Under the pieces are notes generated by a model that made no database searches, was not told the origin of the DNA, and was given only the letters and a program-made list of their open reading frames with translations. A stretch of DNA of 64,000 nt from IMG/VR virus record IMGVR_UViG_3300012007_000015, positions 16,927-80,926 of that record, one strand, 5' to 3'. Origin of the DNA: a virus (lineage: Duplodnaviria > Caudoviricetes). Numbering within the stretch: position 1 is the first letter of the stretch; the number at the start of each line of letters is the position of its first letter. Below, one piece after another: positions 1 to 64,000 of the stretch. The position numbers and the translations under genes are program-made.

Positions 1-503
1 GTAAGCGTACTCACCGATTTTCTGAGTAAAAAAAAACCAGACAAGTCGATGGACTTTATTGCACCGAGAATGATAGCCGCCCACTGGTTTGTGTCGAATG
101 TGGAGTTCATTACCTTTGCCTTCATGACAGATACGAGCTTGTCGTTCCTCGACATTACTTCGTCAACATCTTCATAAGTCTTAATGCCCTCTGGAGTAAA
201 CAGGTGGTTGCAAAGGATGATGGCCATAATCTCGCACATGGCATCGAGGTCTGTGCAAAGGGCCGTTATTACCTTGTTGTCATCATCGAGTGAGCTGTCT
301 GTGGCACGCATATCCATGACGAGCCTGCAGATGCGGAACAGCGAATAGTAGCGCATATTCTTAACCCTGTATTCCTTGTCTCCAAGAAACACCAGAGACG
401 GGCTGTCGTTGATAATATCCACAATGTCACGCTTGACATCTATCGGGAAATCCTTCATTCCCTCCTCTTCGTCCTTTTTCTTATTGTCTGTATCTTTCTT
501 CAT
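1..503 (-). CDS. Putative tail assembly chaperone (runs off the window edge)
   Basis: Manually translated open frame from ATG at 503 (MKKDTDNKKKDEEEG...AIKSIDLSGFFLLRKSVSTL) with no stop before position 1. It lies directly downstream of the tail tube gene and contains a T9 slippery run. Confidence 0.6.
   Translation of the reverse strand, partial: MKKDTDNKKKDEEEGMKDFPIDVKRDIVDIINDSPSLVFLGDKEYRVKNMRYYSLFRICRLVMDMRATDSSLDDDNKVITALCTDLDAMCEIMAIILCNHLFTPEGIKTYEDVDEVMSRNDKLVSVMKAKVMNSTFDTNQWAAIILGAIKSIDLSGFFLLRKSVSTL
27..33 (-). other. Candidate -1 ribosomal frameshift heptamer U_UUU_UUA
   Basis: GGT TTT TTT TTA in frame near the 3' part of the chaperone-like gene; fits the X_XXY_YYZ pattern. 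Confidence 0.5.
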
Positions 504-548
504 AACTCTTGTTCTTCTGATTGGAATCGGTTTCTTCTTTAATCTAAA

Positions 549-594
549 TGGGGATGCGTCGGCGGGCGTATGATAACCCAACAACGCACCCCCA
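549..594 (-). terminator. GC-rich hairpin after the tail tube gene (terminator/attenuator-like)
   Basis: tggggatgcgt...acgcaccccca inverted repeat with an inner ggg/ccc stem; the U-tract is weak. Confidence 0.4.
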
Positions 595-620
595 CGTTAC
601 GGCAGTCTTGTACGAGACTG

Positions 621-1130
621 TTAGCTTGCAGCGCGTCCTACCAGCTTGTACATGTGGTCGACAGCCTCGGCACCAGTGCCAGTGGTATGAACCAGAGCAG
701 TGATGGTCACGCTGTAGTTCAGAGCACCGTCGGCATCCTTCTTCAAGGTACCGATGGTCAGACCACGGTAGATGTACAGGGCTGCATGGCCACGACCGAA
801 GTCAAGCTGCCAAGAGTGCTCACTGGTGTAAGCGCTGGCTGCGCCCTCATAGCTCTCGGGGGTCTGGCCAGAAGCGGCGGTATAGGTGCCACCGAACAGG
901 TCAGGCAGCTCTGACAGCTCATAGTTGGCCAGCTCGAACGTCATGGTTACGGGGTTGCCATCATAGAAGATGTCAAAGGGGCTGTCATAGAACTCGGCCT
1001 CAATCTCGGTAGCCTCGGGCTCGTCCTGACCGATAGTCAGACCCTTCAAGACACCCATGAGCTTGGTGGAAGCAGCAGCACCAACGTTTCCATACATAAG
1101 GCTAATTGCCTTTACAGTTGTCTTTCCCAT
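621..1130 (-). CDS. Major tail tube protein (copy 1, 169 aa)
   Basis: Size and position after neck/terminator genes and before the chaperone; beta-rich sequence GLTIGQDEPEATEIEAEFYDSPF. Confidence 0.7.
   Translation of the reverse strand: MGKTTVKAISLMYGNVGAAASTKLMGVLKGLTIGQDEPEATEIEAEFYDSPFDIFYDGNPVTMTFELANYELSELPDLFGGTYTAASGQTPESYEGAASAYTSEHSWQLDFGRGHAALYIYRGLTIGTLKKDADGALNYSVTITALVHTTGTGAEAVDHMYKLVGRAAS
933..1034. repeat. Arm 1 of a perfect 102-bp inverted repeat (partner 11231-11332)
   Basis: Base-by-base reverse complement of 11231-11332. Confidence 0.95.
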
Positions 1131-1166
1131 AGTTTTTTCCTTTCTATTGATTAATTGATAAATGAA

Positions 1167-1604
1167 TTATTGATTGCCGTCTACTATAACGACGAACGAT
1201 TTAACGAACATGTAGTACGCATTGTTGGCGTTTTCTTCCTCGCCAAGGTCTGCAGAGATGAAGCTGTCTGGTTGAATCCAGTACGTTCCAGTATTGTCAG
1301 ACTCGCTTGCAGTCTTGATGGCCGCATTGATGTCGTTCTCGAACTTCTCGTACTTCTCAACGTCGAGACGTCCTCTCGTGATGGGAGGAACATAGCATTG
1401 AACGTATACGCGCGCCATGCCATAGGCCTCATCTTGAAACTCGCTCGCATCGACAAAGTCACCAACAACGATGACTATGAAGCCGTCCTCTGCGTCGGAC
1501 TGCAGAAGCTCCTGCGGCTCGTTCATCAGATATACGTTTTCGGTTACACTCTCAAGTATCTCCTCGACGTACTTGTATATGCCTATTCTCGATTCGTTGA
1601 CCAT
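1167..1604 (-). CDS. Putative tail terminator/completion protein
   Basis: 145 aa acidic protein immediately upstream of the tail tube; synteny only. Confidence 0.5.
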   Translation of the reverse strand: MVNESRIGIYKYVEEILESVTENVYLMNEPQELLQSDAEDGFIVIVVGDFVDASEFQDEAYGMARVYVQCYVPPITRGRLDVEKYEKFENDINAAIKTASESDNTGTYWIQPDSFISADLGEEENANNAYYMFVKSFVVIVDGNQ

Positions 1605-1607
1605 AAA

Positions 1608-2312
1608 CTATCTTTCTCTACCGATAACTGGTATTCCTTTTCTATTCTTGAACTTCCTCTTCCACTTATTGCTGGTATAGATGTACTTCGGAACATAGAC
1701 CGTCAGTCGGCTCTCTTTAGGCTTCAGCGCAACTCTTACATCGTCGTATATATGCGACATGACTTGGAACTGTCTGAATCCTGCATTGAAACTCGGAGTT
1801 ACAATGTTGCCAGCTTTGTTCCCTCTTGCGCCCATGGTGTATTTGCCTCCACCGCCTTTCATGGTGAATCCGCTCTCCCAGTAGCCCCAATAGGGTGCGA
1901 GAATAGCGAAGAACACTACCCATCCGTGGTACTCGGTCTTATAGGAAGCCAGAAACTTACTTGCCATCTCGTGACCATCAACGTTCTCCATGTCGTTTGA
2001 AAAGAACTCATGGAGCCATGACTGTGAGCTGCCACCCATACCTTTGTCATGATACACTGGTTCCCTATAATATCCGTATGCTTTGCGCTTTCCGTTGTAG
2101 AAAACACCCCAGCAGAGGGAGTTTAGAAGATTTCCAGTCCTATCCATGTGATTCCTACTGTTGTAGGTCTGAATAATATCTCCAAGAACCTTTATCTCCT
2201 TCTCGGCATATTCGATAAGACGCTGCGTCTGCAGTTCAATGGAGTTGTCTTCCACCTCCTTGCGGAAAGCGGCAGGGTTCCAACCGATGAGCATTGTCTT
2301 ACCTATAGCCAT
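1608..2312 (-). CDS. Putative neck/tail completion protein (HK97 gp10-like position)
   Basis: DRTGNLLNS motif typical of this class, plus synteny. Confidence 0.5.
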   Translation of the reverse strand: MAIGKTMLIGWNPAAFRKEVEDNSIELQTQRLIEYAEKEIKVLGDIIQTYNSRNHMDRTGNLLNSLCWGVFYNGKRKAYGYYREPVYHDKGMGGSSQSWLHEFFSNDMENVDGHEMASKFLASYKTEYHGWVVFFAILAPYWGYWESGFTMKGGGGKYTMGARGNKAGNIVTPSFNAGFRQFQVMSHIYDDVRVALKPKESRLTVYVPKYIYTSNKWKRKFKNRKGIPVIGRER

Positions 2313-2314
2313 AG

Positions 2315-2650
2315 TTACCAGCTGTTACGTGATGCGTAGATGCTTACGCCGCCGAGTTGTGACGGCTCCGCATTGTCGACCGTGAGCTTGAAGGTCTCAC
2401 CGTAGCGGGTAATGGTAATCTTGTCTCCCTTGCGGGGTACAATCCACTCGTTATCGGTGTTCTTTACGAGGGGGATGCTGATGATGTATGAGGATGTCTG
2501 CAGGGTCTTGCCCTCTTCGTCCGTCACCATGTGCTCGTCCATCACGCCCTCGTAAAGCAAGACCTCTGAGTCCTGCTTACTCCCTTTGCCTTGTATCACA
2601 CGCATTATGGTGCCTGTGTAGGGGTATTCGAGTATCTCTTCTCGCTCCAT
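2315..2650 (-). CDS. Putative head closure/stopper protein
   Basis: 111 aa beta-rich protein after the adaptor gene; synteny. Confidence 0.5.
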   Translation of the reverse strand: MEREEILEYPYTGTIMRVIQGKGSKQDSEVLLYEGVMDEHMVTDEEGKTLQTSSYIISIPLVKNTDNEWIVPRKGDKITITRYGETFKLTVDNAEPSQLGGVSIYASRNSW

Positions 2651-2654
2651 GGAA

Positions 2655-3041
2655 TTATAATCGGTCTACGTCTTCGATGGGGATGAATGTTATCTTCTTC
2701 TTGGAGTTCTCCAGAATCTTCGCACGTTCGTCGTCGTATTTGTTGTAAATATCGATAGCATACTTGATTTTATCGTTCTGGTAGTAGTCTTGTTCCTGTC
2801 CGATGGTCTTTTGGAAACCATTGTGGCTTTGTGACAAAGACGCGGTATTTGAGGGCGAAAGCAATACTGCCGTGAAGATGATGTCTGCCGTCATGAGCTC
2901 CCTGTCGCGTAACGTGACCTTAGTCTCGTCGTACACGTCGTCAGTCGGATTAACACCTCTGTCGCCAGCAATCTTGATAAAATTCTTTTCGCTAAAGCGA
3001 GAATACGTCGTTGAAGCTTCCAACCACTCAAGTACCGTCAT
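2655..3041 (-). CDS. Putative head-tail adaptor protein
   Basis: 128 aa helical protein directly after the major capsid gene. Confidence 0.5.
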   Translation of the reverse strand: MTVLEWLEASTTYSRFSEKNFIKIAGDRGVNPTDDVYDETKVTLRDRELMTADIIFTAVLLSPSNTASLSQSHNGFQKTIGQEQDYYQNDKIKYAIDIYNKYDDERAKILENSKKKITFIPIEDVDRL

Positions 3042-3091
3042 CTTTGTACAAACTTTAAAACTACTAACCTAAAACATGAAAATTACCAAGC

Positions 3092-4357
3092 CTATGCTGT
3101 TCTTGTGATGTCTACGACTACGTGGTACGGAGCCTCGTCCAGAACGGTAGCATAACGACCGATAACGTCCGTGTGGTATGCCTTCAGCATGCCGTTGGGC
3201 GTAACCTTGTTGATGACGTTCAGGAAGTTCTGCACCTTGGCCAGAGAGAACTGGATGCCGTTGTTGACCTCGCCAGACTTCATCAGCTCAACATCAGCGA
3301 CCTGTGCATGCACGAGGACACCTGCGAAGCCGAGAGGACGGAGAACAACCACGTCGGGGTTCCAGCCGCTAACAGTGTGATAGGTCGTAATACCCTGCAC
3401 AGTCTGCTGCTCGCGGACGATACGGATGGGCGAAATCTTCGAGATGGGCGAACGGCTATAGGCCACCAGCTGCTCCCAAGTGATAGTGTCTACGTTGGTG
3501 GTAGAGCTACCGTTGGTGACGACAATCACCTTGTCGGGTGCATAGAGCGAGATATAGCGGTTAACCTCCTTGACGAAGGCGGCGTTCTTCAACAGGACGT
3601 TGATAACGGTGGCCCAAGGAATGTTCCACTCGAACGGGGTGCTCTCGGGGATGTACTTCGACATCTTGAAGTCGTACTCAATCTTGCGCATCTGCTCGGG
3701 GATGTCGGCGTTGGGGTCAGTCCAGACGTCGTTGATGGCAGTCTTGAAGTTCTCCAGAGGGATATAGGCGCTCTGTGCGGTAGTTACGCCGCTAAAGCCC
3801 TTGGTGGTCTTACCGCCGCCAAGGTCGATGGTATTACCATACTGACCGCCGCGAGACAGCGTCATAGCGGCCATGTTGGATACGGTGAGGTTGTGAGACT
3901 TGACCAAGTCTGCAACGCCGCGTACGAAACCAGTCACGAGGTTCTCATCGCTGCCGAGCTCGCGAAGACGGGCCTGCAACTCCAGCTTAGACATAGAGGT
4001 CTCGAACAGTCCCTTACCATACTGGTAGATGGAACCAGTCTTCTCCTCCATACCCTCAGCGTCGAGCTGCATAGTCTCCGACAGGGGAGCCATAGAGTCA
4101 GCCATGGGAACGGTGCGGTTAATCTTCTGACGGACAGTCCACGCGGGATTCTTCTTCAGGTCAGCCACGTCTACTTGGTACTCGGCGCCCTCCACACGGA
4201 AGTGCTCCTGCCAGAAGAAAGCATTCTCCTCAATCTCGATGGTGTTGTCGATGAGGGTCTGTAAGAAGCCCTTGTTGGCACCATCCATGAAGCCTTTCTG
4301 GTAAAGCTTCTCAATCGCCTCGTCGGGCGACCATTGATATTTCAGTGCATTTGACAT
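3092..4357 (-). CDS. Major capsid protein (421 aa)
   Basis: Size, position after scaffold/decoration genes, and strongly biased codon usage (long antisense shadow ORF) as in highly expressed genes. Confidence 0.75.
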   Translation of the reverse strand: MSNALKYQWSPDEAIEKLYQKGFMDGANKGFLQTLIDNTIEIEENAFFWQEHFRVEGAEYQVDVADLKKNPAWTVRQKINRTVPMADSMAPLSETMQLDAEGMEEKTGSIYQYGKGLFETSMSKLELQARLRELGSDENLVTGFVRGVADLVKSHNLTVSNMAAMTLSRGGQYGNTIDLGGGKTTKGFSGVTTAQSAYIPLENFKTAINDVWTDPNADIPEQMRKIEYDFKMSKYIPESTPFEWNIPWATVINVLLKNAAFVKEVNRYISLYAPDKVIVVTNGSSTTNVDTITWEQLVAYSRSPISKISPIRIVREQQTVQGITTYHTVSGWNPDVVVLRPLGFAGVLVHAQVADVELMKSGEVNNGIQFSLAKVQNFLNVINKVTPNGMLKAYHTDVIGRYATVLDEAPYHVVVDITRTA

Positions 4358-4385
4358 ATCTTGTTTCCTTTCCTTACTTTAGTGA

Positions 4386-5060
4386 TTACATCCAGAAGAT
4401 GCCTTCGATGTACGAACGGTTCTTCGCGAGGACGTACTTCGGCAGGGGCTGCATACGCGGAATCCAAGCCTGCTTGTCATAGACAGCGGAGATGGAGTAG
4501 TTAGCAGTGCCGTCGATACCATATCCCTCAGTGGGCATAAGGTCACGGTCAGCCTCGATGAACGTGTTGGGGTTGGGTACGAGCACCACGGCGTCAGCGG
4601 CCTTCTCGGTGCCAGCAGCCTCTACGAGGATAGCACCAGCGGTCAGTTCGCCAAGGGTGTTGTCGAGAGTCACGGTGAATTTCTCGTTGGCCTTGTCGTA
4701 GACAACGTTGGTAATCTTTGCAGACTGACCAGTTTCCTCGACATTGTCAGGAGCGACCATAAGCAGCATGCCCACTTCGGGAGCATCGCTGTAGCCATCA
4801 CCGTTCAGAACGTACTCGGTTGCAGCTGCGGCAGCATTGGCCTTGAGCTCAAACGAGCGGAAAATCAGACATCCCTTCTCGGGGGTGTACTGTACGAGCT
4901 GTGCGGCATACAGATGGTCGAAGCCCTTCTTGGGATTCAGAATAGTACCGCCGAGGAGCACGTTCTTGCGGCTCTCACCGTTGCTGTCCTTAACCCAGAC
5001 CCACTTACCACCACGCAGTTTTCGCGAAGCCTCGTAGAAATACGCTAAGTTTGTTACCAT
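4386..5060 (-). CDS. Putative capsid decoration/cement protein
   Basis: 224 aa Ala/Val-rich protein between scaffold and capsid genes. Confidence 0.5.
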   Translation of the reverse strand: MVTNLAYFYEASRKLRGGKWVWVKDSNGESRKNVLLGGTILNPKKGFDHLYAAQLVQYTPEKGCLIFRSFELKANAAAAATEYVLNGDGYSDAPEVGMLLMVAPDNVEETGQSAKITNVVYDKANEKFTVTLDNTLGELTAGAILVEAAGTEKAADAVVLVPNPNTFIEADRDLMPTEGYGIDGTANYSISAVYDKQAWIPRMQPLPKYVLAKNRSYIEGIFWM

Positions 5061-5083
5061 AATAGTTTTACTTTAAATGAAGT

Positions 5084-5719
5084 TTAACTTGTTACTTTTA
5101 CCTTCTTCATTGACTGAAGGAACTCCTCGTCACGCTGCTTGGTTGCTTGAGGCGCAAGGGGTCTGATGTTTCCGTAGCTCGGGGCCATAATGTCTTGGTA
5201 ACGGCTAACGAGCGTATCAGCCTGCTCCTTCGTGTCGGCATCCAGCTTGACTTCGTAGTCCTGTGCAAACTTCTCGAAAGAGGTGTGCAGGTCGGGCTGG
5301 ATGTTTTTCTTGGCAAGCGCAATGATAGCCTTGAACTTTTCTTGTTTAGACTGTGCCGTCTTGAACTCCTTGAGCTCTTCCAGCTGACTCTTGATTTCGT
5401 CGGGGATTTCAACAGTCGGCGTAGCGGCAGGCTTACCAATCTTTTTGTTTAACTCTGCAATCTGAGCCTTGTAGTCGTTTTCTTTCGTCTGGAACTCAGT
5501 TGCCTTGACCGTAGCCAGTTCCGATGCGCTCGAAAAAGCCGTGTTGAGCGCGAACTTGAGCGAGTTGAGAATGGCCTCGTCGCTGACATCTCCTTCTGGG
5601 TCGGCCTTCTGGAAGTGGTCTGCGAACTTGTCCTTAAACGCATCGGTAAGAGTTGCTGTTGTGTACTGTTTCTCGGTACAATAGTCGTTTACTTTCTGTA
5701 AAACTTCTTCTTTTGTCAT
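5084..5719 (-). CDS. Putative capsid scaffolding protein
   Basis: Lys/Glu-rich coiled-coil protein, first gene of the head operon. Confidence 0.6.
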   Translation of the reverse strand: MTKEEVLQKVNDYCTEKQYTTATLTDAFKDKFADHFQKADPEGDVSDEAILNSLKFALNTAFSSASELATVKATEFQTKENDYKAQIAELNKKIGKPAATPTVEIPDEIKSQLEELKEFKTAQSKQEKFKAIIALAKKNIQPDLHTSFEKFAQDYEVKLDADTKEQADTLVSRYQDIMAPSYGNIRPLAPQATKQRDEEFLQSMKKVKVTS

Positions 5720-5758
5720 AGTTTTCTACTATAAAATAAGGTGAAAAAATGTTCGCTG

Positions 5759-5789
5759 CAAAAATACCACAAAAAATATAGAGTAAAAA
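5759..5789 (-). promoter_or_regulatory. Bacteroidota sigma-A promoter for the head operon
   Basis: TATTTTTG -7 element; -33 element imperfect (TTTT at N19). Confidence 0.55.
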
Positions 5790-5851
5790 AATATTACAGA
5801 CGGAAGTTTGGCATAATATACCAAAATATAAATAACTTCCGCTTGTATGGC

Positions 5852-5882
5852 TTTGAAACGATAAGTTTTAACTCTATCTTTG
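5852..5882 (+). promoter_or_regulatory. Bacteroidota sigma-A promoter for the terminase operon
   Basis: TTTG-N19-TATCTTTG exact consensus, 24 nt before the ATG. Confidence 0.8.
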
Positions 5883-5906
5883 CACCGAGAAATTTCTTAA
5901 CACAGC

Positions 5907-8723
5907 ATGGCAAAAAAGAGAAACGACATAGTATTGGCTCCGTTGGAGGATGGCAACCAAAAGCATGCCATTCGCTCCAACGCAGACATTGTCGCGTTCG
6001 TCGGGCAAACTGGTTCGGGGAAACAAAACCCCATTGATGAGCCTGTTTTAACGGTCAACGGATGGGTTAAAATGGGTGATTTGAAGATTGGTGATGAACT
6101 ATTCTCGCCGCTCAATACAGAACCGTCTTTTGTTACTGGTATTTATCCGCAGGGTGTCAAACCAGTATATAAAGTAACGACAAGCGACGGTCGTGTTTCT
6201 CGCTGCGGACTTGAGCATCTGTGGATGGTTCGTACAGAAAAGCAAGTGGAGAATTGGAGAAAAGGAAAAGGTTCTGCATACATTAAGACGACAAGAGAAA
6301 TATTAGACGAATATATTTCCAAGGGAAAGAATATATTCATCCCACTTGCGAGACCTTACGACGGAAAGGAGAAAGAACTTCCGATTGACCCTTATGTCCT
6401 TGGCGTTTGGCTTGGAGATGGTTGTTCACATCATGATTCTTTTGTGATTTCTGGAGACGAAATTGATGTTATAAAAAAAGTTTCAGACAAACTAAAAACA
6501 ACGTTTCGTTTTCATAGCAGCGAGAACTATAGCAACATGATACACCAGAACGAAAAAGTCTCTTCCGTCAAAAAATATATTAGAGAGTCTGGACTGGATG
6601 TGTACTCGCACGAAAGGTTTATCCCAGAAGAGTATCTGCACGCTTCTGTTGAGCAGCGTATGGAACTGTTGAAAGGATTGATGGATAGCGACGGAAATAT
6701 TGAAGAAAAGAACCGTTACTCTTTCTCTACGACAAGTCCTAAGTTGAAGCGATGTTTCATTGAACTTTGCAGAGGACTTGGTTATATCGTCGGAGAAAAT
6801 AAAGACAGCCGAACACGCTATAAGAGCGGAGAGTGTTGGAAGATAACAATCCAGACGAACGACATAATCTTCAGCAGCAAGAAGCACCTCGACAAATACC
6901 GCGCGAACTTGGAGAAATACAAGAACAAGAATCGTGAGTACAAGCATGACCATGTGCGCATTATAAATATAGAATATGTGGGAGACATGGAGTGTCAATG
7001 TATAATGGTTTCCAACAGAGACCACTTATACTGCACACATGACTATATTGTGACACATAACACAATTGCTTTATATTACGCCCCGATTGAGTACCTTGCC
7101 ATGAATGACAACGCCAAGGCTGTGTGCTTCATGCGTAACGTCGCGGACTTCTGGGCCACTGGTAAGGTCGCGGACACTGTTAAGCAGATGTATCCGCTCG
7201 TTGACAGAGGCGCAGGAAAGAAGCAGCCGCATGACCCGATAGGAGAAATCCGAAGAGGACAGGAGGACATGGGCGTCAAGTTCTACAACGGCTCCGAGAT
7301 TAAGTTCCAGCAGCTTGACAACGAGAGTCCTATCGTGATTGATAAGATTACGAAGGGTCTGCAGGCGAAGATACTTATTTTCGATGAGTGCAACAAGTTC
7401 CTCTGGAGAACCATATCGGCATTCTTCCCGCGCATGCGTTCCGATTCTTCTGGTAAGGCACAGGTGTTCCTTGCACAGAACCCAGAGCGCGAGTGCTTCA
7501 TGCGACAGATGTGTGGAAAGGGAGAGCACGGCGGAGGATGGATTAATGACGACGGCTCTATAGACAAGGATATGGACGGCGTAGTCATGTTCGTGTTCTT
7601 TCCAGACGGTGACTACGAAAGAGCAGTCTGGGGCCGAACTAAGAAAGAAGTATACGAGAAAGGCAAGGAGTGTATAGACAAGCTGCTCGCAATAGACCAA
7701 GATATGTCCTACGAGGACTTTATCCTGTCGTTCGCCTTCTTTACGTTCGATGTGAGAGACAACAAGAAGATGCTCTCAAAGAACAAGAAGTATCGCGGTC
7801 TTGCAGCTAACTCGACGACAGCAAAGTCTTCCTATGAGAACAACTGGAACTACTCTCTCGAAGACGAAAAGGGAGATGCCGAAGACCTCGCGAACGTACA
7901 GCTAAGTAATACGGACGTTGAGCGCATGTTCAGACATATAGAGATTCCCTACGAGAGCCAGTGCATCAAGAAGTTCATGACTGTAGACTATGCTACAACG
8001 GGATTCGATAACTTTGTAATGAAGTATTGGGAGCTGTGGGAGCACTACGGCTTTATCTGCAAGGATATTCAGTTTTCCATGAAGAACTCCAATAAGGAGG
8101 CCGTGATTATGATGATTGACTTCCGCGACCGTCATGGACTTCAGGAAAAGGAGATGATTATCGACGTGCAGGGCTCCACGTTCCTGCGCGACTGCTTCCC
8201 AAGAGCCATCAACTTTGCAGGTGCATCACAGCCTACGGAGCGCTCGAAGGCCCAGTACAAGACTCGCAAAGACGAGGCTGCACACCTCTGCATGGAGATG
8301 ATACAGGCTGGACTCATACACTACGACCCGAAGCTCGCAGATGCAAGGTACAATCACCAGAATATGAAGAGAGAGGGTGCGACCACCGTACTCCGCCACA
8401 TGAAGTTCGAGAGCGTCATCTTCCAGTTTGGAAAGACACCGAACGGGCGCATCACCATGCTCGACAAGGAGAAACAGAAAACCTTCCTCAAAGGTATGTC
8501 TCCAGACCTGTTCGACAATGTCATCATGCTTTGCGGAGGTCTGTATCACACGTGCTATAATATGCTGCGTGACGATGCAGGCATAATGCGCAAGAAGATG
8601 CAGGCGGAAGACATGCTCAGCCTCCTCAACGTAAACGGACGCGAAGAGGTTGACACGAGAATACACCGTGTTAGGAAGATTAGGAATGCAAGCGAAATAT
8701 TAAACGTTTTAAGTACGATATAA
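5907..8723 (+). CDS. terL: Terminase large subunit containing an intein
   Basis: Walker A GQTGSGK/T split by the intein, Walker B ILIFDE, RNase H-like nuclease motifs VDYATTGFD and SPDLFD. Confidence 0.9.
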   Translation: MAKKRNDIVLAPLEDGNQKHAIRSNADIVAFVGQTGSGKQNPIDEPVLTVNGWVKMGDLKIGDELFSPLNTEPSFVTGIYPQGVKPVYKVTTSDGRVSRCGLEHLWMVRTEKQVENWRKGKGSAYIKTTREILDEYISKGKNIFIPLARPYDGKEKELPIDPYVLGVWLGDGCSHHDSFVISGDEIDVIKKVSDKLKTTFRFHSSENYSNMIHQNEKVSSVKKYIRESGLDVYSHERFIPEEYLHASVEQRMELLKGLMDSDGNIEEKNRYSFSTTSPKLKRCFIELCRGLGYIVGENKDSRTRYKSGECWKITIQTNDIIFSSKKHLDKYRANLEKYKNKNREYKHDHVRIINIEYVGDMECQCIMVSNRDHLYCTHDYIVTHNTIALYYAPIEYLAMNDNAKAVCFMRNVADFWATGKVADTVKQMYPLVDRGAGKKQPHDPIGEIRRGQEDMGVKFYNGSEIKFQQLDNESPIVIDKITKGLQAKILIFDECNKFLWRTISAFFPRMRSDSSGKAQVFLAQNPERECFMRQMCGKGEHGGGWINDDGSIDKDMDGVVMFVFFPDGDYERAVWGRTKKEVYEKGKECIDKLLAIDQDMSYEDFILSFAFFTFDVRDNKKMLSKNKKYRGLAANSTTAKSSYENNWNYSLEDEKGDAEDLANVQLSNTDVERMFRHIEIPYESQCIKKFMTVDYATTGFDNFVMKYWELWEHYGFICKDIQFSMKNSNKEAVIMMIDFRDRHGLQEKEMIIDVQGSTFLRDCFPRAINFAGASQPTERSKAQYKTRKDEAAHLCMEMIQAGLIHYDPKLADARYNHQNMKREGATTVLRHMKFESVIFQFGKTPNGRITMLDKEKQKTFLKGMSPDLFDNVIMLCGGLYHTCYNMLRDDAGIMRKKMQAEDMLSLLNVNGREEVDTRIHRVRKIRNASEILNVLSTI
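6024..7061 (+). mobile_element. 346-aa class 3-type intein with LAGLIDADG homing endonuclease, in the TerL P-loop
   Basis: Block A QNPIDEPVLTVNGW, block B CGLEHLW, LAGLIDADG-like LGVWLGDG and LLKGLMDSDG, block F/G CQCIMV...HLY...IVTHN, and Thr+1. Confidence 0.9.
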
Positions 8724-8727
8724 AAAG

Positions 8728-10245
8728 ATGATTAGACTGAAAGATATTAACTGGTATCTCAGCGAACCCACGAGGCTGTTACAGATGAAGCCGTTCGTCC
8801 GTGGTGGCAAGATGAACTCCCATGGATGGGAGATGGAACCGCTTCCGAACAACACAACGATTGAGACTGGCTTCTGCAACCTCGACCTCGTCCCAATCTC
8901 GCAGGACACCTATATCACGGAATACAAGCCGTCGCTACATACCATACTGATGAATAAGTCGATTCCGCACATCAAGGTAACAATCGACGGAATGCCGCTT
9001 AACATTGGCATGATGGACATGACGCAGACGGGCTCGTTCCAGAAGCTCATTCATAGTGCGCACGTACGTTCGCTTACATCTAACCCGCTGGAGTTCAACC
9101 TTGGAAAGACGGATGCAGACGGAGGCGGCATGAAGCCGTTCGAGTATGTCAAGGATGAGTGGAACTCGCGCAACATGGACTGGTGGCTTTCGAGGGCCAT
9201 CAACGCACAGAAGATGGTCGGTAACTGCGGTCTGCTGTTCTCATTCGACAAGGAGACAAACAAGAGCATGGTTACTTGCTTGTCGTACGAGGACGGATAC
9301 CAGATTATCCCGAACTACGACGAGTACGGCTCCGAGATTGCACGCTCTCTCGCATACCAGATTGACAACAAGATAGTCATCGATACGTATGACAACACAA
9401 AGCACTACCGCTGTATGCAGAAAGACAATGGCTGGGAGACACAGTATGAGTTACACGGATACTCAAGGTGCCCGCTGCTGCACCAGAGGGGAACCGTCGC
9501 TTGGGAGTACGCGGAGAGTTCCTGCGAGATGTGGGAGCTGATGACAAACATCAATAATATCGCACTCAAGCGTTTCGGTACGTTTGCCCTTGTATTCACA
9601 GGTGATATGGATAAGGATTCCTTCAAGAGGGATTCCAGTACGCTCATCATCAACCTTTCAAGCGACAACACCAACGGAAAGCAGAGTGCAGACGTTCTGA
9701 AGTTCCCAGAGCCAACAACAATGAACGAGTACCTAAAGACTCTGGAGGAGAAAATATCCCTGTTCTCGTCTACTTCCTTCATTACGCCGAAGGATATTAC
9801 AGCAACTAATAGCGGCGGCAACGGCATAGCCCTCGCCATGTCTAACGACTATGCCCTCGCTACGCAGTCCGCTCTTGACTGGCGTAAGTTCGTCAACGAC
9901 ATGGTGTACCTGCACCAAGAGGGCCTCGACCTTGAGACGAACGGCGCAGAAAAGTATGCACAGTTACGTGTAGGCGCAAAGATTGTTCCTTGGTCTCTTG
10001 AGACGAACAATACGAAGATTACGAACCTCGCCATGGAAGCCAAGTGGCTGTCTATGCAGACTATCATCGAGAAGTCTCCAGATGCAGCTCCCGACGAGGC
10101 AGACCGCATCATCAAGGAGCGAGGCTCACTCATTCCGCAGGGCGCAAGCGACATCGACGAAGGCACCGACAAGGCACAGCGCATCAGTATAAACCGCAAC
10201 AACACAATACGTGACAATGTTGCAAAAACAGGAGAGGAGGAGTAG
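8728..10245 (+). CDS. Portal protein (SPP1-like, 505 aa)
   Basis: Follows TerL; size and C-terminal LSMQTIIEKSP...EADRI pattern typical of portals. Confidence 0.8.
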   Translation: MIRLKDINWYLSEPTRLLQMKPFVRGGKMNSHGWEMEPLPNNTTIETGFCNLDLVPISQDTYITEYKPSLHTILMNKSIPHIKVTIDGMPLNIGMMDMTQTGSFQKLIHSAHVRSLTSNPLEFNLGKTDADGGGMKPFEYVKDEWNSRNMDWWLSRAINAQKMVGNCGLLFSFDKETNKSMVTCLSYEDGYQIIPNYDEYGSEIARSLAYQIDNKIVIDTYDNTKHYRCMQKDNGWETQYELHGYSRCPLLHQRGTVAWEYAESSCEMWELMTNINNIALKRFGTFALVFTGDMDKDSFKRDSSTLIINLSSDNTNGKQSADVLKFPEPTTMNEYLKTLEEKISLFSSTSFITPKDITATNSGGNGIALAMSNDYALATQSALDWRKFVNDMVYLHQEGLDLETNGAEKYAQLRVGAKIVPWSLETNNTKITNLAMEAKWLSMQTIIEKSPDAAPDEADRIIKERGSLIPQGASDIDEGTDKAQRISINRNNTIRDNVAKTGEEE

Positions 10246-10248
10246 ACT

Positions 10249-10626
10249 ATGGGCTGGATGGAATTTGTACTTGGCATGGCAACACTTGTACTCGGTACTG
10301 GCTGGCTGTTTACATACCACTCTCACAAGAAGAAAGAAGAGGGCGAGGCAACACAATCTGAGGCAAACGGTTGGCTCAAGCAGCAGGAGGTGTACCAACA
10401 CACCATTGAAGACCTTGAGAAAGCCTGTGACTTCATACGTAACGACCGTAACCAGCTACGTGAGGAGAACTCGCGACTTATCTCTGAGAACAACGAGCTA
10501 AGACGCACAGTGGTCGAGTTGCAAAACACTGTATTCGACCTCAAGAAAGAGGTTTCACGCCTCGGAAGACGTGTCGACGCCATGAGTGAGAAAAAGAAGA
10601 AAAACGACAAAAATACGGAAGGATAA
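10249..10626 (+). CDS. Holin-like membrane protein with C-terminal coiled coil
   Basis: One N-terminal hydrophobic helix, then a heptad coiled coil; stop overlaps the lysozyme start. Confidence 0.5.
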   Translation: MGWMEFVLGMATLVLGTGWLFTYHSHKKKEEGEATQSEANGWLKQQEVYQHTIEDLEKACDFIRNDRNQLREENSRLISENNELRRTVVELQNTVFDLKKEVSRLGRRVDAMSEKKKKNDKNTEG

Positions 10627-11105
10627 TGACGCTTATGAAGACATCCCAGAAAGGCATTGACCTTATCAAGAAGTTCGAGGGCTGCAAGTTGTACGCCTAT
10701 CGTGATTCTGTTGGCATCCCGACCGTTGGCTATGGCCACACAAGCGGCGTCAAGATGGGCATGGCTATCACGCAGGCACAGGCAGACAAGTTCCTCGCCG
10801 AAGACCTTGCTGCAGTTGAGTCCGTCCTTAACAAGATGAACATTAACTTCAAGCAGAATCAGTTCGATGCTCTGGCCGCTTGGATATTCAACCTTGGCGA
10901 GGGTAAGTTCAAGGGTTCCACGTTGTACAAGAAAATCGTTGCACGCGCCACTGACCTTGAAATCACTGACCAGATAGTCCGATGGATTAACGCTGGCGGC
11001 AAGCCGTCTCTTGGATTAAAGCGCCGCCGCGTCGCAGAGGCCAACATGTTCTTGGGACGAGACGAATATCGTATTGATGCACAAGGAAATATAAACAAGA
11101 AATAA
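10626..11105 (+). CDS. Endolysin, GH24 phage lysozyme
   Basis: Catalytic E-x8-D-x5-T pattern in FEGCKLYAYRDSVGIPTVGYGHT. Confidence 0.92.
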   Translation: MTLMKTSQKGIDLIKKFEGCKLYAYRDSVGIPTVGYGHTSGVKMGMAITQAQADKFLAEDLAAVESVLNKMNINFKQNQFDALAAWIFNLGEGKFKGSTLYKKIVARATDLEITDQIVRWINAGGKPSLGLKRRRVAEANMFLGRDEYRIDAQGNINKK

Positions 11106-11131
11106 TTTATTTACTTTAAGATTGTAAGATT

Positions 11132-11914
11132 ATGGGAAAAACTACAGTAAAACCAATCAGCCTTGGATACAGGGATGTTGGTAGTTCTGGTAACTACAGG
11201 ATGCTGATGGGTGTCCTTAAAGGCCTTACCATCGGTCAGGACGAGCCCGAGGCTACCGAGATTGAGGCCGAGTTCTATGACAGCCCCTTTGACATCTTCT
11301 ATGATGGCAACCCCGTAACCATGACGTTCGAGTTGGCCAACTACACTTTGGATGAACTGCCTGATTTGTTCGGCGGAGCGTACGAGCAGGTTGACGACGA
11401 GTACGATGGAGAGGCGAATGTCTACACTTCCGAGCACGAGTGGAAGCTTGATTTCTCACGTGGCTACGCATCTCTTGTCCTCTATCGTGGCCTTACGATA
11501 GGAACCATCAAAAAGGACGCTGACGGTGCCCTTAATTTCTCTGTGACAATTACTGCTCTTATATACGAGGACGGCGACGAGAGTCACATGTACAAGATTG
11601 TTGGTGCTCCTCTTCCTCCTCCCGAGCCAGAGATTGTCAGCGTTAACAACGTTGAGAACGGCGGCAACTCGTTCGCTGTAATATCCTCTAACTGGTATCC
11701 GATTGTCGTCAACGTTCCAGTATCCGTTGTCGGTGCGGCAAGCGTGAAGATTAACAACGTTTCCGTAGATGCCATCGGCGAGACCTCTGGTACAAGCGGA
11801 GACGTGACGGACAAGACGACGTTCTATTTCCGTCCTACGGCGTACACAACCGTCACATCAGTCAAAGTGACAACCGTTGGCGGAGACGTTCTCACGGCAA
11901 CTTTCGGAAGCTAA
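11132..11914 (+). CDS. Tail tube protein paralog (copy 2) with Pro-rich linker and ~95-aa beta-rich C-terminal extension
   Basis: N-terminal ~160 aa clearly homologous to 621-1130, followed by PLPPPEPE and an extra domain. Confidence 0.75.
   Translation: MGKTTVKPISLGYRDVGSSGNYRMLMGVLKGLTIGQDEPEATEIEAEFYDSPFDIFYDGNPVTMTFELANYTLDELPDLFGGAYEQVDDEYDGEANVYTSEHEWKLDFSRGYASLVLYRGLTIGTIKKDADGALNFSVTITALIYEDGDESHMYKIVGAPLPPPEPEIVSVNNVENGGNSFAVISSNWYPIVVNVPVSVVGAASVKINNVSVDAIGETSGTSGDVTDKTTFYFRPTAYTTVTSVKVTTVGGDVLTATFGS
11231..11332. repeat. Arm 2 of the perfect 102-bp inverted repeat (partner 933-1034)
   Basis: atcggtcaggacgag...atgacgttcgag is identical to the reverse complement of 933-1034. Confidence 0.95.
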
Positions 11915-11940
11915 ATATTCATCATTAAACACATATTATT

Positions 11941-13113
11941 ATGAAGTACGTAAAGATTTATAACGAGAAGATGCAGCTCACTGGAGTTGCCGACATCGAC
12001 AAGAACTACGACAAGACTGGCTATGTCAAGTGTTTCGACAAGGACATGAAGTTCATTGGCGTAATGGACGTCGACACCATCCCCGAGTCTGGCGATGATA
12101 TTCCCTACGTTGAGATGTTCGACGAGAACATGAACTTCGCTGGGGCTGTCACGGCAGACAATATCCGTCATTCCGATGGTTATCTTATCAAGTTGCAGAA
12201 AGACCCGTCTACTACTGGTAGTGTAAGTGGCGGCGGTCGCTTTGTCGAAGGTACGGAAGTCACCGTTGTAGCTACTCCTGATTCTGAAGGCGATTATACC
12301 GCATTCGACGGCTGGTACGAGGGCGAGAATAAAGTTTCAAGGAACGCTTCGTACACATTCACAGTAAGCGGAGCGCGTACGTTGGTTGCGAAGTTCCTTA
12401 ATCCTAATACAGTCATAACCTATACTGCCACAGAAAAGATAAGCGTAGGAAATAATTTTGGCAGTGCGCATATAACATCCCACACGTTTGAGGATGGTCT
12501 TGGTATGATAAAATTTGACAACAGTGTAACAAGCATCGGAGACAACGCGTTCAAAGGTTGCTCTGGCTTGACGAGCATTGAGATTCCGAGCGGCGTAACA
12601 AGCATCGGAAGCAACGTGTTCAACGGTTGCTCTGGCTTGGCGAGCAATGAGATTCAGGGCGGCGTAACAAGCATCGGAAGCAACGTGTTCAACGGTTGTA
12701 CTGGTCTGGCGAACATCTCTGTTGATAGCAATAACACTAAATACGACTCTCGTGATAACTGTAACGCTATCATAGAGACGAGTACAAATACATTGAAGTT
12801 CGGTTGTAAGAGTACTGTTATTCCGAGCAGCGTAACAAGCATCGGAGGCAGTGCGTTCTACGGTTGTTCTGGCTTGACGAGCATTGAGATTCCGAGCAGC
12901 GTAACAAGCATCGGAGGCAGTGCGTTCTACGGTTGTTCTGGCCTCGCAAGTGTTGTTTGTAATCCAACAACGCCTCCGACTCTTAGCTCTTCTGCGTTTA
13001 ACAACAATGCCGCTGGCAGAAAGATTTATGTACCTGCTGCAAGTGTAGACACCTACAAGGCAGCGTCTGTGTGGAGCACTTACGCAGATGACATTGAGGC
13101 AATACCGCAGTAA
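11941..13113 (+). CDS. Putative receptor-binding/adhesion protein: 3 short N-terminal repeats, InlB-B-repeat-like domain, BspA-type LRRs
   Basis: YVK.F...M.F.G repeats; GSVSGGG...FDGWY...YTFTV pattern; TSIGxxAFxGCSGLTSIEIP repeats at 69-bp period. Confidence 0.8.
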   Translation: MKYVKIYNEKMQLTGVADIDKNYDKTGYVKCFDKDMKFIGVMDVDTIPESGDDIPYVEMFDENMNFAGAVTADNIRHSDGYLIKLQKDPSTTGSVSGGGRFVEGTEVTVVATPDSEGDYTAFDGWYEGENKVSRNASYTFTVSGARTLVAKFLNPNTVITYTATEKISVGNNFGSAHITSHTFEDGLGMIKFDNSVTSIGDNAFKGCSGLTSIEIPSGVTSIGSNVFNGCSGLASNEIQGGVTSIGSNVFNGCTGLANISVDSNNTKYDSRDNCNAIIETSTNTLKFGCKSTVIPSSVTSIGGSAFYGCSGLTSIEIPSSVTSIGGSAFYGCSGLASVVCNPTTPPTLSSSAFNNNAAGRKIYVPAASVDTYKAASVWSTYADDIEAIPQ

Positions 13114-13115
13114 AG

Positions 13116-13574
13116 ATGACCAAGGAAGAGTATTTTGTAGAAGTATGGCAGAGGAGTATGCGCAACCAAGGATGCTTATCGGTGGTTGCGTGTATCCTCG
13201 TCGCCTTTATTCTGATGCTGTCTTCCTGTGCCACTAAGACAAGAATCGAGTATCGTGACCGCGTTGTAGACCACTATAATACGGTCACGGTACACGATAC
13301 CTTAAAGATACATGATAAGGACAGTGTGTATCATCTTATAAGGGTTGTAAACGATACGGTTTATGATACCAAGGTAATTGAGAAGACAAGATGGAGAGAC
13401 CACGTTATCACAAAGACAGACACCTGTTTTCGAGATAGCGTGCAGACCGAATATAAGGAAACCGTTAAAGAGGTTGTAAAATTTCCAAAGACATACTGGT
13501 ACGCAGTAGGGTTTTCGATACTTTTCTTTATCCTCGTTGCGTACAAGCTTTACGTATTTATAAAAAGATTCTAA
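13116..13574 (+). CDS. Lipoprotein with C-terminal TM helix (candidate unimolecular spanin)
   Basis: Lipobox LSSC after a hydrophobic stretch, beta-rich middle, hydrophobic C-terminus YWYAVGFSILFFILVAYKLY. Confidence 0.55.
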   Translation: MTKEEYFVEVWQRSMRNQGCLSVVACILVAFILMLSSCATKTRIEYRDRVVDHYNTVTVHDTLKIHDKDSVYHLIRVVNDTVYDTKVIEKTRWRDHVITKTDTCFRDSVQTEYKETVKEVVKFPKTYWYAVGFSILFFILVAYKLYVFIKRF

Positions 13575-16500
13575 TGAAGATTCCCTACGACATATACAAG
13601 ACGATGATTACACGGGGCCTTACGCCTGTGGAGTACATCGAGAACACTGGCAACGACGCTTATATAGATACAGGCATAAAGCCTACAGAGATTCACTCGC
13701 TGTACGTAGAGTACAAAGCCTCCGAGATTACGTACGACAGGCCGATGTATATTGCTGGTGCCCTGCGAACAGTTAGTGCCGACACGTTCGCCATAGTGTT
13801 CAAGGATGCAAGACATGAGGACTCGTACGCAAGATTCGGAAGCGAGTCGTACGAGTATGCCGAGTGCGACACAAACAAGCATTCTGTCATGCTTGACGAC
13901 ACGAAGCTGTACTATGACGGAGAGCTTGTCAATACATTCTCTGGTCAGAAGGGTACGTGCAGGTACAACATCTTCCTGTTCCACGTAAACTACTATGGCT
14001 CGGCGCTTAGTGACAGATGTCTTGTCGGTAGGATTTACAGAGCGAGACTTTGCGATAATGCAGGGAACTCTGTAAAGGACTACTATCCATGTATAAACGC
14101 GAGCGGAGATGTTGGTATGTTCGATGCTGTCAGCAAGGCTTTTGTAGGTTCTGCAAACAGCGATACGTTTACCGCTGGTAATGTCGTAAGGGATGTATAC
14201 GACGAGCTTCCGATTATCGCAAACGGCTCTTCGTTCCACAACCTCGCGCTGAGAAAGTATACCGTTGACTCGGTTGTTATGTCTCTCGGCGACAAGATTA
14301 CTGGCGATATTGTTTGGAAGGACACTTCTCTCGTATTCTCCATGCAGGAGTATGTCGTCTATGCAGGAACGAAATACGTTCTTGTGAATCCGCCTACGGT
14401 TGTCCGTGAGGGAATGGTAGCCGACAATAGCGAACTAAAGGGTGCTGCAAAGTATTCCTTAACGTTCTATCATCCGATGTACATGCTCGGTAATTTCCCG
14501 TTTACGGATATTGCTGTTACTGATGACGAGCAGAAATACCTGTCAGAGAGTAAGACCTTCTCGTGGATAGGCACACTGTTTGACTTCATCGCAAAGCTAA
14601 ACGCCAACCTGCAGGGTACGGAATGGGTCGTAAGGGCCAACATTCCTCATTATGAGCAGGATGGCGAGACTGTGACCTCTCAGTGGCAAAAAGCATCCAC
14701 GACAAGTGAAGTCATGTCGTTCGACAAGAACTACATCAGCGAGGCCCTAAAGAAAGCCTACGACGAATGGGAGATTCCGTTTACCATAACCGACGCAACG
14801 AATATCGCAGGCAAGAAGTATGTCATCGAGTTCGGCCTTCCGTCGCAGGAGATATACGGAGATGATGGTGTAACACCATACGTATTCCGATTCGGGCAGG
14901 GCGTGGGATTGAAGAACAACTCCAAGACCCCTCGAAACAACAAAATAATTACCCGTATTGTGGGTTGTGGCGCAGAGCGCAACGTGCCATACGGCTATCC
15001 GCAGATTCCTTGGTATGGAGACCAGACATGGAACTACACGATAAACAACGCCAGCGGTATGCAGCCGATAACGGTAGGCGGCGTGACGATACAGGCGATG
15101 TCCTATCCCATCTACGACGGTGTTGTAGGCGGTCAGCCAACCAAGCTTATAAAGCATCCGTTTACACGCAAGACCCTTATGCCGTCCATATACGGACAGA
15201 CCTTGTTCAACAAGGTAAGCCCATATCTTTCCGATGGTACGGCAAACCCAAACTACAATCCGAATACTACACTCGTTGACTACTACGACGCCATTGACGA
15301 GCTTGGCGGTATCCAGTATCCTAACAACATCAATCCTTTGGCACCTTCTGTAGAGCACCATCAGTTCGAGAAGGTATACCCGAAGCTTGGTGACAAGACG
15401 TTGGTAAACGTGCTTCCGTATGACGATAAGACGTATATCAGCTGGAATACCTTTTACTCAGAGATAAATTCGTATATCGCAAACTCAAACAACGACAACG
15501 AAAAATCGTTTCTTAACAGCTGCAGAGAGGCTGTGTATCACTGCGACTATGGGCTGAGTTTCGACATCGAAAGTCGAGGAGGAAGCTATACTGGCAAATC
15601 TGTAGGACAGTCATACAAATATGGTGGCGGCTGGTGGGTTGATGTCTCATACACGTCTGACAACGTAAACTTCAAGAGGAATGTTTATCTCGGCTCATAT
15701 AATCCTTCTAAAGTCGTTGAATGGGACGACACCTATGACTCCGAGAAAGACGAGTACAAGCAGTCTTATTTCAAGATGCGGCTTCCGTTGCTCGACTTCG
15801 ACCTCTATGCGTGTGCTATCTACAACGAGGAGATGAAGATAAACATGCGTAGTGGTGCTTGTATCGGCTGCTCGTTCCCCATACAGATAGACTGGGACGA
15901 TTACAAGGCCAACTTCTACACTCCAGACGGAACATTCGCTCCAGACGGAGAGCAGAGAAACACTATAAAGTATCCGAAGTCGAATGTGTCTCAAATCGCG
16001 GTTGTTTGCAAGAAAGAGGTTGAAACGTTCGGAACCCTTATGCCGAACATATACCAGCAGCCTGCTACGGGAGACCTGTTTACAATACTCGGTATAAACC
16101 TACCTAATTCCTATATCAGCTCCGCACAGACAGAGCTGGACGGCGACATGAAGGAGTACATGCTGGAGAACAACGTACACTACTTCGACTATCCTTTGAA
16201 GTTTGACGAACTCTTCCTCAAGAAAAGGCAGGCCATACTCGACCAAATCAAGAATAACTGCATCGTTCGGTTCGAGTCTGACAGCACGGAGATTGCCTTG
16301 TATATAAAGCAGATTACAAAGAAATACGGCGAAAGCCCGCTGCCGAAGTACGACATCACCCTCGCAGACGACATTGAGATTGTACTCAACTCTATAGGAC
16401 AGGTCACTGACGATGTTAGCAGGATGCGTGTACAGATGTCTGACATCCAGAAGTACTATTCCGAGTCTATTATACGCGAGATAAAGAACAAACTGAGCCG

Positions 16501-19129
16501 TATAGAGGATGACATCTGCAGTGGCCGCATTACGTTCCAGCAGGGCCTGTCATCTATCGGAGAGATAATCCTGTATGGCGGTATACGTAGCGATATTTTC
16601 GTGAGCGGACTGTATACAGGACGAGGATGGAAGGTCGATGAACTTGGCAACGCAGAGTTTGAGTCTCTTCGTGTACGCTCTTTCCTTGAAATCGTAGAGC
16701 TTCTTGTCAACCGCATGCAGGCACAGGAAGGTGATACCATGTTTACGGACAACGACGTGATAGACAAGGTCACTCCGTACGACCTTACGGCAGTCTCTGC
16801 TTTAGATTCTGATAATCCAAGTCTATACGGGTGGTACGAACTCGTCGATAACGAATATGTGCTTTCTGGCGACAGGCGAGTAGTCTCTGGGAAAACATAC
16901 TACAAGGCGTCTTCGTTAATTCTTTCCCTCAAGGAAAAGTACAACGGATACTACACGTCTCAGAAACTCGGCAACATTCTTAGGGGTGTCATTAATATTC
17001 AGGCGGCTGTTGACTCTGGACTTGTTAAAGACCAAGACACCCGAGATATGGTCTTCTATACATCTTGGATGAAGGTCATACAGACTGCTACCGAGTCTAC
17101 AGGCTCTGGTAATCCAACTCTGACTACCAACCAGATTCGGGTTGAGCTGTACTACGACGACGAAGTTCCTGGTGGCAGAAACTTTGCTCCTTGTGAGCTG
17201 ATGACCATAGCACGCTGGGGAAATATTCTTGACCCACAAGAGCAGGGCATCTCTGATGCCGAGAAGAGGCGCAGGCTTGCTCTGTGCTCGTCATTCTATA
17301 TCAGTACTACCGACGGACGTATAACCAAGCTCAACAACGTTCGGGCACCGATACTGACCGACGACAACTATGGAACTACGCTCGGCATCCTTCCTGAGTT
17401 TGTGCAGCAGTATACCTCCATCGCCCCTCGTATCGCAGACGGGCAAGACTACCTGTATGCGCAGGGTGTCGTCGTGCAGGACTTCATAAAGATTGACCGC
17501 AATGGCAATGTGGTTTCCGAGGGCAACACCGAAAAGGAAAAGACAATATACAAGTGGGCGGACACAAAGCCTGCAACACCGACAGGAACAAACATTCCTC
17601 CTGCAGGGTGGTCTGAATCTCCCAACGTAACATTCCCAGACATCGAGCTTGACGGCCCAGAGCCAGAAGGCCAATACACAAAGGTCGTGCAGAGAATAGA
17701 CTTCTATGCTACGGAAGGCAACGCAACACTCACACTGAATGCCGCTGTGTCAAGTGAGGCCGACTATGATTTCCTTCTTATCGGAAAACTCGATAAGGAT
17801 GATTTATATAACCTTCCTGCAGTTGATATTTGGAATGACGTTGACAACACTGGTGATTACTATGTACTCGCTTTGAGCGGAGAAAACTCACGTTCGTACA
17901 CGTTTAGCGGTATATCTGCTGGAAGTCATCACGTATACGTCGCATTTGTCAGCGACAGAAACACAATACATGGAGCAAACAACGGAATCATCTCTTACGT
18001 TAGCTCAACCAATGTTACCCCTGCCAAGCACCTGTGGGTTAGCAAGGGAGACCTTGTCAACGGTGCTCTTTCTGGAAGCTGGAGCGAACCGATACAAGAG
18101 AACGGTGTAGACGGACAAGACGGACAAGACGGACAAGATGGCGCGAGGGGTAAGGTCGGTAGATTCTTCTACTATGCAGGAGACTTCTCTCTGCAAGACC
18201 AAACAAACTACGTCATCAATGACGCTCAGGCTCCATACTTCTCCCATGTGGAGGACGGTCAGACATTGTACCATGTGTTCAACCCAGAAACAAATCCGTC
18301 TGGTGGCACGATGACAACCTCGCAGATGTGGGCCGCAAGTAGTAATAACTGGAACAATGCTCCGTGGGAGGTGATGACCAACGACTTCAAGTACATTATC
18401 ACGGAAGCGTTATTCGCAAACTTCGCACTGCTTGGTAGCTTTGTCGTAAACCTCGACTTCTTCTTGTCGCAGTACGGAACGCTGATAAGCAACAGTGGTG
18501 GCACAATCACAAGGACTACGATTGACGCCACAAACTATCATACTCTCGTTGATGGTGCTTTGCCGTACACATACTTTGATGCGAGCGACCCAGAGGGAGA
18601 AACCGACCCTGCTTCTGGCGGTCATAAGTTCGTTCCGTCACTGTATCAGAATGCCAAGACAGGAAGAATTGTCGGCGATAATTGCAAGTTTATAAATATG
18701 GTCGCTAAAGGCGGCACATTCGATGGTATAACTGCAACCAACGCAGACATATCTGGAATACTAAGGTCTCCAGTCGTTTATTCCCCATTTTACGAAGTTG
18801 GAGGCGGCGATGTTGTCGATTTGAATGCGTCACTTGTTGCCACAAGATTTACGGAAGCAGGAATCGCTGGTATTGCAACTATCTATCTTCCTGCAGCGAG
18901 GGATTGTAACGGACTTGAGTTGAACTTCTTTTCTCCAAGGTTTACAAGGAGTGTGATGACAACAATAAAGATAAAGGCGAGTGGGAGTGATTTTTTATTG
19001 ATACCAGACGGAAGTGGATATTATTCGGACTGCCCGAATGGGGCTGTAGTAGACATAAACATTTTTGTAACTATAGTTTCTATCGGAAACAACTGGGTTC
19101 TGCTAAACGGAACTGTGACACCTTTATAA
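13574..19129 (+). CDS. Large tail/host-specificity protein (1851 aa)
   Basis: N-terminal lectin-like VEYIENTG..YIDTG domain, Bacteroidota phage tail motifs (GWKVDELGNAEFESLRVRS), short GQD collagen-like repeat at ~18110-18140. Confidence 0.75.
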   Translation: MKIPYDIYKTMITRGLTPVEYIENTGNDAYIDTGIKPTEIHSLYVEYKASEITYDRPMYIAGALRTVSADTFAIVFKDARHEDSYARFGSESYEYAECDTNKHSVMLDDTKLYYDGELVNTFSGQKGTCRYNIFLFHVNYYGSALSDRCLVGRIYRARLCDNAGNSVKDYYPCINASGDVGMFDAVSKAFVGSANSDTFTAGNVVRDVYDELPIIANGSSFHNLALRKYTVDSVVMSLGDKITGDIVWKDTSLVFSMQEYVVYAGTKYVLVNPPTVVREGMVADNSELKGAAKYSLTFYHPMYMLGNFPFTDIAVTDDEQKYLSESKTFSWIGTLFDFIAKLNANLQGTEWVVRANIPHYEQDGETVTSQWQKASTTSEVMSFDKNYISEALKKAYDEWEIPFTITDATNIAGKKYVIEFGLPSQEIYGDDGVTPYVFRFGQGVGLKNNSKTPRNNKIITRIVGCGAERNVPYGYPQIPWYGDQTWNYTINNASGMQPITVGGVTIQAMSYPIYDGVVGGQPTKLIKHPFTRKTLMPSIYGQTLFNKVSPYLSDGTANPNYNPNTTLVDYYDAIDELGGIQYPNNINPLAPSVEHHQFEKVYPKLGDKTLVNVLPYDDKTYISWNTFYSEINSYIANSNNDNEKSFLNSCREAVYHCDYGLSFDIESRGGSYTGKSVGQSYKYGGGWWVDVSYTSDNVNFKRNVYLGSYNPSKVVEWDDTYDSEKDEYKQSYFKMRLPLLDFDLYACAIYNEEMKINMRSGACIGCSFPIQIDWDDYKANFYTPDGTFAPDGEQRNTIKYPKSNVSQIAVVCKKEVETFGTLMPNIYQQPATGDLFTILGINLPNSYISSAQTELDGDMKEYMLENNVHYFDYPLKFDELFLKKRQAILDQIKNNCIVRFESDSTEIALYIKQITKKYGESPLPKYDITLADDIEIVLNSIGQVTDDVSRMRVQMSDIQKYYSESIIREIKNKLSRIEDDICSGRITFQQGLSSIGEIILYGGIRSDIFVSGLYTGRGWKVDELGNAEFESLRVRSFLEIVELLVNRMQAQEGDTMFTDNDVIDKVTPYDLTAVSALDSDNPSLYGWYELVDNEYVLSGDRRVVSGKTYYKASSLILSLKEKYNGYYTSQKLGNILRGVINIQAAVDSGLVKDQDTRDMVFYTSWMKVIQTATESTGSGNPTLTTNQIRVELYYDDEVPGGRNFAPCELMTIARWGNILDPQEQGISDAEKRRRLALCSSFYISTTDGRITKLNNVRAPILTDDNYGTTLGILPEFVQQYTSIAPRIADGQDYLYAQGVVVQDFIKIDRNGNVVSEGNTEKEKTIYKWADTKPATPTGTNIPPAGWSESPNVTFPDIELDGPEPEGQYTKVVQRIDFYATEGNATLTLNAAVSSEADYDFLLIGKLDKDDLYNLPAVDIWNDVDNTGDYYVLALSGENSRSYTFSGISAGSHHVYVAFVSDRNTIHGANNGIISYVSSTNVTPAKHLWVSKGDLVNGALSGSWSEPIQENGVDGQDGQDGQDGARGKVGRFFYYAGDFSLQDQTNYVINDAQAPYFSHVEDGQTLYHVFNPETNPSGGTMTTSQMWAASSNNWNNAPWEVMTNDFKYIITEALFANFALLGSFVVNLDFFLSQYGTLISNSGGTITRTTIDATNYHTLVDGALPYTYFDASDPEGETDPASGGHKFVPSLYQNAKTGRIVGDNCKFINMVAKGGTFDGITATNADISGILRSPVVYSPFYEVGGGDVVDLNASLVATRFTEAGIAGIATIYLPAARDCNGLELNFFSPRFTRSVMTTIKIKASGSDFLLIPDGSGYYSDCPNGAVVDINIFVTIVSIGNNWVLLNGTVTPL

Positions 19130-19141
19130 ACAATAACGACT

Positions 19142-19567
19142 ATGAAGATAATATTCAACGATTACATACCCTTTAAGGGTTTCAGCGCGATAACGGTATA
19201 TCCGTTTGTATTCGTGCGCGACGATGCCAAGATTAATAACAGGGTTATCAACCACGAGAACATCCATGCTCATCAGCAGGTGGAGACAATCTGTCTGACT
19301 GCAGCGGTTGTTGTTTGCGGTATCATCACGAGGATTCTGTCTCCGTGGTTCCTGCTTGCAATACCGATTTCGTACTATGTGTTCTACGTGCTTGAATACG
19401 CCATCAGGTATATTCTGTACGGATTCAACCATGACGCAGCGTACAAAAACATCTCGTCCGAGCAGGAGGCGTACCTCAACGACTTCGACCTGACGTACCT
19501 TGACAGGAGAAAGAGATTTGATAATCTAAAGTATCTGTTCAAGCGTACATACAGGCCGAAACAGTAA
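19142..19567 (+). CDS. Membrane protein with HExxH (zincin-like) motif
   Basis: NHENIHAHQQVE, hydrophobic helices, downstream EQEAY. Confidence 0.55.
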   Translation: MKIIFNDYIPFKGFSAITVYPFVFVRDDAKINNRVINHENIHAHQQVETICLTAAVVVCGIITRILSPWFLLAIPISYYVFYVLEYAIRYILYGFNHDAAYKNISSEQEAYLNDFDLTYLDRRKRFDNLKYLFKRTYRPKQ

Positions 19568-19586
19568 CAAAACAAATACCTATTTT

Positions 19587-19618
19587 AAACGCCTCGGTGA
19601 AAATCGGGGCGTTTTTTT
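19587..19618 (+). terminator. Rho-independent terminator ending the terminase-tail operon
   Basis: aaacgcctcg-gtgaaaat-cggggcgttt followed by a T run. Confidence 0.85.
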
Positions 19619-19776
19619 ATGCAAAAAAAATCGCAAAGTTTCTTGTAACTAATTCAAGTTGAAACGGTTACAAGAAATTAAAGTTCCAAAAAACAGAAAC
19701 AAAAATTATTTTGCCCCGCGAAAGCCTTTAAACAAAGGGCTTTAGAAAGTTGCATACGGACTTAAAAACGTTAGGT

Positions 19777-19807
19777 TTTGAACTACTTTCTTTGGTGCGT
19801 AACTTTG
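19777..19807 (+). promoter_or_regulatory. Bacteroidota sigma-A promoter for the 19.9-23.3 kb cassette
   Basis: TTTG-N19-TAACTTTG exact consensus. Confidence 0.8.
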
Positions 19808-19876
19808 CTGCCGTAACGTTACAACAAAGCGAATTTATAACTAAAAGTTTAACAAATCTAAATCTTACTAAAAGTT

Positions 19877-20803
19877 ATGGCAGAGATTTATCAACTCCCA
19901 AGTGAAAATTCGGGAAACAATGGGGCAAACATCCCCTTCTCAATTCCCATCGGCTTCGGCGGCATGGGTAACAACGGGTTCGGTTTCGGAAACGGAATGA
20001 ACGGCATATACGACCTTCTTGGCGTAGCCATTATTGCATCATTGTTTGGATGGAACAATGGTGGCTTCGGCGGTTTTGGCGGTGGTTTCGGTGGCGCTGG
20101 TGGCGCAGGCTTTATCAGCAACCAACTGAACAATGATAGCGGTCGCGAGTTAATTATGAACGCTATTACCGCACAGGGCGAGGCAGCACGCACAGCCATT
20201 CAGACTATGAGTACAATGGTTGGTCAAGACTTCAACCTCTTAAACGCAGGTATTCAGTCTGCTCAGAACACTCTGAATCAGATTGCCAACCAGCTTGGTA
20301 TGTCTACCTTGCAGATGATTAACGCTGTACAGTCTGGTGACGCTAACGTAATTAGCACCTTGCAGAGCTGTTGCTGTCAGACGCAGAAGCAGATTATGGA
20401 ACAGGGCTACCAGTCTCAGATTGCAACCCTCAACCAGACCAATCAGCTTGGCTCGCAGGCAGACCGCAACACCAATTCGTTGCTGAACGCAATCAACGCA
20501 CAGACCGTTGCAATGAACGACCAGTTCTGCGCAGCCCGTGAGCGTGATATGCAGGCTAAGATTGACACGCAGGCTGACATCATCACTCAGCTTCGTGGTC
20601 AAATAGACAATCAGGCACAGACAAACCAAATTATTGGATACGTCAACAGCGTTATTGCACCTTTGCAGAAAACTGTGACCGAGATTGCTGACAAGCAATT
20701 GCCGACTGTGCCTGTGGTTTATCCGAACATCCAAGCCATCAACAACACTCCGTACATGGGTGGTTTCTACGGCAACGGGTGGAACGGTAATGTTGTATTT
20801 TAA
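19877..20803 (+). CDS. Gly/Phe-rich, TM-containing, Gln/Asn-rich coiled-coil protein with CCC motif (function unknown)
   Basis: GFGGFGGGFGG low-complexity flanks around a hydrophobic helix, long heptads, QSCCCQ. Confidence 0.85.
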   Translation: MAEIYQLPSENSGNNGANIPFSIPIGFGGMGNNGFGFGNGMNGIYDLLGVAIIASLFGWNNGGFGGFGGGFGGAGGAGFISNQLNNDSGRELIMNAITAQGEAARTAIQTMSTMVGQDFNLLNAGIQSAQNTLNQIANQLGMSTLQMINAVQSGDANVISTLQSCCCQTQKQIMEQGYQSQIATLNQTNQLGSQADRNTNSLLNAINAQTVAMNDQFCAARERDMQAKIDTQADIITQLRGQIDNQAQTNQIIGYVNSVIAPLQKTVTEIADKQLPTVPVVYPNIQAINNTPYMGGFYGNGWNGNVVF

Positions 20804-20822
20804 CGCATAAGGAGGCTGGAAT

Positions 20823-21164
20823 ATGGGATGCGCTAATATAACAACTAACGCTGGAGGAATACCGTATCTGAGTACGTCCAACGTGACGATTTCAACTACG
20901 TCGGTAGACCTCGCACTCGGCTGGAATCGGAGGGGTTTACCTCCTGTGGGTTTCTTTACCGTGAGAGTTGCTGACGCTATACCTGCAGACACCACGACAA
21001 CGCTGCCTGTTACGGTAACATTTAACGGTGTTACGCGTAACCTGACTCTGTTCGATGGAACACAGGTGACAGCAGCAGAAATCCTCAACGGCACAGGAGC
21101 CTTGCTTATCTTCAACGACAGGTTCAACAATCTGCTCCAGCTGATGAGCCGTACAACCGTCTAA
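20823..21164 (+). CDS. Small beta-rich hypothetical protein (cassette gene 2)
   Basis: 113 aa Thr/Val-rich ORF in tight operon spacing. Confidence 0.8.
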   Translation: MGCANITTNAGGIPYLSTSNVTISTTSVDLALGWNRRGLPPVGFFTVRVADAIPADTTTTLPVTVTFNGVTRNLTLFDGTQVTAAEILNGTGALLIFNDRFNNLLQLMSRTTV

Positions 21165-21188
21165 TCACAAATCAAAAAAGTAAACATT

Positions 21189-21725
21189 ATGGACTTCAAT
21201 TCATTAGGTAACGGTAATCCGTTCTACGTTCTCCGTAAGGGAGAAAAGCCATACCTTGAAGTTGGTGTGGTCAAGTCAAAGTCTCAGCCGAGGGCCCAGT
21301 ATCCGATGCAGACTCCGAATCTCGGTATCGGCATGCAGATGCAACAGGTCGTCGATGTGACGGCAACCATCAATGGCAAGGACGAGACATTCCAGAATCT
21401 TCCCATAAACGTTGAGATAGCATCAAGGGGTAACGACACGTTCAGCGGTTCGAGGGAGGCGATGCTGCAGGCCGTAGACGCTATGCTGCAGACTTCCAAG
21501 AAGGCCATCGAACAGGTTCCTTATCACAAGGGTGTCATCGCAGAGTCCGAGAAGATGCTCGAATTACTCAATCCTCAGTATGCGGAGAACAAGCAGAACG
21601 CGAGGGTTATCCAGTCCTTGCAGGAGAAGCAGAAGGCACAGGAGCAGCAGCTGGCAGAGCTAAAGGCCCAGAACAGCGAAATGCTCACGATACTGCGACA
21701 GTTGAACGGTGGAGCCGCTACCTAA
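21189..21725 (+). CDS. Hypothetical protein, beta N-terminus plus coiled-coil C-terminus (cassette gene 3)
   Basis: 178 aa ORF with an AT-rich leader. Confidence 0.8.
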   Translation: MDFNSLGNGNPFYVLRKGEKPYLEVGVVKSKSQPRAQYPMQTPNLGIGMQMQQVVDVTATINGKDETFQNLPINVEIASRGNDTFSGSREAMLQAVDAMLQTSKKAIEQVPYHKGVIAESEKMLELLNPQYAENKQNARVIQSLQEKQKAQEQQLAELKAQNSEMLTILRQLNGGAAT

Positions 21726-21761
21726 TGGTAGGAGCCCTGTAAACAAAGAAAGGAAAGTAAT

Positions 21762-21980
21762 ATGGGATATATTTTTGTAGACAGAGATGGCGATGGAATC
21801 CGCAACGAAATGCGGAGGAATATGCGCGAGTCCATGAAACATGACGGCTACAGTCCGATGATGCGCGGTGATTCCGAGAAGGAGCACTGGTATCGTATGG
21901 GCTACAAGGAAGGCTGGCATGACCACGAGGACGAGATGGATATGCGTCGCGCCCGTGACAGCAGAGGCAGGTTCATCTGA
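21762..21980 (+). CDS. Small Arg/Met/Asp-rich protein (cassette gene 4)
   Basis: 72 aa, ends RRARDSRGRFI. Confidence 0.75.
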   Translation: MGYIFVDRDGDGIRNEMRRNMRESMKHDGYSPMMRGDSEKEHWYRMGYKEGWHDHEDEMDMRRARDSRGRFI

Positions 21981-21986
21981 TTTTCA

Positions 21987-22026
21987 AAATAAGGTTGGGG
22001 CGTCTTCGGATTCTCCGACCTTATTT
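21987..22026. terminator. Hairpin with cUUCGg tetraloop, terminator-like
   Basis: aaataaggttgggg-cgtc-TTCG-gatt-ctccgaccttattt. Confidence 0.7.
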
Positions 22027-22135
22027 AGAAAACAAGAAATGAAAAGTAGGTGTTTCCGCTTATTTTATATCAAATTATTTAAATAAGCAGGCTAAAACAT
22101 CCTTAATGTTCAACTTAAAAAGAAAACAAGAAAAT

Positions 22136-22534
22136 ATGAAATACTTAATGTCGGAAGAAGAAGCGGCCTATATGGACTTGTATCATGGTCATTTCAGCAG
22201 GAAGCTTGCTGCGTGGGCCATCGGGAACATGGTCATGGTAGACCCAGCTACGGGAAAGGAGAAGAGCGTCACCATGCACTCTGTAGATGATGTTATGGAA
22301 ATCCTTAAAACGAACGGCGTCAAGATTCCCGTCGAGAGCAAGATAGATGCTTGGTACCTTTACCACATGACACTTGCTGATTATCCAGAGTCACTTACTA
22401 CGGACAAACAGAGGTCTATTTTTGTAGAAGAGACTATCTGCGACCCAGACGGAGAAGACACAAACATCCTCGCATGCTTCGTGGCCAAGATGTGCAACAA
22501 AGGTGTGCCTATTTACTGGGAGGAGTTTGCATGA
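22136..22534 (+). CDS. Helical hypothetical protein (cassette gene 5)
   Basis: MKYLMSEEE start preferred over the upstream ATG at 22106. Confidence 0.75.
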   Translation: MKYLMSEEEAAYMDLYHGHFSRKLAAWAIGNMVMVDPATGKEKSVTMHSVDDVMEILKTNGVKIPVESKIDAWYLYHMTLADYPESLTTDKQRSIFVEETICDPDGEDTNILACFVAKMCNKGVPIYWEEFA

Positions 22535-22920
22535 AACAGGCTTATCTCAAATTTCCTCGTAACGAGTGGGGTGTCGTTGTAGTATGCGACTTTGATACGG
22601 ACTTGGAGTATGATGAGATGTATGAGCAGCTCAGAAGCTTCGGAATGAGCCAGTACAACATCAAGAAAGCGTTGAACATACTTTCCGCATACAACACTGG
22701 TATGCACGTAAGCAATAACACGCTCAAGATGTCGGCCATATACATCTCTAATACGACAACGCCGAGCGAATGGTGGGACACTGCGGCCCATGAGCTTGCC
22801 CATACCGTAGTATCCATTATAGACCACTACAATGTGCCGTATTACTCTGAGGACGCGGCATATCTTGCTGGATTCTTAATGAAGCAGCTCGTGGAGCAAG
22901 TTGCGGAGCCATGCAAATAA
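22531..22920 (+). CDS. HExxH metallopeptidase-like protein (cassette gene 6)
   Basis: ATGA-coupled start at 22531; AAHELAH plus downstream EDAAY. Confidence 0.7.
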   Translation: MKQAYLKFPRNEWGVVVVCDFDTDLEYDEMYEQLRSFGMSQYNIKKALNILSAYNTGMHVSNNTLKMSAIYISNTTTPSEWWDTAAHELAHTVVSIIDHYNVPYYSEDAAYLAGFLMKQLVEQVAEPCK

Positions 22921-22944
22921 TTAACCAAACAAAACAGTAAAACT

Positions 22945-23289
22945 ATGGAAAGAGAAAAGCTATTGAAGGAGTACGAGGCCACACTTGAGAGCCTTATCGA
23001 GAAGACGAAGTTCGTTTATTCTGAGGAGTTCTATACACTCGATGAAATCGAAAAACAGAAGTACACCAAGGACAAGCTGGCGACAGAGGGTCATCTTGGC
23101 ACACTCTGTAATATCCTGTGGGGTAAGAATCAGTTCTCCATGGGCGGCATGTCAGACCTGTTTGCCTTGGGTATCATCGGCTCTATGTTTGGAGGCGGTT
23201 GGGGCAATACTCCGTTACCCTCATTTGGTAGCGAAGGAACCCTCAAGAACGAGCTGAATGTTGGCGCCGATGAGCAAGAACGCAAATAA
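22945..23289 (+). CDS. Hypothetical protein with Gly-flanked hydrophobic C-terminal helix (cassette gene 7)
   Basis: 114 aa; DLFALGIIGSMFGGGW segment. Confidence 0.75.
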   Translation: MEREKLLKEYEATLESLIEKTKFVYSEEFYTLDEIEKQKYTKDKLATEGHLGTLCNILWGKNQFSMGGMSDLFALGIIGSMFGGGWGNTPLPSFGSEGTLKNELNVGADEQERK

Positions 23290-23344
23290 AGCCCGACAAG
23301 AGCGTTTCTTGGTGTCGGCGGATAAGTTCAGGGAGGATATGAAA

Positions 23345-23384
23345 AATCCCGTCAGAGGCAAATGAAATGGCCAAAGACGGGATT
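23345..23384. terminator. Hairpin between convergent operons
   Basis: aatcccgtc...gacgggatt 9-bp inverted repeat; a second hairpin lies at ~23293-23318. Confidence 0.6.
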
Positions 23385-23404
23385 CTCCGTGTCGTTATGC
23401 CTCG

Positions 23405-23761
23405 TTAGATATGTAGTTCTTCCTTGATAAAATCCAAAAGGTTAAAAGCGGATTGTTTGTACGGCATCTTGTTATCCAGCCTATTTTTCCGTGGAACCAA
23501 GAATACTCCGTACTCTATTCCGTTACACAAGTTGTATCGCGAGTCTATCTTCTCCTCTGACCACTGGTACTTCTCAAACGCTTCCGCGATTGAGATGTTT
23601 TCATGAACCGCCTGTTGCAGGTAAAGGAATGCGACCGTCTTCTTCTTTTTCTTTGCAATCTGTTCTGCGACGTCGTCCAGCAGAACATTCATCAGTTTAT
23701 TAATCTGTTCTTTCGGATACACCGCATCAAGTATGTCTCGTAATTGTTCTTGTTTGCTCAT
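23405..23761 (-). CDS. Hypothetical protein
   Basis: 118 aa ORF, last of the minus-strand block. Confidence 0.7.
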   Translation of the reverse strand: MSKQEQLRDILDAVYPKEQINKLMNVLLDDVAEQIAKKKKKTVAFLYLQQAVHENISIAEAFEKYQWSEEKIDSRYNLCNGIEYGVFLVPRKNRLDNKMPYKQSAFNLLDFIKEELHI

Positions 23762-23762
23762 A

Positions 23763-24125
23763 TTATCTTAGCATTAGGTACATCTTCATCATGTCGTTCT
23801 CTACCTTGATGTCGTTGAAGCCGAGTTTATGGTACAAATCCATCACAAACGGCTCCTGTACGGAATTGAGGTCGATTCGGAATATTCCCCTCTTGATACA
23901 GTAGTCTATCGCCATTGATAGCAGTTCCCTCGCATAGCCCTGCTGTCTGCACTCTGGAACCACGGACAGACCTGCAAGATAGCAAACGTTTGGGTCTACG
24001 TCCTCGAAGTACAGGTCTACCATAGCGGCACCATCATGCGTGATTATGGTTGCAGTCTCACCCCAACTCCATCTGTTCTTGTGTATATGTGTCATAATCC
24101 TTTCTGTTCTATTACGAATCTCCAA
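23763..24125 (-). CDS. GNAT-family acetyltransferase
   Basis: Motif A LSVVPECRQQGYARELL and C-terminal LYHKLGF. Confidence 0.85.
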   Translation of the reverse strand: MEIRNRTERIMTHIHKNRWSWGETATIITHDGAAMVDLYFEDVDPNVCYLAGLSVVPECRQQGYARELLSMAIDYCIKRGIFRIDLNSVQEPFVMDLYHKLGFNDIKVENDMMKMYLMLR

Positions 24126-24560
24126 ACTTTATTAATCTCGTTCTGCACTGGCACATCAGTTGTTATGAGGCAATTCAGGTTTTTGCCAGACATGATTATT
24201 ACAGAGAGCGTCTTGAAAATACACTCGTAGGCATCAATCTTCTGCTGCATGCGTGCGACCTCGCTAATCTCGTTGTCATTTAGTCTTAGATTTTCCATAT
24301 TCCTTACACTTATTATAGTAGTATTCAAGCAATTTTGTTAGCGCAAAGTCATTAACCCATTTGGGGTCTTCGATAAATGTTAGAATTGTTGCAGAGTCTC
24401 GGTTGATGTCGTACAACATACTGTCAAGCGGCTGCTTGATAAATTCTTCTAACTTGATAGATTTCAATCCATCAATGTCGGCATATACCAAATTGCCTTT
24501 GTCCCATTCTGCAAGCACCTTGTCACGGATGCTTTCAAACATTTCTTTTTCCAATTCCAT
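24092..24560 (-). CDS. Two small hypothetical proteins (24276-24560 and 24092-24298)
   Basis: Overlapping, coupled ORFs. Confidence 0.6.
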
Positions 24561-24572
24561 AAGCGTTAAAGT

Positions 24573-26108
24573 TTAAAGGTGGTTTAATCTTTTTGTTAAT
24601 ATGTTTTCTATATTGTCAAATTCGGTATAAGGTATCTCGATAAGTTTTATCTTGTGTTCCTTACAATATTGGCGAACAGCATTATCCCTTTTTTGCTGGT
24701 GTGCAAATCTCTCTTCGTTGTCAACAAATCCAGTAGGACGATAATGTTGTTCTCCTTGGTATTCTATTGCAACATTTAATGACGGAATAAAAAAGTCAAG
24801 ATACATTCTTTTGTTTTCGCAAAACAAAGATTCATTATTTATCTTGTACTGCGTTTCGTAGTTTATACCAAATTTGTCTAAGCATAACATAACCTTTTCT
24901 TCGCCCCTTGATATACTACAACGTGGACAACCACTCCCCTGTAAATGAGCGTTTGCGATTTGTTGAAAATCACCATGCTTTCGACAAGTTATAGTCACGG
25001 GCATATTGTCCTTTACGTATTCAGTATGCTCGTAAGAATACCTATCCCCATGTACCTTTTTTGCTTTTTCTATAAACATTTCTGTGGTATGTCTTAACGA
25101 TAATGATTGTTCTAACAATGCACAATTCGGGCATCCACTACCCATTAAATGCGAATTTGGTGCTTGAAAAAAGTGCGTTCCGCATTTTTTGCAAATAATT
25201 TCAACAGGCTCTCTTGAATATTTGTAATCGACAAGCGAATAGTCATATTTGTCTCCATGTTTTTGTCTTGCTAAGTCAATAAAACGGCTGGTTGTATATT
25301 TGCCAAAACCGTCACATTGTGGACATCCGTAACCTCGCAAGAAATACTTCGGTTTTACAGAGAAATCTCCATGCTCTTTGCATACGACTATGATTGGCGT
25401 GTTGACATTTATGAAATCTGCTTTTGACATATCAAACCTATCTCCGTACAATTCGTTTACACGACGCAAAAACTCTTCTTTTGACATAGCCTTGGAATCA
25501 TGCAGCAAATCGTATGCACATTGCGGGCACCCATTACCATTTAAGTGATTTATTGCTTTTTGACGAAACACTCCGTGAGAATGGCATATAATATCAACAA
25601 ATGATGAAGCACCATTAAAGTTTTCTTTTGTAATCAAAGAGTAATCATATCTATCACCGTGTATTTCTTTGGCACGTTCGATAAAGTTTTCATAAGTTAT
25701 TCTAAAACTTTCTTTCATGCACTCCTTACATCCACACCCATGCAGGTGACTTTGTGCGTTCTGCAAAAAATCCCCGTGTTTTGGGCATGTAATACACACC
25801 TTTGTGCGCTTATTTACATACTCTGTCTTATCGTAATTATATTTATCACCATGAACAATCCTTGCCTGTGCAACAAATTCATCGGTTGTTCTTCTTTGAT
25901 GATTTGCACGTTCTTCTGTTCTGCATTTTATACACCCATGTCCCAGCAAATGATTGGTTGGCGTTTGCCAAAAACTACCATGTTTAGGACAAATAATCTC
26001 TACTTCTACATGGCAACCTTTGTATTCAACCTTTGAATAGTCGTACTTATTACCATGCACTTTTATTGCATCGGCAATAAATTGTTCTTTTGTCTTTTTC
26101 CCTTTCAT
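24573..26108 (-). CDS. Free-standing homing-type endonuclease: six Cys/His repeats (DUF723-like) plus C-terminal Vsr/DUF559-like nuclease
   Basis: Six ~65-aa HGDKYDYS...C.KHG.F.Q....HL.G.GC..C repeats; LDFFIPSLNVAIEYQGEQHY...RD nuclease motif; AT-richer than flanks. Confidence 0.85.
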   Translation of the reverse strand: MKGKKTKEQFIADAIKVHGNKYDYSKVEYKGCHVEVEIICPKHGSFWQTPTNHLLGHGCIKCRTEERANHQRRTTDEFVAQARIVHGDKYNYDKTEYVNKRTKVCITCPKHGDFLQNAQSHLHGCGCKECMKESFRITYENFIERAKEIHGDRYDYSLITKENFNGASSFVDIICHSHGVFRQKAINHLNGNGCPQCAYDLLHDSKAMSKEEFLRRVNELYGDRFDMSKADFINVNTPIIVVCKEHGDFSVKPKYFLRGYGCPQCDGFGKYTTSRFIDLARQKHGDKYDYSLVDYKYSREPVEIICKKCGTHFFQAPNSHLMGSGCPNCALLEQSLSLRHTTEMFIEKAKKVHGDRYSYEHTEYVKDNMPVTITCRKHGDFQQIANAHLQGSGCPRCSISRGEEKVMLCLDKFGINYETQYKINNESLFCENKRMYLDFFIPSLNVAIEYQGEQHYRPTGFVDNEERFAHQQKRDNAVRQYCKEHKIKLIEIPYTEFDNIENILTKRLNHL

Positions 26109-26205
26109 ATTATACCGAAATTTGATATGCCGAAAGATTGCAAAGTGAACAGGGCTTTCGGCTTACCTTTTCGATGGGACATGACCACACATCTATTTCA
26201 CTTTG

Positions 26206-26236
26206 CAAAGATAGTAATTTTTTTGGAACAAACAAA
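26206..26236 (-). promoter_or_regulatory. Bacteroidota sigma-A promoter upstream of the repeat endonuclease
   Basis: TTTG-N19-TATCTTTG. Confidence 0.75.
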
Positions 26237-26244
26237 TAAATTAA

Positions 26245-26859
26245 CTATAATTTAGATAATTCGGGATAAAACCTATTGTCCCTCCAATAGTACGTAGCCC
26301 CACAAGCGGGACATTTGTTGTCGCAGCCCTCAACCAAGTACATTTCTCTGTTACAATTTCTACAGATACAATCGTACTTCTTGGGTACGGTGATAAAATG
26401 ACTTTGGAAAGAGTCTCCAGAGTCAAGCGCGCCAGAGTCGTACATACTCTTAATGAGGCTTACTATATCACGCACACTGGCTTCGCTGAGTTCCTGCGAC
26501 CTGTCATGAAGAAGGTTGTTGAGAATCTTCTGTACATCAGATGACGTAAACTTGAAGTCTTTGAGGTTGGAAGCCTTGGCCTGTATCTCAGACTGGTATT
26601 CCTGCTCAATATATTCTCTCAGGTGTCTACAGCTCTGCTGTTCGAGAAGCACGTCCGCGTCATGTATAAAGCGTGATAGGTACTCATCCTCATCCTCGCT
26701 CGGCACGTTTTTCTTAAACTCAACGCTGTCAAATACTGATGCGTATGCGACGGCTGGAGTCTCGCCAAAGGCTACTTGCAAAACAAACATGTACTCCTGA
26801 AGAGTAAAGTCTATCTGCCTAACGTGCATGGCATTCAATGTATCTTGGTATGAAAGCAT
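26245..26859 (-). CDS. Hypothetical protein with C-terminal zinc ribbon
   Basis: CRNC...CPAC; N-terminal helices could be an HTH (possible small terminase, unverified). Confidence 0.6.
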   Translation of the reverse strand: MLSYQDTLNAMHVRQIDFTLQEYMFVLQVAFGETPAVAYASVFDSVEFKKNVPSEDEDEYLSRFIHDADVLLEQQSCRHLREYIEQEYQSEIQAKASNLKDFKFTSSDVQKILNNLLHDRSQELSEASVRDIVSLIKSMYDSGALDSGDSFQSHFITVPKKYDCICRNCNREMYLVEGCDNKCPACGATYYWRDNRFYPELSKL

Positions 26860-26860
26860 G

Positions 26861-27325
26861 TTATTTGTCCTCTGTTGTTGTTTTGTCCTTGTAGTAAATA
26901 ACCTCTCTGAAAACCCACTGGCTGCGTCCTTTTGCGTTATGCTCGTATATTTTACGAATCATCAGCTTTCTACGCAGTACATAATCCTGTAGCTTGCTTG
27001 TCTGCTCGGACTTATATTCACAGCAGACATACACCTTTTTCTCGTTATCGTAGAAGGAGAAGTCGTTGTGATACCCAGCATCCTGTTCAACGACTACGGT
27101 ATCATATCTAACCTTTGTCTTGAGCTGTACAGGGACAATCTTCGTTGTCTGTGGTATGAGCACGAATGGGGTGTGTACCCTCAGTCCGCTAATCTTACCA
27201 ACTCTCTGCAGGTGGCACAGGAGAATGTAGTAGTCTCGCTCCTTCCAGCTGTCGAACTCTATTCCCTTGTATTTAACCTTGTGGGCTCCGTATTTATTGG
27301 AAGTGCCGTAACCGAACCTCTTCAT
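26861..27325 (-). CDS. DUF1064-like PD-(D/E)xK nuclease
   Basis: NKYGAHKV...FDSWKE...Y.NDF...EYK...Y.LRRKLM pattern. Confidence 0.75.
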   Translation of the reverse strand: MKRFGYGTSNKYGAHKVKYKGIEFDSWKERDYYILLCHLQRVGKISGLRVHTPFVLIPQTTKIVPVQLKTKVRYDTVVVEQDAGYHNDFSFYDNEKKVYVCCEYKSEQTSKLQDYVLRRKLMIRKIYEHNAKGRSQWVFREVIYYKDKTTTEDK

Positions 27326-27738
27326 CAGTACACGTCTACGATTCTGCTTTCCTTTAGGCCTACGAGTTCAAGGTTATAACCCTGTCTGAGGTACTCGCTA
27401 ATGAACTTCTTGGCATCGTCGAAGTTCCTTGCAAACAGTAGCATGCTGTACTTCATCTCGGTCTTTGCGCCGTCTTCTGCTACAAAGAGGTCTCGTACTT
27501 CGGTGACGAACGCGCGGTCGTCGATGGATGATGGTTTGTTTGCCACCTCTCGAATCTTCGAGCGTTTGATGTCTGTAACGTCAAAATCCTCGAAGCTGTT
27601 AGAGTTAAGAACCACAAAAGCCTTGGCCTCTGCCTCTGTAAATGTGTTGCAGTCTTCGAGGATATGCCATTCCTTGTGCTGTTTCTGACTTCCGTCGTCC
27701 TCCAGTCTAAGATAAGATACTTTTACTTCGTGTAACAT
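27325..27738 (-). CDS. DUF4494-like Bacteroidota protein
   Basis: TFTEAEAK...DIKRSKIREV duplicated fold pattern. Confidence 0.65.
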   Translation of the reverse strand: MLHEVKVSYLRLEDDGSQKQHKEWHILEDCNTFTEAEAKAFVVLNSNSFEDFDVTDIKRSKIREVANKPSSIDDRAFVTEVRDLFVAEDGAKTEMKYSMLLFARNFDDAKKFISEYLRQGYNLELVGLKESRIVDVY

Positions 27739-27740
27739 AA

Positions 27741-28244
27741 TTATTCGTCTTTAATTACTATATCGATTTTAATATTCTTCGGTTTCTGTATGATGACCTT
27801 TACTGTCTGTTGCTCGTCGTTCGGAATCTCTATGGCGGTCTCCGTAGCGTCGTTGTATATGCGTATGATACGCTTGAGCATTATCCACCTCTTCTTCCAG
27901 ATGGTATCTCCGCTTATAAGCATAGACATCTTGTTTACGGCGACCTGTATAGACATGGGATGAAACCCGTATCCGCTTTTTCCAAGACGCTCGGCCATTT
28001 TGTTGTAAGGCTCGTGTGTCATCTGTCGGTATGTATACCAATACAGCCACCGCGACTGGGAAACATGCAGACTTAGCTTCTTCTTCTCAAGCAAGTCCTC
28101 CTTGTTTACATCGCACATTGAAGCGACAATGTCTGCAAGACGAGACAGGATGTCTCTTCCCTGTTCCTTGAGCATGTCGCACACGGCGCTAATATTCTCG
28201 GCCTCTGCAGACTCTATCTCTGCCTTAATCTTATCTTCGTTCAT
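27741..28244 (-). CDS. DnaA C-terminal-like HTH protein
   Basis: IVASMCDVNKEDLL...SQSRWLYWY..RQMT resembles DnaA domain IV. Confidence 0.55.
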   Translation of the reverse strand: MNEDKIKAEIESAEAENISAVCDMLKEQGRDILSRLADIVASMCDVNKEDLLEKKKLSLHVSQSRWLYWYTYRQMTHEPYNKMAERLGKSGYGFHPMSIQVAVNKMSMLISGDTIWKKRWIMLKRIIRIYNDATETAIEIPNDEQQTVKVIIQKPKNIKIDIVIKDE

Positions 28245-28662
28245 TTCTGTTTCGCTCGTTTATGCTGTTTATTATTGTCTGTTGTGACATAGGAAGCCGT
28301 TCGACGTACAGGTTAAGTCTGTGTTGTCTCTCTCTGCCGAGGATGCTGTCCCATACTCCAGATATTGCAAATTTCCAATGCAGGAAAGTAAACTGGCCCT
28401 TAAACGCAACGGTGTCTCCATCCATACATTTCTCAAGGTAGCACTCCCACTTGGGCGTACGCTCTCTCTTCTTGTATTCCATGGACTTCTCGTCGTACTC
28501 AAGCAGTGGTTTTCTCTTGAGCCAGAGGTATGTGCGTCCCTCCTTCTTGAAGTACTGGCCCTCAATAGGTGAAAGGTTGACCTTCTCCACGGAGAGATTT
28601 CCCTCGTAGCGTCCGTCAGCCTTCCTTTCCAAGTGTCCGTTTGTATAACTGTCGTCGAACAT
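28231..28662 (-). CDS. Hypothetical beta-rich protein
   Basis: 143 aa coupled ORF. Confidence 0.65.
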   Translation of the reverse strand: MFDDSYTNGHLERKADGRYEGNLSVEKVNLSPIEGQYFKKEGRTYLWLKRKPLLEYDEKSMEYKKRERTPKWECYLEKCMDGDTVAFKGQFTFLHWKFAISGVWDSILGRERQHRLNLYVERLPMSQQTIINSINERNRNERR

Positions 28663-28674
28663 ACAACTGGCTTC

Positions 28675-29823
28675 TTATATATCTAACAACATTGGCATGA
28701 TAACTCCAGTGTACTCTGAGTCCTCTCCCTGAGTTTCTGGTGTTATCATTACTGGCTTTGTCTCTTCTGACATGAGAAGAGTTACATTGTCGTCCATGAC
28801 GTTAGACAGCAGCCCAGCAAATACACTTCCCTTTACGCCGACGGAAAACTCTTCGCCCTGATAGTCGCAGCTGATTTCCTCGTTTGCGGACTTGGAGAAG
28901 TCTAAGTCCTTCGTGCTAAGCGTGAGTTTTCCTTCTGTGAAATTAAGAGACACGCACTCGCTTGTCGTGTTTCCAAGCGGAAGGACTCTCTTCAGGGCGT
29001 TCAAAATGTCCTCCTTGCTTACTGTTGCTGTTTTTGTCGGCTTGGACTGCAGCAGCCTGTCATAATCTGGATAATTCCCCTCAAGTATTCTCGCCGTCAG
29101 CTTGAAGTTGCTGCGTGAAAGAACAATCATGTGGTCGCATATTGTTAGCTTGACGTCGCCGTCTGTCTTCCCGAGGATAACGGATATTACGCGGGCTGTC
29201 TTGCTTGGAATCGTAAAGAAGCAGACATTACCATCGTCATTCGTCACAGTCCTGTTCGTATACTTGGACAATTTCTGATGGTCTAACGCTACGCTTACCA
29301 TTCTGTCGGCGAAAAAGTCAAAGTGGATACCGCTCATGATTGGCCTTATTGCCGAGTTAGACATGGCAATCTCAGTAAGAACGATGGCGTTCAACAGAAT
29401 GTCCGAGTCAATGAGTTTCTCCGTCTTCCCGTCATCTCCCATGGCTGGGCTTGGGAACTCGTCCGCATTGTCTGCAGGAAACACAAACTGTCCGTTCTCG
29501 TACTTTGCGCATACTGTCGGTTCACCATCCTCATACTCAAGCGAAACGACACGCCCAGAGAGATTCTTGAGGGCCTTGATGAAGTCGTGTACACCAACGG
29601 CAACAGCGAATCCTGTGTCGCCGCTGACAAGCTCTCCTTTCACTGCGAGCCATTGTTCTCCATCGCTGGCGTTAAACACAACAGAAGGCTTTCCTTCCTT
29701 GTCGACGAAACTCTTGATTACCACGTCTGACAAAATCGGCAGCGGACTTTTTGCTGCCACGACGCTGCTTGCCTGTATAATCTGTGGAAGAACGTCGCTA
29801 ACATTGAATACAATTTGCTTCAT
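28675..29823 (-). CDS. dnaN: DNA polymerase III beta sliding clamp
   Basis: 382 aa; PILSDVVI, DEFP, RPIMSGIHF, GNYPDYDRLL and GVIMPM motifs. Confidence 0.92.
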   Translation of the reverse strand: MKQIVFNVSDVLPQIIQASSVVAAKSPLPILSDVVIKSFVDKEGKPSVVFNASDGEQWLAVKGELVSGDTGFAVAVGVHDFIKALKNLSGRVVSLEYEDGEPTVCAKYENGQFVFPADNADEFPSPAMGDDGKTEKLIDSDILLNAIVLTEIAMSNSAIRPIMSGIHFDFFADRMVSVALDHQKLSKYTNRTVTNDDGNVCFFTIPSKTARVISVILGKTDGDVKLTICDHMIVLSRSNFKLTARILEGNYPDYDRLLQSKPTKTATVSKEDILNALKRVLPLGNTTSECVSLNFTEGKLTLSTKDLDFSKSANEEISCDYQGEEFSVGVKGSVFAGLLSNVMDDNVTLLMSEETKPVMITPETQGEDSEYTGVIMPMLLDI

Positions 29824-29852
29824 AATAACACTTTCTTTGTTAATACGTTTAG

Positions 29853-29925
29853 TGGGGAAGGGCGGACTCGAACCACCATGGCCAGATTTTCAGTCTGGTG
29901 CATTGACCATCTTTGCTACTGCCCC
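29853..29925 (-). tRNA. trnF: tRNA-Phe (GAA), CCA not encoded
   Basis: Cloverleaf GGGGCAG/CTTCCCC-A, anticodon arm CCAGA-CTGAAAA-TCTGG, T arm GGTGG-TTCGAGT-CCGCC. Confidence 0.88.
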
Positions 29926-30068
29926 AAAAGAAAACCTACTTCGTTTCACAACGTTTCGGTTGTTTATAACTATAAACAATTCAAACAATCCTTATAGAGC
30001 CTAACACATTTCACAACGTCTCAGCAGTACGTAAACAAAGTATTAACCTAAAATGAAATTCACGACCA

Positions 30069-30100
30069 CAAAGGTAATATATAAATTTTGAATATGCAAA
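30069..30100 (-). promoter_or_regulatory. Bacteroidota sigma-A promoter for the tRNA-dnaN operon
   Basis: TTTG-N20-TACCTTTG. Confidence 0.75.
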
Positions 30101-30114
30101 CAAATCTTAGGAAT

Positions 30115-30534
30115 TTAACCATTATTAATATTCCTCCAGATTACTCTGGCTCCTTTATAGGTTAAATATGAACTAACGAGCATGTTTGCCGCAGCTATCG
30201 CGTATATCTGCCATACTTCAAGTTCGATGTTAATACAGTATTTCTCTATTAAGCTAACGAACAAGAACGCGCAAGCAAGCTTATTCCATATACAGGTTTC
30301 TACGGCAACGGACAACACTACGAGAACAATCATTACAGTCCAATCGTATTCAAACAGGCTTGCTATGGCCCAAGATATTGTTTTTACTGGAACGATGCTG
30401 CCGTTGAAGTAAGCGTACCTGCATGTCGCAACGGAGTATAGACTTTCGAAGTACGACACAAAAAGAATTAGGCAGAAAACAAATGGAAGGATTTTCGCAA
30501 TTCGTATAAGAAGAACCCTGAATGCTCGTATCAC
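30115..30534 (-). CDS. Multi-pass membrane protein
   Basis: GTG start; about four hydrophobic helices. Confidence 0.7.
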   Translation of the reverse strand: MIRAFRVLLIRIAKILPFVFCLILFVSYFESLYSVATCRYAYFNGSIVPVKTISWAIASLFEYDWTVMIVLVVLSVAVETCIWNKLACAFLFVSLIEKYCINIELEVWQIYAIAAANMLVSSYLTYKGARVIWRNINNG

Positions 30535-30677
30535 TTTCGCCTCATCTTAATTTTAAATGTAACGCCGTTATCTGGAACCCTTGTTGGCGCATTGGTAACT
30601 GAGTCGTTATTCTTCTTGGCAATCTTAGCCTTTGATGTTAACTTGACCTTTCCCTTGTTCTTGCGTGGCTTGCCCAT
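30531..30677 (-). CDS. 48-aa Lys-rich basic peptide (not in the ORF track)
   Basis: MGKPRKNKGKVKLTSKAK...; GTGA-coupled to the next gene. Confidence 0.55.
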   Translation of the reverse strand: MGKPRKNKGKVKLTSKAKIAKKNNDSVTNAPTRVPDNGVTFKIKMRRK

Positions 30678-30679
30678 AT

Positions 30680-31474
30680 CTAAAACTGCGACTTTTCCTT
30701 TTCAATACAATCATTCAGCTGTTTCTTCATAGCATCGAGCTTGTCAAACGATTCCTTAGGTACCCTTGGAGCTCCCTCGCAGTATGACTTAAGAGAAGGG
30801 GTGTCGAAATTATATTCATCACACTTCGTGATGTACTCTATAAACTCGAAGTATGTTTCTATACTTACGTTGTTCTCAACGCAGTATATGATTTCTTTCA
30901 TGCTCATGCAGATGCCATCCCCGTGCGCGTATGCTTCTCCGACGTCTTCTCCGACCCACCATCCGTCTGATGCGTCAAGGTTCCAGATGTTAAGCAGCGT
31001 GTCTACGAACTGCTGACAAGCCTTCTCGTAGTTATCTCGGAGAATCTGTATGTGGTTTTTTGTTAGATTGTTGTTCATATATTAAGAAGAAATGGAGTGT
31101 GCTTTTCTATCCATCTGGATAGGGCCTCATGTAAACCACACACACCACGCACATGAGAATTTTTGTAAGTGTTATTTCTACTTGTTTTTCTTATCCTCTA
31201 CCTACTCCCTGAATTTAAAGTTCATTTCGTAGGTTGTGTCAGGCGCACCACTCCCGACATTAGGTGCATGCGTTGTTGCCAATGGTATAAAAGGCTGTGT
31301 CCGTTCCACACAAGAGAGGATTTGACTTGTGTCACTAAACACATCGATAGCGGATACATTGTCTTTGTTATCAATAATCGCTACGACTTCCTCTACGGTG
31401 CAATCGAATTTTTGGTTCTGACCACCAGTCTGAATTTGAGGAATGCCCAACAACGCGAACAATAAAATAATCAT
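30680..31474 (-). CDS. Two hypothetical proteins (31202-31474, 30680-31078)
   Basis: ORFs co-oriented with the block. Confidence 0.6.
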
Positions 31475-31486
31475 ATACTGAGATTT

Positions 31487-31774
31487 TTATTTCTTCTTTT
31501 TGCCTCCACGGGCGCGACGGTCTCCTGCCGTATCAGACTTGGAACCTCTGTTGACTGACTTGGACTTGTATACAAGTCCATGCGAAGTGTGGGACAAATC
31601 CTTCCCTTCTCTGGACTTCTTTCCATACTTTTTGTCGTGCTCTCGGTTCTTCTTCTTGAGCTCGACACGTTTCTTGACTTGTTCTGGCTTCTTGTTGAAC
31701 TCAGAGTCGTACTCCGCCTTCTTCTTTCTCGCCTCGGGGTGCGTACGATAGTACTTTGCTGACCTACTAACCAT
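31487..31774 (-). CDS. Small very basic protein, degenerate HNH-like
   Basis: GKDLSH...NR motif resembling a minimal beta-beta-alpha fold; Lys/Arg rich. Confidence 0.5.
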   Translation of the reverse strand: MVSRSAKYYRTHPEARKKKAEYDSEFNKKPEQVKKRVELKKKNREHDKKYGKKSREGKDLSHTSHGLVYKSKSVNRGSKSDTAGDRRARGGKKKK

Positions 31775-31776
31775 AA

Positions 31777-31935
31777 TTATTCTGATTTAGACCACAATAA
31801 AAGATAGCCGTTGTACAGCCCTCGTTTGAAGGACTTGTACTTAACCTTCCCTTGTTTGATGAGGGAGTATACGTAAGTAGTACTCTTGTGAATCCTGCTT
31901 GCGTACTCCGACGGTGAAATCCATTCCTGTTTCAT
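31777..31935 (-). CDS. 52-aa excisionase-like HTH protein (not in the ORF track)
   Basis: WISPSEYASRIHKSTTYVYSLIKQGKV pattern. Confidence 0.6.
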   Translation of the reverse strand: MKQEWISPSEYASRIHKSTTYVYSLIKQGKVKYKSFKRGLYNGYLLLWSKSE

Positions 31936-31940
31936 AGGCG

Positions 31941-32303
31941 TTATCTGAAATCACCGTTACCATCAATAACTCCGCGTTTCTGACGGTCTGCGAGCTTTTC
32001 AAGGTTTTCTTGGCAGATTTCCTCCAGAGACCATCCCATTGTGTGACACATGCCAGCCAGACCCCACATAACGTCTCCGAGCTCGGCTTTCATGGCTTTG
32101 TAGTCCTCTGCCGTCAGCCCCTCGTCGCCGTCTTCGCCGAGAAAGTTGCCGTTGATGATGGCTTTCTTCTTGCGGATATGTTTGGCAACCTTTCCGAAGA
32201 ACTCTCCCATTTCGCTCATAATCTCGAACGACATGTACGAGAAGTTGTCGCAGCTATCCATACAGGTAGTCATGGCCCGCTCTTGGTATTCCTTAATTGT
32301 CAT
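31941..32303 (-). CDS. MazG-like nucleotide pyrophosphohydrolase
   Basis: EMGEFFGKVAK...ELGDVMW...NLEKLADR motifs; start reassigned to 32303. Confidence 0.88.
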   Translation of the reverse strand: MTIKEYQERAMTTCMDSCDNFSYMSFEIMSEMGEFFGKVAKHIRKKKAIINGNFLGEDGDEGLTAEDYKAMKAELGDVMWGLAGMCHTMGWSLEEICQENLEKLADRQKRGVIDGNGDFR

Positions 32304-32331
32304 GGCTCGCCTCCTCTTCAATGTTTTTGTC

Positions 32332-35121
32332 TTACATCTCTGCCTGCATAGCCTCGACAATCTGCTGTGCGCGCTCCTCGTCAGAGAGAGCCTTGAACAC
32401 AACCATCTCGGTCATTGTGTCCGTATACTCCTTCTCGCGTGCGAGTACGGCCTCTACGAACTGCTTGTTGGTCATGTCCTCTTTCTTCTCGTCGAGGATG
32501 ACGTGAAGACGTGCGATATTGTGCATGTAAGTCTCGTATAAAAGGAAAGCGTCCGTCTCGTTCTCGCCGAGCCCATACAGGGGAGCGAAGATATTGTTGA
32601 GCCACTTGTCGACAATCCAAGCGATATTATACTCGGTGTCGTCCTGCTTCTCCTTGAGCACGTCCATCATCTTCTTGTATGAGCGCGTCGGATTGCCCTT
32701 GGCATCCTTGACCACACAGTCGTTTTCAAGGGCCATCTCAATCATGCGCTTGATATAGAGGTACGGTCTGGATATACCAGAGGCCACTATACGATGGAAT
32801 ACGTGTGTATGAAACATTGTTCCAACGGTGGCAAAGTCATTGTTAACGTAAAGGCGGAGCCACTTGTCCCCGAAGAACACCTCCGACCCGTCACTCGTTC
32901 TCTCAACAACGATTAATGCGTTTCTGAGTCTGCGCTCAAGCTGAGCAGCCGTTGGTTTCTTCTCCTGTCTGATTGGTTTTGCTGTCATAATGATTATTGT
33001 GTTTCTTCTATATACTTGTCTATTTCTTTGATTCTTGCCTCCATCTGCCGTATGGCGTTTTCGATGGTAGCAGTAGGATAGCTTTCAAGAACGTCCTTCA
33101 AAACGACGACTTGTACGTAAAGCCTGTTCCTTGTAACTGCTATATTCTTCTTATCCATTAGGCGTCTGGATTCTGCTGTGACTTCCAGATGGCCAGCAGC
33201 CGCAGCTTGATAGTCTCCTCGTTGGTAGGGAGCTTACCCTTAATCTTGTTTGTTTTGTTGTAGCTCTTGAGCCAAGCCACAGCCTCTTCAAGGTTTGTTA
33301 TCTCTGGGAAGCACCACTCGTTTTCAGGAACGTCCTTTGCGCCAGCGTCTGCTCCGTCAGCCTCGATTTCTGCTGCTTCGTCAACAAGGGTTTGCGCGGC
33401 CTTGCGTGATTCCTCGTCGAGGTCGGCGTTTTCAATCTCCTCGGTATCCATGTATTCAGGAACGACGAAAATTTCTTCGATTTTCGAGAACGGCTCAAGC
33501 GAAAATGTCTTCTTGACCCTCGGTGCCTTATCTGTCGCTGCATCGTATGTCGCTACAGCGTACGCCCGATAACCACCTCTCATCTCAAGAACAGCTACGC
33601 CATTCTTAAAAGACTTCTTTGGGTCTTCGTGCTTTTTTAACGGTATCGACGGAATATTCAGATACCGCAAAACTTCCTTTTCAAATTCTATTGTCATAAT
33701 ATATGGTTTTAATGATTTCTATAAAAAGCAACTACTTATTTTCCCAAACTTTCGTTGCAAAACCTAATAACATAAAAAAATAAGAACACTACTCTCGGTG
33801 CAAAGTTACGAATTACTTTGTATATGCCAAAATAATTATATGTTTTTAACATAAAAATTATTTGATTCCAAGGCTGCTCTTAACGGCGGCAATTTTCGTC
33901 AGCCCTTCTTTCGTGGGCTTTCCATCCTTGCCGAAAGGAACGAGAATCTGCAGGTTGTGATGTATCTGCACAAACTTCCACCCGCTTTTGATTCGCTCTC
34001 GCTCCAGTTTCTTTACTTTTTCGAGGATGGTCTTTTCCTTGGACTTGTCGTCCACCCTCTTTTCCATTATCCAATTTGTCGACGTTGCCATAATAACTAA
34101 TTACAAACCTTTACCGTTTTTCCTACTTGTTTGTTAGAAATGAAAGACTTAAACGGTGTGACTACCGTTTCCTTCTTCTCTACGTCAACAACCTGTGACG
34201 CCGTATAGACATTCTCTGTGTCTTCATCGCTGAGTCTCTTTGCGACCATAATTGCGCTTGCTTTATCCATGTTTGTCTCAACAGTATATTGCTTGTGCTC
34301 TTTCTGGTCGTATTTATTAACACACCAGCTCTCCCCAACGACAGAGGATTCCCTCTCGATTTCGCATTTGAACAGCCGAAGGGTTCTATCCTCGTCGCCA
34401 AAGTCTATTCTTATTACTGTATCAGTATCGTCCTCTATACGCTGCTGCCCTCCGAGTTGCCAAGCCTCTGGTAGCTGTGCCCATCGCATGATGTTATGGT
34501 ACAGCGTCTCAGACTCTTCGTTCATCTCGTTTGTCCCGTAGCTTTCTGCGTAGAAATCAGACCAAAACTTAATGAATTGCTGATATGCCTTGTCGAGGTC
34601 GTTACATGCCTTTGCGATGTCATACCTGCGGCCACCAAAACTATCGAGAAGGGCTACAGCGTTGCCGAAGACCCTATATGCCGCCATGATGGATGCGTGA
34701 TACGTCGTCAGAAGTTTGGATATTCGGTCGTACACGCCGAGCTCGCGAGCCTTCTCAAGACTAAGGCCCCTGATGCCAGCGGCCTTAATCCTTTTATGCA
34801 CATCTTCTGACACGTCTACGTTAAACGGCAGCTCTATCGTTTCATATTTGTCCATTTACTTCGATATAAGTTAACCTCAGTGCGCCTATGTTTTCAAACA
34901 TAATGCTAAGCGTTTAAATTCTTGAACAGTCCGCCATTCTTCACGAATGCCTTGATGGGCACCTTGCAATACGTTACACCTCCGTAAGAGACGTCCACAA
35001 TCGGACAGTCAACGAACAGGTTCCTATACTTTACGTCAACAAGGACGACATACTTTGGCATGCGTAGCTCCCTTTCGAGCCCGCTATGCGAATGTAGTTG
35101 TACAACACCTACAGACATCAT
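32332..35121 (-). CDS. Hypothetical proteins (32332-32988, 32994-33158, 33158-33697, 33858-34091, 34097-34855, 34906-35121)
   Basis: Tightly packed co-oriented ORFs with no recognisable motifs. Confidence 0.65.
33801..33831 (-). promoter_or_regulatory. Bacteroidota sigma-A promoter
   Basis: TTTG-N19-TAACTTTG. Confidence 0.8.
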
Positions 35122-35990
35122 TTACCTCCTCTCTTTTTGCCGTTGTTATCCTCTTCTGCGTCATCGAAGTCTGCGAACTTTTCGGCAACCTCCTGAGCCT
35201 TCTGTGCGTCTGCAATCTGTTGCTGCATGTCTCCTTCGTTGTCTATATACTCGTACTTGTCCTTCTCGAATTGGATGCTCTGGTCAGCTTTGATAGCGTC
35301 CTGCATCTCTACGGAAAGAGGGGCGTTGCGAGACAGGTTGAGTTTAATAACCGTCTTCTTGGCCATATCATCGAAATCGGTAGTCCACTTACTCTCCTGT
35401 CTTACGTTATCGTATTTCGAGTGGTATGTCTGGGAATAACGGAGAGCATGCGCCTCCATCTCCTCGATAGACATGTAAAACGTGGACTCGGCACCGTTAA
35501 GAAGGCGGAAATAGCTTGCATAGCCTATGGTCTTTGCGTTGGCGCGTTCTGTGTCGTTGTCGATGAACTTGAATACGCACTCACCTGTAAGACGGTTCCT
35601 GCTTATCAGCTCGCCCTCCTTGATTTCTGTCGCATTAGGGATGATTGCAAACTGTCCGCTTCTGAGTGCGAGCTGCTTAACCCCTTTATAACCCAACTGG
35701 AACTGGGCCACAACGGTTCCCTGCTTATTGTTCTTGTACGGGATACAGAACGCCATACCGAGAGACTTGTCGAGCGGTAGGTTAAGTGCTGTTGCTTTAA
35801 GCGCTGCGAACACAATTGTTGCAGGGACACATTCCTGAAGCTTTACGTCTCCAGCGACAAGGGCTGTAACATTGTTTACGAAGGAACCCTTACGCTCCTT
35901 GAGAATGTCCTCAAGATACTTCTGCCACACAGGGCTTGTGATGGTCTGGTTAAACAGCTGCAGACCTGTCATTTTCTTTTCTTCTGCCAT
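35118..35990 (-). CDS. recT: RecT/Bet-family single-strand annealing recombinase
   Basis: LNLPLDKSLGMAFCIPY...QFQLGYKG...WTTDFDDMAKKTVIK. Confidence 0.9.
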   Translation of the reverse strand: MAEEKKMTGLQLFNQTITSPVWQKYLEDILKERKGSFVNNVTALVAGDVKLQECVPATIVFAALKATALNLPLDKSLGMAFCIPYKNNKQGTVVAQFQLGYKGVKQLALRSGQFAIIPNATEIKEGELISRNRLTGECVFKFIDNDTERANAKTIGYASYFRLLNGAESTFYMSIEEMEAHALRYSQTYHSKYDNVRQESKWTTDFDDMAKKTVIKLNLSRNAPLSVEMQDAIKADQSIQFEKDKYEYIDNEGDMQQQIADAQKAQEVAEKFADFDDAEEDNNGKKRGGK

Positions 35991-36154
35991 AGTCTGTTAC
36001 TTTTGTTTCTTTAGTTTCTTACTCTTCAAATGGTTGTGACGCGCTTTTGTACTACCAATGTAATACATTCCGAACCCATCTGGGTTTCCGTGCATAACTT
36101 TTGTTGTTACTCCAATGTACTTTCCCATAATTTTAAATTTTTAAAATGTTATTT

Positions 36155-37147
36155 TTATTTCTTGTTTACACCTATTTTCACGTATGCCCCCTTAGACACG
36201 CGCTTCTCGTAGTCCTTGCGTAGTTTCTTCGCTTTACGAGGATGCTTGTCTCCGAGGTCTGCGAGGAACTTCTTGTGGTCAAACTGTACAGACTCAGATG
36301 CCTCTACGAGGGTAATACTCCACTCTTCGCTCTTGATGCTGCGGATGCCCTTCTGCTGCATAAAGTCAACCATCTTGGCCTTAAACTCGTCGATAGTCTT
36401 CTCTCGCTCCTTAATCTCTGCCAGCACCTGCGATATTGTGTCGAACTCTTTCTTGACTTTTTCTGGAAGATACTGTGCCTGTATATCTCCCTCGTCATCT
36501 GCATAACAGTCAAACGTCTGGAGAAATTCACTTGCAATCTTCATGGCGTTTGAGATGTCGAAGAGGTTTTCCTTCATACGGAGCTTGTGTACGGTCAGAC
36601 GCGCAGGGTCGAACGTAAACTCTTCCTCCATGTTAACGCCAGACGTATCGTAATGAACGAGGAACATGTTGACCTTCCAGTCTTCACCCTTTGCTTTGAC
36701 GATTTCCTTTGCAATCGTCCACTCGACGAACAGCTGGTTCTTGTAAGTGTCACGTGTCTGGTCTATCGAAAAGCGTGTGGCTTTAACCTCGTAGACGTTA
36801 AGAACCTTCTTCTCCTCGTCGAAGTACGCAATATCTGCATGGCAGATTAGCTTCAGTTCCTTGGTTGAATACTTGCCAGACACCCACAGAGGGTTGCTTT
36901 GTGCGCTCGGTTTAGTTGCCGCTAAATTGTCGTAGACAGCGTTCTCGATGAAGTCACCGAACTGCATCACACGTGTGGTTATGTTGTCATTCTCTATCAG
37001 TCCCTTCGCAACAGCGAGCCTCTTGTACGCACTACGTGGCACTTTTTCAAGAGATGCAATCTGCGAAAGGATATTGGCGTCAGAGCCACCAAAACAGCCC
37101 TTTCTTGTGGAGTTTATATCCTCCTTGTATTCATACTGTTGTTCCAT
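36155..37147 (-). CDS. YqaJ/lambda-exo-like recombination exonuclease
   Basis: RKGCFGGSDA...FGDFIE...HADI...YEVK...Q motifs; adjacent to recT. Confidence 0.8.
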   Translation of the reverse strand: MEQQYEYKEDINSTRKGCFGGSDANILSQIASLEKVPRSAYKRLAVAKGLIENDNITTRVMQFGDFIENAVYDNLAATKPSAQSNPLWVSGKYSTKELKLICHADIAYFDEEKKVLNVYEVKATRFSIDQTRDTYKNQLFVEWTIAKEIVKAKGEDWKVNMFLVHYDTSGVNMEEEFTFDPARLTVHKLRMKENLFDISNAMKIASEFLQTFDCYADDEGDIQAQYLPEKVKKEFDTISQVLAEIKEREKTIDEFKAKMVDFMQQKGIRSIKSEEWSITLVEASESVQFDHKKFLADLGDKHPRKAKKLRKDYEKRVSKGAYVKIGVNKK

Positions 37148-37153
37148 ATAGAT

Positions 37154-37504
37154 TTAATTGTTACTGTTTGATAATATTTCAAAACTCTTGATTTGTACGA
37201 ACAACTGAAGTACCGCCATACCCCTGTAATCCGTTTTCGAGGTCTGGAGCCTTCCTTCTACCTCGATGTGCATTCCCCTCTTGAGTCCTGCCTCCTTGAG
37301 TTCATCGACAAGTTTTCTCTTCCTCTGGTTAAAAACCATGATTCTGATGAAGTTTCTCGATTCAGAGACGATGTCGCTTTCGTATTCTTTTGAGTCGCTG
37401 GTTATAATCTGGAAACTGCAGTACTCCCTACCAGTTACAGCAGTACCCCAGATTACCTTGTCGCCAACATATCCTCTCAATTTTACGTGATTTTCAAACT
37501 TCAT
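37154..37504 (-). CDS. ssb: Single-stranded DNA-binding protein
   Basis: NHVKLRGYVG...IEVEGRLQT OB-fold pattern. Confidence 0.8.
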   Translation of the reverse strand: MKFENHVKLRGYVGDKVIWGTAVTGREYCSFQIITSDSKEYESDIVSESRNFIRIMVFNQRKRKLVDELKEAGLKRGMHIEVEGRLQTSKTDYRGMAVLQLFVQIKSFEILSNSNN

Positions 37505-37508
37505 GCTG

Positions 37509-37540
37509 CAAAGTTACAACTTTCGCTTGGAATATGCAAA
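37509..37540 (-). promoter_or_regulatory. Bacteroidota sigma-A promoter abutting the ssb start codon
   Basis: TTTG-N20-TAACTTTG, then only CAGC before the ATG. Confidence 0.8.
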
Positions 37541-37644
37541 CCTATTAACGTTTTTAACAGTTCACGTACACTTGCATTATTCTAACGAGGATACGTCTCT
37601 CAGCAGCAGGCCGTTTGGCTGTCTTGCAATATATGCTCTCATCG

Positions 37645-38451
37645 TCAGTCCTCCTTATCATCAAACATCTTTAGTAGTTCCGTTAGCACATCCGACTTGC
37701 CAAGATAGAGCATAAAACTGGGGTCGAGCGATTTATCCTTCTTCTTTGGCTTGTATTTGTCAGCGGCCTTGCAATAATGGTCACGCAGCTCCTCTATCTC
37801 TTGCCGTGTGAGCGTGATTTTATCGCCATCTATTGTACAATCATGCCATACCATAGTCAGTCCTCCTTCATTTTCTTAAAGCATTTCAATACTTCTTGAC
37901 AGTACTCTTCTTCCGACATAGTTTTTAAGCGTTCCTCCATAGAATCGTCGTTAGCAATAACATCTGTGGCATCTAATATGTCAGCAATGTCCTTCCAAGT
38001 CAGTTCCAAGTCTTTCTCTGCTTGGTGTTCATCTGCCCATTCTGCACCCTTTATGAAAGCCTGACCAAGTAATATGCAAAGATTTCTTCTAAATTCACCA
38101 GTAGGCTTTATGTCATCTAAATTATTAGCATAGTCTAATGCTGCCTGCATTATTTCTTTACTTCTTTCTTCTGCCTTACTCATTTCCTATCGTTTTTATT
38201 TTGTTGTTAAACACCTCTACGAAATGTAGGATATGCGTGTCTGTGCTGTCATTTACACAATCCATCATAAACTCTCTAAAAAGTTTAGAAAGTTCCTCCT
38301 TAATATCTTTTTCTGCTTGGTGGTAGCCTTTCTCAAATGCGTTTCTTCTTTCTTGTTGAAGGTTTGTTTTGTCATACCCCATTCTTTCACCAAATAGGAT
38401 TGGAAACGTCTCTAATGCCTTTTTTGCGGCTTTATCTTCTGCCTTGCTCAT
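37645..38451 (-). CDS. Three small hypothetical proteins (37645-37854, 37857-38183, 38176-38451)
   Basis: Two share the MSKAE start and an HQAEKD motif. Confidence 0.65.
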
Positions 38452-38455
38452 AGTT

Positions 38456-39154
38456 CTATTTGTATTGTTTTAACACATCACTACATATCTCCAAGACTTT
38501 TACGACCTTATCAAGGTCAAACCAATCATCAGTCCTTACACCGCTTTCCATATCAATCCAGAAATCATCCACGTCATCACTTTCAAGTAGGTATGAGAGC
38601 TTGCCTGCCACGTTATCTGCATTGATGCCTCCAGCATATCCAATCTTATGTGGCAGATTCAATATCTCAATAGGCGTGTCGATGCCTTGTCCTCCACTGG
38701 CATCAAGAAGGCATGTAATGTGGCGACTTACTTTGCTGTTGAGGAATAATGGCACCTCACGAGCCGACTTCTGTTGTAAAATGACTTCGTCAAAATAATT
38801 GCAGATTTCGCCCGAATAGTCAAAACTCATGGGGTTGTTTTGTGATGTAGCTACGTTGAGTTGACAGCGGTTAAAAATGTAGCTATAACCACGCGCCCAT
38901 TCTCTGAATGGTTCTATATCTCCTCTTACAGCCGCACGAGCTATGCTACCACAAAGATGTGCGGACAGATTGAGTCCGCGATTTTCTAAAGAGTCCAGAT
39001 AACTTGGGTTGAAATAACGATTGCCGTTGTCCTTCCAGTTCTTAGCAACCAATACACCCCATTCCACCATCGGGTACTTCTGTTGAATTTCCCATAATGC
39101 ACCGAGGTCAGTTTTACCATCGATGCCTGTAAATGTAATGTGTTGTAGTTTCAT
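38456..39154 (-). CDS. Phosphoribosylanthranilate isomerase (TrpF)-like TIM-barrel protein
   Basis: LLDASGGQG, GYAGGINADNV and WIDMESGVRT motifs. Confidence 0.7.
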   Translation of the reverse strand: MKLQHITFTGIDGKTDLGALWEIQQKYPMVEWGVLVAKNWKDNGNRYFNPSYLDSLENRGLNLSAHLCGSIARAAVRGDIEPFREWARGYSYIFNRCQLNVATSQNNPMSFDYSGEICNYFDEVILQQKSAREVPLFLNSKVSRHITCLLDASGGQGIDTPIEILNLPHKIGYAGGINADNVAGKLSYLLESDDVDDFWIDMESGVRTDDWFDLDKVVKVLEICSDVLKQYK

Positions 39155-39157
39155 AAT

Positions 39158-41718
39158 TTATTTCTCCTTAGTTACAATTACTTTAACCTTAGAACCCACA
39201 AGATAGTTATCTGCTGGTAATCTGAAAGAAAACAACGCAGCACCTTGGAATCCAAAACAATGAGCATCAATAGCCTTTGCCATCATCTGCTCCTCTCGTA
39301 ACTTCATTCCATATTTTATAGCATCGTCAAAGGTTGGCTGTCGGTGTTCTTTTTCAATGATGCTCGTTACAAAGTCACGCTCTATCTCTGCTTCTTCCTG
39401 TGTCTGCTTGTCGCAAGCAGCAAGGCGGTTCTTTTCAAACTGCTCTTTCTGCCACTGAGCACCCAGTTTGCAAGCAGTTTTTACGTCCTTCCACTCTGGA
39501 GCTTCCTTTGCCCAGTCGTTAGATAAATCATAGGCACACTGGTAAGCGAACTCGTCAAGTGTATCTCTATGGCGTATGTGTGGCAAGATTGCATCCTTCT
39601 CTTTCTGCCACTCAGCACCTGCCTTAAAAGCTGCTTCTATCGCAAAATACACATCATTACCATATTCTTCATTATCTGCATAGTTTCTACTTGCCTCTTC
39701 CAAGTCCTCGCTTACAGGTTCTTCTTGCAAGGAGTCAAGAAAAATGGATAGGGTGTTGATGATTTCCATTCTGCCTTGTTCAACGCCATTTTCGTGTTCC
39801 GACAAGCCAATAGATGTTTCTTCTTTCAGTCTTGCAAGCTCTTCTCGCATTTTCTGTACTTTGTCTGTCATACTATTCTCCTTTTAAATAATTTGGCCAC
39901 TCACTATTACCTGCTGAAGATGTGGTGGCGGTAACCTCAATATAGTGCTTATCTGGACACACACAAGCTTCACAGTTTGCAGGGAAATACCCAAGCAAAC
40001 ACCCTTTTGTGAGCCCGCCATAATTAATAAAATGTGGACATTGTAATACTTTACTCATTGTTATTCTCCTTTCTGGGCTTTAAGTGATTTCTATCCATTT
40101 TACAATATCATCAACATTATCATAATTATCATTAACTCCATTTATATGTACGTTAATATGACCTTCATAATCTTCATCAAGACTTCCGTTAAACCTTTGG
40201 ATTGTTCCATCTTTCATTATACATGCAAATGTGTAAAGACCCCAACCCTTAACTGCATCATATATATCTTCTTTTTCTTGCAAATGCCAAGTATCCACCT
40301 CTTTCACTTCAAGGGTGTTAAGGAAAGAAAGGATATTACTACATTCTTCTTTCTTGCCAATTATGTCATACACAAGATTATGTTGAAACGGGCTATACTT
40401 CCCAATTTCTTCCTTGTGTTTTTTTAATCTTCTTTCTATCTCCGCTAATAAAGCGTCTTTGTTAATGTAGTGTACCATACCTCACTCTCCTTCCATATAT
40501 TTTCTAAAATTCTCAATAAAACTTTTTGTTGCAAACAGTGGACACAAAGGTACATTACACGTTTTATCTTTCTTCATGTAATACTCAATATGTTCGCTAA
40601 TATATTCACACGCCTTCTCAATAAAGGCATCAGTACGGACGTACTCAATAGAACCCTTTTCCTTATATCTGACCGTATTAGCCGCCAATATAGTGGGTAT
40701 ATAAATCATTTCTGGTGCTTCGTTTGCTTTCATTACTCTATGCTTTATTATATACTTTTTGCAAAAACAACTTAACGCATTCTTTGTTGAGGTTTTGACA
40801 ATTTTTCTCACAGTAGTCGCCAACATATTCCTCACACATCTGCTCACAGATATAGTCATTATCCTCTTGTGTTTCAACAATGAAATCAAGAGCTTTGTCT
40901 AACAATTCGTTTGCTTTCATAACTTTATTCTGTTGTAGTCAAAACATTGAATATAATTCGGAAGAGTTTTCCCTAAGAACTTAAAGTATCTTATTTTGTT
41001 AGCTTTATCAACATTAGTCATAGCTATATCTTCTTTTCTCTTTTGCCGAAGTTTCCAAAATCTTTTCTTCCTACTATTCATAACTTTGTGTTTTAACCAT
41101 CAATTAAATCAAGAAATTCACAACAGGAGGCTTCGCAACTAAAGGTGTCTGAATTTAAATCATTTCTTTGCCTATAAATAGATAGCTCTTCCAACACCTC
41201 ATGTGCAAGGTCTGCTGCTTGCTTAATAACATTGTTAATATCAAGTCCATCCAAAGTAACAATAGCAGTTGCAGTAGTTGTAACTTTGAGTTGTTTCATA
41301 ACTGTTTCTCCCTTAGTTTCTTTAAGTCATTATACAAAGCAATCAATTCTTGTGCTTGTCCTACATAAGATAAACCTCCAGTAACATTTATGGCATTAAG
41401 TGCTTTCATCTGATTGTCAGTAGGTTTCCATTGTGACTGGGGTCTGAGGGATTTGAGCCATTCTTGTAATTTCTTATAATATTTTGGATGGGCATTTCTA
41501 TCTCCATCAAATGCTCTTTCTGTCTCCCTGATAATTAATATCTCAAGTGCTCCGATAATATTACATATATAATTTTCATCCTCTTCACTCCAAGCAGGGT
41601 TCTGCTCAATCTTTTTCAACTGCTTGTGTTCCGCATCCCACTTATACCCAGCTTCACGCATCTTTTGGAATAACTGAGTGAGCAAATTGTTTATGTCTTT
41701 TATAATTCTTTCTTCCAT
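39158..41718 (-). CDS. Modular/small hypothetical proteins (39158-39871, 39873-40058, 40080-40478, 40482-40733, 40738-40920, 41093-41299, 41296-41718)
   Basis: AT-rich, coupled ORFs with recurring GAEWQKE and MKANE motifs. Confidence 0.65.
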
Positions 41719-42503
41719 ATAAATCCTCCTGCTGATTTTTTCTTTCCAGTGAAACATTGACAAATACTTGAATGATGCACACCTGTATCTTCTGATGCTT
41801 CAGCTACACTATTGTATGAACATATCAAAGTGCCGTCTTGTGAATATTTGTTTATCATTGGCAAATTTAATATTCGCTTATCACTACTTTTATATTTCCA
41901 TTGATACCCACCAACTATAGAATACTTTTTACTACCATTACAGCACCTTGTAATACTGCTTGTTGGAAATCCCAAGAACCTTGACACTTCTGCAACAGAC
42001 GGAAACTCTTTTATAAAATTTCCTTTTCTATCATACTGCTCTACAACCTTACTTCTTAGACCATTTGTTAGCTTGTAAGAAATGCGTTGCCCATTTGTAC
42101 CATAGTTACTATTATACTTCTGGTCGCACCACTCTAAATTATCTATACAATTATTTGACGGATTCTCATCTTTATGATTAACTTGTGGTAGATTGTAAGG
42201 ATTAGGAATAAACGCCTCCGCTACAAGCCTATGAACAAGTTTCGTATATACTTTACCTTTGTATGATAATGATACATGATAATAACCGCCAACCCTTAAT
42301 TGCGGTTTTAATATATGAGCCTTCCTAAATGAGTTTACTCCATTGAAAATATTGAAGTTAAAAGCCTTACGCTTTATTCTGCCAAGATTACTTACTTGAA
42401 AAGCATCTTCAAACCCAATGACATCTTTCCATATTTCATTCGAAAAATCTGCTATATCCATCCACTTGCCTATATCTGTTTGTGGTAAAAACACTTCTTT
42501 CAT
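41700..42503 (-). CDS. NUMOD4-HNH-NUMOD1 homing endonuclease
   Basis: WKDVIGFEDAFQVSNLGR (NUMOD4), VHRLVAEAF...VNHKDENPSNN...NLEW (HNH), two NUMOD1-like C-terminal repeats. Confidence 0.92.
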   Translation of the reverse strand: MKEVFLPQTDIGKWMDIADFSNEIWKDVIGFEDAFQVSNLGRIKRKAFNFNIFNGVNSFRKAHILKPQLRVGGYYHVSLSYKGKVYTKLVHRLVAEAFIPNPYNLPQVNHKDENPSNNCIDNLEWCDQKYNSNYGTNGQRISYKLTNGLRSKVVEQYDRKGNFIKEFPSVAEVSRFLGFPTSSITRCCNGSKKYSIVGGYQWKYKSSDKRILNLPMINKYSQDGTLICSYNSVAEASEDTGVHHSSICQCFTGKKKSAGGFIWKKEL

Positions 42504-43510
42504 ATTTTTTCCAATTTAAGTTTTTCTTTATCCCATCTGTAACCAGCATTAGTCATAGCGCTTTCAAGAGTGTCACGCTGTTCTTTGGTTGCTGGAGTAA
42601 CAAGCTCTAAATCTGTGATGCAATCTGGACCGCATACACCGAAACCATCATCATTATCTTCATAACTACAATAGGCAACTGCTGCGTCTTTGTGACACAC
42701 ATTGTCATTAGTTATTTCTTGGAATATAAATGTAAGGTTTTCAATTCTAAGCACATCACCATCCTTTGCATCTTGGATAGTCCAAAGTTTTGCATCATTT
42801 TCCAACGAATAATGTGTACAAGAATACTCTTTACCTTCATTTGTCTTATAGGTATAAGTATTACCTAATACTTTCACTATTTGAAATATCGTGCCATCTT
42901 CATTATCTATGCACCAATCGCCAATCTTAAACTTTGGTTCAACCTTATCAGCAGGCTTCTGCTTGCCTTGCTTTTCAAGCCAAATTTCGTCTCTTTCTTC
43001 GGTTGCTAAACTATTATATCCATGTGTATGATATAATCTTTCAGCATTACTATCCTTTTTTGTTTTTAACCTAATAGTATGGCAATTCAGACTTTTAGCT
43101 ACTTCATCTGTAACTTCAAGTATTTTAGTCCCAATTCCTTTATTACGATATTCATCATTCACATATAGTCCTGCTAAATATAGTATATTAGGCTCATCTT
43201 TATATGAATAAAAACTAAACCTATACAATATATCTGCATCTTCATTATTATTTTGCTCACCTTGCTTTTCAAGCCAAGCAATCCAAATTTTATACTTCTC
43301 TCTCACCTCATCAAAAGAACTACCTTCTATTCCCTTAGCGAAGTGCGATATTATGTCTTTTCTTATCCTATCATCCTCGTTCTCTTTGAGTTCGGGGAAC
43401 ATTTCTTCAAGGTCGTTTCTGTTTATAACTGTTGAGCCGTTGTCATAAACCTTTTCAGCTATTTTCTTAACAGCTTCTTCGTTTACTTTATATGTATTTA
43501 CATTGTTCAT
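42500..43510 (-). CDS. Mosaic protein carrying an internal GNAT domain between two WLEKQG linkers
   Basis: LYVNDEYRNKGIGTKIL motif A; 18-bp direct repeats at 42966-42983 and 43260-43277. Confidence 0.8.
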   Translation of the reverse strand: MNNVNTYKVNEEAVKKIAEKVYDNGSTVINRNDLEEMFPELKENEDDRIRKDIISHFAKGIEGSSFDEVREKYKIWIAWLEKQGEQNNNEDADILYRFSFYSYKDEPNILYLAGLYVNDEYRNKGIGTKILEVTDEVAKSLNCHTIRLKTKKDSNAERLYHTHGYNSLATEERDEIWLEKQGKQKPADKVEPKFKIGDWCIDNEDGTIFQIVKVLGNTYTYKTNEGKEYSCTHYSLENDAKLWTIQDAKDGDVLRIENLTFIFQEITNDNVCHKDAAVAYCSYEDNDDGFGVCGPDCITDLELVTPATKEQRDTLESAMTNAGYRWDKEKLKLEKI

Positions 43511-43512
43511 AA

Positions 43513-45406
43513 TCACAACAAATTTAATTCGTTTAACTTTAATATAAGTTTGTAGCAAGCATCAACAAAATGCTCATGTCTATCAGTTTCTATACTTTCA
43601 TATATCCCGTAAGGGTCTGTATATGCAAGTTGGTACACATCATCCTCTTTGTCAATTTGCAAGTACGATGAATTACCATCGTCATCACACAACTCATAAG
43701 GAAGTTCTTCCAACAACGCTGCAAGACTCCAACAAGCGCAAAGTTCTTCTGGGTCTCCCTTAACAGGTATTGTTCTTGCAAAAGGTTTGCCTAAACCATT
43801 ACTAACCCAAGACATATCCGCACTTTCAAGCGGCAGTATCTCTGCTAACTTACGACTTTGTTCAATGGTTGTGTATGCTCTAATTGTTGCCATAGTTATT
43901 CTCCTTTGGTAGCTTGTCTAAAAGTTCGTCAACACTGATAGCGTGTCCTTTGTAGTATAAGACACCCTCTTGTATATAAGGCGTAGGACAGGAGACCATC
44001 GTTTTCTTAAATGTAGGAACGTCTTTAAGAGCATCAGAGTGCCCCTTGTCGTAGCCCCTGTTGTAGATTACCTCGTCTTTGTGTTTGAATGCTGTGTCCA
44101 GCTCTTCTGCAAACTGCTTGTACATATCCGTAAGCGCCATTCTATAGGCATCCTCTTCTATGGTAGTAACGCAGCCTCCGTTTTCTTTAAAACGATTTTT
44201 CCATAGCGTGACCATATTATTTATAAGACCCTCGTCCACCTTTGTAGCGTTGTACTTCGGTTGGAGTTCTTTGCGAGCGAGTTCAAGGAGTACAGCTGCC
44301 TCTTCCTTGGCGGCGTCATACATTTCCTCGTTAGACATTGTCTCTGGGTAGTAGTCTTTTATGCAGCAAAGAACAACTTCTTCAAACTCAGTCAGCTTTG
44401 GCTCTGGAGTGACGATAATAAGGTCGTCGTCATTGTGCATGTAGCAGTGGCCTTCCACTGTGTATCTCTTCGGGATGCCATAGTCCTCTATAAGAGCGAT
44501 AATAGGATACTTCGTGTTTGTTGCGGCATCCCAGCAGATGATTCTTGCTGAGCGTCCACTGTTCTTCTCTTGAACCTTATACTCTCCGCTCTCTATCTGC
44601 TGTCTCATGCTGATGTCAAATTGCTTTCTCATCTTCTATAATCTCTATGGTTATTTTTATTTTCTTTCTTCTGAGGTTGCTCAAGTCCATCTTTTGAGGA
44701 AGATTCCTATTCCATGGGAACACAACCTCTGACGGTGCTGAATACGGGTCTTGTCCGTGCCACTCTGCTCTTAATGTAAGTCCTACGGATGAGTCGAACT
44801 CCATGCCGCAAAGTCGTCCTGTTGTTTCTGATACTACCATAATTATTCTACGTTACTTCTATATCTTGTAAGCCAAATAGTTGAAGATACTGATGGTTGC
44901 CCAGAACGTAGCGTGATGTATGTCTCCGAAAAAGAAACACCCGAAACCTGCTATCATACTGAGAAAACACGCGATGGCATTTAACGCCCGTCTGTGGAAC
45001 CTTGGTAAAAGAAATCTGATTTTCATAATTGTAGATGGTTTTAATTTTGTGCAAAGATAACTATTTAGTTTGAATATTCAAAGTGTTTTAATAAAGTTTA
45101 AGTTAAAGATTGTATAAGCTTGTTAAGCTCCTCTCTTCTTGCAAACGTAAGATACGCCCTTTGTCTGAAGATATTGACAAGTCTCTCCTTGTCGCTGATA
45201 ATATTAACGTGGTCGTGGTAGAATTTCCTCACAAACCTCTTCGTGTCCTCAATAGTGCTCTTAAGCTCCACCTTACGGCCATCGTTGGTATCGAATATAA
45301 TACGCCATACGATGTCGTCGGAAGTTATTATTGTCGCGCTCTTTACTCCGTACTTCTCGTGGAACTCGATTAATGAGTCAGGTAGCCTACTTGTTTCCAT
45401 AGTCAT
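43513..45406 (-). CDS. Hypothetical proteins (43513-43893, 43880-44632, 44616-44840, 44859-45026 membrane peptide, 45098-45406)
   Basis: Coupled ORFs. 44859-45026 (MKIRFLLPRF...) is preferred over the track's 44848-45054 frame. Confidence 0.6.
45052..45082 (-). promoter_or_regulatory. Bacteroidota sigma-A promoter
   Basis: TTTG-N19-TATCTTTG. Confidence 0.8.
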
Positions 45407-46349
45407 TACAATTATTATTGGATAGGAGTGAAAGGCACCTTACCTTGCGGCGTCTTATGTGTTCCACATCTGTGTTGAAGCCGAGTTTCATATTATCAAG
45501 CATATCCTCTATTTCGTGCAGCGATTTTATTCCCATGTTGCGCATCTTCAGAAGGCTCAATCTGTCTAACTGCACCAAGTCTTCGAGCGTGCGCACTCCT
45601 GCAGCATTTATACTGTTAAGAGAGCGTACAGACAGGTCGATGTCTGCGATTGGAGTCTTCAACAGGTTAAGTATCCTGTCGCATTCATCGGCCTCTCGCT
45701 GAAGTATGGCTTTCTCGTCGGCACCTCCTTGAAGCTCTGGGTGAAGTTCTCTTGTCAGTCTGGCAACCTCGGACTTCAAGCTCTCGTTATCCCTCTTGAC
45801 GCTATCAAGCTCGCTGACTGTATCCTCGAACTTGTTCATGCGAATCAGCAGGCCAACGACCTCTGACGCTTTCTTGCAGCCCCTGCCGAATATCTGAAAA
45901 ATGCGAGAGCTGGTAAGGAAGTATTTATCTGCGATGTCACGTATGTCGGTGCCGTCTATCACGTCGAGCATAATCTGCATCTCCCTGTAGTTTATTACAT
46001 TGAGGTTGTGCAGCATAGCAGGTATCGTCTTGTAGAAGTTCTTCTGGCTGACACTTGCCCCGATTTTTCTGACAATAAATAACTCCCTGTTGACATCGTG
46101 CAGAATCTTCTGCTCTTCTTCAAGGAGAGAGGATATTTCCTTGCGAACACTCTCCAGTTTGGTCTTGGCTTGCTCTACATCCGCAGCAGTATCAGAAATT
46201 GCGTTGATGGTATCCAAGTCTACCCAGTGTGCGTTCTCCGTACTTCCTGCCTTATGAATCTTGATGATTCCAGACCTACCCCAGTTCTCAAGCGTCTGTC
46301 TGGTGATGCCGAGCATTTCTGCTGCCTCTTTTACTCTGATTTTCTTCAT
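45387..46349 (-). CDS. Regulator: MerR-like HTH, sigma4-like HTH, coiled coil and RNA polymerase alpha C-terminal domain
   Basis: VKEAAEMLGITRQTLENW; DIADKYFLTSSRIFQI; PIADIDLSVRSLNSINAAGVRTLEDLV...RNMGIKSLHEI. Confidence 0.82.
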   Translation of the reverse strand: MKKIRVKEAAEMLGITRQTLENWGRSGIIKIHKAGSTENAHWVDLDTINAISDTAADVEQAKTKLESVRKEISSLLEEEQKILHDVNRELFIVRKIGASVSQKNFYKTIPAMLHNLNVINYREMQIMLDVIDGTDIRDIADKYFLTSSRIFQIFGRGCKKASEVVGLLIRMNKFEDTVSELDSVKRDNESLKSEVARLTRELHPELQGGADEKAILQREADECDRILNLLKTPIADIDLSVRSLNSINAAGVRTLEDLVQLDRLSLLKMRNMGIKSLHEIEDMLDNMKLGFNTDVEHIRRRKVRCLSLLSNNNCNDYGNK

Positions 46350-46421
46350 AGTTATTTCTCCTTTAATCTCGTTTGTATATCATTGCATTATAAGCTCCTG
46401 CAAATGCTCCTCCAATACCTA

Positions 46422-46452
46422 CAAAGATAAAATTATTTGTATGTATTCCAAA
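46422..46452 (-). promoter_or_regulatory. Bacteroidota sigma-A promoter for the alphaCTD regulator
   Basis: TTTG-N19-TATCTTTG. Confidence 0.8.
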
Positions 46453-46820
46453 TGCTATAAACAAAATAGCAGTACACAATAAAATAGTTGTTAAAGACAT
46501 TTTCATAGTTATTTCTTTAGTTGTTTGATAATATAATTAAGCCGCCATGTAGGAATAGTCATTGACTTATTTTCAATAGCACTATTAACTATTCGCTCAA
46601 TCTCATCAAGCACATAGTGGAATACGCTGTAGTCATGGTCTTTCTTCATATATGTTTCACTTTTTCCATAGTTTAAAATGGTCTATCTTGTCATTACACG
46701 GAGAGCCTATCTCGTCTGGGCAGTATTTATCCAACGAACAACTTTCGCACCCTTTTCCTCTTTTACATGGAACATGTCTAACTCCGTCGATTTCAATTAC
46801 AATATCTTTCATACTCTTAC

Positions 46821-47933
46821 TTATTTATGTTTATCAATATCTTCGTGTGTGGTATTTATGCGTCCCTTGTCAAGCAGGTAGTGCATGATGTCCTTGAGGT
46901 TTTTATCACGGTCTTTCTTTGTTCCAGACCACATTGTAACAACCTTGCTTTGCAATTCAAAATACGCCTCCGATTGTCCTTTGCGTAACATATCAAGGTA
47001 TTGTACATACGCCTGCGTGATGTCTTCGTAGGAAATCTTCTGGTCTTTCATCAGTTCAAGGATGATAACCTGTAGGTATTCCTTCGGCATGGTCTTTAAT
47101 AGTCTAAGTATTTCTTCCATATTATTGTTGTTTGTTTAATTATTTTACATCGACTCAAACCTCTCCTTCTATCAGACACTCGTTTGACTCACAATGTTTG
47201 CGCATGTGCTCAAAAAACTCGTAAATTTCAGCACTCTCAACATCTATACACCACTTCTTCCATTTCAAGCATTCTGAAGCTGGCTCTGCCGAACCACAAT
47301 TTTGCAAATGACCAAGACGTAAATCGGAAAAATACCAAGACATTCCTCCGCAATCCCTAAAAGCGCGTTCATGTGTATGCCAATGAGCGTCCAACGGAAT
47401 GTCGAACCCAAAACCTTTGTTGAGCCTTTTAATGACTCTTTCTTTTATTGTTGCCATAGCCTTGTTGTTTATTCGTCCATTAAATCTTTTTTGTCGATAG
47501 ATGCAAATCCAAAGAATCGGAATTTGTCGCAGTTGTACTTCAGGTTAAACACCAAACCTTCCGACTTGGTTACATAGCAATAACCTTTCAAACGTATATT
47601 TGGTACTTTTGCAAGATATATTCCAAAACACAAGCACCTTTTCCCGAAGCCGATTACACAACCATTAACCCAGTTGTATGTAAATCCGTATAGTTTTGTC
47701 ATACTTTATTGCTTATTTAATATGTCTTCAAGTCTTATTGTATTATCTGAATCTGGAATTTCATCTTCGCCAATAAGCCTAAATTCTATCTCTCCTCCAG
47801 CGGATATTTCTGCGTCTACATTCTTTCCGAAAAAAACGCTTGCAACTCTACTAAGTTCACTCTGTGAGTGCCAAAGGCGAATAATATTGTCTTCAACACG
47901 CTTGTATGCCTTTATAAGTTTCTGCTTATCCAT
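46821..47933 (-). CDS. Four small hypothetical proteins (46821-47120, 47155-47457, 47469-47702, 47706-47933)
   Basis: Co-oriented short ORFs. Confidence 0.6.
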
Positions 47934-47966
47934 ACCCTTGTTGTTTGTTTAATTATAAATTTATTG

Positions 47967-48626
47967 TTAGAAAAGTGACAGTTGTGATGTCTCTTGTTTG
48001 AATCTTTGTTGTGCCTTATCAAAGAAGTTTTTATCAATCTCGCAGCCGACGTAATCATATCCTAACCTATAAGCGGCAATTCTTGAACTGAAAGAACCTG
48101 CCATCGGGTCAAAGATAATGTCACCATCTTTTGCGTAATTCTTAATCAACCACTCATATAGCTCTGTAGGCTTTTGTGTCTGGTGAATGCGCTTGCCATC
48201 TTTTGTTTCAGACATAAATCCAAGTTGTCTAAGGTGGAATTGTTTTACAACCTTTGTCATGTTAGTCCACGCAAGTTCGCAGTCGGCAAATGGAGATTTG
48301 TTTTCTATGCCGTTGCATTTGTCCCATACAAGCCAGCATTTCGATTGAGGCAACAGATGTGTAAAGTATTGCCCCCCCCATATAATTACTCGGTCAGACA
48401 CCCTTAAAAGCTCGTCAAAGAACTCTTTGTCAGGAATCTTACTATCCCACTTTAAGTCTTGTGGTGTTGGCAGGTTCTTAGTGGTTACTCCGTAGCCATT
48501 CTTACCTCGTCCCCACTTTACTGAGAATGGAGGGTCTGCTATGGTAAGACCAAAATACTTGTCTGGCAGAGTTTTCATGTACTCCATACAGCCGATGTTG
48601 TAAACTTCACTTCTCATTGTTGTCAT
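47967..48626 (-). CDS. Orphan beta-class N6-adenine/N4-cytosine DNA methyltransferase
   Basis: Motif IV ADPPF is N-terminal, IHQTQKP follows, motif I FDPMAGS is C-terminal; no cognate nuclease adjacent. Confidence 0.88.
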   Translation of the reverse strand: MTTMRSEVYNIGCMEYMKTLPDKYFGLTIADPPFSVKWGRGKNGYGVTTKNLPTPQDLKWDSKIPDKEFFDELLRVSDRVIIWGGQYFTHLLPQSKCWLVWDKCNGIENKSPFADCELAWTNMTKVVKQFHLRQLGFMSETKDGKRIHQTQKPTELYEWLIKNYAKDGDIIFDPMAGSFSSRIAAYRLGYDYVGCEIDKNFFDKAQQRFKQETSQLSLF

Positions 48627-48792
48627 TTTTTTTGTTTTCTATTCCAAGTGCGAAAAAAGCACCGTCAACAAAAGCCCTACGTCTTGGGCTATTAGCATCG
48701 TATTGAGCACCTTGTGAGTTCTGTTTGTGATTTACAGGAAATCTTTTCAATGATTCTTTTTTAATTTCTTCTTTTGTCATATTGTGTATTAT

Positions 48793-49146
48793 TTAATTAT
48801 TCTCTTGTTTCTTTTGCCACCTCTTTTGAAGTATCATCATACGCTTAACAATACAATTCTGCATCTTTTCAAGCACAAACTTTTTTGTCTCGCTCTTACG
48901 GATAAAGAATGGATTGTACATAGTATAGAAAGGACGCTTACCATTTTTTGTTCTCTTTGTGTAGATACTTTCCTCGTATTCTTTGTCGTCATCTGACAAG
49001 AAAACGGCAATCATTAGGTTCTTTATACACAATGCCATATCAAGGTTATAATTCTTTGAATGGTAGTTTTCGACAAAATCTACGTTATTTTCACGTAAGA
49101 AGTCTTTAATAGCCTTTAATTTTTCTTCGTTTGAAATCTTTGCCAT
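48793..49146 (-). CDS. Hypothetical protein
   Basis: 117 aa ORF. Confidence 0.65.
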   Translation of the reverse strand: MAKISNEEKLKAIKDFLRENNVDFVENYHSKNYNLDMALCIKNLMIAVFLSDDDKEYEESIYTKRTKNGKRPFYTMYNPFFIRKSETKKFVLEKMQNCIVKRMMILQKRWQKKQENN

Positions 49147-49184
49147 AATATATAGTATTAAGTTGTCAATCTCTCATCAATATA

Positions 49185-49976
49185 TTACTTGTTATTTTTA
49201 GGTACAAACATAATATTTTTACCTGTGTAATCATAGATGTTTGGGTTGTGTTTGTAAACCTTACCATCTTTCCTAAACAAGAAGCAAGCATCGTTGTAAT
49301 ACTTTCTGTATTCGTCAATGTTGAATGTTTCAGCGTTGTCAAAAACAAGTGTATTGCTAAACTTGCGTTCCAGTTCCCCATAGAATAGCATCTTGTTCTT
49401 GATGCCACGAACTTTTGATACACTACACTTTACTATTTCAGCCAACCGCTTATTCGAGATATAGAAGTTTAAACCCCATACGGATAACCTACTAACAAAC
49501 CGTTTACCTTTGCGGTATTCGCTTGTTGTAGTCGGGTTCTGTGTCAATAATGCTTGTTCCCGTATGTTCTCTACCTTTCTTATGTGGTTTGCTAAGATAG
49601 CCCTGCGAAGCATATCCTTAACCTTTGCAAGCGTAAGGCTGAAATGCAGCCCATGCTTTCTATTTCTTTTCCTGTATGAATGTTTGAACTTGTATAGGTA
49701 CTTACCATCTTGGCACAACTTGTTGAATTTCATAGTGCCGTTTTCGATAACTACCATGCCATGTTTAACACAATAGTCAATGATACGCTTTAATCGGTCA
49801 CTACCCATGTGCGTAAGTTCCTTTAAGCATCTTACTGTTGTATTTTGGATTTCCGATGATGTTATACTAAGTTTCACAAACAGGCAAAAAGCAAGAGCAT
49901 CAAATTCTTCTTTCGATGCCATTGCCTCTTGTATGTAGGGTATTGAAACCCTTATCGTCCTGTTTGTGTATCGCAT
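49185..49976 (-). CDS. Putative replication initiator / wHTH DNA-binding protein
   Basis: Very basic, two HTH-like segments (TVRCLKELTHMGSDRLKRII; SNKRLAEIVKCSVSKV), own promoter and attenuator-like leader. Confidence 0.5.
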   Translation of the reverse strand: MRYTNRTIRVSIPYIQEAMASKEEFDALAFCLFVKLSITSSEIQNTTVRCLKELTHMGSDRLKRIIDYCVKHGMVVIENGTMKFNKLCQDGKYLYKFKHSYRKRNRKHGLHFSLTLAKVKDMLRRAILANHIRKVENIREQALLTQNPTTTSEYRKGKRFVSRLSVWGLNFYISNKRLAEIVKCSVSKVRGIKNKMLFYGELERKFSNTLVFDNAETFNIDEYRKYYNDACFLFRKDGKVYKHNPNIYDYTGKNIMFVPKNNK

Positions 49977-49998
49977 AAAAAGCCAAACTTATATAAAC

Positions 49999-50107
49999 AA
50001 AAAATCCAACTTGTGATGCAGGCACTTGTTGGAAATTTTATTGTGTATATAGTTCGGCTGAAGCCTCTTATGTACCTTTATTATGTCCGTTACTACAAGC
50101 CCTGCAT
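49999..50107 (-). promoter_or_regulatory. Attenuator-like leader with mutually exclusive terminator and antiterminator
   Basis: Terminator UCCAAC..GUG-CCUGCAU-CAC..GUUGGA-U6; 5' AUGCAGGGCUUG is complementary to CAAGUGCCUGCAU. Confidence 0.6.
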
Positions 50108-50122
50108 ACTTGTTTCACGCCA

Positions 50123-50153
50123 CAAAAGTACAAACTATTTTTCATTCCACAAT
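50123..50153 (-). promoter_or_regulatory. Bacteroidota sigma-A promoter
   Basis: ATTG-N19-TACTTTTG. Confidence 0.65.
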
Positions 50154-50174
50154 GGGTTTGATACAACTTTAACA

Positions 50175-51242
50175 CTATTTTAACACTTTTACGTTGTTTC
50201 TGTAAAGACAATTAACATCTCGGCAGTCAGATTTGTCGTCATTGGCCCAGCAACGAAAACCAACTTCACACCAGCAAATGCTGTCGTCGCAGCGAAAACT
50301 CTTACACCGCGTGAAAGTATTCTTTGTCGATAGTGATTCGTCTTTTTGTTTTATGTAGTATTTAGCCACCCTCTTACGCGGAGCCACCTGAATCTTCTCT
50401 GTCTCGATATTGAGTCCATCCTGTCTGAGGTCGAAGACGATGGCGGACAGCCGAAGGCACCCATACAGCTTTAGTGCCTCAAGCTGTGTTATCGACTTCC
50501 CTTCGAGCAGATGGTTCTTAATCATGGTCTTCTGTGATGCGAACTCCTCTGGGTTCAACTGATAGTCGTTTGCCATAATTGTAGTTGTTTTAAAGTTTAC
50601 TGATGTCTATTACCTCTGTCTTTACATATTTGAGAGTACCCTCGTATCCGAGCTCCTTGAGTCTGAGCATAAGCTCTCTGGGAGTGAAGTCTTCGAGTCT
50701 CAGATTCCTTGCGTTGACCGCGTCGATAGCCTGCTGTTTGAGACGCTGGCGTTCTTTCTTTCCCTCCAATGCCCGTTTCTTGCAGCAATCGGCACAGTAG
50801 TTAGTTACTCCCCATGCGTTCTTGTAGAACTCGCTGATGGGCTTCTCTTCGCCGCAGCATACACATTTTTTCATTTCTTCCATAGTTGTAATGTTTTTAA
50901 ATTGTTAATACTTTATATTACCCATATATGCTTTCGCCAAAAATGATGTACTGAAGAAGTCAGAGAGTTCTTCTTTTCTGATGTCTGTGATTGTCGTTCT
51001 TGTCTTCATAGCTATTCAGCGGCTTGGTTAAGATAATCAATCAATTCATCAATACTGTTGGCTGCGCTATCGAGGTTATCGGCAGCAGCCTCTGCAATCT
51101 CATAGCGTTCGCTACCCTGCAAATTCTCGGGAGTATTGTCCACAACCTCCTGCTCGGTGTCTCTCAGTTCTTCAATCTCGGTCTGCAAGTCCATTAGTTT
51201 ACTTACAATATTCTCAATCTGTGCTCTTCTCTTGTTGTTCAT
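50175..51242 (-). CDS. wHTH protein (50175-50576), CxxC..CxxC protein (50590-50883) and coiled-coil protein (51012-51242)
   Basis: HLLEGKSITQLEAL..YGC.RLSAIVFDLR wHTH; CVCC...CADC. Confidence 0.65.
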
Positions 51243-51280
51243 AATTTTAACTTGTTAATTGGTTAATAAATACTTAATAA

Positions 51281-52108
51281 TTACTTCTCACTCACAAATA
51301 TCTGCATCTTCTTGACACTGCGTTTCAGACTCGTTATCTGGTTATTGAGCTTCCACTGGAGCTTCACTGATTCCAAGTCCGAGAAATCCCACCCAACAAA
51401 CAGGGTGCTGTCGATGTCTCTGAAGTCTGACATCATGCCAAGTATCTGCTGGCGTATGCCATCCTTTGTATTGATTCCACTCCAGTCCCAATCGATAGGC
51501 TCACCGACCGTTGCGTCTGGGAAGACCTTCCTGAGAACCTTAATGAATGCCTGTACCTGTTTGGATTCGAGATACCTTGTTGTCTTGGTTTCTCCTCTTT
51601 TTCTTGCCATACACAATTTTTCCTTTTCTGTTTTGTTGTTAAAAGTTTCACGATAAACACTGTTCGCCGCCCCCAGCTTACAACCCTGTGCTTTCTTGAC
51701 TGCGAGAGCTTTCTTTGTTCTGTCTGATGTCAATTCCCGTTCGTACTGTGCAACCGAAGCAAACACACCAAGCAAAAGTGTGTTCATCTGCGGCATATCC
51801 ACAAAGTGTATTTCAATGCCAGTGTTTACAACCTTGAAGCAGAACTCGACATCGCGTGCGAGACGGTCAAGTTTCGCAAATACCAAAGCGCAACCATTCT
51901 CCTTGCAGTACGCTATAGCATCAGCAAGACCCTTTCTGTCTCGGTGTGTACCGCTCTCAACGTCCCTAAACTCCGCGACACATTCACCGTCATTTCTATC
52001 AATAAAGTCTCTACAGATGTTTTGCTGGCTTTCTAATCCCAACATGCTCCGTCCTTGCTTTTGAGTTGACACGCGAGTGTAGAATGCAAATTTCTTTCTC
52101 ATATTCAC
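51281..52108 (-). CDS. Serine recombinase (resolvase/invertase family)
   Basis: YTRVST catalytic Ser, ESGTHRDRKGL, KLDRLARD, FASVAQYERE motifs. Confidence 0.92.
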   Translation of the reverse strand: MNMRKKFAFYTRVSTQKQGRSMLGLESQQNICRDFIDRNDGECVAEFRDVESGTHRDRKGLADAIAYCKENGCALVFAKLDRLARDVEFCFKVVNTGIEIHFVDMPQMNTLLLGVFASVAQYERELTSDRTKKALAVKKAQGCKLGAANSVYRETFNNKTEKEKLCMARKRGETKTTRYLESKQVQAFIKVLRKVFPDATVGEPIDWDWSGINTKDGIRQQILGMMSDFRDIDSTLFVGWDFSDLESVKLQWKLNNQITSLKRSVKKMQIFVSEK

Positions 52109-55100
52109 AAATTTCTGTAATTGTAGTTATAGTCATTGCAGAACAATCTCCATGCTGAAATGCTCATTGTTACACATGTTGGCTCATGATGGTCGTACCA
52201 AAAGTAAGTTCTCGGATGAGCGTCATGCCAGAAAAACAGATTCTCTGCAAACGCTTTTGTGTGCTCATTTAAGAACACTGTTTTCTTGTTATACGGCTTC
52301 ATAACAGTTTCTTTATTTTGTCGGTTGCTTCTTTTAATGTCGCTCCATAGACCGCAGGATTGACATCTCCGTACTTATTGATGATTTCGGCAGCAGAATA
52401 CTTGAAGTACACAAGTCCTTTTCTATCCGCATATTCCTTTTTTGCCTCGTTCATTGAGTCAAACTCTCCCATTATCTCGTCGTTAAGAAAATTGAATGCT
52501 GTCACCCACCTACAGATGGTGTAGTCTTTCCATTTGACTTCGTTTTTCATAATTTATTTCCGCTAATTGTGTTATACATATCTCCGTTGCTGTCAACGAT
52601 ACGGAGTGTGTTGTCTGCGTCGTCTCTTAGGTTCTTTCGGTTAACGTAACCGATAGCACCTCTTATGGTATTGTAGCTCGCTACATACTTACCATTGTAT
52701 TCTACAAAATATGCGTTCTTCATACGTCCTTGGATTCGTTATATATTATTCTAAAGTGATTACCCCTGCGTTGAATCTTGACGTGTACGGCAGTAGAGCC
52801 ATTGCAGTCATAGTCAGTACAGGCATAACCCCTATCGTTCTCATACTTGAAGTTCCATGCTTTTTCGAGCATGTGCTTAGTGGCCTTATACCAAATAGAC
52901 TTCGACCTGATGTAGTCGTAGTCGCAGTCGGTGGAAATAAATTGGAAACCACCAACCTTAAACCATATTTCTTCCATAAATTCTAATGTTTGATGTTAAT
53001 ACTTGATTGGTTGTGGGCAACGGACGATAGTGACCGCTACCCGAGTTGCTTACTTGCGGAAACCACGCCCTCCAATTCTGATAAGGTCTCCACTTAGGAT
53101 ACATCCAAGAAGACCGATAAAAACAATAATACCCATGTAGTAATTACAATTAAATTAAACATTATGTTAACGAACACAATCTGATAGTTTGCTCTTAGTA
53201 TAATTTTGCCTCCTATGTTTTAATAATTGTTACCGCCTCTTGAAAATATAACACTGATATTGTCTTGTTCATCGAATCCGTACAAGGTCGCCGCGTGTCC
53301 ATGTCTTACTTCTTTGCAGTAATCATGGTATGCGCTCTTGTAGTTTTCGTAGTCGTTATTCACCTGTCCGCAGTCAGCAACCAACTGGTAACGGACGTAC
53401 TTTCTCTTTGCCATAATGTTATTGAATTTAAGTTGTTAATAATGTCATTCGTCTCCCCATGATACGGAGTTATATACACATCCCTCTCCGTCAGTATAGA
53501 CTCCGCAGTTTACCTTTGCATTTGCAAAATCTGCCTGCTGCTCTCGTATCAATTCAAGTACACGCTCCTTGCCGATGCCGTAAAAGCCGCTGTCTTTTGC
53601 GTATTTAAGCAGGTAGTAATTCAACTTTTCTGTCTTCTCGTTGTACGGACTATTGATGTTGCCGTAAATCATAATTGAGTTTATCATTTCTCGGCAGGAC
53701 AACTCCGCATGTAGCTTCACTTGCTCTTCATTCATACTTCCGAGCCTCGGCAGGCTATCCTGTGCTGCCTTAATCTGTTTTCCTGTCATAGTATCTCTCC
53801 TGCTAAGTAATACGTTGTTGCCTTGAGGTCTCCCTTGTAGATGTCAGAGCACCCTCTCGTCAGTACGATATATCCCTCTTTCTTGAGTTGTCTGAGTACG
53901 TCCTTGAGGACATCATCTGCTCGCTGTACACGAGTATATCTTCCAGTACCGATGCAGCCTCTGCACGATGGCAGGGCGCTACGTTCGATAACCTCGTAGT
54001 AGTCGTGGGCCTTGTCGGTTCTGATTCCGTCTCCGCCCATAAGAATGTTAGTAAACTCTTCGTTGATTGTGCTTGCCATAAGAGGCTTGAAATTGTTTGC
54101 CATAGTTATAATTGTTTATATTTTACTCTTCTCTTACTACCTTGCGTACAGCCCTGTAGATGGCCAGCAGGTTTTCAATGCTCATAAACGTTGACGAGAG
54201 GTACATGTCTTCCCCCATACTCACGATATAGAACGGATGCTCGCCACGTCCGTCGCTATAAGAGATGCGGTCGCAAACAGTGGTCTCCATTGTATTACCA
54301 TTTGACTGATGCAGGAAAAGCGTCTGTCCGAAAACGACATCGTCTCCATCCTCAGCACCTATCTGCTTTAGCATGTTGATAGTCTCTCTGATAATCACTT
54401 CGCGGCAGTTCGATACAGCCACACATACGTTCTTTCCTACACTCTTTTTAATCTTCATAGTTGTAATGATTTATTTGAATTTAAGATAATAACTCTGTAG
54501 CGCATAGTCAACGTAGTCAATGCTTGCGTTGTCAACGTGATAGCAGAGGTCAAAGTTGATTTCCTCGTCGTCCTCGTCCTCTTTGCGACCCTCTCGTCCA
54601 GCATAGAAGTCAGGCACATTTGCTGAGTTGAATGCCGTAAGGCTTCCGTCACTGATGTCGTATATAAAACCGAGGTCTTCTTCGTGAGCCTTTTTGAATA
54701 GGTCGTTCATCTGTGCAAGCAACGCCTGTTGTCTTTCTGTCAATGGTAGTTGTTTCATAATCAAAGTGAATTAAACTCCTGCTCCATTTTTGTGTAGTCT
54801 CTGTTTTGAGTGAACATGATTGTCATGTTGTAGTCGCACACCTTGTCTGCCTCAATCTTTGCAATGACAAGCGGGTAGCCAAGACCCTTGCAGCGTTCTA
54901 TGCAGTGTTCCTTGAATCCGCTTTCCGTACCCATCTCGCGGATGGCAATATAGAAAGGTTCTTTAAGGTCAGTCCATGACTTGGCGTGCAGTTCTGACAA
55001 TGAGTGAACCATGTCAGAAGTAACGAGTCTGTAACCGATTACCGCAGACACGCCAAGTGCTGCCTGCATAAGAATCTCACTGATTTGCGAAAAATGAATC

Positions 55101-58100
55101 TGATTGTAAGTTTTCATAAGATAAGTAATATTTAATTAATTATATAGATTAATTATTATATTCACGTGCGCGCGTTTACCAGTACTTAGCAACAATATGA
55201 ACAACCATACACAAGAGTAATAGTATCCATGCGTTCCACCAAGTGAGGGTCACAACGAAAGCTGCGGCAGCACATATAGCCAGTGCAGCGGCCACGATGA
55301 TTAAAATGGATTGTGTTGTCTTCATAGTCACTCCTCGTATCTAATGAATGATAGTATAGTTTCCAAGTCCCAATCGTCGCACACACCCTCCATGATTTCG
55401 TGAGCATGGTTAATCGCCCATTCTCCGTCGTCTTCAGGACTTTCGTCGAATTTCTCGATGTATTCCTCGCTGTCTCTGAATGCGATAGCAATAAGTATGT
55501 GCATGAACCTTGTCCTGTACTTGTCGCTCTTCCATGCAGCGTTAATCTTGCGAACAAGCTCTGGATTGTGGGAATTGTATGTGTCCATGATGTCTGAGCG
55601 AGCAGAGAGCCATTGAAGAATGGGTGCAAGGTACTCTTGTTTAATATCCTTTTCCGTCAGAGTGATTGTGTCTTCCGTGTTGTCTTTATCGCAACCGAAG
55701 ATTACAAGATTTCCAACGTCGTCTCTCTCTATAGATACAAGGTCAAAGACAACGTCAGTCTTGTCGAGCGTGAACGTAACGACTCCATATCTTGTCTTGT
55801 CGTAGTCGTCGAAGGATTTCTGAAGATTCTCTTCAAGAGCAAGGCGGTTCATGACATCTTGATATACTCTTGTACGGTGCAGGAGTTCGATATTGATATG
55901 GTCTCGAAGCTTGATAACAAACTCTTTCCCGTACGACGAAGTGAGATGATTGATTATGCTTTCAAGGTCTCCTTCAAACCCACAGAGCGTAGCTAACTCT
56001 CCGTTGACCTTGAATGTGAACGGACTCTCTTCTAACAACAAGTCCAATCGCAGGTTATTAGCTTGTTCTCTGATGTCGTCCACCGCGTTCTTGTAGTTAA
56101 TCTCGTCTGCATCGGGCAGAGCCTCGATAACCTTGCTCAACTCTCCGTAAACAAAGTTAAAGCACTCCCAATCCCCATGGCTGACATCTCCGTCGCATGA
56201 CGCTCTGAAAACAACAAACCTGTCCTTGTCAAGACGGACGTCTGAGACTCTCACATATTGTCCTTGATTGCCAAGTAGCTCTATGGCAGGCTCGAAGTGC
56301 CATGAATCTCGCTGACGTCCGTAGCGAAGGTCATACTGCTTTTCCAAAAACTTCTGAATGATGTCGCGCTCGTCGTACATACACTCATTCCACTTTTCTC
56401 TTAATTCTTCGGGATAATTCATAATCTTAATGTTTTAATATTAATATCTTGTTGCGCCGACAGGAAATGTGTCTGGCACTGTTTCTTCTGTCATGGATTG
56501 TAATACACTCTCCATCATATCTACATCGACACACACGTCCTCTGCATTTTTCAGTGTGCGCCCGTATGACCAATCGTCCGCCTCGTATTCCAGCCACAGG
56601 ATTCCACCTTCTTTGTGGATGTACCACCACAGGTAGTAGCGCTCGTCTGTCTGAAAGCCGCCGTTCAGATAGACCTTTTTGCCTCTTGGTATCTGCTTCT
56701 TAATCTGCTTCACAAGTTTGTCATAGTATGTCATATTATATTGTTTTAAAAGTTGGTTTCTCAAAAAGCGGATGCGCAGCAGTACGCCACGCACCCTAAG
56801 TATTAACATTTAAACATTGAGATTTTCATTATATCGCTTTGCGGGCTTGTCGATAGTGTTCACACCTCGGTTAATTCCTCAATCTTATACCCAGCCTGCT
56901 CTATCAGCTCCTTTTCGTTGAGTTTTCCATAGAATCCCCAGCAGGAGTCGGTCTCGTTCCATTCCTCTTCCTCATACTCCTCGTCGTCCCTATCAACGTT
57001 TGTGTAACGCTTATTGATGATGCTCTTTATGCAGTCCTCTACGACAAAGCCATAGACCTCATTATCACTCCAAGCCTTCAGTTCGTCAAGCAGGAACTCA
57101 ATCTCGTCAAGACTTTTCTCTTTCCAAACTTGCTCCTCTTTCTTTACCCATTCAGAGTTGTCTCCGCCTGCGTACTTTAAGAACTCGTCCTTCTCCAGCC
57201 AGCAGATACCCTCAGATTTACATGAAACGTCATCACTGAATGAGACTTCTCCATGGTAGCCAAAGCTATAGCTTGCCATCTTTATTCCGTCAGTCATGCA
57301 GTGCTCAACGAGATAGTCGATAGTTCCGTCATGGACGCAGTCTAAAACGTCGCATACGTCAAGGTCGTACTTGACGCAGTCATAGTAGTTGTTTAAGCTC
57401 CAGCCCTTCTCATTCTTCTGTTCGGAGATATTAAAGTACATCATATAGCTCTTCAACTCCCACATCTTCTCTGAGCGGTTGTACACGAGTGCGTCGTTGA
57501 ATAACGACTTTCCGTCAGTCATGTGCTTGCCATTCCATACGAGAATGTCTATAATCTTCTTCCAATCTCCGTAGTTATTAAGCATATACTCAAGGAACTT
57601 GCGTGCGCTCTCCGATTTGGACTCTCGCTCATCCTTTGTCATGATGGAATATCCTCGTGCCCAATCCTCACAATGCAGCGGCTCGTCCGTCGTACCACGA
57701 GGGTTGTCTGGATACTCTTCACAATAGATACTGATTCTCGTGTTCCCGTCCTTGGTCAGGAACCTCTTTACATAATCTTGTGCCATAGTCGTAAATGTTT
57801 TATGTTAATCATTCCATTTTCTGTACTTATCCTCGCTATCAAAAGCCTCGTTCATAACTTTGCACATGTCGTCATATTTTAACTGCGTTATTTTGCAGAA
57901 CACTTGCGGATAGCCATTGAAGCAGTCGCAAACAAGTCGTGTGGCAGAACCAAACACACCATTATGAGTGCCAAATGATTCGCGAAACTTAAATCTTGAA
58001 GATAATTCTTTAAGGACATTGTTTCCTTCTTTTACAGCATCCTCCAACGTATCATAAACTCCAATCGTAACTTCTTTTGATTCAAAGTCAGAAGCATATT

Positions 58101-61100
58101 CTGATTTTGGAATAACATGATAACGAAACTCGATTGTTAATAATTCTTTGTTCATTTTTATATTATTTTTAAGTTAAACTTCAATTCAAAATGTCCGTCG
58201 GGTATCTCACGACAGCCAACGGACTCAATAGTATCAATCTAAAACATACGCAAATAAGTGGCTGCGACCACATCAAAGTGTAGGCTCTAAGACCATCGCA
58301 GCCGTCCGCGTTGATAGTGAACGCTACTTGAACGTGAACACAAATCTGTCCCACGTTTTGCCTTCGTCCCACTCCATCTTTCCGCCAAGGAACTCGGCAA
58401 TGGCATAGTAGCAGTTAGAGCCAATGCCGCCCTCGAAGTATGGATACCACTTCTTGTCAGCACCTGCGCCTACGTACTGAATGCCGTATGGTGCTTTCTT
58501 GCGAGAGTTGCGCTTGCGCCATGCCATGCCCTTTGCGACCTTGTTGAAAGCGTCCGCAACAACTTGCGACAACTTGTCGTAGCCATAGCCACTTGCGTAT
58601 TCCGAGCCGTTCATAAACGAGCCGTCCTTGAACCAACAGCTCCACTCAGCACGAGGACAATTACCCCACCAACGTGACTTCTTCCATTCAACGTCTATCC
58701 GCAGACGCTTGATGTTCGGCATAGAGAACGTTCGTTCGTTCTCTGCATTCTTCTTTGCCAAGTGCGCGAGGAATCCACGCTCTGTCTTATAGCTGTTGTT
58801 CTTCACTTCGTAGTCCAACACTCCCTTTGTAATCCAAGGGAACTGCTTTGCCAATTCTTTCTTGTTCATAGCCTTCATTTTTTTATGTTATTTACTTTCT
58901 CTTTAGTTCTTGAACTCTCTTGTATAATGGGGATGTAGTCCACATCCCAAACTCACTCCGAAGAACAACAAGGACATCCTCGATGCCCTCGTTGTATGCT
59001 TTCTGTTGTATTTCCATGTTCGTTTACTTGTTTGTTAATCCATTCTTTTGCCTCTCTCAACGTATTGAAGCAGACGTTGCGTCCGTCCTTGTTTACGTTC
59101 CAGTAGTAGCCGTCACGCCCACCTTCGTAGATGTAGCGTGACAGCTTGCCGATGTTATAGCCCTTGTATCTCATTGTACATTCTCTCCATTTCTTCGTAT
59201 GCTATATCGTGGCATCCAGCAGTAAGGATGTCGTTCTTGTATGATACTATCTCATATTTGCCACTACCCTTCGTGTCTATCGTCATACGTTTGAAGGTGC
59301 TTGGGTTCTCATGCCACTTGCTGACAATCTTCCACATCTTCTTGCAGACCTCCACAGGGATGCGGATATTCTTAGATGTTTCCACCTTGTCCTTGTTGAG
59401 ATTCAGACGCAGGAGGACGTTGCCACCATAGTAGTAGTAGCCGTCGGACACAAGGGCAACTTCTTCGTATAGGCTCTCCGATTCGGGAAGGGATGTCAAG
59501 TGATTGCGCCATAGGTTTCTGCAACCCTCAGCACCCTCGCTGACAAATTCCTGTATCTGCTCTTCCTTGATTTGCGCCATGTACTCACGCTCCTTGCGCT
59601 CTTCCTCCTCTCGCTTGAGCCGTGCAATCTCTTCCGCACGTCTCTGAGCCTCCTCGTCAGCATAGTGTTTGTCCTGCTTGCGGATGAACCCAAGACACAG
59701 ACTATACTCTGCGGCTGTAGTGTTCGTTATTAGGTAGTCGTCATTGAGATACACGTCATCATCCCAAGAATGTTCCTTCACTTTTGTGTGCGCCTTGATG
59801 CGCTCAAGGGTAAGTATTGCCTTGCGGTTGTCGGCAACTTCCTTGCACTCTGAATAGAAGTCTGCAATCCACTGCTCCTTGTCCTTACTCTTGCGGAATC
59901 CTTCGTAATCGAAGGATACGCTCGTGTTAAGCCAGTAGAAACCAAATATATGCTTACCGCTGCACTCATATACAACACCGCTGTCCTTGTTGACGCAGTT
60001 GTTGTGTACGTATTTCTCGTAGCCGCCGCCCCAAGATTTCTGCTTCGGCTCGAAACCTACAATCCACTTGTAGGCGTTGCGCATATTCTTGTTGTACTTC
60101 TGCTCTCGCTCGTTTTCATGCTTCTTATACTCCTTGTTGGCAATTGCTCGGAAGTGCAACTCCACACGCTCCTTTGCGGTCAGATTGCGGATGTCGTCTG
60201 CACTCATTTCGTGGTCAAGTACGTTGTAACCACCCCACTTCTCATAAGGTGAACGGATGCCCAGACGCTTACACAAAGCGTCAACCTTTGCCCGCTTGTC
60301 TGCTGACTTGCGGTACCTTGCGCAGTAGTCCCAATACTTCTTGAACGTACCCTCGCCGAAGAGTGCGTCTGTCAGCACTTCGACGTTGCGCTCTCCGTCC
60401 TTCAGCATCTTCGCAAGTTTTACCTTGTTCTTGTCCTTGCTCTGCTTGCACCACTTGTTAATCGTGGTGTCCTTGTACAGGCTGCACAACTCCTCTATAT
60501 ATCCCCATGCGGAGAAGTCCACTTTCTCCAAACCCTTCTTCTTGCCTCCGTTGATGGCTGCAATCTGGTCGTAGATGCGCCCGACGTAGTGGTCTATCAT
60601 CTGCATCCTGTGGTACACCTTAAAGTCCTCGTCACTGAAGTTGTACTCTAAGAGTTCGCAGTTGCGCCAACCATAGTACGAGTTGCAGCCAAAGTCCAAC
60701 GGGAACACATGCACGTCGTCAGGGAAATACCACTGACCCAACTTGTGCCTGCTGCTGCTTGGGGATGTGCTGCCGTCGAAGATTGCCACCACGTTCTTAC
60801 TGATGTCCAGCCACTGACCAAATACTGTGCCGTATGAGTAGTAATTTCTACGCTCGTAACGTACATTGCCCGACTTGATGCAGCCGTTCTTACCCTCTAA
60901 CTTGTTCGCAAATCTGTGCTGAATGTCTGAATAATTCATAATTAAATCTCCTTTGTTTTAAATTGTTAATACTATTTGTTAAAAAACTGTTGATACTTTT
61001 TCTTTCTCGAAGCAGAGTGAATGCTCTACCCAGTCAAGCACTTCAAGAAGTGTTCTGTTCTCAAAGTTTGTAACACCTCGACCATGACCATGAGAGCGTT

Positions 61101-62196
61101 GGCGACCATACCCCTCTTCGTAGTCATAGTAGAACACTACACGGATAACTCCGTCAAGCAAGTTGCCCAATAATACTTCTGTTGTCTTCATAGTCGTGTC
61201 TATTTATTGGTTCATTATTTCTTCTTTGATGTCGCCGTACACCATGCGAACATTACGCCCAGCCTCGGACGACCTACCCTCTTTTGCAGCTTTCTCCATA
61301 AGCGCAGTTAAGACTATCTCTTTCGAGAAATCGTCTAAATGAATCGTGTATATTTTCATAATTCCTGCTTTTAGATTAATACTATTTATTAATACCTAAA
61401 ATTTCCTTCTCCTCCTCCGTCCAATGAAACGCAGTCGGTGCATAGAACTTGATTGCATAGTCCACAAGTGCCTGCCGATACGTGTCCGACAACTCTGCAA
61501 AAAAGCGGTTCATTACCGCATGACAGCCGTAGTCGTCATATATGCTGTTCCACTTGCCCATAAGGTGTTTCTTGAACACATTACCTTCTCCGTTCTGCTT
61601 GCAGATGTAGTCTATCATGCCCTCAACATCGGGGAAGTTATAGCCAAAGTACACCCATACCTTTGCCACTAAAAACGCTTTCTTGTCCATATTCAGTCCT
61701 CCTAACACTCTAAAAACATCACTAAATCCAACGTATCTCCGAAGTTCTGCTGCTCAAGATAGTCGAGAGCCTTCTTGTTGCTACGAAGTTCACGCAGCAA
61801 CCTACCATAAAACCCCTGTGACTGCGCAAGTGAAGCCACTGCGCTCAAAATCTGTTCCTTGTTCATGTTATATCCTCCTGTTGTTTAATAAAGTTCTGAA
61901 TTTACTACTTCCTGCTGCACTGCAATGCTCTCTTGATTGAAAATCTTCTTCAATGTACCGCATAGCGTCCTGACCTGCTCCTGCTCCGCAAAAAGCAACT
62001 CAATACGCAAAGTCGTCTCGGTTACGATTGTGCCGTCGTCGTGCTTGTAGATGCCCTTTGCCTCAAAGATAGTGCCTCCGTCAAAGTCCTCGCTTATAAG
62101 GTTGCTTACTACCTTGTACGCCTCAATCGTGCTAATTTCCTGCTGCTTGCTGTCCTTGTCATTCAGACCAAGGTACAACGTGAATTTTTTAATCAT
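52105..62196 (-). CDS. Early-region array of more than 25 co-oriented hypothetical genes (incl. 55328-56422, 56860-57786, 58324-58878, 59155-60939, 61885-62196)
   Basis: Dense minus-strand ORFs with AT-rich leaders. None confidently assignable; 61885-62196 resembles DUF3574-type ferredoxin-like proteins. Confidence 0.65.
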
Positions 62197-62634
62197 GCTT
62201 TTAATGTTTTAGAGTTGATACTTATGTTTAGAAAATGTTCCTGCTTTTGCAAACACAGGTCAGCCTACTCCCTGCAAAACGCTTTGTTGTAATGGAGTTG
62301 CCGATATTGCCTGCTTTTTCCTTTGATGCGCTGTTCTTTGCTTTTTTCGCACACCGCGCACCTTTGCAGGCTGCAAACAGACCTTCTGCTCCCATGCTTT
62401 CAATCTGCTCCATGCAATAAGCGTAGTTACTTAGTCGCTGACGATGTGGTCGGGAGTGCTGATAGTGAACGGCACCCTTCTTTGGTGCAAGTGCGCACAA
62501 TTCGGGGCAAAGTTGTCCTAATGTTGCCATAGTTTTTCCATGTTTTAAAGTTGATACCGACACCCTACAATACTTTGCAGGGTGTCTCGTCGCAATTTTC
62601 AGCGTACTCGTCAGGGTATCTCTAAATCGTAGAT

Positions 62635-63246
62635 TTATGCAGCCTTCTTGTTTGTCTTCATCCACTTTCCATCCTTACGGATGACCTTTGTCCATTCGGG
62701 CTTCTGAGAAGTTCCGCAGTTGATATAACCTTCGGTTATTGCCTCTGCTTTGGCTGCTGCTTTGGCTACCTTAGTAGCCCAAGTATCAGATAGAGCACAC
62801 TGAACCAAGCCATCCACTACTACGTCAGTAGTAGGAGCGATGTGCTTTTTCTTGTCGAATTGGCTATCTGTCTCCGAAAGAATTGTGCGTTTTTCGTAAA
62901 CTGAAACTCGGCTATAGTCGCCACTCTCCTTGAGAGTGTAGAGGGTGTAGTCCTTGCCACCTACCTCTACGAGGTAGCCAACCGACTTCCACATCTGAAG
63001 GTCTCCGCTTTCGGTCTTTAGACCGCCCCACCAAGCAGTAAAGATATGGGAGGCATTTAGCTTTGCTAAAGAGGGAACAAACACGTGGAGGGTCTGCATA
63101 GCAGAAAGCATAGCTTTCCCCTGCTTGGTGTTGGCAGGCTCTTGGAAAGACCTTGCAACGGCGTTAAAAGTGTGGGTACTCTGCTTTGCAGTCTTTGCAG
63201 CGTTGCGAACTTGGCTCTTGTTGTTGTTATTCTTGCGTGTTGTCAT
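62635..63246 (-). CDS. Hypothetical protein, first gene after the structured leader
   Basis: 203 aa basic ORF, MTTRKNNNNK... Confidence 0.7.
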   Translation of the reverse strand: MTTRKNNNNKSQVRNAAKTAKQSTHTFNAVARSFQEPANTKQGKAMLSAMQTLHVFVPSLAKLNASHIFTAWWGGLKTESGDLQMWKSVGYLVEVGGKDYTLYTLKESGDYSRVSVYEKRTILSETDSQFDKKKHIAPTTDVVVDGLVQCALSDTWATKVAKAAAKAEAITEGYINCGTSQKPEWTKVIRKDGKWMKTNKKAA

Positions 63247-63890
63247 AAAATGCGGCTTGACCGTGGTGCCGTAGGGCTGAAAGATTGATACTTAAAAAAC
63301 TTGTTTTTTGGCGACCATGTCGGGTGCCGACCCCGAAGATTACGTAACCCTGTAGAGTTACGACCTAATGCCGTAGGCATGGTCTTTTGGCCTGCAATCT
63401 GCTTTGCGTACTCCGCCACCCAATACATTGCCGCGATGTTCAAAGCTTATGCTTTGCCTGCCGCTGGTTCAACACCACCTTCCACGTCGGCGAAAATATC
63501 TCACTTTAGTGAGGCTTGCTTTCGGTTGTCTCACGACAACCCTGTAAGACCAACCACTGCTATGCTCTTTTGGAGGTACTTTCGGGGCGTTTCCCTAAGT
63601 AGGGAAATAGAGCTTTTGGCTACTTCTGCACCCCAAAAGCAATTAGATAAATCTAATTGGCTCGTAGTGCTGCCTAACGGCTTGTGTTTCTTCGTCACCC
63701 TAAAGGGTGTCACTCACGTTGCGGTTCGTCCTTGTCGGCTACGCTTATCTTTCCTGCCCTTCCCAAGTGGGAAGGGTGTAGGTCTGGAATACTCACTTCT
63801 ACAATTGTAGAAGTTTTCCTCGAACTACCAGAGCTTCACGTAGGAGTGAAAAACTAAATCAAAAACAAAATCACTTCCGCCGAAATGACT
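63247..63890 (-). ncRNA. Candidate large structured ncRNA / 5' leader (~640 nt)
   Basis: At least 13 hairpins, GUGA (GNRA) and cUACGg (UNCG) tetraloops on the minus strand, directly downstream of a promoter, no convincing ORF. Confidence 0.55.
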
Positions 63891-63894
63891 GATG

Positions 63895-63925
63895 CAAAGA
63901 TAATACGAGAAACTGCAAAGTCAAG
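63895..63925 (-). promoter_or_regulatory. Bacteroidota sigma-A promoter heading the early region
   Basis: CTTG-N19-TATCTTTG. Confidence 0.75.
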
Positions 63926-64000
63926 TGCTATTTAACAGTTAATTTTTTATTACAAAGTTATAATATACAAGTATATTATATATATAGCTTTTTGTGTTAA

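What the first reader, a model, noticed from the sequence alone, without database searches (positions are those of the whole stretch)
933..11332. Perfect 102-bp inverted repeat shared by two tail-tube paralogs brackets the head/terminase/portal/lysis block
Seen: 933-1034 is the exact reverse complement of 11231-11332 (34 codons with no silent change), while the immediately upstream codons of the two paralogs differ at most third positions (AAG ACA ACT GTA AAG vs AAA ACT ACA GTA AAA). This points to very recent gene conversion or repeated crossover. Inference: recombination between the arms would flip the 10.2 kb segment, producing two genome isomers. It would swap the tube N-termini and swap which late promoter (head vs terminase) drives the plain tube plus left tail genes versus the decorated tube plus BspA, spanin and tail genes. 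That could switch tail composition. RecT/exonuclease and a serine recombinase are encoded in the same genome.
Basis: partly seen in the sequence, partly recalled or inferred. Interest (0 to 1): 0.7.

Follow-up and report, generated by a model that had tools for sequence, protein, structure and literature searches.

The report
Gene-conversion patch between tail-tube paralogs
Two diverged, oppositely oriented tail-tube genes of an uncultured gut or rumen phage share a letter-perfect 102-base stretch because one gene recently overwrote that piece of the other, a tidy example of a known process; nothing shows that the 10-kb block between them flips.

Summary
Window 933-1034 is the reverse complement of 11231-11332. 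The repeat is in frame in two paralogous genes: tubeA (621-1130, minus strand, 169 aa) and tubeB (11132-11914, plus strand, 260 aa). Both have a siphophage tail-tube fold (Z 8-11). Outside the patch the paralogs are 63% identical in DNA and their synonymous sites are saturated, so the chance of 34 unchanged codons is about 1e-12.

The key result comes from an independent assembly from another sequencing run (Logan SRR27373465). It carries the same endolysin-tubeB-BspA arrangement. Its tubeB differs from this one at 24 of 102 bases inside the patch but at only 18 of 681 outside it. So this phage's tubeB patch was recently overwritten. The patch groups with tubeA orthologues, so tubeA was the donor. 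Both copies are now identical, so the transfer was non-reciprocal.

The inversion-switch idea has no support. The repeat is absent from the sister lineage. Relatives mostly carry one tube gene. Both assemblies of this phage and all 15 relatives mapped gene by gene show one orientation. No invertase lies nearby. Occasional flipping by the phage RecT or host RecA remains physically possible but is untested.

This scan has reported the same kind of converted repeat on other DNA.

The parts
933..1034 (-). Left arm of the perfect repeat: codons 33-66 of tubeA. Inferred donor copy of the conversion tract.
   Evidence: Exact 102-nt match. The patch is closest to tubeA-clade orthologues, 88% to L011_3993 and L050.
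11231..11332 (+). Right arm of the perfect repeat: codons 34-67 of tubeB. Recipient copy, overwritten. By three-way comparison the tract is at least 11233-11329 and at most about 11231-11343.
   Evidence: The Logan sister allele L129 differs at 24 of 102 positions here and at 18 of 681 elsewhere in the gene, Fisher p = 2e-12.
621..1130 (-). tubeA, the plain tail-tube protein (169 aa), in the canonical position after the head and connector genes and before the chaperone-like and 2338-aa tape-measure-like genes.
   Evidence: phrog_6767. 71% aa identity to tubeB. Orthologous and syntenic in the 15 relatives mapped gene by gene, and present in all 23 long related records.
11132..11914 (+). tubeB, a second tail-tube paralogue (260 aa) with a proline-rich linker and a beta-rich C-terminal extension of about 100 aa. 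It is inserted after the endolysin gene.
   Evidence: Tail-tube fold, Z 8-11 over residues 1-160. The extension has no homologue outside its own cluster among 5.8 billion proteins. The arrangement is confirmed in Logan contig L129.
1035..11230 (.). The 10.2-kb segment between the arms, which would invert if the arms crossed over. It holds connector genes, a likely major capsid gene (3092-4357, by position only), scaffold-like genes, divergent promoters, terminase with intein, portal, a holin-like gene and endolysin.
   Evidence: ORFs. Terminase and endolysin PHROG hits. SPP1_portal and Phage_lysozyme Pfam hits on the identical ENA genes. Same orientation relative to the flanks in the 15 relatives mapped.
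5720..5906 (.). Divergent intergenic region between the head operon (minus) and the terminase operon (plus). It contains Bacteroidota-type TAnnTTTG motifs on both strands: TATCTTTG near 5875 on the plus strand, and TATTTTTG on the minus strand within about 5755-5775.
   Evidence: Read directly from the sequence. The consensus is recalled from memory and was not tested. The sigma-70 scan was uninformative.
11941..13113 (+). BspA-type leucine-rich-repeat protein (390 aa), inserted together with tubeB and absent from relatives at this position.
   Evidence: Pfam LRR_5 1e-38 and Flg_new_2. No tblastn match in G002, G003, G008 or G012.
35118..35990 (-). RecT-family single-strand annealing protein, a candidate catalyst of the conversion.
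   Evidence: Pfam PF03837, 7.8e-34.
51281..52102 (-). Small serine recombinase (273 aa). Probably unrelated to the repeat.
   Evidence: PF00239, 91.7 bits. Conserved at 40-54% in relatives that have a single tube gene.

Best explanation
The 102-bp perfect inverted repeat is a very recent, short (about 100-110 nt), non-reciprocal gene-conversion tract. A stretch of the resident plain tail-tube gene (tubeA) was copied over the matching stretch of the second, C-terminally extended tail-tube gene (tubeB). The two genes lie 10.2 kb apart in opposite orientation. That much is shown. What follows is inferred. The event took place between homeologous sequences, about 76% identical with a longest shared run of 15 nt, during phage replication. 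It went through a mismatch-tolerant annealing or template-switch route, most plausibly the phage's own RecT-type annealing protein, or otherwise host RecA. The tract sits where the paralogues were already most alike: it encodes the highly conserved acidic loop of the tube protein. The conversion changed only two residues of tubeB. The new identity is a by-product, not a maintained switch, although it now gives a substrate on which a crossover would invert the head/terminase block.
For: (1) Exact 102-nt identity lies within paralogues that are 63% identical elsewhere and have saturated synonymous sites; P is about 1e-12. (2) The sister allele shows the overwriting. Logan contig SRR27373465_19419 (L129) has lysozyme, then a 260-aa tubeB, then BspA. 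It is 95.9% identical over 1840 nt. It has 24 mismatches within 11233-11329 and 18 in the other 681 nt of the gene. (3) Polarity: the G000 patch is nearest to tubeA-clade genes (88%), while the Logan tubeB patch is nearest to the tubeB-like tandem copy L011_4512 (85%). GC3 of the patch is 0.76, against 0.61 for the rest of tubeA, 0.53 for the rest of tubeB and 0.59 for the Logan patch. (4) There is no family-wide constraint on the DNA sequence: 84 orthologues are only 67-88% identical to the patch. Tandem tube paralogues in L011, L012 and L017 show no identity patch. (5) Both copies are identical, so the transfer was non-reciprocal. (6) RecT is encoded in the genome. (7) The same patch appears in an independently built assembly, which differs from the window only inside the BspA repeats.
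Against: No unconverted tubeA allele was available, so the donor is inferred from affinity over only 102 nt. The pre-conversion homology is poor (longest exact run 15 nt), which is awkward for classical RecA- or RecT-dependent exchange and leaves the initiating step unexplained. Position 11333 of tubeB matches neither tubeA nor the Logan allele, so the right edge of the tract is not clean. The two long assemblies probably come from one sample, so population heterogeneity is unknown.
Confidence: 0.85

Rival explanations
1. Flip-flop by general homologous recombination. The 102-bp arms cross over at an appreciable rate, so the phage population holds two genome isomers with chimeric tube genes. 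This changes which tube variant follows the head operon.
For: 102 bp of perfect homology lies in frame in both genes. RecT is present. Both products would stay intact, from the geometry. Precedent exists: a roughly 30-kb invertible region flanked by 400-700-nt inverted repeats, with no known dedicated recombinase, coexists as two isomers in Anabaena cyanophages (bioRxiv 10.64898/2026.02.14.705889).
Against: Only the ancestral orientation is seen: in both assemblies of this phage and in the 15 relatives mapped gene by gene. The repeat is new and absent from the sister lineage, so it cannot be a conserved trait. The arms are 4-7 times shorter than in the cyanophage case. No flipped joint was found in two collections, though this is weak evidence because records near the window's own genome may be left out.
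Confidence: 0.1
2. Programmed site-specific inversion, a Gin/Cin/Hin-like or shufflon-like switch that uses the encoded serine recombinase.
For: A small serine recombinase is encoded at window 51281-52102. The inverted repeat lies inside virion genes, as in the Mu G and P1 C segments (from memory).
Against: The recombinase is 40 kb away and is conserved in relatives that have a single tube gene and no repeat. The repeat is plain coding sequence that varies freely at synonymous sites in orthologues and is not conserved in the sister lineage. No opposite orientation was seen in any relative.
Confidence: 0.02
3. Assembly or consensus artefact. The true tubeB patch differs, and the identity was created by the assembler or by mis-mapped polishing reads.
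For: The genome is a metagenome assembly. Related contigs often break inside this gene (L126, L127, L050, L063), so the region is a graph tangle in samples that hold several relatives.
Against: Two differently resolved assemblies give the same patch. An unconverted patch would be only about 76% identical with runs of 15 nt or less, so it would share no assembly k-mers with tubeA and would not attract its reads. The endolysin-tubeB-BspA joint is confirmed in an independent run.
Confidence: 0.03

Closest known systems
Concerted evolution of inverted paralogues by gene conversion, e.g. tufA/tufB of Salmonella and E. coli
   Same: Two oppositely oriented paralogues on one replicon exchange sequence non-reciprocally. 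The same homology can also give inversions as the crossover outcome.
   Different: In tuf the whole genes are kept nearly identical over long periods. Here a single tract of about 100 nt sits in otherwise saturated paralogues, is private to one lineage, and arose between sequences only about 76% alike.
IR-flanked genome isomers in Anabaena cyanophages of the A-1(L)/N1 group (bioRxiv 10.64898/2026.02.14.705889)
   Same: A phage with a large block flanked by inverted repeats and no dedicated invertase next to it. This is the model for what a flip would look like here.
   Different: There the repeats are 400-700 nt, are conserved in position across nine phages, differ in orientation between phages, and both isomers were shown by PCR and read mapping. 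Here the repeat is 102 nt, unique to one lineage, and only one orientation is seen.
Site-specific invertible tail-fibre segments: Mu G (Gin), P1 C (Cin), e14 P (Pin) (from memory; Mu also cited)
   Same: An inverted repeat inside virion genes, such that inversion would recombine gene halves in frame.
   Different: Those systems use short crossover sites, an adjacent invertase and an enhancer, and they swap variable C-termini onto a constant N-terminus. Here there is no adjacent invertase, the repeat is ordinary coding homology, and a flip would swap the short N-termini and the upstream operons.
SPP1 gp17.1 / gp17.1* (two major tail proteins made by frameshifting) and lambda gpV with its C-terminal Ig-like domain (PMC6316719, PMC9022992; PDB hits)
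   Same: A plain tube subunit alongside a version that carries an extra C-terminal beta-rich domain. The tube fold is shared (Z 9.1 to SPP1 6yeg, 8.4 to lambda 7t4f).
   Different: Here the extended version is a separate, diverged gene in another operon rather than a frameshift product. Whether it is built into the tail is unknown.

Membership tests
Interparalogue gene-conversion tract | A sharply bounded block of identity inside paralogues that are otherwise diverged, synonymous sites included | tested here: met
   102 of 102 identical against 63% outside. The five codons before the block all differ synonymously. P is about 1e-12.
Interparalogue gene-conversion tract | A close relative keeps the unconverted state of one copy | tested here: met
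   Logan L129 tubeB has 24 of 102 mismatches inside the block and 18 of 681 outside.
Interparalogue gene-conversion tract | Non-reciprocal: both copies carry the donor sequence, and the donor can be identified by affinity | tested here: met
   The copies are identical. The patch is nearest to the tubeA clade and the Logan patch is nearest to the tubeB clade. The affinity rests on only 102 nt.
Site-specific DNA inversion switch (Gin/Hin/Cin, shufflon) | A dedicated recombinase gene in or beside the invertible segment | tested here: not met
   The only Resolvase-domain gene is at window 51281-52102, about 40 kb away, and is conserved in relatives that have one tube gene and no repeat.
Site-specific DNA inversion switch (Gin/Hin/Cin, shufflon) | Crossover sites conserved among related elements | tested here: not met
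   The sister lineage has 76% identity at the site. 22 of 23 long related records have a single tube gene.
Site-specific DNA inversion switch (Gin/Hin/Cin, shufflon) | Both orientations observed | tested here: inconclusive
   Only one orientation appears in two assemblies and in the 15 relatives mapped. Junction scans were empty. No reads were available.
Homologous-recombination genome isomers flanked by inverted repeats | Inverted repeats kept at the same positions in related genomes, with orientation varying among them | tested here: not met
   No relative has inverted tube paralogues. The segment has the same orientation in every relative mapped.
Homologous-recombination genome isomers flanked by inverted repeats | Both isomers coexist in one population | not testable with these tools
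   This needs the raw reads or PCR.
Siphophage tail tube protein | Tail-tube (Hcp/gpV-like) fold | tested here: met
   AlphaFold model with pLDDT 67 (80-90 over most of the core). Foldseek top hits are Bxb1 and lambda gpV. VIA-align gives Z 10.7 to Bxb1, 10.5 to JBD30, 9.1 to SPP1 and 8.4 to lambda over residues 1-160.
Siphophage tail tube protein | Gene position between the head-tail connectors and the chaperone and tape-measure genes | tested here: met
   True for tubeA: 145-aa gene, then tubeA, then 205 aa, 64 aa and 2338 aa, syntenic in relatives. Not true for tubeB, which follows the endolysin.

The most novel reading that the evidence does not exclude
The freshly created 102-bp identity makes the 10.2-kb head/terminase block flip at a measurable rate through the phage RecT or host RecA. 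One clonal phage would then produce two genome isomers. In the flipped isomer the extended tube gene body follows the strongly expressed head operon and the plain one follows the lysis genes, which would change the ratio of decorated to plain subunits in the tail. A related reading is that conversion of the inter-subunit loop was selected so that the two paralogues can co-assemble.
Probability: 0.1. Interest if true: 0.6.

Novelty: new member of a known kind. Interest (0 to 1): 0.3.

Why it matters
This is a clean natural record of one short gene-conversion event inside a phage genome. Donor, recipient, tract limits (about 100 nt) and the unconverted sister allele are all visible, and the event took place between sequences only about 76% alike. 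That bears on how phage recombination systems handle diverged paralogues and how new inverted repeats, and with them potential rearrangement sites, arise in virion modules. It also flags a lineage that carries a second, C-terminally extended tail-tube gene in a different operon, an alternative to the frameshift route of SPP1. It does not reveal a new switch.

Tried and rejected
1. A megablast of window 1-14000 against 50,697 phage records found nothing.

2. One degenerate pattern covering all four possible joints (two parental, two flipped) found nothing in viral contigs or metagenome contigs. Records near the window's own genome may be left out, so this says little.

4. Nucleotide-level selection on a shared DNA or RNA element was rejected. 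Orthologues vary freely at synonymous sites in the patch, and tandem paralogues in three relatives show no patch.

5. 'Remnant of a recent duplication' was rejected, because the flanks are saturated.

6. I tested for an older crossover by segment-wise nearest neighbours. The N-terminal 32 codons of tubeB look slightly tubeA-like, but 96 nt is too little to say.

7. The sigma-70 promoter and terminator scan was no better than shuffles.

8. Pfam gave no family for either tube gene.

9. A GTDB genome scan for a host gave only two MAG contigs, one binned to Prevotellaceae and one to Roseburia. The host remains inferred.
Full report
OBSERVATION

The window is bases 16927-80926 of an 80,926-bp IMG/VR virus record. 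The longest exact match between the two genes is 102 nt: 933-1034 (reverse complement) equals 11231-11332. It lies inside 193-nt arms that are 85% complementary.

The left arm is in a 169-aa gene on the minus strand (621-1130, 'tubeA'). The right arm is in a 260-aa gene on the plus strand (11132-11914, 'tubeB'). The proteins are 71% identical over 166 residues. The patch starts at codon position 1 in both genes (codons 33-66 and 34-67), so a crossover would keep both reading frames.

Outside the patch the DNA identity is 63%. Among codons that keep the same amino acid, 37 are identical and 46 differ synonymously. That gives about 1e-12 for 34 unchanged codons in a row.

WHAT THE GENES ARE

Neither gene has a Pfam family. 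Both hit phrog_6767, of unknown function.

An AlphaFold model of tubeB, built on a 29-sequence alignment, has mean pLDDT 67, with 80-90 over most of the core. Foldseek puts the tail tubes of mycobacteriophage Bxb1 and lambda gpV on top. VIA-align gives Z 10.7 (Bxb1), 10.5 (JBD30), 9.1 (SPP1 gp17.1) and 8.4 (lambda gpV) over residues 1-160. So 'tail tube' is supported.

The patch (residues 34-67, rich in Asp and Glu) overlaps the stretch of lowest confidence, residues 38-58. I read this as the long loop that becomes ordered only in the assembled tube. That reading is inference.

tubeB adds a proline-rich linker and a beta-rich extension of about 100 aa. The extension has no homologue outside its own cluster among 5.8 billion proteins.

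CONTEXT AND RELATIVES

The gene order, from left to right along the plus strand (the genes left of the bar read leftward), is:
- 2338-aa tape-measure-like gene, then 64 aa, then 205 aa, then tubeA, then connector genes, then the likely capsid gene and scaffold-like genes
- the divergent promoter region
- terminase (with an intein), then portal, holin-like gene, endolysin, tubeB, BspA-type LRR protein, a 152-aa gene and an 1851-aa gene.

More than 100 related contigs were found in IMG/VR. Four whole relatives and eleven further loci were mapped gene by gene, and all share this divergent layout in the same orientation.

22 of 23 long related records have only one tube gene, the tubeA orthologue. 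Several relatives carry a tandem second copy directly after the first: L011, L012, L017 and G012. In L012 and L017 that copy is 262 aa long. tubeB is nearest to these tandem second copies.

A tube gene after the endolysin, followed by BspA, was seen only in three places: this genome, a 99.98%-identical ENA scaffold of 81,605 bp, and a 2,217-bp Logan contig from a different run, SRR27373465.

THE DECISIVE COMPARISON

The Logan contig (L129) is 95.9% identical to window 10623-12462 without gaps. Within tubeB it differs at 24 of the 102 patch positions, all between 11233 and 11329, and at only 18 of the other 681 positions. Fisher's test gives p = 2e-12. So the sister allele keeps a different sequence exactly where this genome's tubeB equals tubeA.

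Two lines point to tubeA as the donor:
- The G000 patch is most like tubeA-clade genes (88% to L011_3993 and L050). The Logan patch is most like the tubeB-like tandem copy L011_4512 (85%).
- Third-position GC of the patch is 0.76. This is nearer to the rest of tubeA (0.61) than to the rest of tubeB (0.53) or the Logan patch (0.59).

The direction is therefore tubeA to tubeB.

By three-way comparison, the left edge of the tract lies between 11230 and 11233, and the right edge between 11329 and 11344. Position 11333 matches neither parent.

Because both copies now carry the same sequence, the transfer was non-reciprocal. Two reciprocal crossovers would have swapped the patches, not equalised them.

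OTHER EXPLANATIONS EXCLUDED

A shared DNA or RNA element is unlikely. 84 orthologues are only 67-88% identical to the patch, so synonymous change is tolerated there. Tandem paralogues in three relatives show no patch.

An assembly artefact is unlikely for three reasons:
- The ENA assembly resolves the BspA repeats differently (four differences at 12640-12658) yet has the identical patch in both copies.
- An unconverted patch would share runs of at most 15 nt with tubeA, too short to confuse an assembler.
- The endolysin-tubeB-BspA joint is confirmed independently.

MECHANISM

What is shown: a non-reciprocal copy of about 100 nt from tubeA to tubeB, with no changes since.

What is inferred: it arose during replication by a mismatch-tolerant annealing or template-switch route. 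The genome encodes a RecT-family annealing protein (35118-35990). No YqaJ-type exonuclease was found. How exchange began on such poor homology is not explained. The tract lies where the protein, and so the DNA, was already most conserved.

THE INVERSION HYPOTHESIS

A crossover in the arms would invert 1035-11230, keep both genes in frame, swap their first 32-33 codons, and exchange which operon reads into which gene body. The intergenic gaps before the two tube genes are only 36 and 26 nt, so both genes are probably co-transcribed with their upstream genes.

Five points count against a switch:
- The repeat did not exist in the sister lineage and has no counterpart in relatives.
- All 15 mapped relatives and both assemblies of this phage show the same orientation.
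- The only serine recombinase is 40 kb away, at 51281-52102. It is conserved in relatives that have no repeat.
- No flipped joint turned up in two collections, though this is weak evidence.
- The phage case of recombinase-independent isomers turned up by one literature search has repeats of 400-700 nt that are conserved across phages, with both orientations observed.

I put about 10% on measurable flip-flop and about 2% on a programmed switch.

COMPARISON WITH KNOWN SYSTEMS

This behaves like ordinary concerted evolution between inverted paralogues, with tufA/tufB as the textbook case (from memory). It is not a member of the Gin/Cin/Hin or shufflon class: two defining features were tested and not met. 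It is not shown to belong to the class of genome isomers flanked by inverted repeats.

This scan has reported the same kind of converted repeat in other phage and cellular DNA (e1-3648841, e1-1940957, e1-3373535).

VERDICT

The switch part is unsupported. It is a new example of a known kind and of modest interest.

Noticed in passing
window 5907-8723 (insert at about 6024-7061): The large terminase is 938 aa. Ten of the eleven relatives mapped align to residues 1-39 (or a few more) and 386-938 as adjacent segments. So this phage, and relative L105, carry an in-frame insert of about 346 aa right after the Walker A region, with weak LAGLIDADG and homing-endonuclease hits. It is probably an intein.
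   Followed up: partly
L129:1-381, against window upstream of 10623: The Logan sister contig has an unrelated ORF that, by eye (no family search run), looks like an HNH/NUMOD homing endonuclease, where this phage has its holin-like gene. A 42-nt block inside the endolysin (window 10716-10757) carries 25 mismatches in an otherwise 96-99% identical gene, which is a second small mosaic patch.
   Followed up: no
L011:3993-5048, L012:1702-2995, L017:4738-6025, G012 contig ends: Several related phages carry two tube genes in tandem. In L012 and L017 the second is 262 aa with a C-terminal extension that is not homologous to the tubeB extension. Extended second tube subunits seem to have arisen more than once in this phage group.
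   Followed up: partly
L126, L127, L050, L063 (contig ends): Four IMG/VR contigs end inside the tube gene, after residues 77-138, which is downstream of the conserved loop region. This suggests assembly-graph breaks where co-occurring relatives share sequence.
   Followed up: no
window 11941-13113: The BspA-type LRR_5 protein has internal direct repeats: 138-nt copies offset by 69 nt, at 12504-12947. The only four differences between the two assemblies of this phage lie there (12640-12658). It is absent from relatives at this position, so it looks like a moron-like insert that came with tubeB.
   Followed up: partly
window 5720-5906: The divergent intergenic region has TAnnTTTG motifs on both strands and a TTTG about 20 nt upstream on the plus strand. 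This fits Bacteroidota-type promoters and, together with a Prevotellaceae-binned MAG contig (L133), suggests a Prevotella-like host.
   Followed up: no

Follow-up and report, generated by a model that had tools for sequence, protein, structure and literature searches.

What do seven neighbouring phage genes do when their products resemble no standard phage protein, and do they do it together? The question is raised by a locus in the viral sequence IMGVR_UViG_3300012007_000015 (16927-80926), of which the whole stretch of 64,000 nucleotides is here called the window. An earlier description made from the bare DNA (the sequence-only reading) had proposed a self-contained, dedicated multi-protein system at this site, where the genes close the strand that runs from terminase to tail. 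Open reading frame (ORF) calls show that the cassette is a real seven-gene unit:

19877-23289, plus strand: the seven-gene cassette, g1 to g7
19877-20803, plus strand: g1, an ORF of 308 aa
20823-21164, plus strand: g2, an ORF of 113 aa
21189-21725, plus strand: g3, an ORF of 178 aa
21762-21980, plus strand: g4, an ORF of 72 aa
22106-22534, plus strand: g5, an ORF of 142 aa
22531-22920, plus strand: g6, 129 aa
22945-23289, plus strand: g7, an ORF of 114 aa

In a neighbourhood survey of 118 loci the core order g1-g2-g3-(g4)-g5-g6 is constant, while the flanking genes vary and are unrelated. All 118 loci carry g1, with g3 in 112, g2 in 98, g5 in 96, g6 in 88 and g7 in only 12. As the sequence-only reading had anticipated, profile searches matched no cassette protein to a lysis, virion or replication family; none matched a defence family either, and PADLOC models gave zero matches to eight proteins at E<=1. 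Because the order is fixed amid unrelated flanks, and because profile searches assign no unrelated known function, the g1-g6 core is well supported as one selected unit and a dedicated multi-protein system; the earlier proposal, which depended on co-occurrence in other genomes and on profile searches, has held on both counts. The carriers are viral contigs from rumen and gut, prophages in Bacteroidales isolates, and crAss-like phages, with Bacteroides phage C3_41T2LP as a cultured carrier, and the g1 family comprises more than 7,100 clusters at 90% identity. That similar strings of genes turn up repeatedly in phages of gut and rumen and in mobile elements, as the sequence-only reading supposed, is borne out for phages and prophages; no locus outside a phage context was found among the commonest neighbour genes surveyed.

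The signals around and within the cassette are as follows:

19587-19614, plus strand: intrinsic terminator with a 12-bp stem and a T-run (dG -17.9 kcal/mol, z -3.8)
19777-19807, plus strand: Bacteroidetes-type promoter, TTTG-N20-TAACTTTG, found by pattern search and ending 70 nt before the g1 ATG
21978-22034, plus strand: hairpin between g4 and g5, loop c(UUCG)g (dG -25.9, z -5.4)
23341-23388, minus strand: strong hairpin, its U-run on this strand (dG -24.7, z -4.8)

The claim that the cassette has its own promoter after a strong terminator was confirmed. The motif TTTG-N20-TAACTTTG has 10 sites in the window versus 1.8 expected (pattern search), and these precede operons, that of the terminase gene among them; the terminator would close the upstream tail-fibre/g0 transcript and insulate the cassette. 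Of 116 related loci only 14 have a strict host-type promoter ahead of g1, a point against the explanation preferred below. The internal cUUCGg hairpin was likewise present, and is likely an attenuator or RNA-stability element, with g1-g4 on one side of it and g5-g7 on the other. In 58 of 79 loci the corresponding gap between genes shows more structure than its shuffled versions; the test is rough, as some of these stretches contain an unrecognised g4. The g6 start (ATG 22531, within a longest ORF of 22474-22920) overlaps the g5 stop as ATGA, and a 4-nt overlap is the commonest g5/g6 junction (21 loci), most junctions lying within 9 nt; g6 thus appears translationally coupled to g5, for which homologues point to ATG 22136 as the likelier start. 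Together the overlap and the hairpin after g4 suggest two expression tiers. Convergent terminators, also claimed, were only in part right, because the lone strong structure at the 3' end of the cassette has its U-run on the minus strand, where it would terminate the converging genes; the plus-strand hairpin downstream of g7 does not reach significance (z +0.6).

The central protein, g1, matches phrog_16490 at 6e-33 and nothing in Pfam, and a PDB profile search returned coiled-coil noise only. It runs from a Gly/Phe-rich tail through a hydrophobic helix (residues ~44-59), a second Gly-rich tract and a helical rod (78-273) to a Pro/Gly/aromatic tail ending in Phe. GFGG tracts flank the hydrophobic helix, and the motif QSCCCQ places a Cys triplet at residues 165-167. 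The triplet does not vary across the 38 aligned sequences and occurs in 110 of 113 unique relatives; of these 113, 97 carry an aromatic residue at one of the last three positions. Charged residues make up 9.1% of g1 and 12.8% of its rod, and the rod value is below that of every other scored window protein except g2. The rods come in discrete length classes (65/72/76 and 95/99/106/110/117/128/146) with steps of 4, 7 or 11 residues, and the AF2 monomer, a poor model (pLDDT 44.8), has a single helix at 156-273; from these lengths and this helix the rod is predicted to be a true coiled-coil spacer. The hydrophobic core, at only ~15 residues, might instead sit in the membrane as a monotopic anchor. 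Its flanks are almost without positive charge, so the positive-inside rule leaves the orientation unfixed.

The next three proteins are small and agree with their earlier descriptions, as do g1 and g6. A beta-strand pattern is seen in the sequence of g2, which matches phrog_31654 and nothing in the PDB, is 10.6% charged and has a Cys close to its N-terminus (35 of 93 relatives carry no Cys). The AF2 model of g3 (phrog_28898; pLDDT 85.8) has an N-terminal six-strand SH3-like barrel and three helices, the last of 44 residues in the coiled-coil half. Its best structural matches reach only Z 6.5 (EF-P/eIF5A domain I and Tudor folds), and the BFVD library returned only uncharacterised crAss-like proteins. 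The Arg/Met/Tyr/Gly-rich g4, 43% charged and probably disordered, has conserved ends (MGYI... and ...RDSRGRF-I), and the g4 position is filled by one g4-like family in 35 loci and by a second in 11.

Neither a signal peptide nor a TM segment is found in g2-g6. Because of this they could not reach a periplasmic g1 rod, yet g2 shares the odd low charge of g1. The same absence would suit a cytoplasmic, membrane-attached scaffold, with g1 as an intermediate-filament-like protein, Gly-rich at head and tail, held to the inner side of the membrane by a monotopic helix, cross-linked through Cys or metal, joined by g2-g4 and organising late events. The short core and uncharged flanks fit such a scaffold, and the head-rod-tail layout, the Gly/Tyr/Arg-rich g4 and a Cys-pair-rich protein of coliphage T5 (T5.079) recall keratin and its associated proteins in composition only. 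We nevertheless judge it very unlikely: the g1 rod at 12.8% charge is unlike cytoplasmic coiled coils (24% in the C-terminal half of g3, 34% in a 125-aa TM coiled-coil protein), and neither sequence nor fold matches bacterial filament proteins.

Of the promoter-distal proteins, g5 has a helical sequence pattern and belongs to DUF7841 (Pfam PF25223, E 2e-10, 41.2 bits against a gathering cut-off of 25.2; phrog_38431). In g6 the motif HELAH and a downstream Glu (H87, E88, H91 and E107, invariant in 31 sequences) mark a minimal HExxH...E zincin metallopeptidase, as judged by motif. Its matches to the SprT-like (PF10263) and M78 (PF06114) families are weak and below the cut-offs (4 and 3 of 31 members; best E 0.012 and 0.0019), and PolyVal MPTase is not among the matches. 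The g7 protein has a charged helical N-domain and then a hydrophobic helix that repeats that of g1, the echo noted earlier; against the g1 family hhalign aligns helix on helix (E 3.7e-5, probability 71%).

A layout close to that of g1 is found in T5, in the operon T5.077-T5.079, which is conserved in 223 phage records, mostly of Escherichia and Salmonella phages. Like the cassette it has its own promoter (P12), with a bidirectional terminator, and T5.077 (~320 aa) has the same order of parts: a Gly/Phe-rich tract, a hydrophobic helix, a Gly-rich tract and a rod, 12.6% charged, with CCC. Small low-complexity and Cys-rich partners follow. By domain order and composition g1 resembles the T5.077 family, without whole-length homology: no g1 member matches PHROG 8119, to which T5.077 belongs, HMMER with the g1 family finds nothing in T5 at E<=1, and the hhalign match (probability 94.6%, E 7e-8) covers only 40 of ~300 columns. 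The link consists of architecture and this 40-column match, with the CCC near the C-terminus of T5.077 and in the middle of g1. T5.077 also differs in its Enterobacteria host and in a 60-residue His-rich N-tail, 45% charged, that it alone has, and its three-gene operon shows no visible counterpart of g2, g3, DUF7841 or the zincin. The st0 deletion of T5 (33667-41891) covers T5.077-079 (38064-39671), and T5st0 is a viable laboratory phage (doi:10.1101/2022.09.22.509047); the operon is dispensable in T5, since it lies within that deletion.

Where the cassette sits bears on its role. The carrier phages differ in gene set (siphovirus-type here, crAss-like, one phage of 151 kb). In crAss-like genomes the cassette lies between tail genes and endolysin, terminase and portal genes, or immediately ahead of the major head gene, and at least 38 of 102 loci have a lysis-type gene on the cassette's own strand, upstream by no more than 3.5 kb. 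This company of lysis-type, tail and head genes suggests a late role. It also raises a virion-associated accessory, in which g1 and g2 would make up a fibre, or else a membrane-inserting protein that the particle carries and ejects, g3 and g4 would be chaperones or scaffold, and g5 and g6 would mature it. Some g1 relatives are annotated 'outer capsid protein/viral fiber' or 'spike protein', and g1 and g2 are low-charge and Thr/Asn/Gln-rich, toward the make-up of the tail and head proteins here and more extreme. The lack of an export signal in g2 is consistent with cytoplasmic assembly, and a split into high and low expression resembles a structural protein with its protease. The g6 homologue of C3_41T2LP is annotated as a PolyVal-type peptidase, a kind reportedly tied by Iyer et al. 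2017 to packaged, injected proteins. We hold this explanation to be unlikely, if worth keeping in view, as the cassette moves across phages of differing gene sets, with its own promoter and often an HTH gene, which is rare for virion parts. HMMER finds the cassette absent from crAss001, crAss002 and DAC15, cultured crAss-like phages whose virions are said to have been analysed already; T5st0, from which the look-alike operon is missing, is in routine laboratory culture; and no fold or profile matches a fibre, decoration or ejection protein.

Other loci place the cassette at a prophage end, beside a convergent integrase family borne by 24 of them; among the 102 loci having enough upstream DNA, 14 have a member of that family no more than 6 kb downstream of g1. 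With the occurrence in isolate prophages, the host-type promoter downstream of a terminator, a membrane-anchored protein and a dispensable T5 counterpart, this could mean a moron expressed from the prophage, that is, a membrane complex guarding the lysogen by superinfection exclusion or serving some other lysogenic conversion. That seems to us quite unlikely. The promoter is of a type found ahead of the terminase operon too and is therefore uninformative on lysogenic expression, crAss-like phages (within their late block) and T5-like phages, both known as virulent groups, carry the cassette as well, no PADLOC model matches, and five or six conserved genes far exceed the needs of any known exclusion system.

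The phage also carries lysis genes of its own:

10626-11105: endolysin (annotation of the window)
13116-13574: u-spanin-like protein with a lipobox and a C-terminal TM

The protein g1, with its single hydrophobic helix, is encoded 8.8 kb from the endolysin; in related loci multi-TM holin-like genes lie upstream, and the u-spanin-like family (neighbour family 'cluster 6') is found just upstream of g1 in 20 of 102. We considered g1 as the spanin and think it probably is not, because the phage already has an endolysin and a u-spanin-like gene of its own. The sequence-only reading had likened g1 to fusion proteins; its order of parts does recall a class I fusion protein, but without the C-terminal TM, and the likeness to a fusion protein or spanin loses force with a u-spanin-like gene present in this phage and in at least 20 related loci. 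As a one-piece spanin or fusogen, g1 would have its helix in the inner membrane and its aromatic tail at the outer membrane, and a class I-like fold-back would merge the two. The sequence of Gly-rich hydrophobic peptide, helical region, Cys cluster, heptads and aromatic tail fits this, as do the nearness of lysis genes and a rod length kept as tightly as would be expected of a periplasm-spanning protein. Rz spanins, too, are built from a TM segment and a coiled coil and are linked to one another through Cys. A one-piece spanin or fusogen is highly improbable all the same, given the existing u-spanin-like protein, the lack of a lipoprotein partner (no cassette protein has a signal peptide and lipobox) and five cytoplasmic partners left unexplained; moreover the T5 look-alike is dispensable, whereas spanin loss blocks lysis under standard conditions.

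Our preferred explanation, put forward tentatively, is that the cassette is a horizontally mobile accessory of phages infecting gut diderm bacteria, a conditionally useful envelope module co-made with late genes. The Gly-flanked helix of g1 would enter the inner membrane with the short N-tail in the cytoplasm and the near-uncharged rod of ~190 residues directed outward. This topology is suggested by the charged N-tail of T5.077, which is unlikely to cross a membrane, by the charged domain N-terminal to the same helix in g7, and by the low charge of the rod. The rod would oligomerise and be locked at the invariant Cys triplet by a disulphide ring or a metal site, and a conserved strand-like motif with the aromatic Gly-rich tail at its end could contact the wall or the outer membrane. 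From the promoter-proximal half g2, g3 and g4 would be co-made with g1 as partners or assembly helpers, while the coupled g5 and g6, behind the attenuating hairpin, would probably process or regulate the assembly. The g7 protein, present only in this sub-lineage, may be a tail-anchored protein whose helix copies that of g1, and it could pair or compete with g1 in the membrane. Because an endolysin and a u-spanin-like gene are present and the similar T5 operon is dispensable, a conditional role would be expected (lysis timing, envelope stabilisation or superinfection exclusion) and not lysis itself. The roles put forward by the sequence-only reading (envelope remodelling, superinfection exclusion or a secreted assembly) are still candidates.

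Several known systems share single features with this proposed module. Like the minimal zincins (SprT/Wss1-like, ImmA/IrrE M78, PolyVal), g6 is a small HExxH protein, and in its ~130 aa an invariant Glu follows 16 residues downstream; g6 differs in being coupled to DUF7841, with no adjacent HTH repressor (as ImmA has) and no DNA-binding or polyvalent fusion. Extracellular coiled-coil oligomers such as COMP, the matrilins and the collagen III knot are closed at an end by a ring of Cys; these proteins are eukaryotic and have no homology to g1. There adjacent Cys lie at the start of a long helix, and the triplet could covalently lock the chains of g1 too. No even-number bias is seen in g1 Cys counts. 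A periplasmic disulphide-forming system may be missing from Bacteroides, which would make the disulphide lock a weaker idea; as oxidation is doubtful in the envelope of an anaerobe, a metal site is equally possible.

Spanins (lambda Rz/Rz1, T1 gp11) join an anchor in the membrane to a coiled coil and have conserved Cys, as is predicted for g1; they are encoded beside holin and endolysin genes and made late, as g1 would be. The helix and the coiled coil are present in g1, which in the presumed topology could span the periplasm likewise. Unlike spanins it is larger, has no lipoprotein component and has five soluble partners, and this phage, like at least 20 loci, encodes a T1-gp11-like protein besides g1. 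The T4 holin T with its antiholins RI and RIII has no sequence or fold similarity to g1, and a globular domain in place of the long rod. Like the cassette, it has a single-pass protein with a large extracytoplasmic domain (as proposed for g1) and regulators on both sides of the membrane; it is accessory and conditional, as we propose for the cassette, and g1 and g7 share one helix, as do holin/antiholin pairs.

The genes of the cassette in the window are found together in many other genomes. A scan for g1, the first of its seven genes, gave 65 loci among viral contigs and 63 further loci among prokaryote genomes. In the 118 loci fetched for comparison (L-numbers), the other cassette genes were sought by tblastn and then with HMMs from purpose-built alignments.

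Genes of the cassette, with coordinates in the window and number of loci holding each
19877-20803, plus strand: g1, 118 loci
20823-21164, plus strand: g2, 98 loci
21189-21725, plus strand: g3, 112 loci
21762-21980, plus strand: g4; g4-like genes of two families at the same position, 35 and 11 loci
22106-22534, plus strand: g5, 96 loci
22531-22920, plus strand: g6, 88 loci
22945-23289, plus strand: g7, 12 loci

The order g1-g2-g3-(g4)-g5-g6-(g7) on a single strand is kept nearly always across loci, and the flanking genes are not conserved between them. The sequence-only reading had described a self-contained unit of seven genes, and the near-constant order of its genes across the loci that hold them bears this out; the refuting condition set with it, a lack of co-occurrence in other genomes, clearly does not apply. 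We regard it as established that the cassette is one selected, mobile, multi-protein unit. Longer fused forms of g1 or g5 were not found, except for singleton, probably chimeric, calls. At about 20 loci, including L005 (7319-7945, minus strand), an HNH endonuclease gene lies on the opposite strand between g2 and g3; homing-endonuclease insertions between cassette genes are tolerated.

At 90% identity the g1 family falls into more than 7,100 clusters. At 50% identity there are 719 representatives (E<=1e-3), almost all about 300 aa long. On this count, few conserved multi-gene units are commoner among the Bacteroidales phages of gut and rumen, a group that takes in crAss-like phages. None of the clusters at 90% identity has a Pfam domain or an informative name, the ESM Atlas gave only unnamed viral clusters and no structures, and a nucleotide search with the cassette DNA against 50,697 phage records gave no match.

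Among the carriers of the cassette are crAss-like phages from several families, cr273_1 and cr52_1 being two of them, the phage csAssE-Sib of 151 kb, and C3_41T2LP, a cultured Bacteroides phage whose host is B. uniformis. Prophages of isolates also have it, in Parabacteroides (P. segnis and P. leei), Paraprevotella (P. xylaniphila) and Bacteroides (Bacteroides sp. ET71), as do many rumen and gut MAGs. Three loci (L124, L125 and L135) are on low-GC contigs of 61-92 kb filed under Firmicutes (Bacilli, Coprovivens MAGs). Gram-positive hosts were rejected for these three because the same MAGs also contain a crAss-type major head gene, in at least one case on the cassette's own contig, and they are most likely misbinned crAss-like phage contigs. 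Two further Gram-positive MAG matches, L093 and L099, are not covered by the misbinning reading. Among the cassette loci surveyed, monoderm hosts have no good support.

The window is part of a virus record of 80.9 kb. Its phage and C3_41T2LP have large terminase subunits that are 53% identical, and the two are relatives. In the window, a block of plus-strand genes runs from the terminase gene (5907) through the cassette end.

Features of the plus-strand block around the cassette
5907-8723, plus strand: terminase large subunit, 938 aa
after the terminase gene, plus strand: probable portal protein, 505 aa
10249-10626, plus strand: TM and coiled-coil protein, 125 aa, directly 5' of the endolysin gene
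10626-11105, plus strand: endolysin
between the endolysin and the 152-aa protein, plus strand: tail-tube-like and LRR proteins
13116-13574, plus strand: u-spanin-like protein, 152 aa, lipoprotein signal and C-terminal TM
between the 152-aa protein and g0, plus strand: fibre protein, 1851 aa
19142-19567, plus strand: g0, HExxH membrane protein, 141 aa; HENIH, then hydrophobic segments; phrog_15610 'protease'
19587-19614: strong terminator, between g0 and the cassette promoter
19777-19807: Bacteroidetes-type promoter, ahead of g1
between g4 and g5: c(UUCG)g-loop hairpin, dG -25.9, z -5.4
23341-23388: strong hairpin at the cassette 3' end, its U-run belonging to the converging minus-strand genes

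The initial description of the cassette was accurate overall; the exception is its pair of convergent terminators at the 3' end, where there is one strong hairpin, not two. The host-type promoter motif occurs in the window more often than expected and is found ahead of the terminase operon and several opposite-strand operons as well as g1, and for this reason we rejected it as a clue to timing. Upstream of g1, its strict form is present in only 14 of 116 loci. The codon composition of the cassette is like that of the phage core genes and unlike that of the phage's AT-rich islands.

Several other genes of the window deserve mention. The C3_41T2LP terminase aligns to the window terminase only from residue 379 on, and the PHROG matches of the N-terminal part also include primase and helicase-loader families; these features are consistent with an intein. 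The gene g0 sits just 5' of the terminator ahead of the cassette, and nine loci have a member of its family some 2.4 kb upstream of g1, so that g0 may be a loosely associated eighth cassette gene. Beyond the cassette, 24573-26108 (minus strand) encodes a 511-aa HNH/homing-endonuclease-like protein with repeated Cys-rich modules. This gene looks like a recent insertion because of its low GC3 (0.31, against about 0.55-0.65 in its neighbours).

To describe the surroundings of the cassette more widely, the neighbour genes of the 118 loci were clustered and the commonest clusters inspected. Upstream on the same strand are endolysins of several families, holin-like proteins with multiple TM segments, and a family that combines a lipoprotein signal with a C-terminal TM; in at least 38 of the 102 loci that could be evaluated, a lysis-type gene of this kind lies no more than 3.5 kb upstream. 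In crAss-like genomes the cassette lies between the tail genes and the endolysin, terminase and portal genes, or just 5' of the major head gene. Its late or lysis-proximal position is established. A small HTH gene directly 5' of g1 is present in 49 of 102 loci (for example L015:1504-1728, L017:5667-5936, L063:5292-5606 and L023:3822-4133), and since these genes belong to four unrelated families they suggest a dedicated regulator that has been repeatedly swapped; the window has no HTH gene in this slot. Downstream, a convergent tyrosine integrase gene is found in 24 loci, and therefore the cassette closes the late arm beside the attachment site in temperate phages. With copies in prophages, it might be read as a moron expressed from the lysogen, which we rank as distinctly improbable.

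The lysis genes of the window bear on another candidate. The 152-aa u-spanin-like protein has a lipobox (…MLSSC), is encoded 2 kb 3' of the endolysin gene, and shares its architecture, a lipoprotein signal and a C-terminal TM, with the unimolecular spanin gp11 of phage T1; its family is found just upstream of the cassette in 20 related loci. As the phage has this separate u-spanin-like gene, we rejected a strict spanin reading of the cassette, and the wider proposal that it provides a one-piece spanin or a fusogen is the least likely of those considered here. In the 125-aa protein at 10249-10626, a TM helix at the N-terminus is followed by a charged coiled coil and then by a tail rich in Lys; the protein has weak PHROG matches to 'hol-like' and Rz-like spanin families; it could be a holin or an i-spanin-like protein.

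In an alignment of its relatives, g1 begins with a short acidic tail and a Gly/Phe-rich tract. A hydrophobic helix, about 15 residues long (consensus DLFGLAIIASMFGW), comes next, and then another Gly-rich tract, the most strongly conserved part of the protein (GRELIMNAI..QGEA) and a helical rod. The Cys triplet CCC occurs without exception in the 38 aligned sequences, and 110 of 113 unique relatives have it. A conserved PxTVPVxYP...N motif near the C-terminus precedes a Gly/aromatic tail, with an aromatic among the last three residues in 97 of the 113 and a final Phe in 62. The AF2 monomer model was unreliable (pLDDT 44.8) and too poor for a structure search; its secondary structure, with short helices in residues 78-152 and a single helix spanning 156-273, agrees with the layout read from the alignment. 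Across the family, the distance from GRELIM to CCC is 65, 72 or 76 only, and that from CCC to the C-terminal motif is 95, 99, 106, 110, 117, 128 or 146. Such steps of 4, 7 and 11 residues are the mark of a coiled coil that keeps its register and for which length matters; the last third of g1 has a clean 3.5-residue hydrophobic period. Only 9.1% of g1 residues are charged (12.8% in the rod) and 10.6% of those in g2, with family-wide medians of 10.4% and 10.7%, whereas all other proteins scored in the window, head and tail proteins included, have 17-34%. It is established that g1 has a hydrophobic anchor, a coiled-coil rod whose length is controlled, and an invariant Cys triplet.

The last gene, g7, is restricted to the sub-lineage around the window. 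Its product joins a charged helical domain to a helix that hhalign pairs with that of g1 (E 3.7e-5, probability 71%). We infer that g1 is oriented N-in, rod-out because in g7 the charged domain precedes the shared helix, because the N-tail of the g1-like T5.077 of coliphage T5 is 45% charged and should remain cytoplasmic, and because the composition of the rod is unlike that of cytoplasmic coiled coils.

Apart from g5, which is DUF7841 above the Pfam cut-off, and the peptidase motif of g6, no protein of the cassette has a match in a curated family. Scans of Pfam, PHROGs and PADLOC returned only DUF7841 and PHROGs of unknown function, and in PDB profile searches with g1, g2, g3 and g6 the only matches were coiled-coil noise, for example apolipophorin III, OspC and fusion proteins with a GCN4 tag. 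It is likewise established that the cassette has no place in a curated lysis, virion, replication or defence family. The sequence pattern of g2 suggests a small beta-strand protein, with no export signal and no PDB relative in the profile search. A disulphide link between g1 and g2 was weakened as a candidate by the absence of Cys from 35 of 93 g2 proteins. The AF2 fold of g3 (pLDDT 85.8) is a six-strand barrel with three helices, whose likeness to EF-P/eIF5A domain I, Tudor, chromo and generic SH3 folds (Z <=6.5 only) reflects a shared common fold and not a functional match; Foldseek with the model found only uncharacterised crAss-like proteins. Rich in Arg, Met, Tyr and Gly and 43% charged, g4 has conserved ends and a variable middle, and resembles a disordered linker that bears a pair of short binding motifs. 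The g6 protein, of about 130 aa, is a minimal zincin by its invariant HExxH with a Glu 16 residues downstream, and resembles SprT-like and M78 families only below threshold. At the g5/g6 junction of related loci a 4-nt overlap is commonest (21 loci) and most junctions are within 9 nt; translational coupling is supported by these junctions, and probably keeps production of both proteins in step. That the cassette includes a small zincin coupled to DUF7841 can be taken as established.

What the cassette does can be proposed only tentatively. Because of the topology proposed for g1, we favour an accessory envelope module, assembled late in infection, in which g1 would sit N-in, rod-out and whose role may depend on conditions, for example in lysis timing, in stabilising the envelope or in exclusion; this is possible rather than probable. 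Its main weakness is that g2 to g6 have no route out of the cytoplasm, though g2 shares the composition of g1. For this reason two rivals stay in play. In one, which we consider unlikely, the cassette would make a fibre or an ejected protein associated with the virion, along with chaperones and a protease for it; in the other, more doubtful still, it would make a cytoplasmic scaffold attached to the membrane. It is conceivable, if short of probable, that the cassette represents an undescribed kind of phage machine outside the lysis, virion, replication and defence classes. Such a machine could be common to crAss-like and other Bacteroidales phages, with a reduced form in T5-like coliphages. 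In its most unusual concrete version, the Phe-Gly/Tyr-Gly tracts that flank the g1 helix and end the rod might give rise to a cohesive phase, nucleoporin-like or PEX13-like, within the membrane or on its surface. Held together by the rods and trimmed by the coupled peptidase, this phase would gate or plug the passage of macromolecules as infection ends or when a second phage infects.

We found no curated family or paper that describes the cassette as a unit, and searches of the literature on T5.077, C3_41T2LP and DUF7841 found nothing. New here are the quantised rod lengths, the extreme low charge of g1 and g2, the coupling of g5 and g6, the neighbour census (integrase, lysis genes and swapped HTH genes), the separate u-spanin-like gene in the window phage, and the st0 deletion as evidence for dispensability in T5. 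Handles for testing are provided by the cultured C3_41T2LP, the isolate prophages, and a T5 operon with a natural deletion mutant in a genetically easy phage. Control of lysis timing, exclusion or envelope integrity by the module, if borne out, would matter for the persistence of these abundant phages in dense gut communities.

The closest known system is this T5 operon, T5.077-079, which carries a promoter and a terminator of its own. Its 321-aa product T5.077 is laid out like g1: two Gly-rich tracts, the first also rich in Phe, enclose a hydrophobic helix, and a rod follows that is 12.6% charged and contains ECCCE; the placement of CCC, however, differs from that in g1. T5.078 is Gln/Met-rich, and T5.079 (64 aa) has four Cys pairs and Trp-Phe at its end. 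A HMMER search of T5 for the g1 family found no match, and hhalign of the family with T5.077 covers 40 columns only (probability 94.6%); the homology is weak. T5.077 is conserved in 223 phage records, mostly of Escherichia and Salmonella phages, and is always annotated as hypothetical. The st0 deletion at 33667-41891 (GenBank AY734508) removes T5.077-079 (38064-39671), and T5st0 is a standard viable laboratory phage (doi:10.1101/2022.09.22.509047); therefore the T5 counterpart is dispensable for laboratory growth. Converging on the operon, and also inside the deletion, is T5.080 (L070:1792-2739, minus strand), a single-TM band-7/SPFH (stomatin/prohibitin-like) protein, which is a second membrane-organising accessory gene at the same T5 spot. 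It is conceivable, if short of probable, that the cassette represents an undescribed kind of phage machine outside the lysis, virion, replication and defence classes. Such a machine could be common to crAss-like and other Bacteroidales phages, with a reduced form in T5-like coliphages.

Follow-up and report, generated by a model that had tools for sequence, protein, structure and literature searches.

A hairpin array spanning the probable 5' leader and the first gene of a phage early region

Hammerhead ribozymes are known from transcripts of phages and prophages, where they flank a single gene or a short block of genes, and have been reported flanking the early anti-restriction gene ardA (Perreault et al. 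2011, PMC3088659). The window analysed here, a 64,000-nt stretch of an 81-kb phage genome, resembles these phage hammerheads (PMC3088659, RF03152) in that a type I-like motif with an extra 5' hairpin is placed at a gene boundary of an early operon and that its three stems covary among relatives. In contrast to the described cases, the motif occurs as one copy per genome and always behind the first gene, its scores stay below the Rfam threshold, the window copy is core-substituted, and an array of hairpins of a kind not described in PMC3088659 lies upstream of it. The literature was searched for hairpin arrays in phages and for structured early leaders in phages of Bacteroidetes or of the rumen, and no relevant work was found.

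Several other systems invite comparison. CsrB and RsmZ are multi-hairpin RNAs that act as protein sponges through a GGA motif, and the RNA proposed here would share with them many short hairpins on one molecule and a common loop motif (here C-UUUA-G); it would differ in that this motif is not GGA and that the RNA, of ~1.3 kb, encodes a protein and is phage-borne, and we know of no CsrA in Bacteroidota. Dispersed packaging-signal stem-loops occur in the single-stranded RNA viruses MS2 and satellite tobacco necrosis virus, where variable stems with a shared loop motif likewise extend over coding and non-coding RNA and where a protein of ~200 aa with a basic N-terminal arm is also encoded, whereas the present genome is that of a dsDNA phage and the model of the gene 1 product has no recognisable coat fold. 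The ompA leader and REP hairpins, which can block end-dependent and scanning RNases, similarly place local hairpins at the 5' end of and along a message, but the present locus differs by its ~27 hairpins, their regular spacing, their presence inside a coding sequence and their conserved loop motif. Kinship with Obelisks and Oblin-1 was considered and rejected: whereas Obelisks are circular, RNA-only genomes of ~1 kb with a rod-like fold, the element sits inside DNA phage contigs of 80-113 kb and consists of local hairpins, and the gene 1 product, with its mixed alpha/beta model, shares only a GYxNxG string (GYxDxG in domain-A) with Oblin-1, which is described as a largely helical globule (10.1101/2024.01.20.576352).

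We propose that positions 63247-63890 (minus strand) are probably the ~640-nt 5' leader of the first early mRNA and form part of a sense-RNA hairpin array that serves as armour, as a binding platform or as both. A previous sequence-only reading had taken this segment for a free-standing, hairpin-packed non-coding RNA. All stems that it named were found in the sequence, with perfect 5-9 bp hairpins at the 13 listed sites: 63871-63888 (with two G.U pairs), 63835-63850, a perfect 20-nt palindrome at 63795-63814, 63757-63776, 63696-63709, 63640-63659, 63612-63640, 63590-63607, 63524-63541 (GUGA loop), 63500-63513, 63343-63362, 63319-63331 and 63294-63309 (A6-CAAG-U6). What it had described as a cUACGg loop at 63362-63384 is an ATGCC-TAC-GGCAT triloop hairpin at 63368-63380, and an extra hairpin, absent from its list, lies at 63441-63456. 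The segment holds 15 perfect hairpins with stems of 5-9 bp and loops of 3-7 nt, compared with 2.7 +/- 1.7 hairpins of at least 5 bp in 300 dinucleotide shuffles, and 5 stems reach at least 7 bp, compared with 0.19 in the shuffles; the minimum free energy of the minus-strand fold has a z-score of -4.5. Among the loops are ACUU and UUUA (two each, so that the recurrences noted earlier are correct), UAAA (once), GUGA and AAUU. The stems in the block all differ in sequence, and tandem or direct repeats were not found within the leader, short rows being confined to the region upstream of the block and to the 5' end of gene 1. Long-range helices are few; an outer helix, GACCAUG/CAUGGUC, encloses three hairpins of the window leader.

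A conserved promoter box immediately precedes the leader, in agreement with the earlier claim of a promoter, though the sigma-70 match covers 9 of 12 positions and is not the consensus that had been claimed. This putative promoter (63895..63924, minus strand) reads TTGACT-16-TATCTT (63924-63897) and overlaps a Bacteroidetes-type -7 box TAnnTTTG, present in the window as TATCTTTG at 63902-63895. Promoters of the Bacteroidetes housekeeping sigma factor combine a -7 TAnnTTTG with a -33 TTTG some 19-21 nt before it; upstream of the -7 box the window has TTTG at 13 nt and TTG at 19 nt, and the related locus L005 has TTTG at 21 nt. In the window, L003 and L031 the TAnnTTTG box is followed by CATCAG at the boundary between AT-rich and hairpin-bearing DNA, and in most other lineages TAnnTTTG boxes are found at this boundary or upstream of it. 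The AT-rich, gene-free zone measures 0.5-1.5 kb and adjoins the block upstream of the promoter. The transcript is predicted to start near 63890, just past CATCAG, and the first hairpin begins 2-3 nt past the predicted start site.

The non-coding character of the leader was borne out, since an ORF conserved across lineages was sought in it and none was found. It also lacks an Rfam family match: scanning the window at the gathering threshold returned one tRNA only, and E-value scans of 62500-64000 and of the loci of five relatives returned nothing relevant. A search of phage records with the leader DNA likewise gave no match. The only part of the leader with primary-sequence conservation in all lineages is the translation-initiation region CAGCCCTACGGCAYCACGGTYAAGCCGCATTTT directly before the ATG (63247..63279, minus strand), which is present in L031 too; the last 50-90 nt of the leader show 80-86% identity, compared with 40-55% for the remaining leader.

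The boundaries 63247-63890 proved too narrow, as the array continues through the 203-aa ORF (gene 1, 62635..63246, minus strand) to ~62620. This ORF contains 11 perfect hairpins, compared with 2.6 expected from shuffles, including those at 62670-62683, 62725-62739, 62764-62779, 62817-62834, 62922-62938, 62961-62977, 63012-63025, 63056-63070 and 63104-63118. Leader and gene 1 together hold 27 hairpins, compared with 5.5 +/- 2.5 in shuffles, at a spacing of one per ~43 nt along a unit of ~1.3-1.35 kb and at a GC content of 45-52%, and the next 1270 nt beyond the block are at background (7 hairpins, 5.4 expected). The three densest 500-nt hairpin bins of the window's own genome all fall inside the block, and such hairpins are almost absent elsewhere in its 81 kb. 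No terminator or processing site was found between leader and gene 1. The structural feature spans leader and coding sequence as one unit, which speaks against a free-standing non-coding RNA. The sequence-only reading was right about the stems, their enrichment and the loops, and it had its boundaries and its consensus promoter wrong.

Gene 1 is protein-coding, with pairwise differences by codon position of 0.29/0.26/0.54, and its homologues comprise 13 close ones and 32 representative clusters. The product is basic (pI 9.7) with a basic N-terminal arm, and the gene 1 proteins are all basic (pI 9.6-10.1). Neither family nor structure searches matched it to any known family or fold, RNA-binding ones included: Pfam gave only a sub-threshold Cucumovirus coat match (E 0.008), PHROGs and the ESM Atlas nothing usable, a Foldseek search of the AlphaFold model against the PDB and BFVD no usable match, and the wide VIA-align search a best Z of 4.2 for helical fragments only.

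A scan of viral contigs with the single gene 1 protein gave no loci, and alignment-based scans gave 5 and 8. The same block was found in at least eight related rumen and gut phage lineages; in eight of them its borders are sharp and lie ~700 nt to either side of the ATG, and elsewhere in the 6.6-kb loci the density is ~0-1 hairpins per 200 nt. Each ORF carries 11-16 hairpins, whereas its shuffles have 1.3-1.9; in 10 of 11 sequences the hairpins occupy the same columns of the codon alignment, and they are kept at the same 11 codon positions although protein identity is 50-77%. Covariation was tested on 64 ORF pairs in 12 helices against nulls made of slid partners and of 500 shuffles. In these helices 79% of the cells are paired, compared with 33-41% when partners are slid; 24 pairs are changed on both sides, compared with 7-12; and the covariation score is 0.249, compared with 0.06-0.09, a value reached by none of the 500 shuffles. 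Both arms change synonymously in the PTTDVV segment (CTACTAC/GTAGTAG, CTACCAC/GTGGTAG, CAACTAC/GTAGTTG), and both change along with the amino acids where GACTGC-AAA-GCAGTC, CAAGAACGT-AAA-ACGTTCTTG and AACACTC-TTAA-GAGTGTT replace one another. Selection acts on the pairing itself, in the coding part even at amino-acid cost. The gene is present in L031 and L034 with few hairpins, and thus the array is dispensable for the protein.

The leaders, 40-55% identical, are unalignable between lineages and show no evident conservation of junction or loop nucleotides outside the CUUUAG apices and the stretch adjoining the ATG. Their hairpins are swapped, gained and lost as cassettes at fixed positions. 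Compensatory changes in the relatives' leaders nevertheless confirm that the stems are under selection: RNAalifold on 17 sequences yielded 160 pairs, 27 of them with double changes, and a 9-bp helix enclosing two hairpins includes five covarying pairs. Some nested multi-helix domains covary within the L006/L018 group, e.g. columns 673-681 with 745-753 of alignment A2.

The downstream end of the block is marked by a hairpin TAAATC-TAC-GATTTA (62623..62637, minus strand), which overlaps the stop codon of gene 1 and is the counterpart of the additional 5' hairpin in the RAGATH-1 hammerhead. It is followed just past the stop codon by a motif resembling a type I hammerhead ribozyme (62553..62620, minus strand), composed of a stem I GAUACC/GGUAUC, CUGACGA, a stem II with a UGAAAAUU loop, an 11-bp stem III and GUC before the predicted cleavage site. 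The catalytic core CUGANGA ... GAAA ... NUH is of consensus type in L003, L005, L006, L011, L012, L030 and L031, while the window copy departs from it in the 3' core, where GAGA replaces GAAA (A14G), and L004 and L017 have CCGAUGA (U4C). Both A14G and U4C cripple minimal hammerheads, and given these substitutions self-cleavage may fail in some lineages. All lineages have the hairpin over the stop codon, and covariation supports the three-helix architecture. Stem I covaries (GAUACC/GGUAUC, GACACC/GGUGUU, UCCCA/UGGGA), as does stem II (CGC/GCG, CGU/ACG), and stem III, of 10-15 bp, is different in each lineage. Against RF03152, L006 scored 29.2 bits over the full model (local E-value 0.0048), below the curated gathering threshold of 56.3, with the 5' hairpin of the model aligned to the equivalent hairpin, and the window copy gave no match at E <=10. 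The motif is present in a single copy per locus, always directly behind gene 1. In some relatives a tRNA-like element with a T-arm (L019, L023) takes its place; its identity as a tRNA was rejected, ARAGORN finding none and Rfam giving weak tRNA-Sec and mascRNA-like scores (17.9 and 14.7 bits). The first gene past the motif, gene 2 (MATLGQLCPEL..., 62228..62530, minus strand), has the same start in L017, and from it onward the hairpin density is at background.

From the anatomy of the locus, the selected pairing, the borders and the loop bias we infer that leader and gene 1 would be transcribed as one RNA unit of ~1.3-1.35 kb, which would start at a host (Bacteroidetes-type) promoter and end at a hammerhead-type self-cleaving motif behind the stop codon. 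Its separate short perfect hairpins would be arranged like beads on a string, with unpaired stretches mostly below 50 nt; in the leaders the median length of an unpaired run is 25 nt and the 90th percentile 48 nt. As armour, such an arrangement would give Rho few long single-stranded stretches to load onto, and endoribonucleases and RNA-guided defences few to attack, on a message that would be long, largely untranslated and the first to be made. As a platform, the leader would display many C-UUUA-G tetraloops for multivalent binding of a protein, which could be a host RNA-binding factor or the basic gene 1 product itself. Release of the RNA from the remaining 39-kb early transcript would fall to the ribozyme or tRNA-like element at its 3' end. 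Armour against Rho and RNases would, taken alone, leave unexplained why protection is limited to the first gene, and the recurrence of the C-UUUA-G loop lends some support to a sponge or scaffold. As a tentative and rather doubtful elaboration, the ribozyme-released ~1.3-kb first product might have a dual function, its ~25 hairpins, many of them capped by C-UUUA-G, acting as decoy or scaffold for a Bacteroidota RNA-binding or defence protein, perhaps joined by the encoded basic protein, with the hairpins overriding amino-acid choice.

A gene with 11 hairpins at fixed positions behind a likewise-built 640-nt leader shows unusually clearly that the structure of the RNA (or of a single strand) is under selection along an entire message. 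If the array is armour, it would indicate a selective pressure peculiar to the opening minutes of infection in Bacteroidota (Rho, RNases, RNA-guided defence); if it is a binding platform, the C-UUUA-G loop and the protein recognising it would be a new RNA-protein pair, and to our knowledge this phylum is without the classical Hfq, ProQ and CsrA regulators. The unit might also provide a concrete case for why phages put a single ribozyme behind one particular gene.

An alternative explanation at the DNA level, which we regard as unlikely, is that the short inverted repeats act in single-stranded or supercoiled DNA beside the AT-rich control region, either where replication originates or is primed, or as a signal for DNA entry or packaging. 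The earlier argument that G.U pairs favour the minus strand failed: the plus-strand fold is as good (z -4.4 vs -4.5), stem-terminating G.U pairs number 40 and A.C mismatches 46, the corresponding counts for the conserved ORF pairs are 49 and 49, and the alifold energies are -341 (sense) and -346 (antisense). Wobble counts and energy are thus blind to strand, and the almost purely Watson-Crick stems (2319 Watson-Crick, 9 G.U and 3 A.C pairs) would also suit single-stranded DNA, as would the GAA and GTA triloops frequent in the ORF part, a type that is stable in DNA hairpins. The loops in the leaders, however, are strand-biased. CTTTAG occurs 28 times on the message strand, with 1.1 expected and 8 for the complement, and is present in 7 of 8 leaders; TTTA accounts for 31 of 60 tetraloops and TAAA for only 6; and GNRA loops number 11, compared with 2 for the complement. 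The motif is weak in the window's own leader, where UUUA loops number only two and UAAA is found once.

The position of the block could also suggest a DNA function, as it abuts the AT-rich gene-free zone and the record to which the window belongs ends 100-750 nt away. In relatives of similar size the locus is nevertheless placed mid-contig (L017, 40.7-47.4 kb of 80.9 kb; L022, 35-41.7 kb of 82.4 kb), and thus the record end is probably no fixed genome terminus. Another assembly of identical sequence, L152, continues for a further 676 nt, with an N gap, and is not joined to the start of the record; a weak L003 alignment taken to span the record junction was rejected, as the L152 extension does not join that start. 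Moreover, with all stems different there are no iterons and no common protein-binding sites, cruciform extrusion requires longer arms than these of 5-9 bp, and neither iterons nor an AT-rich unwinding element were found within the block, the AT-rich zone lying outside it. The borders coincide with the promoter box and with the hammerhead-like motif or the stop codon, not with a DNA landmark, which is not expected of a DNA-level element.

Closer to the sequence-only reading is a free-standing, ornate large non-coding RNA whose tertiary fold is conserved, as in ROOL and GOLLD, which appears improbable. ROOL and GOLLD share with the locus great length, extensive folding, a phage-borne rumen or gut setting and, as far as the leader is concerned, a non-coding nature, and the strongly negative folding z-score, the missing Rfam family and the nested covarying domains, with an equivalent outer helix in the window, would fit such an RNA. 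The leader, on the other hand, gave no covariance-model match, and its low primary conservation, with little evident conservation of junction or loop nucleotides, the exchange of its hairpins as cassettes and the scarcity of long-range helices are unlike ROOL/GOLLD behaviour. Its modular local hairpins are furthermore contiguous with a coding gene that shares the same structure, no terminator or processing site intervening. What stands of the original interpretation is a promoter-proximal, non-coding segment without an Rfam match whose stems are selected; the free-standing RNA, the likeness to ROOL and GOLLD and the G.U argument do not.

A mutational origin, in which intrastrand template switching would repeatedly correct quasi-palindromes of little or no function in DNA that is frequently single-stranded as it is replicated or transcribed, is similarly improbable. 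Template switching yields concerted changes of both arms in one step, and it would account for perfect stems with hardly any G.U pairs or mismatches, for arms that change together even when amino acids alter and for whole hairpins that come and go. Such a bias explains the origin of compensation, not the retention of hairpins at the same 11 codon positions across lineages whose proteins have diverged, nor the confinement of the block to one transcription unit in every lineage, nor the non-random, strand-biased loop motif.

Least probable is a processive antitermination RNA (put/nut-like) that would let host RNA polymerase read the 39-kb early operon: the promoter-proximal position at the head of a co-oriented ~39-kb gene block and a first gene product with a basic N-terminal arm, as in lambda N, would suit it, but known RNA antiterminators depend on no more than two particular hairpins and stay tethered to polymerase during their action, whereas here ~25 variable hairpins are present, a boxA-like conserved element was sought in the leaders and none was seen, and a self-cleaving or tRNA-like element right behind gene 1 would cut the leader RNA off the operon transcript and sever the tether.

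C-TTTA-G arrays were also sought in unrelated phages by a spaced-pattern scan, and the best hairpin-rich candidates among the matches listed, L067 and L143, were rejected as collagen-like GGTCC coding repeats. A distant homologue of gene 1, L035 (E 2.6e-22), has C-UUUA-G hairpins in its leader and hairpins in its ORF.

Hairpins are strongly enriched in the leader of the early region (63247-63890, minus strand), for which the sequence-only reading had proposed a novel large hairpin-packed non-coding RNA, and all stems listed there were found in the sequence. The stretch contains 15 perfect hairpins whose stems reach at least 5 bp, against 2.7 +/- 1.7 in dinucleotide shuffles, and 5 against 0.19 for stems of at least 7 bp, with a fold energy z-score of -4.5. 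No Rfam family matched the window or five relatives' loci, whether curated thresholds or permissive settings were used, and open frames in the leader are conserved across lineages in neither frame nor strand. A 169-aa open frame antisense to the leader (63301-63810, plus strand) is without a Pfam match or a counterpart in relatives; gene callers are silent there in most loci, and it is probably spurious. The hairpin stretch is real but not confined to the leader, as the array continues past the ATG into the 203-aa ORF of gene 1 (62635-63246, minus strand), which contains 11 further perfect hairpins against 2.6 expected. In the 1270 nt after the ORF, hairpins are at background density (7 against 5.4). 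Pairwise differences per codon position of gene 1 are 0.29/0.26/0.54 among 11 homologues, and the ORF is truly coding. The family comprises 13 close members and, farther out, 32 representative clusters; its proteins are all basic (pI 9.6-10.1), with a basic N-terminal arm, and Pfam, PHROGs and Foldseek structure searches gave no recognisable family or fold for the gene-1 product. The unit spans ~1.35 kb from the promoter through the 640-nt leader and gene 1 to a ribozyme-like motif, with one short hairpin per ~43 nt and unpaired runs mostly below 50 nt.

The locus was retrieved from ~30 contigs of rumen and gut metagenome origin, representing 8 or more lineages. In all fetched lineages, perfect hairpins with stems of at least 6 bp cluster from about -700 (-1000 in locus L005) to about +700 around the ATG and hardly occur in the other 5 kb of each relative's locus. 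Leader identity across lineages is just 40-55% and protein identity 50-77%; sequence conservation in the leader is limited to the 33 nt preceding the ATG. Two loci, L031 and L034 (the latter a gene-1 homologue at E 1.9e-30), carry gene 1 with few hairpins, and the distant homologue in L035 (500-1745; profile E 2.6e-22) combines a ~520-nt leader packed with C-TTTA-G hairpins with an ORF that holds 8 hairpins. Within the gene-1 family the array is therefore widespread, not universal.

Selection acts on pairing itself across the unit. In gene 1, hairpins share codon-alignment columns in 10 of the 11 sequences (11-16 per ORF against 1.3-1.9 in shuffles), with stems that vary by lineage. The PTTDVV codons read CTACTAC-TGAC-GTAGTAG, CTACCAC-TGAC-GTGGTAG or CAACTAC-GGAT-GTAGTTG, a synonymous co-variation, and at a second ORF site, where both arms alter the protein, we found GACTGC-AAA-GCAGTC, CAAGAACGT-AAA-ACGTTCTTG or AACACTC-TTAA-GAGTGTT. 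Over the 12 helices (64 pairs) examined, 79% of cells are paired against 33-41% with partners slid by 1-3 columns, pairs changed on both sides number 24 against 7-12 with partners slid, and the observed ORF covariation was reached by none of 500 shuffles. For the leader, RNAalifold on 17 aligned sequences (L006/L012/L018 group) gave 160 pairs, of which 27 show double changes. Hairpins are swapped whole at fixed leader positions, e.g. CTAAAGTTC-TTGTG-GAACTTTAG and CCCTCCCC-GTA-GGGGAG, or, within the same group, cleanly inserted and deleted, and a 9-bp helix around two hairpins has five covarying pairs. Most of the leader is a chain of independent hairpins, with a few nested domains.

Neither wobble pairs nor energies discriminate between RNA and DNA. 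The G.U pairs had been taken to favour the minus strand, a claim that did not hold: the opposite strand folds equally well (z -4.4), G.U pairs and A.C mismatches number 40 against 46 at stem ends and 49 against 49 at conserved ORF pairs, and the alifold energy is -341 for sense and -346 for antisense. Two lines of sequence evidence point to sense RNA, namely block borders that coincide with putative transcription-unit borders, and strand-biased loops. At the 5' edge of the block lies a Bacteroidetes -7 box, TAnnTTTG then CATCAG (window 63902-63895, TATCTTTG; also in L003 and L031); the promoter previously termed "consensus" matches at 9/12 positions only, and its type suggests a host among the Bacteroidota. 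At the 3' edge, directly behind the gene-1 stop codon, which is itself overlapped by an extra hairpin, lies a type I hammerhead-like motif (window 62553-62620, minus strand; L003 3634-3703; L005 3799-3873; L006 3689-3758; L030 1150-1210) composed of stem I, CUGANGA, stem II with a conserved UGAAAAUU loop, GAAA, a stem III of 10-15 bp and GUC. All three stems covary, each locus has exactly one such motif, and none was found elsewhere in the 81-kb genome. The L006 motif matched the full Rfam RAGATH-1 hammerhead model (RF03152) at 29.2 bits (local E-value 0.0048), under the curated 56.3. The window's copy, with GAGA in place of GAAA, has no Rfam match, the L004 and L017 copies have CCGA in place of CUGA, and these three copies may be impaired. 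In L019 (3703-3771) and L023 (~30-100 nt past the gene-1 stop at 1162) the hammerhead slot is occupied by a tRNA-like element with a GGTTCGAWTCC T-arm, not called a tRNA by ARAGORN and with weak tRNA-Sec and mascRNA-like matches only in Rfam. Hammerheads that flank early phage genes, the anti-restriction gene ardA among them, have been reported (PMC3088659). As to the loops, CTTTAG occurs 28 times in leaders against 1.1 expected and its complement 8 times, TTTA loops number 31 against 6 for TAAA, and GNRA loops 11 against 2 for the complement.

We infer that the hairpins act in the mRNA. Two roles, not mutually exclusive, are favoured. The hairpins may armour the first message, which is long and for the most part untranslated, against Rho loading, endoribonucleases or RNA-guided defences; they may also present C-UUUA-G tetraloops multivalently to a protein, which could be a host factor or gene 1's own basic product. 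At the 3' end, the ribozyme or tRNA-like element would free the unit's RNA from the operon transcript; given this predicted detachment, a sponge, a scaffold or a message stabilised on its own fits better than a tethered antiterminator. An RNA acting in antitermination, an ornate free non-coding RNA, a signal at the DNA level and a mere by-product of template switching all explain less well than action in the mRNA the combination of transcription-unit borders, strand-biased loops and hairpins that have long persisted at fixed positions in the coding sequence. The hairpin-poor L031 and L034, and the few UUUA loops of the window's own leader, argue for caution. Phage genes bounded by ribozymes are known already, as are structured early leaders; in the literature and Rfam we found no description of a conserved array of ~25 short hairpins over a leader and its coding sequence, of a shared C-UUUA-G loop or of a lone hammerhead behind the first early gene. 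The finding, with its putative function, is of real interest for RNA and phage biology.

The window represents bases 16927-80926 of a linear 80,926-bp virus record, rated complete, of a tailed phage encoding a large terminase, SPP1-type portal, RecT, sliding clamp and homing endonucleases. Located 100-750 nt from the right end of the record, the leader heads a single co-oriented block of minus-strand genes of ~39 kb (63246 to ~24573). The locus is mid-contig in the equally sized genomes L017 and L022, which counts against a fixed genome end adjoining the hairpins. A second, otherwise identical assembly (L152; 81,605 bp) runs 676 nt past the record's end (1-676); this extension is AT-rich with an N gap and showed no join to the record's start. 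A 320-aa protein (45387-46349, minus strand) carries an N-terminal helix-turn-helix and a clear RNA polymerase alpha C-terminal domain (PF03118, E 7.5e-17). The 21 larger ORFs scanned included no phage RNA polymerase, and the phage probably redirects the host enzyme. The N-terminal 280 residues of the 938-aa large terminase (5907-8723, plus strand) also score with DNA primase and DnaC-like loader PHROG families, probably through common P-loop ATPase similarity. Upstream of the hairpin block, the relatives' loci are free of genes for 0.5-1.5 kb, at 10-30% GC, and the genes on the far side diverge; this AT-rich zone between divergent gene blocks (window 63926-64000 plus the record start, G000:C1:1-530; L004 700-2330) may hold an origin and divergent promoters. 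Many short direct repeats (ctactat, tactac) occur within the L004 zone.
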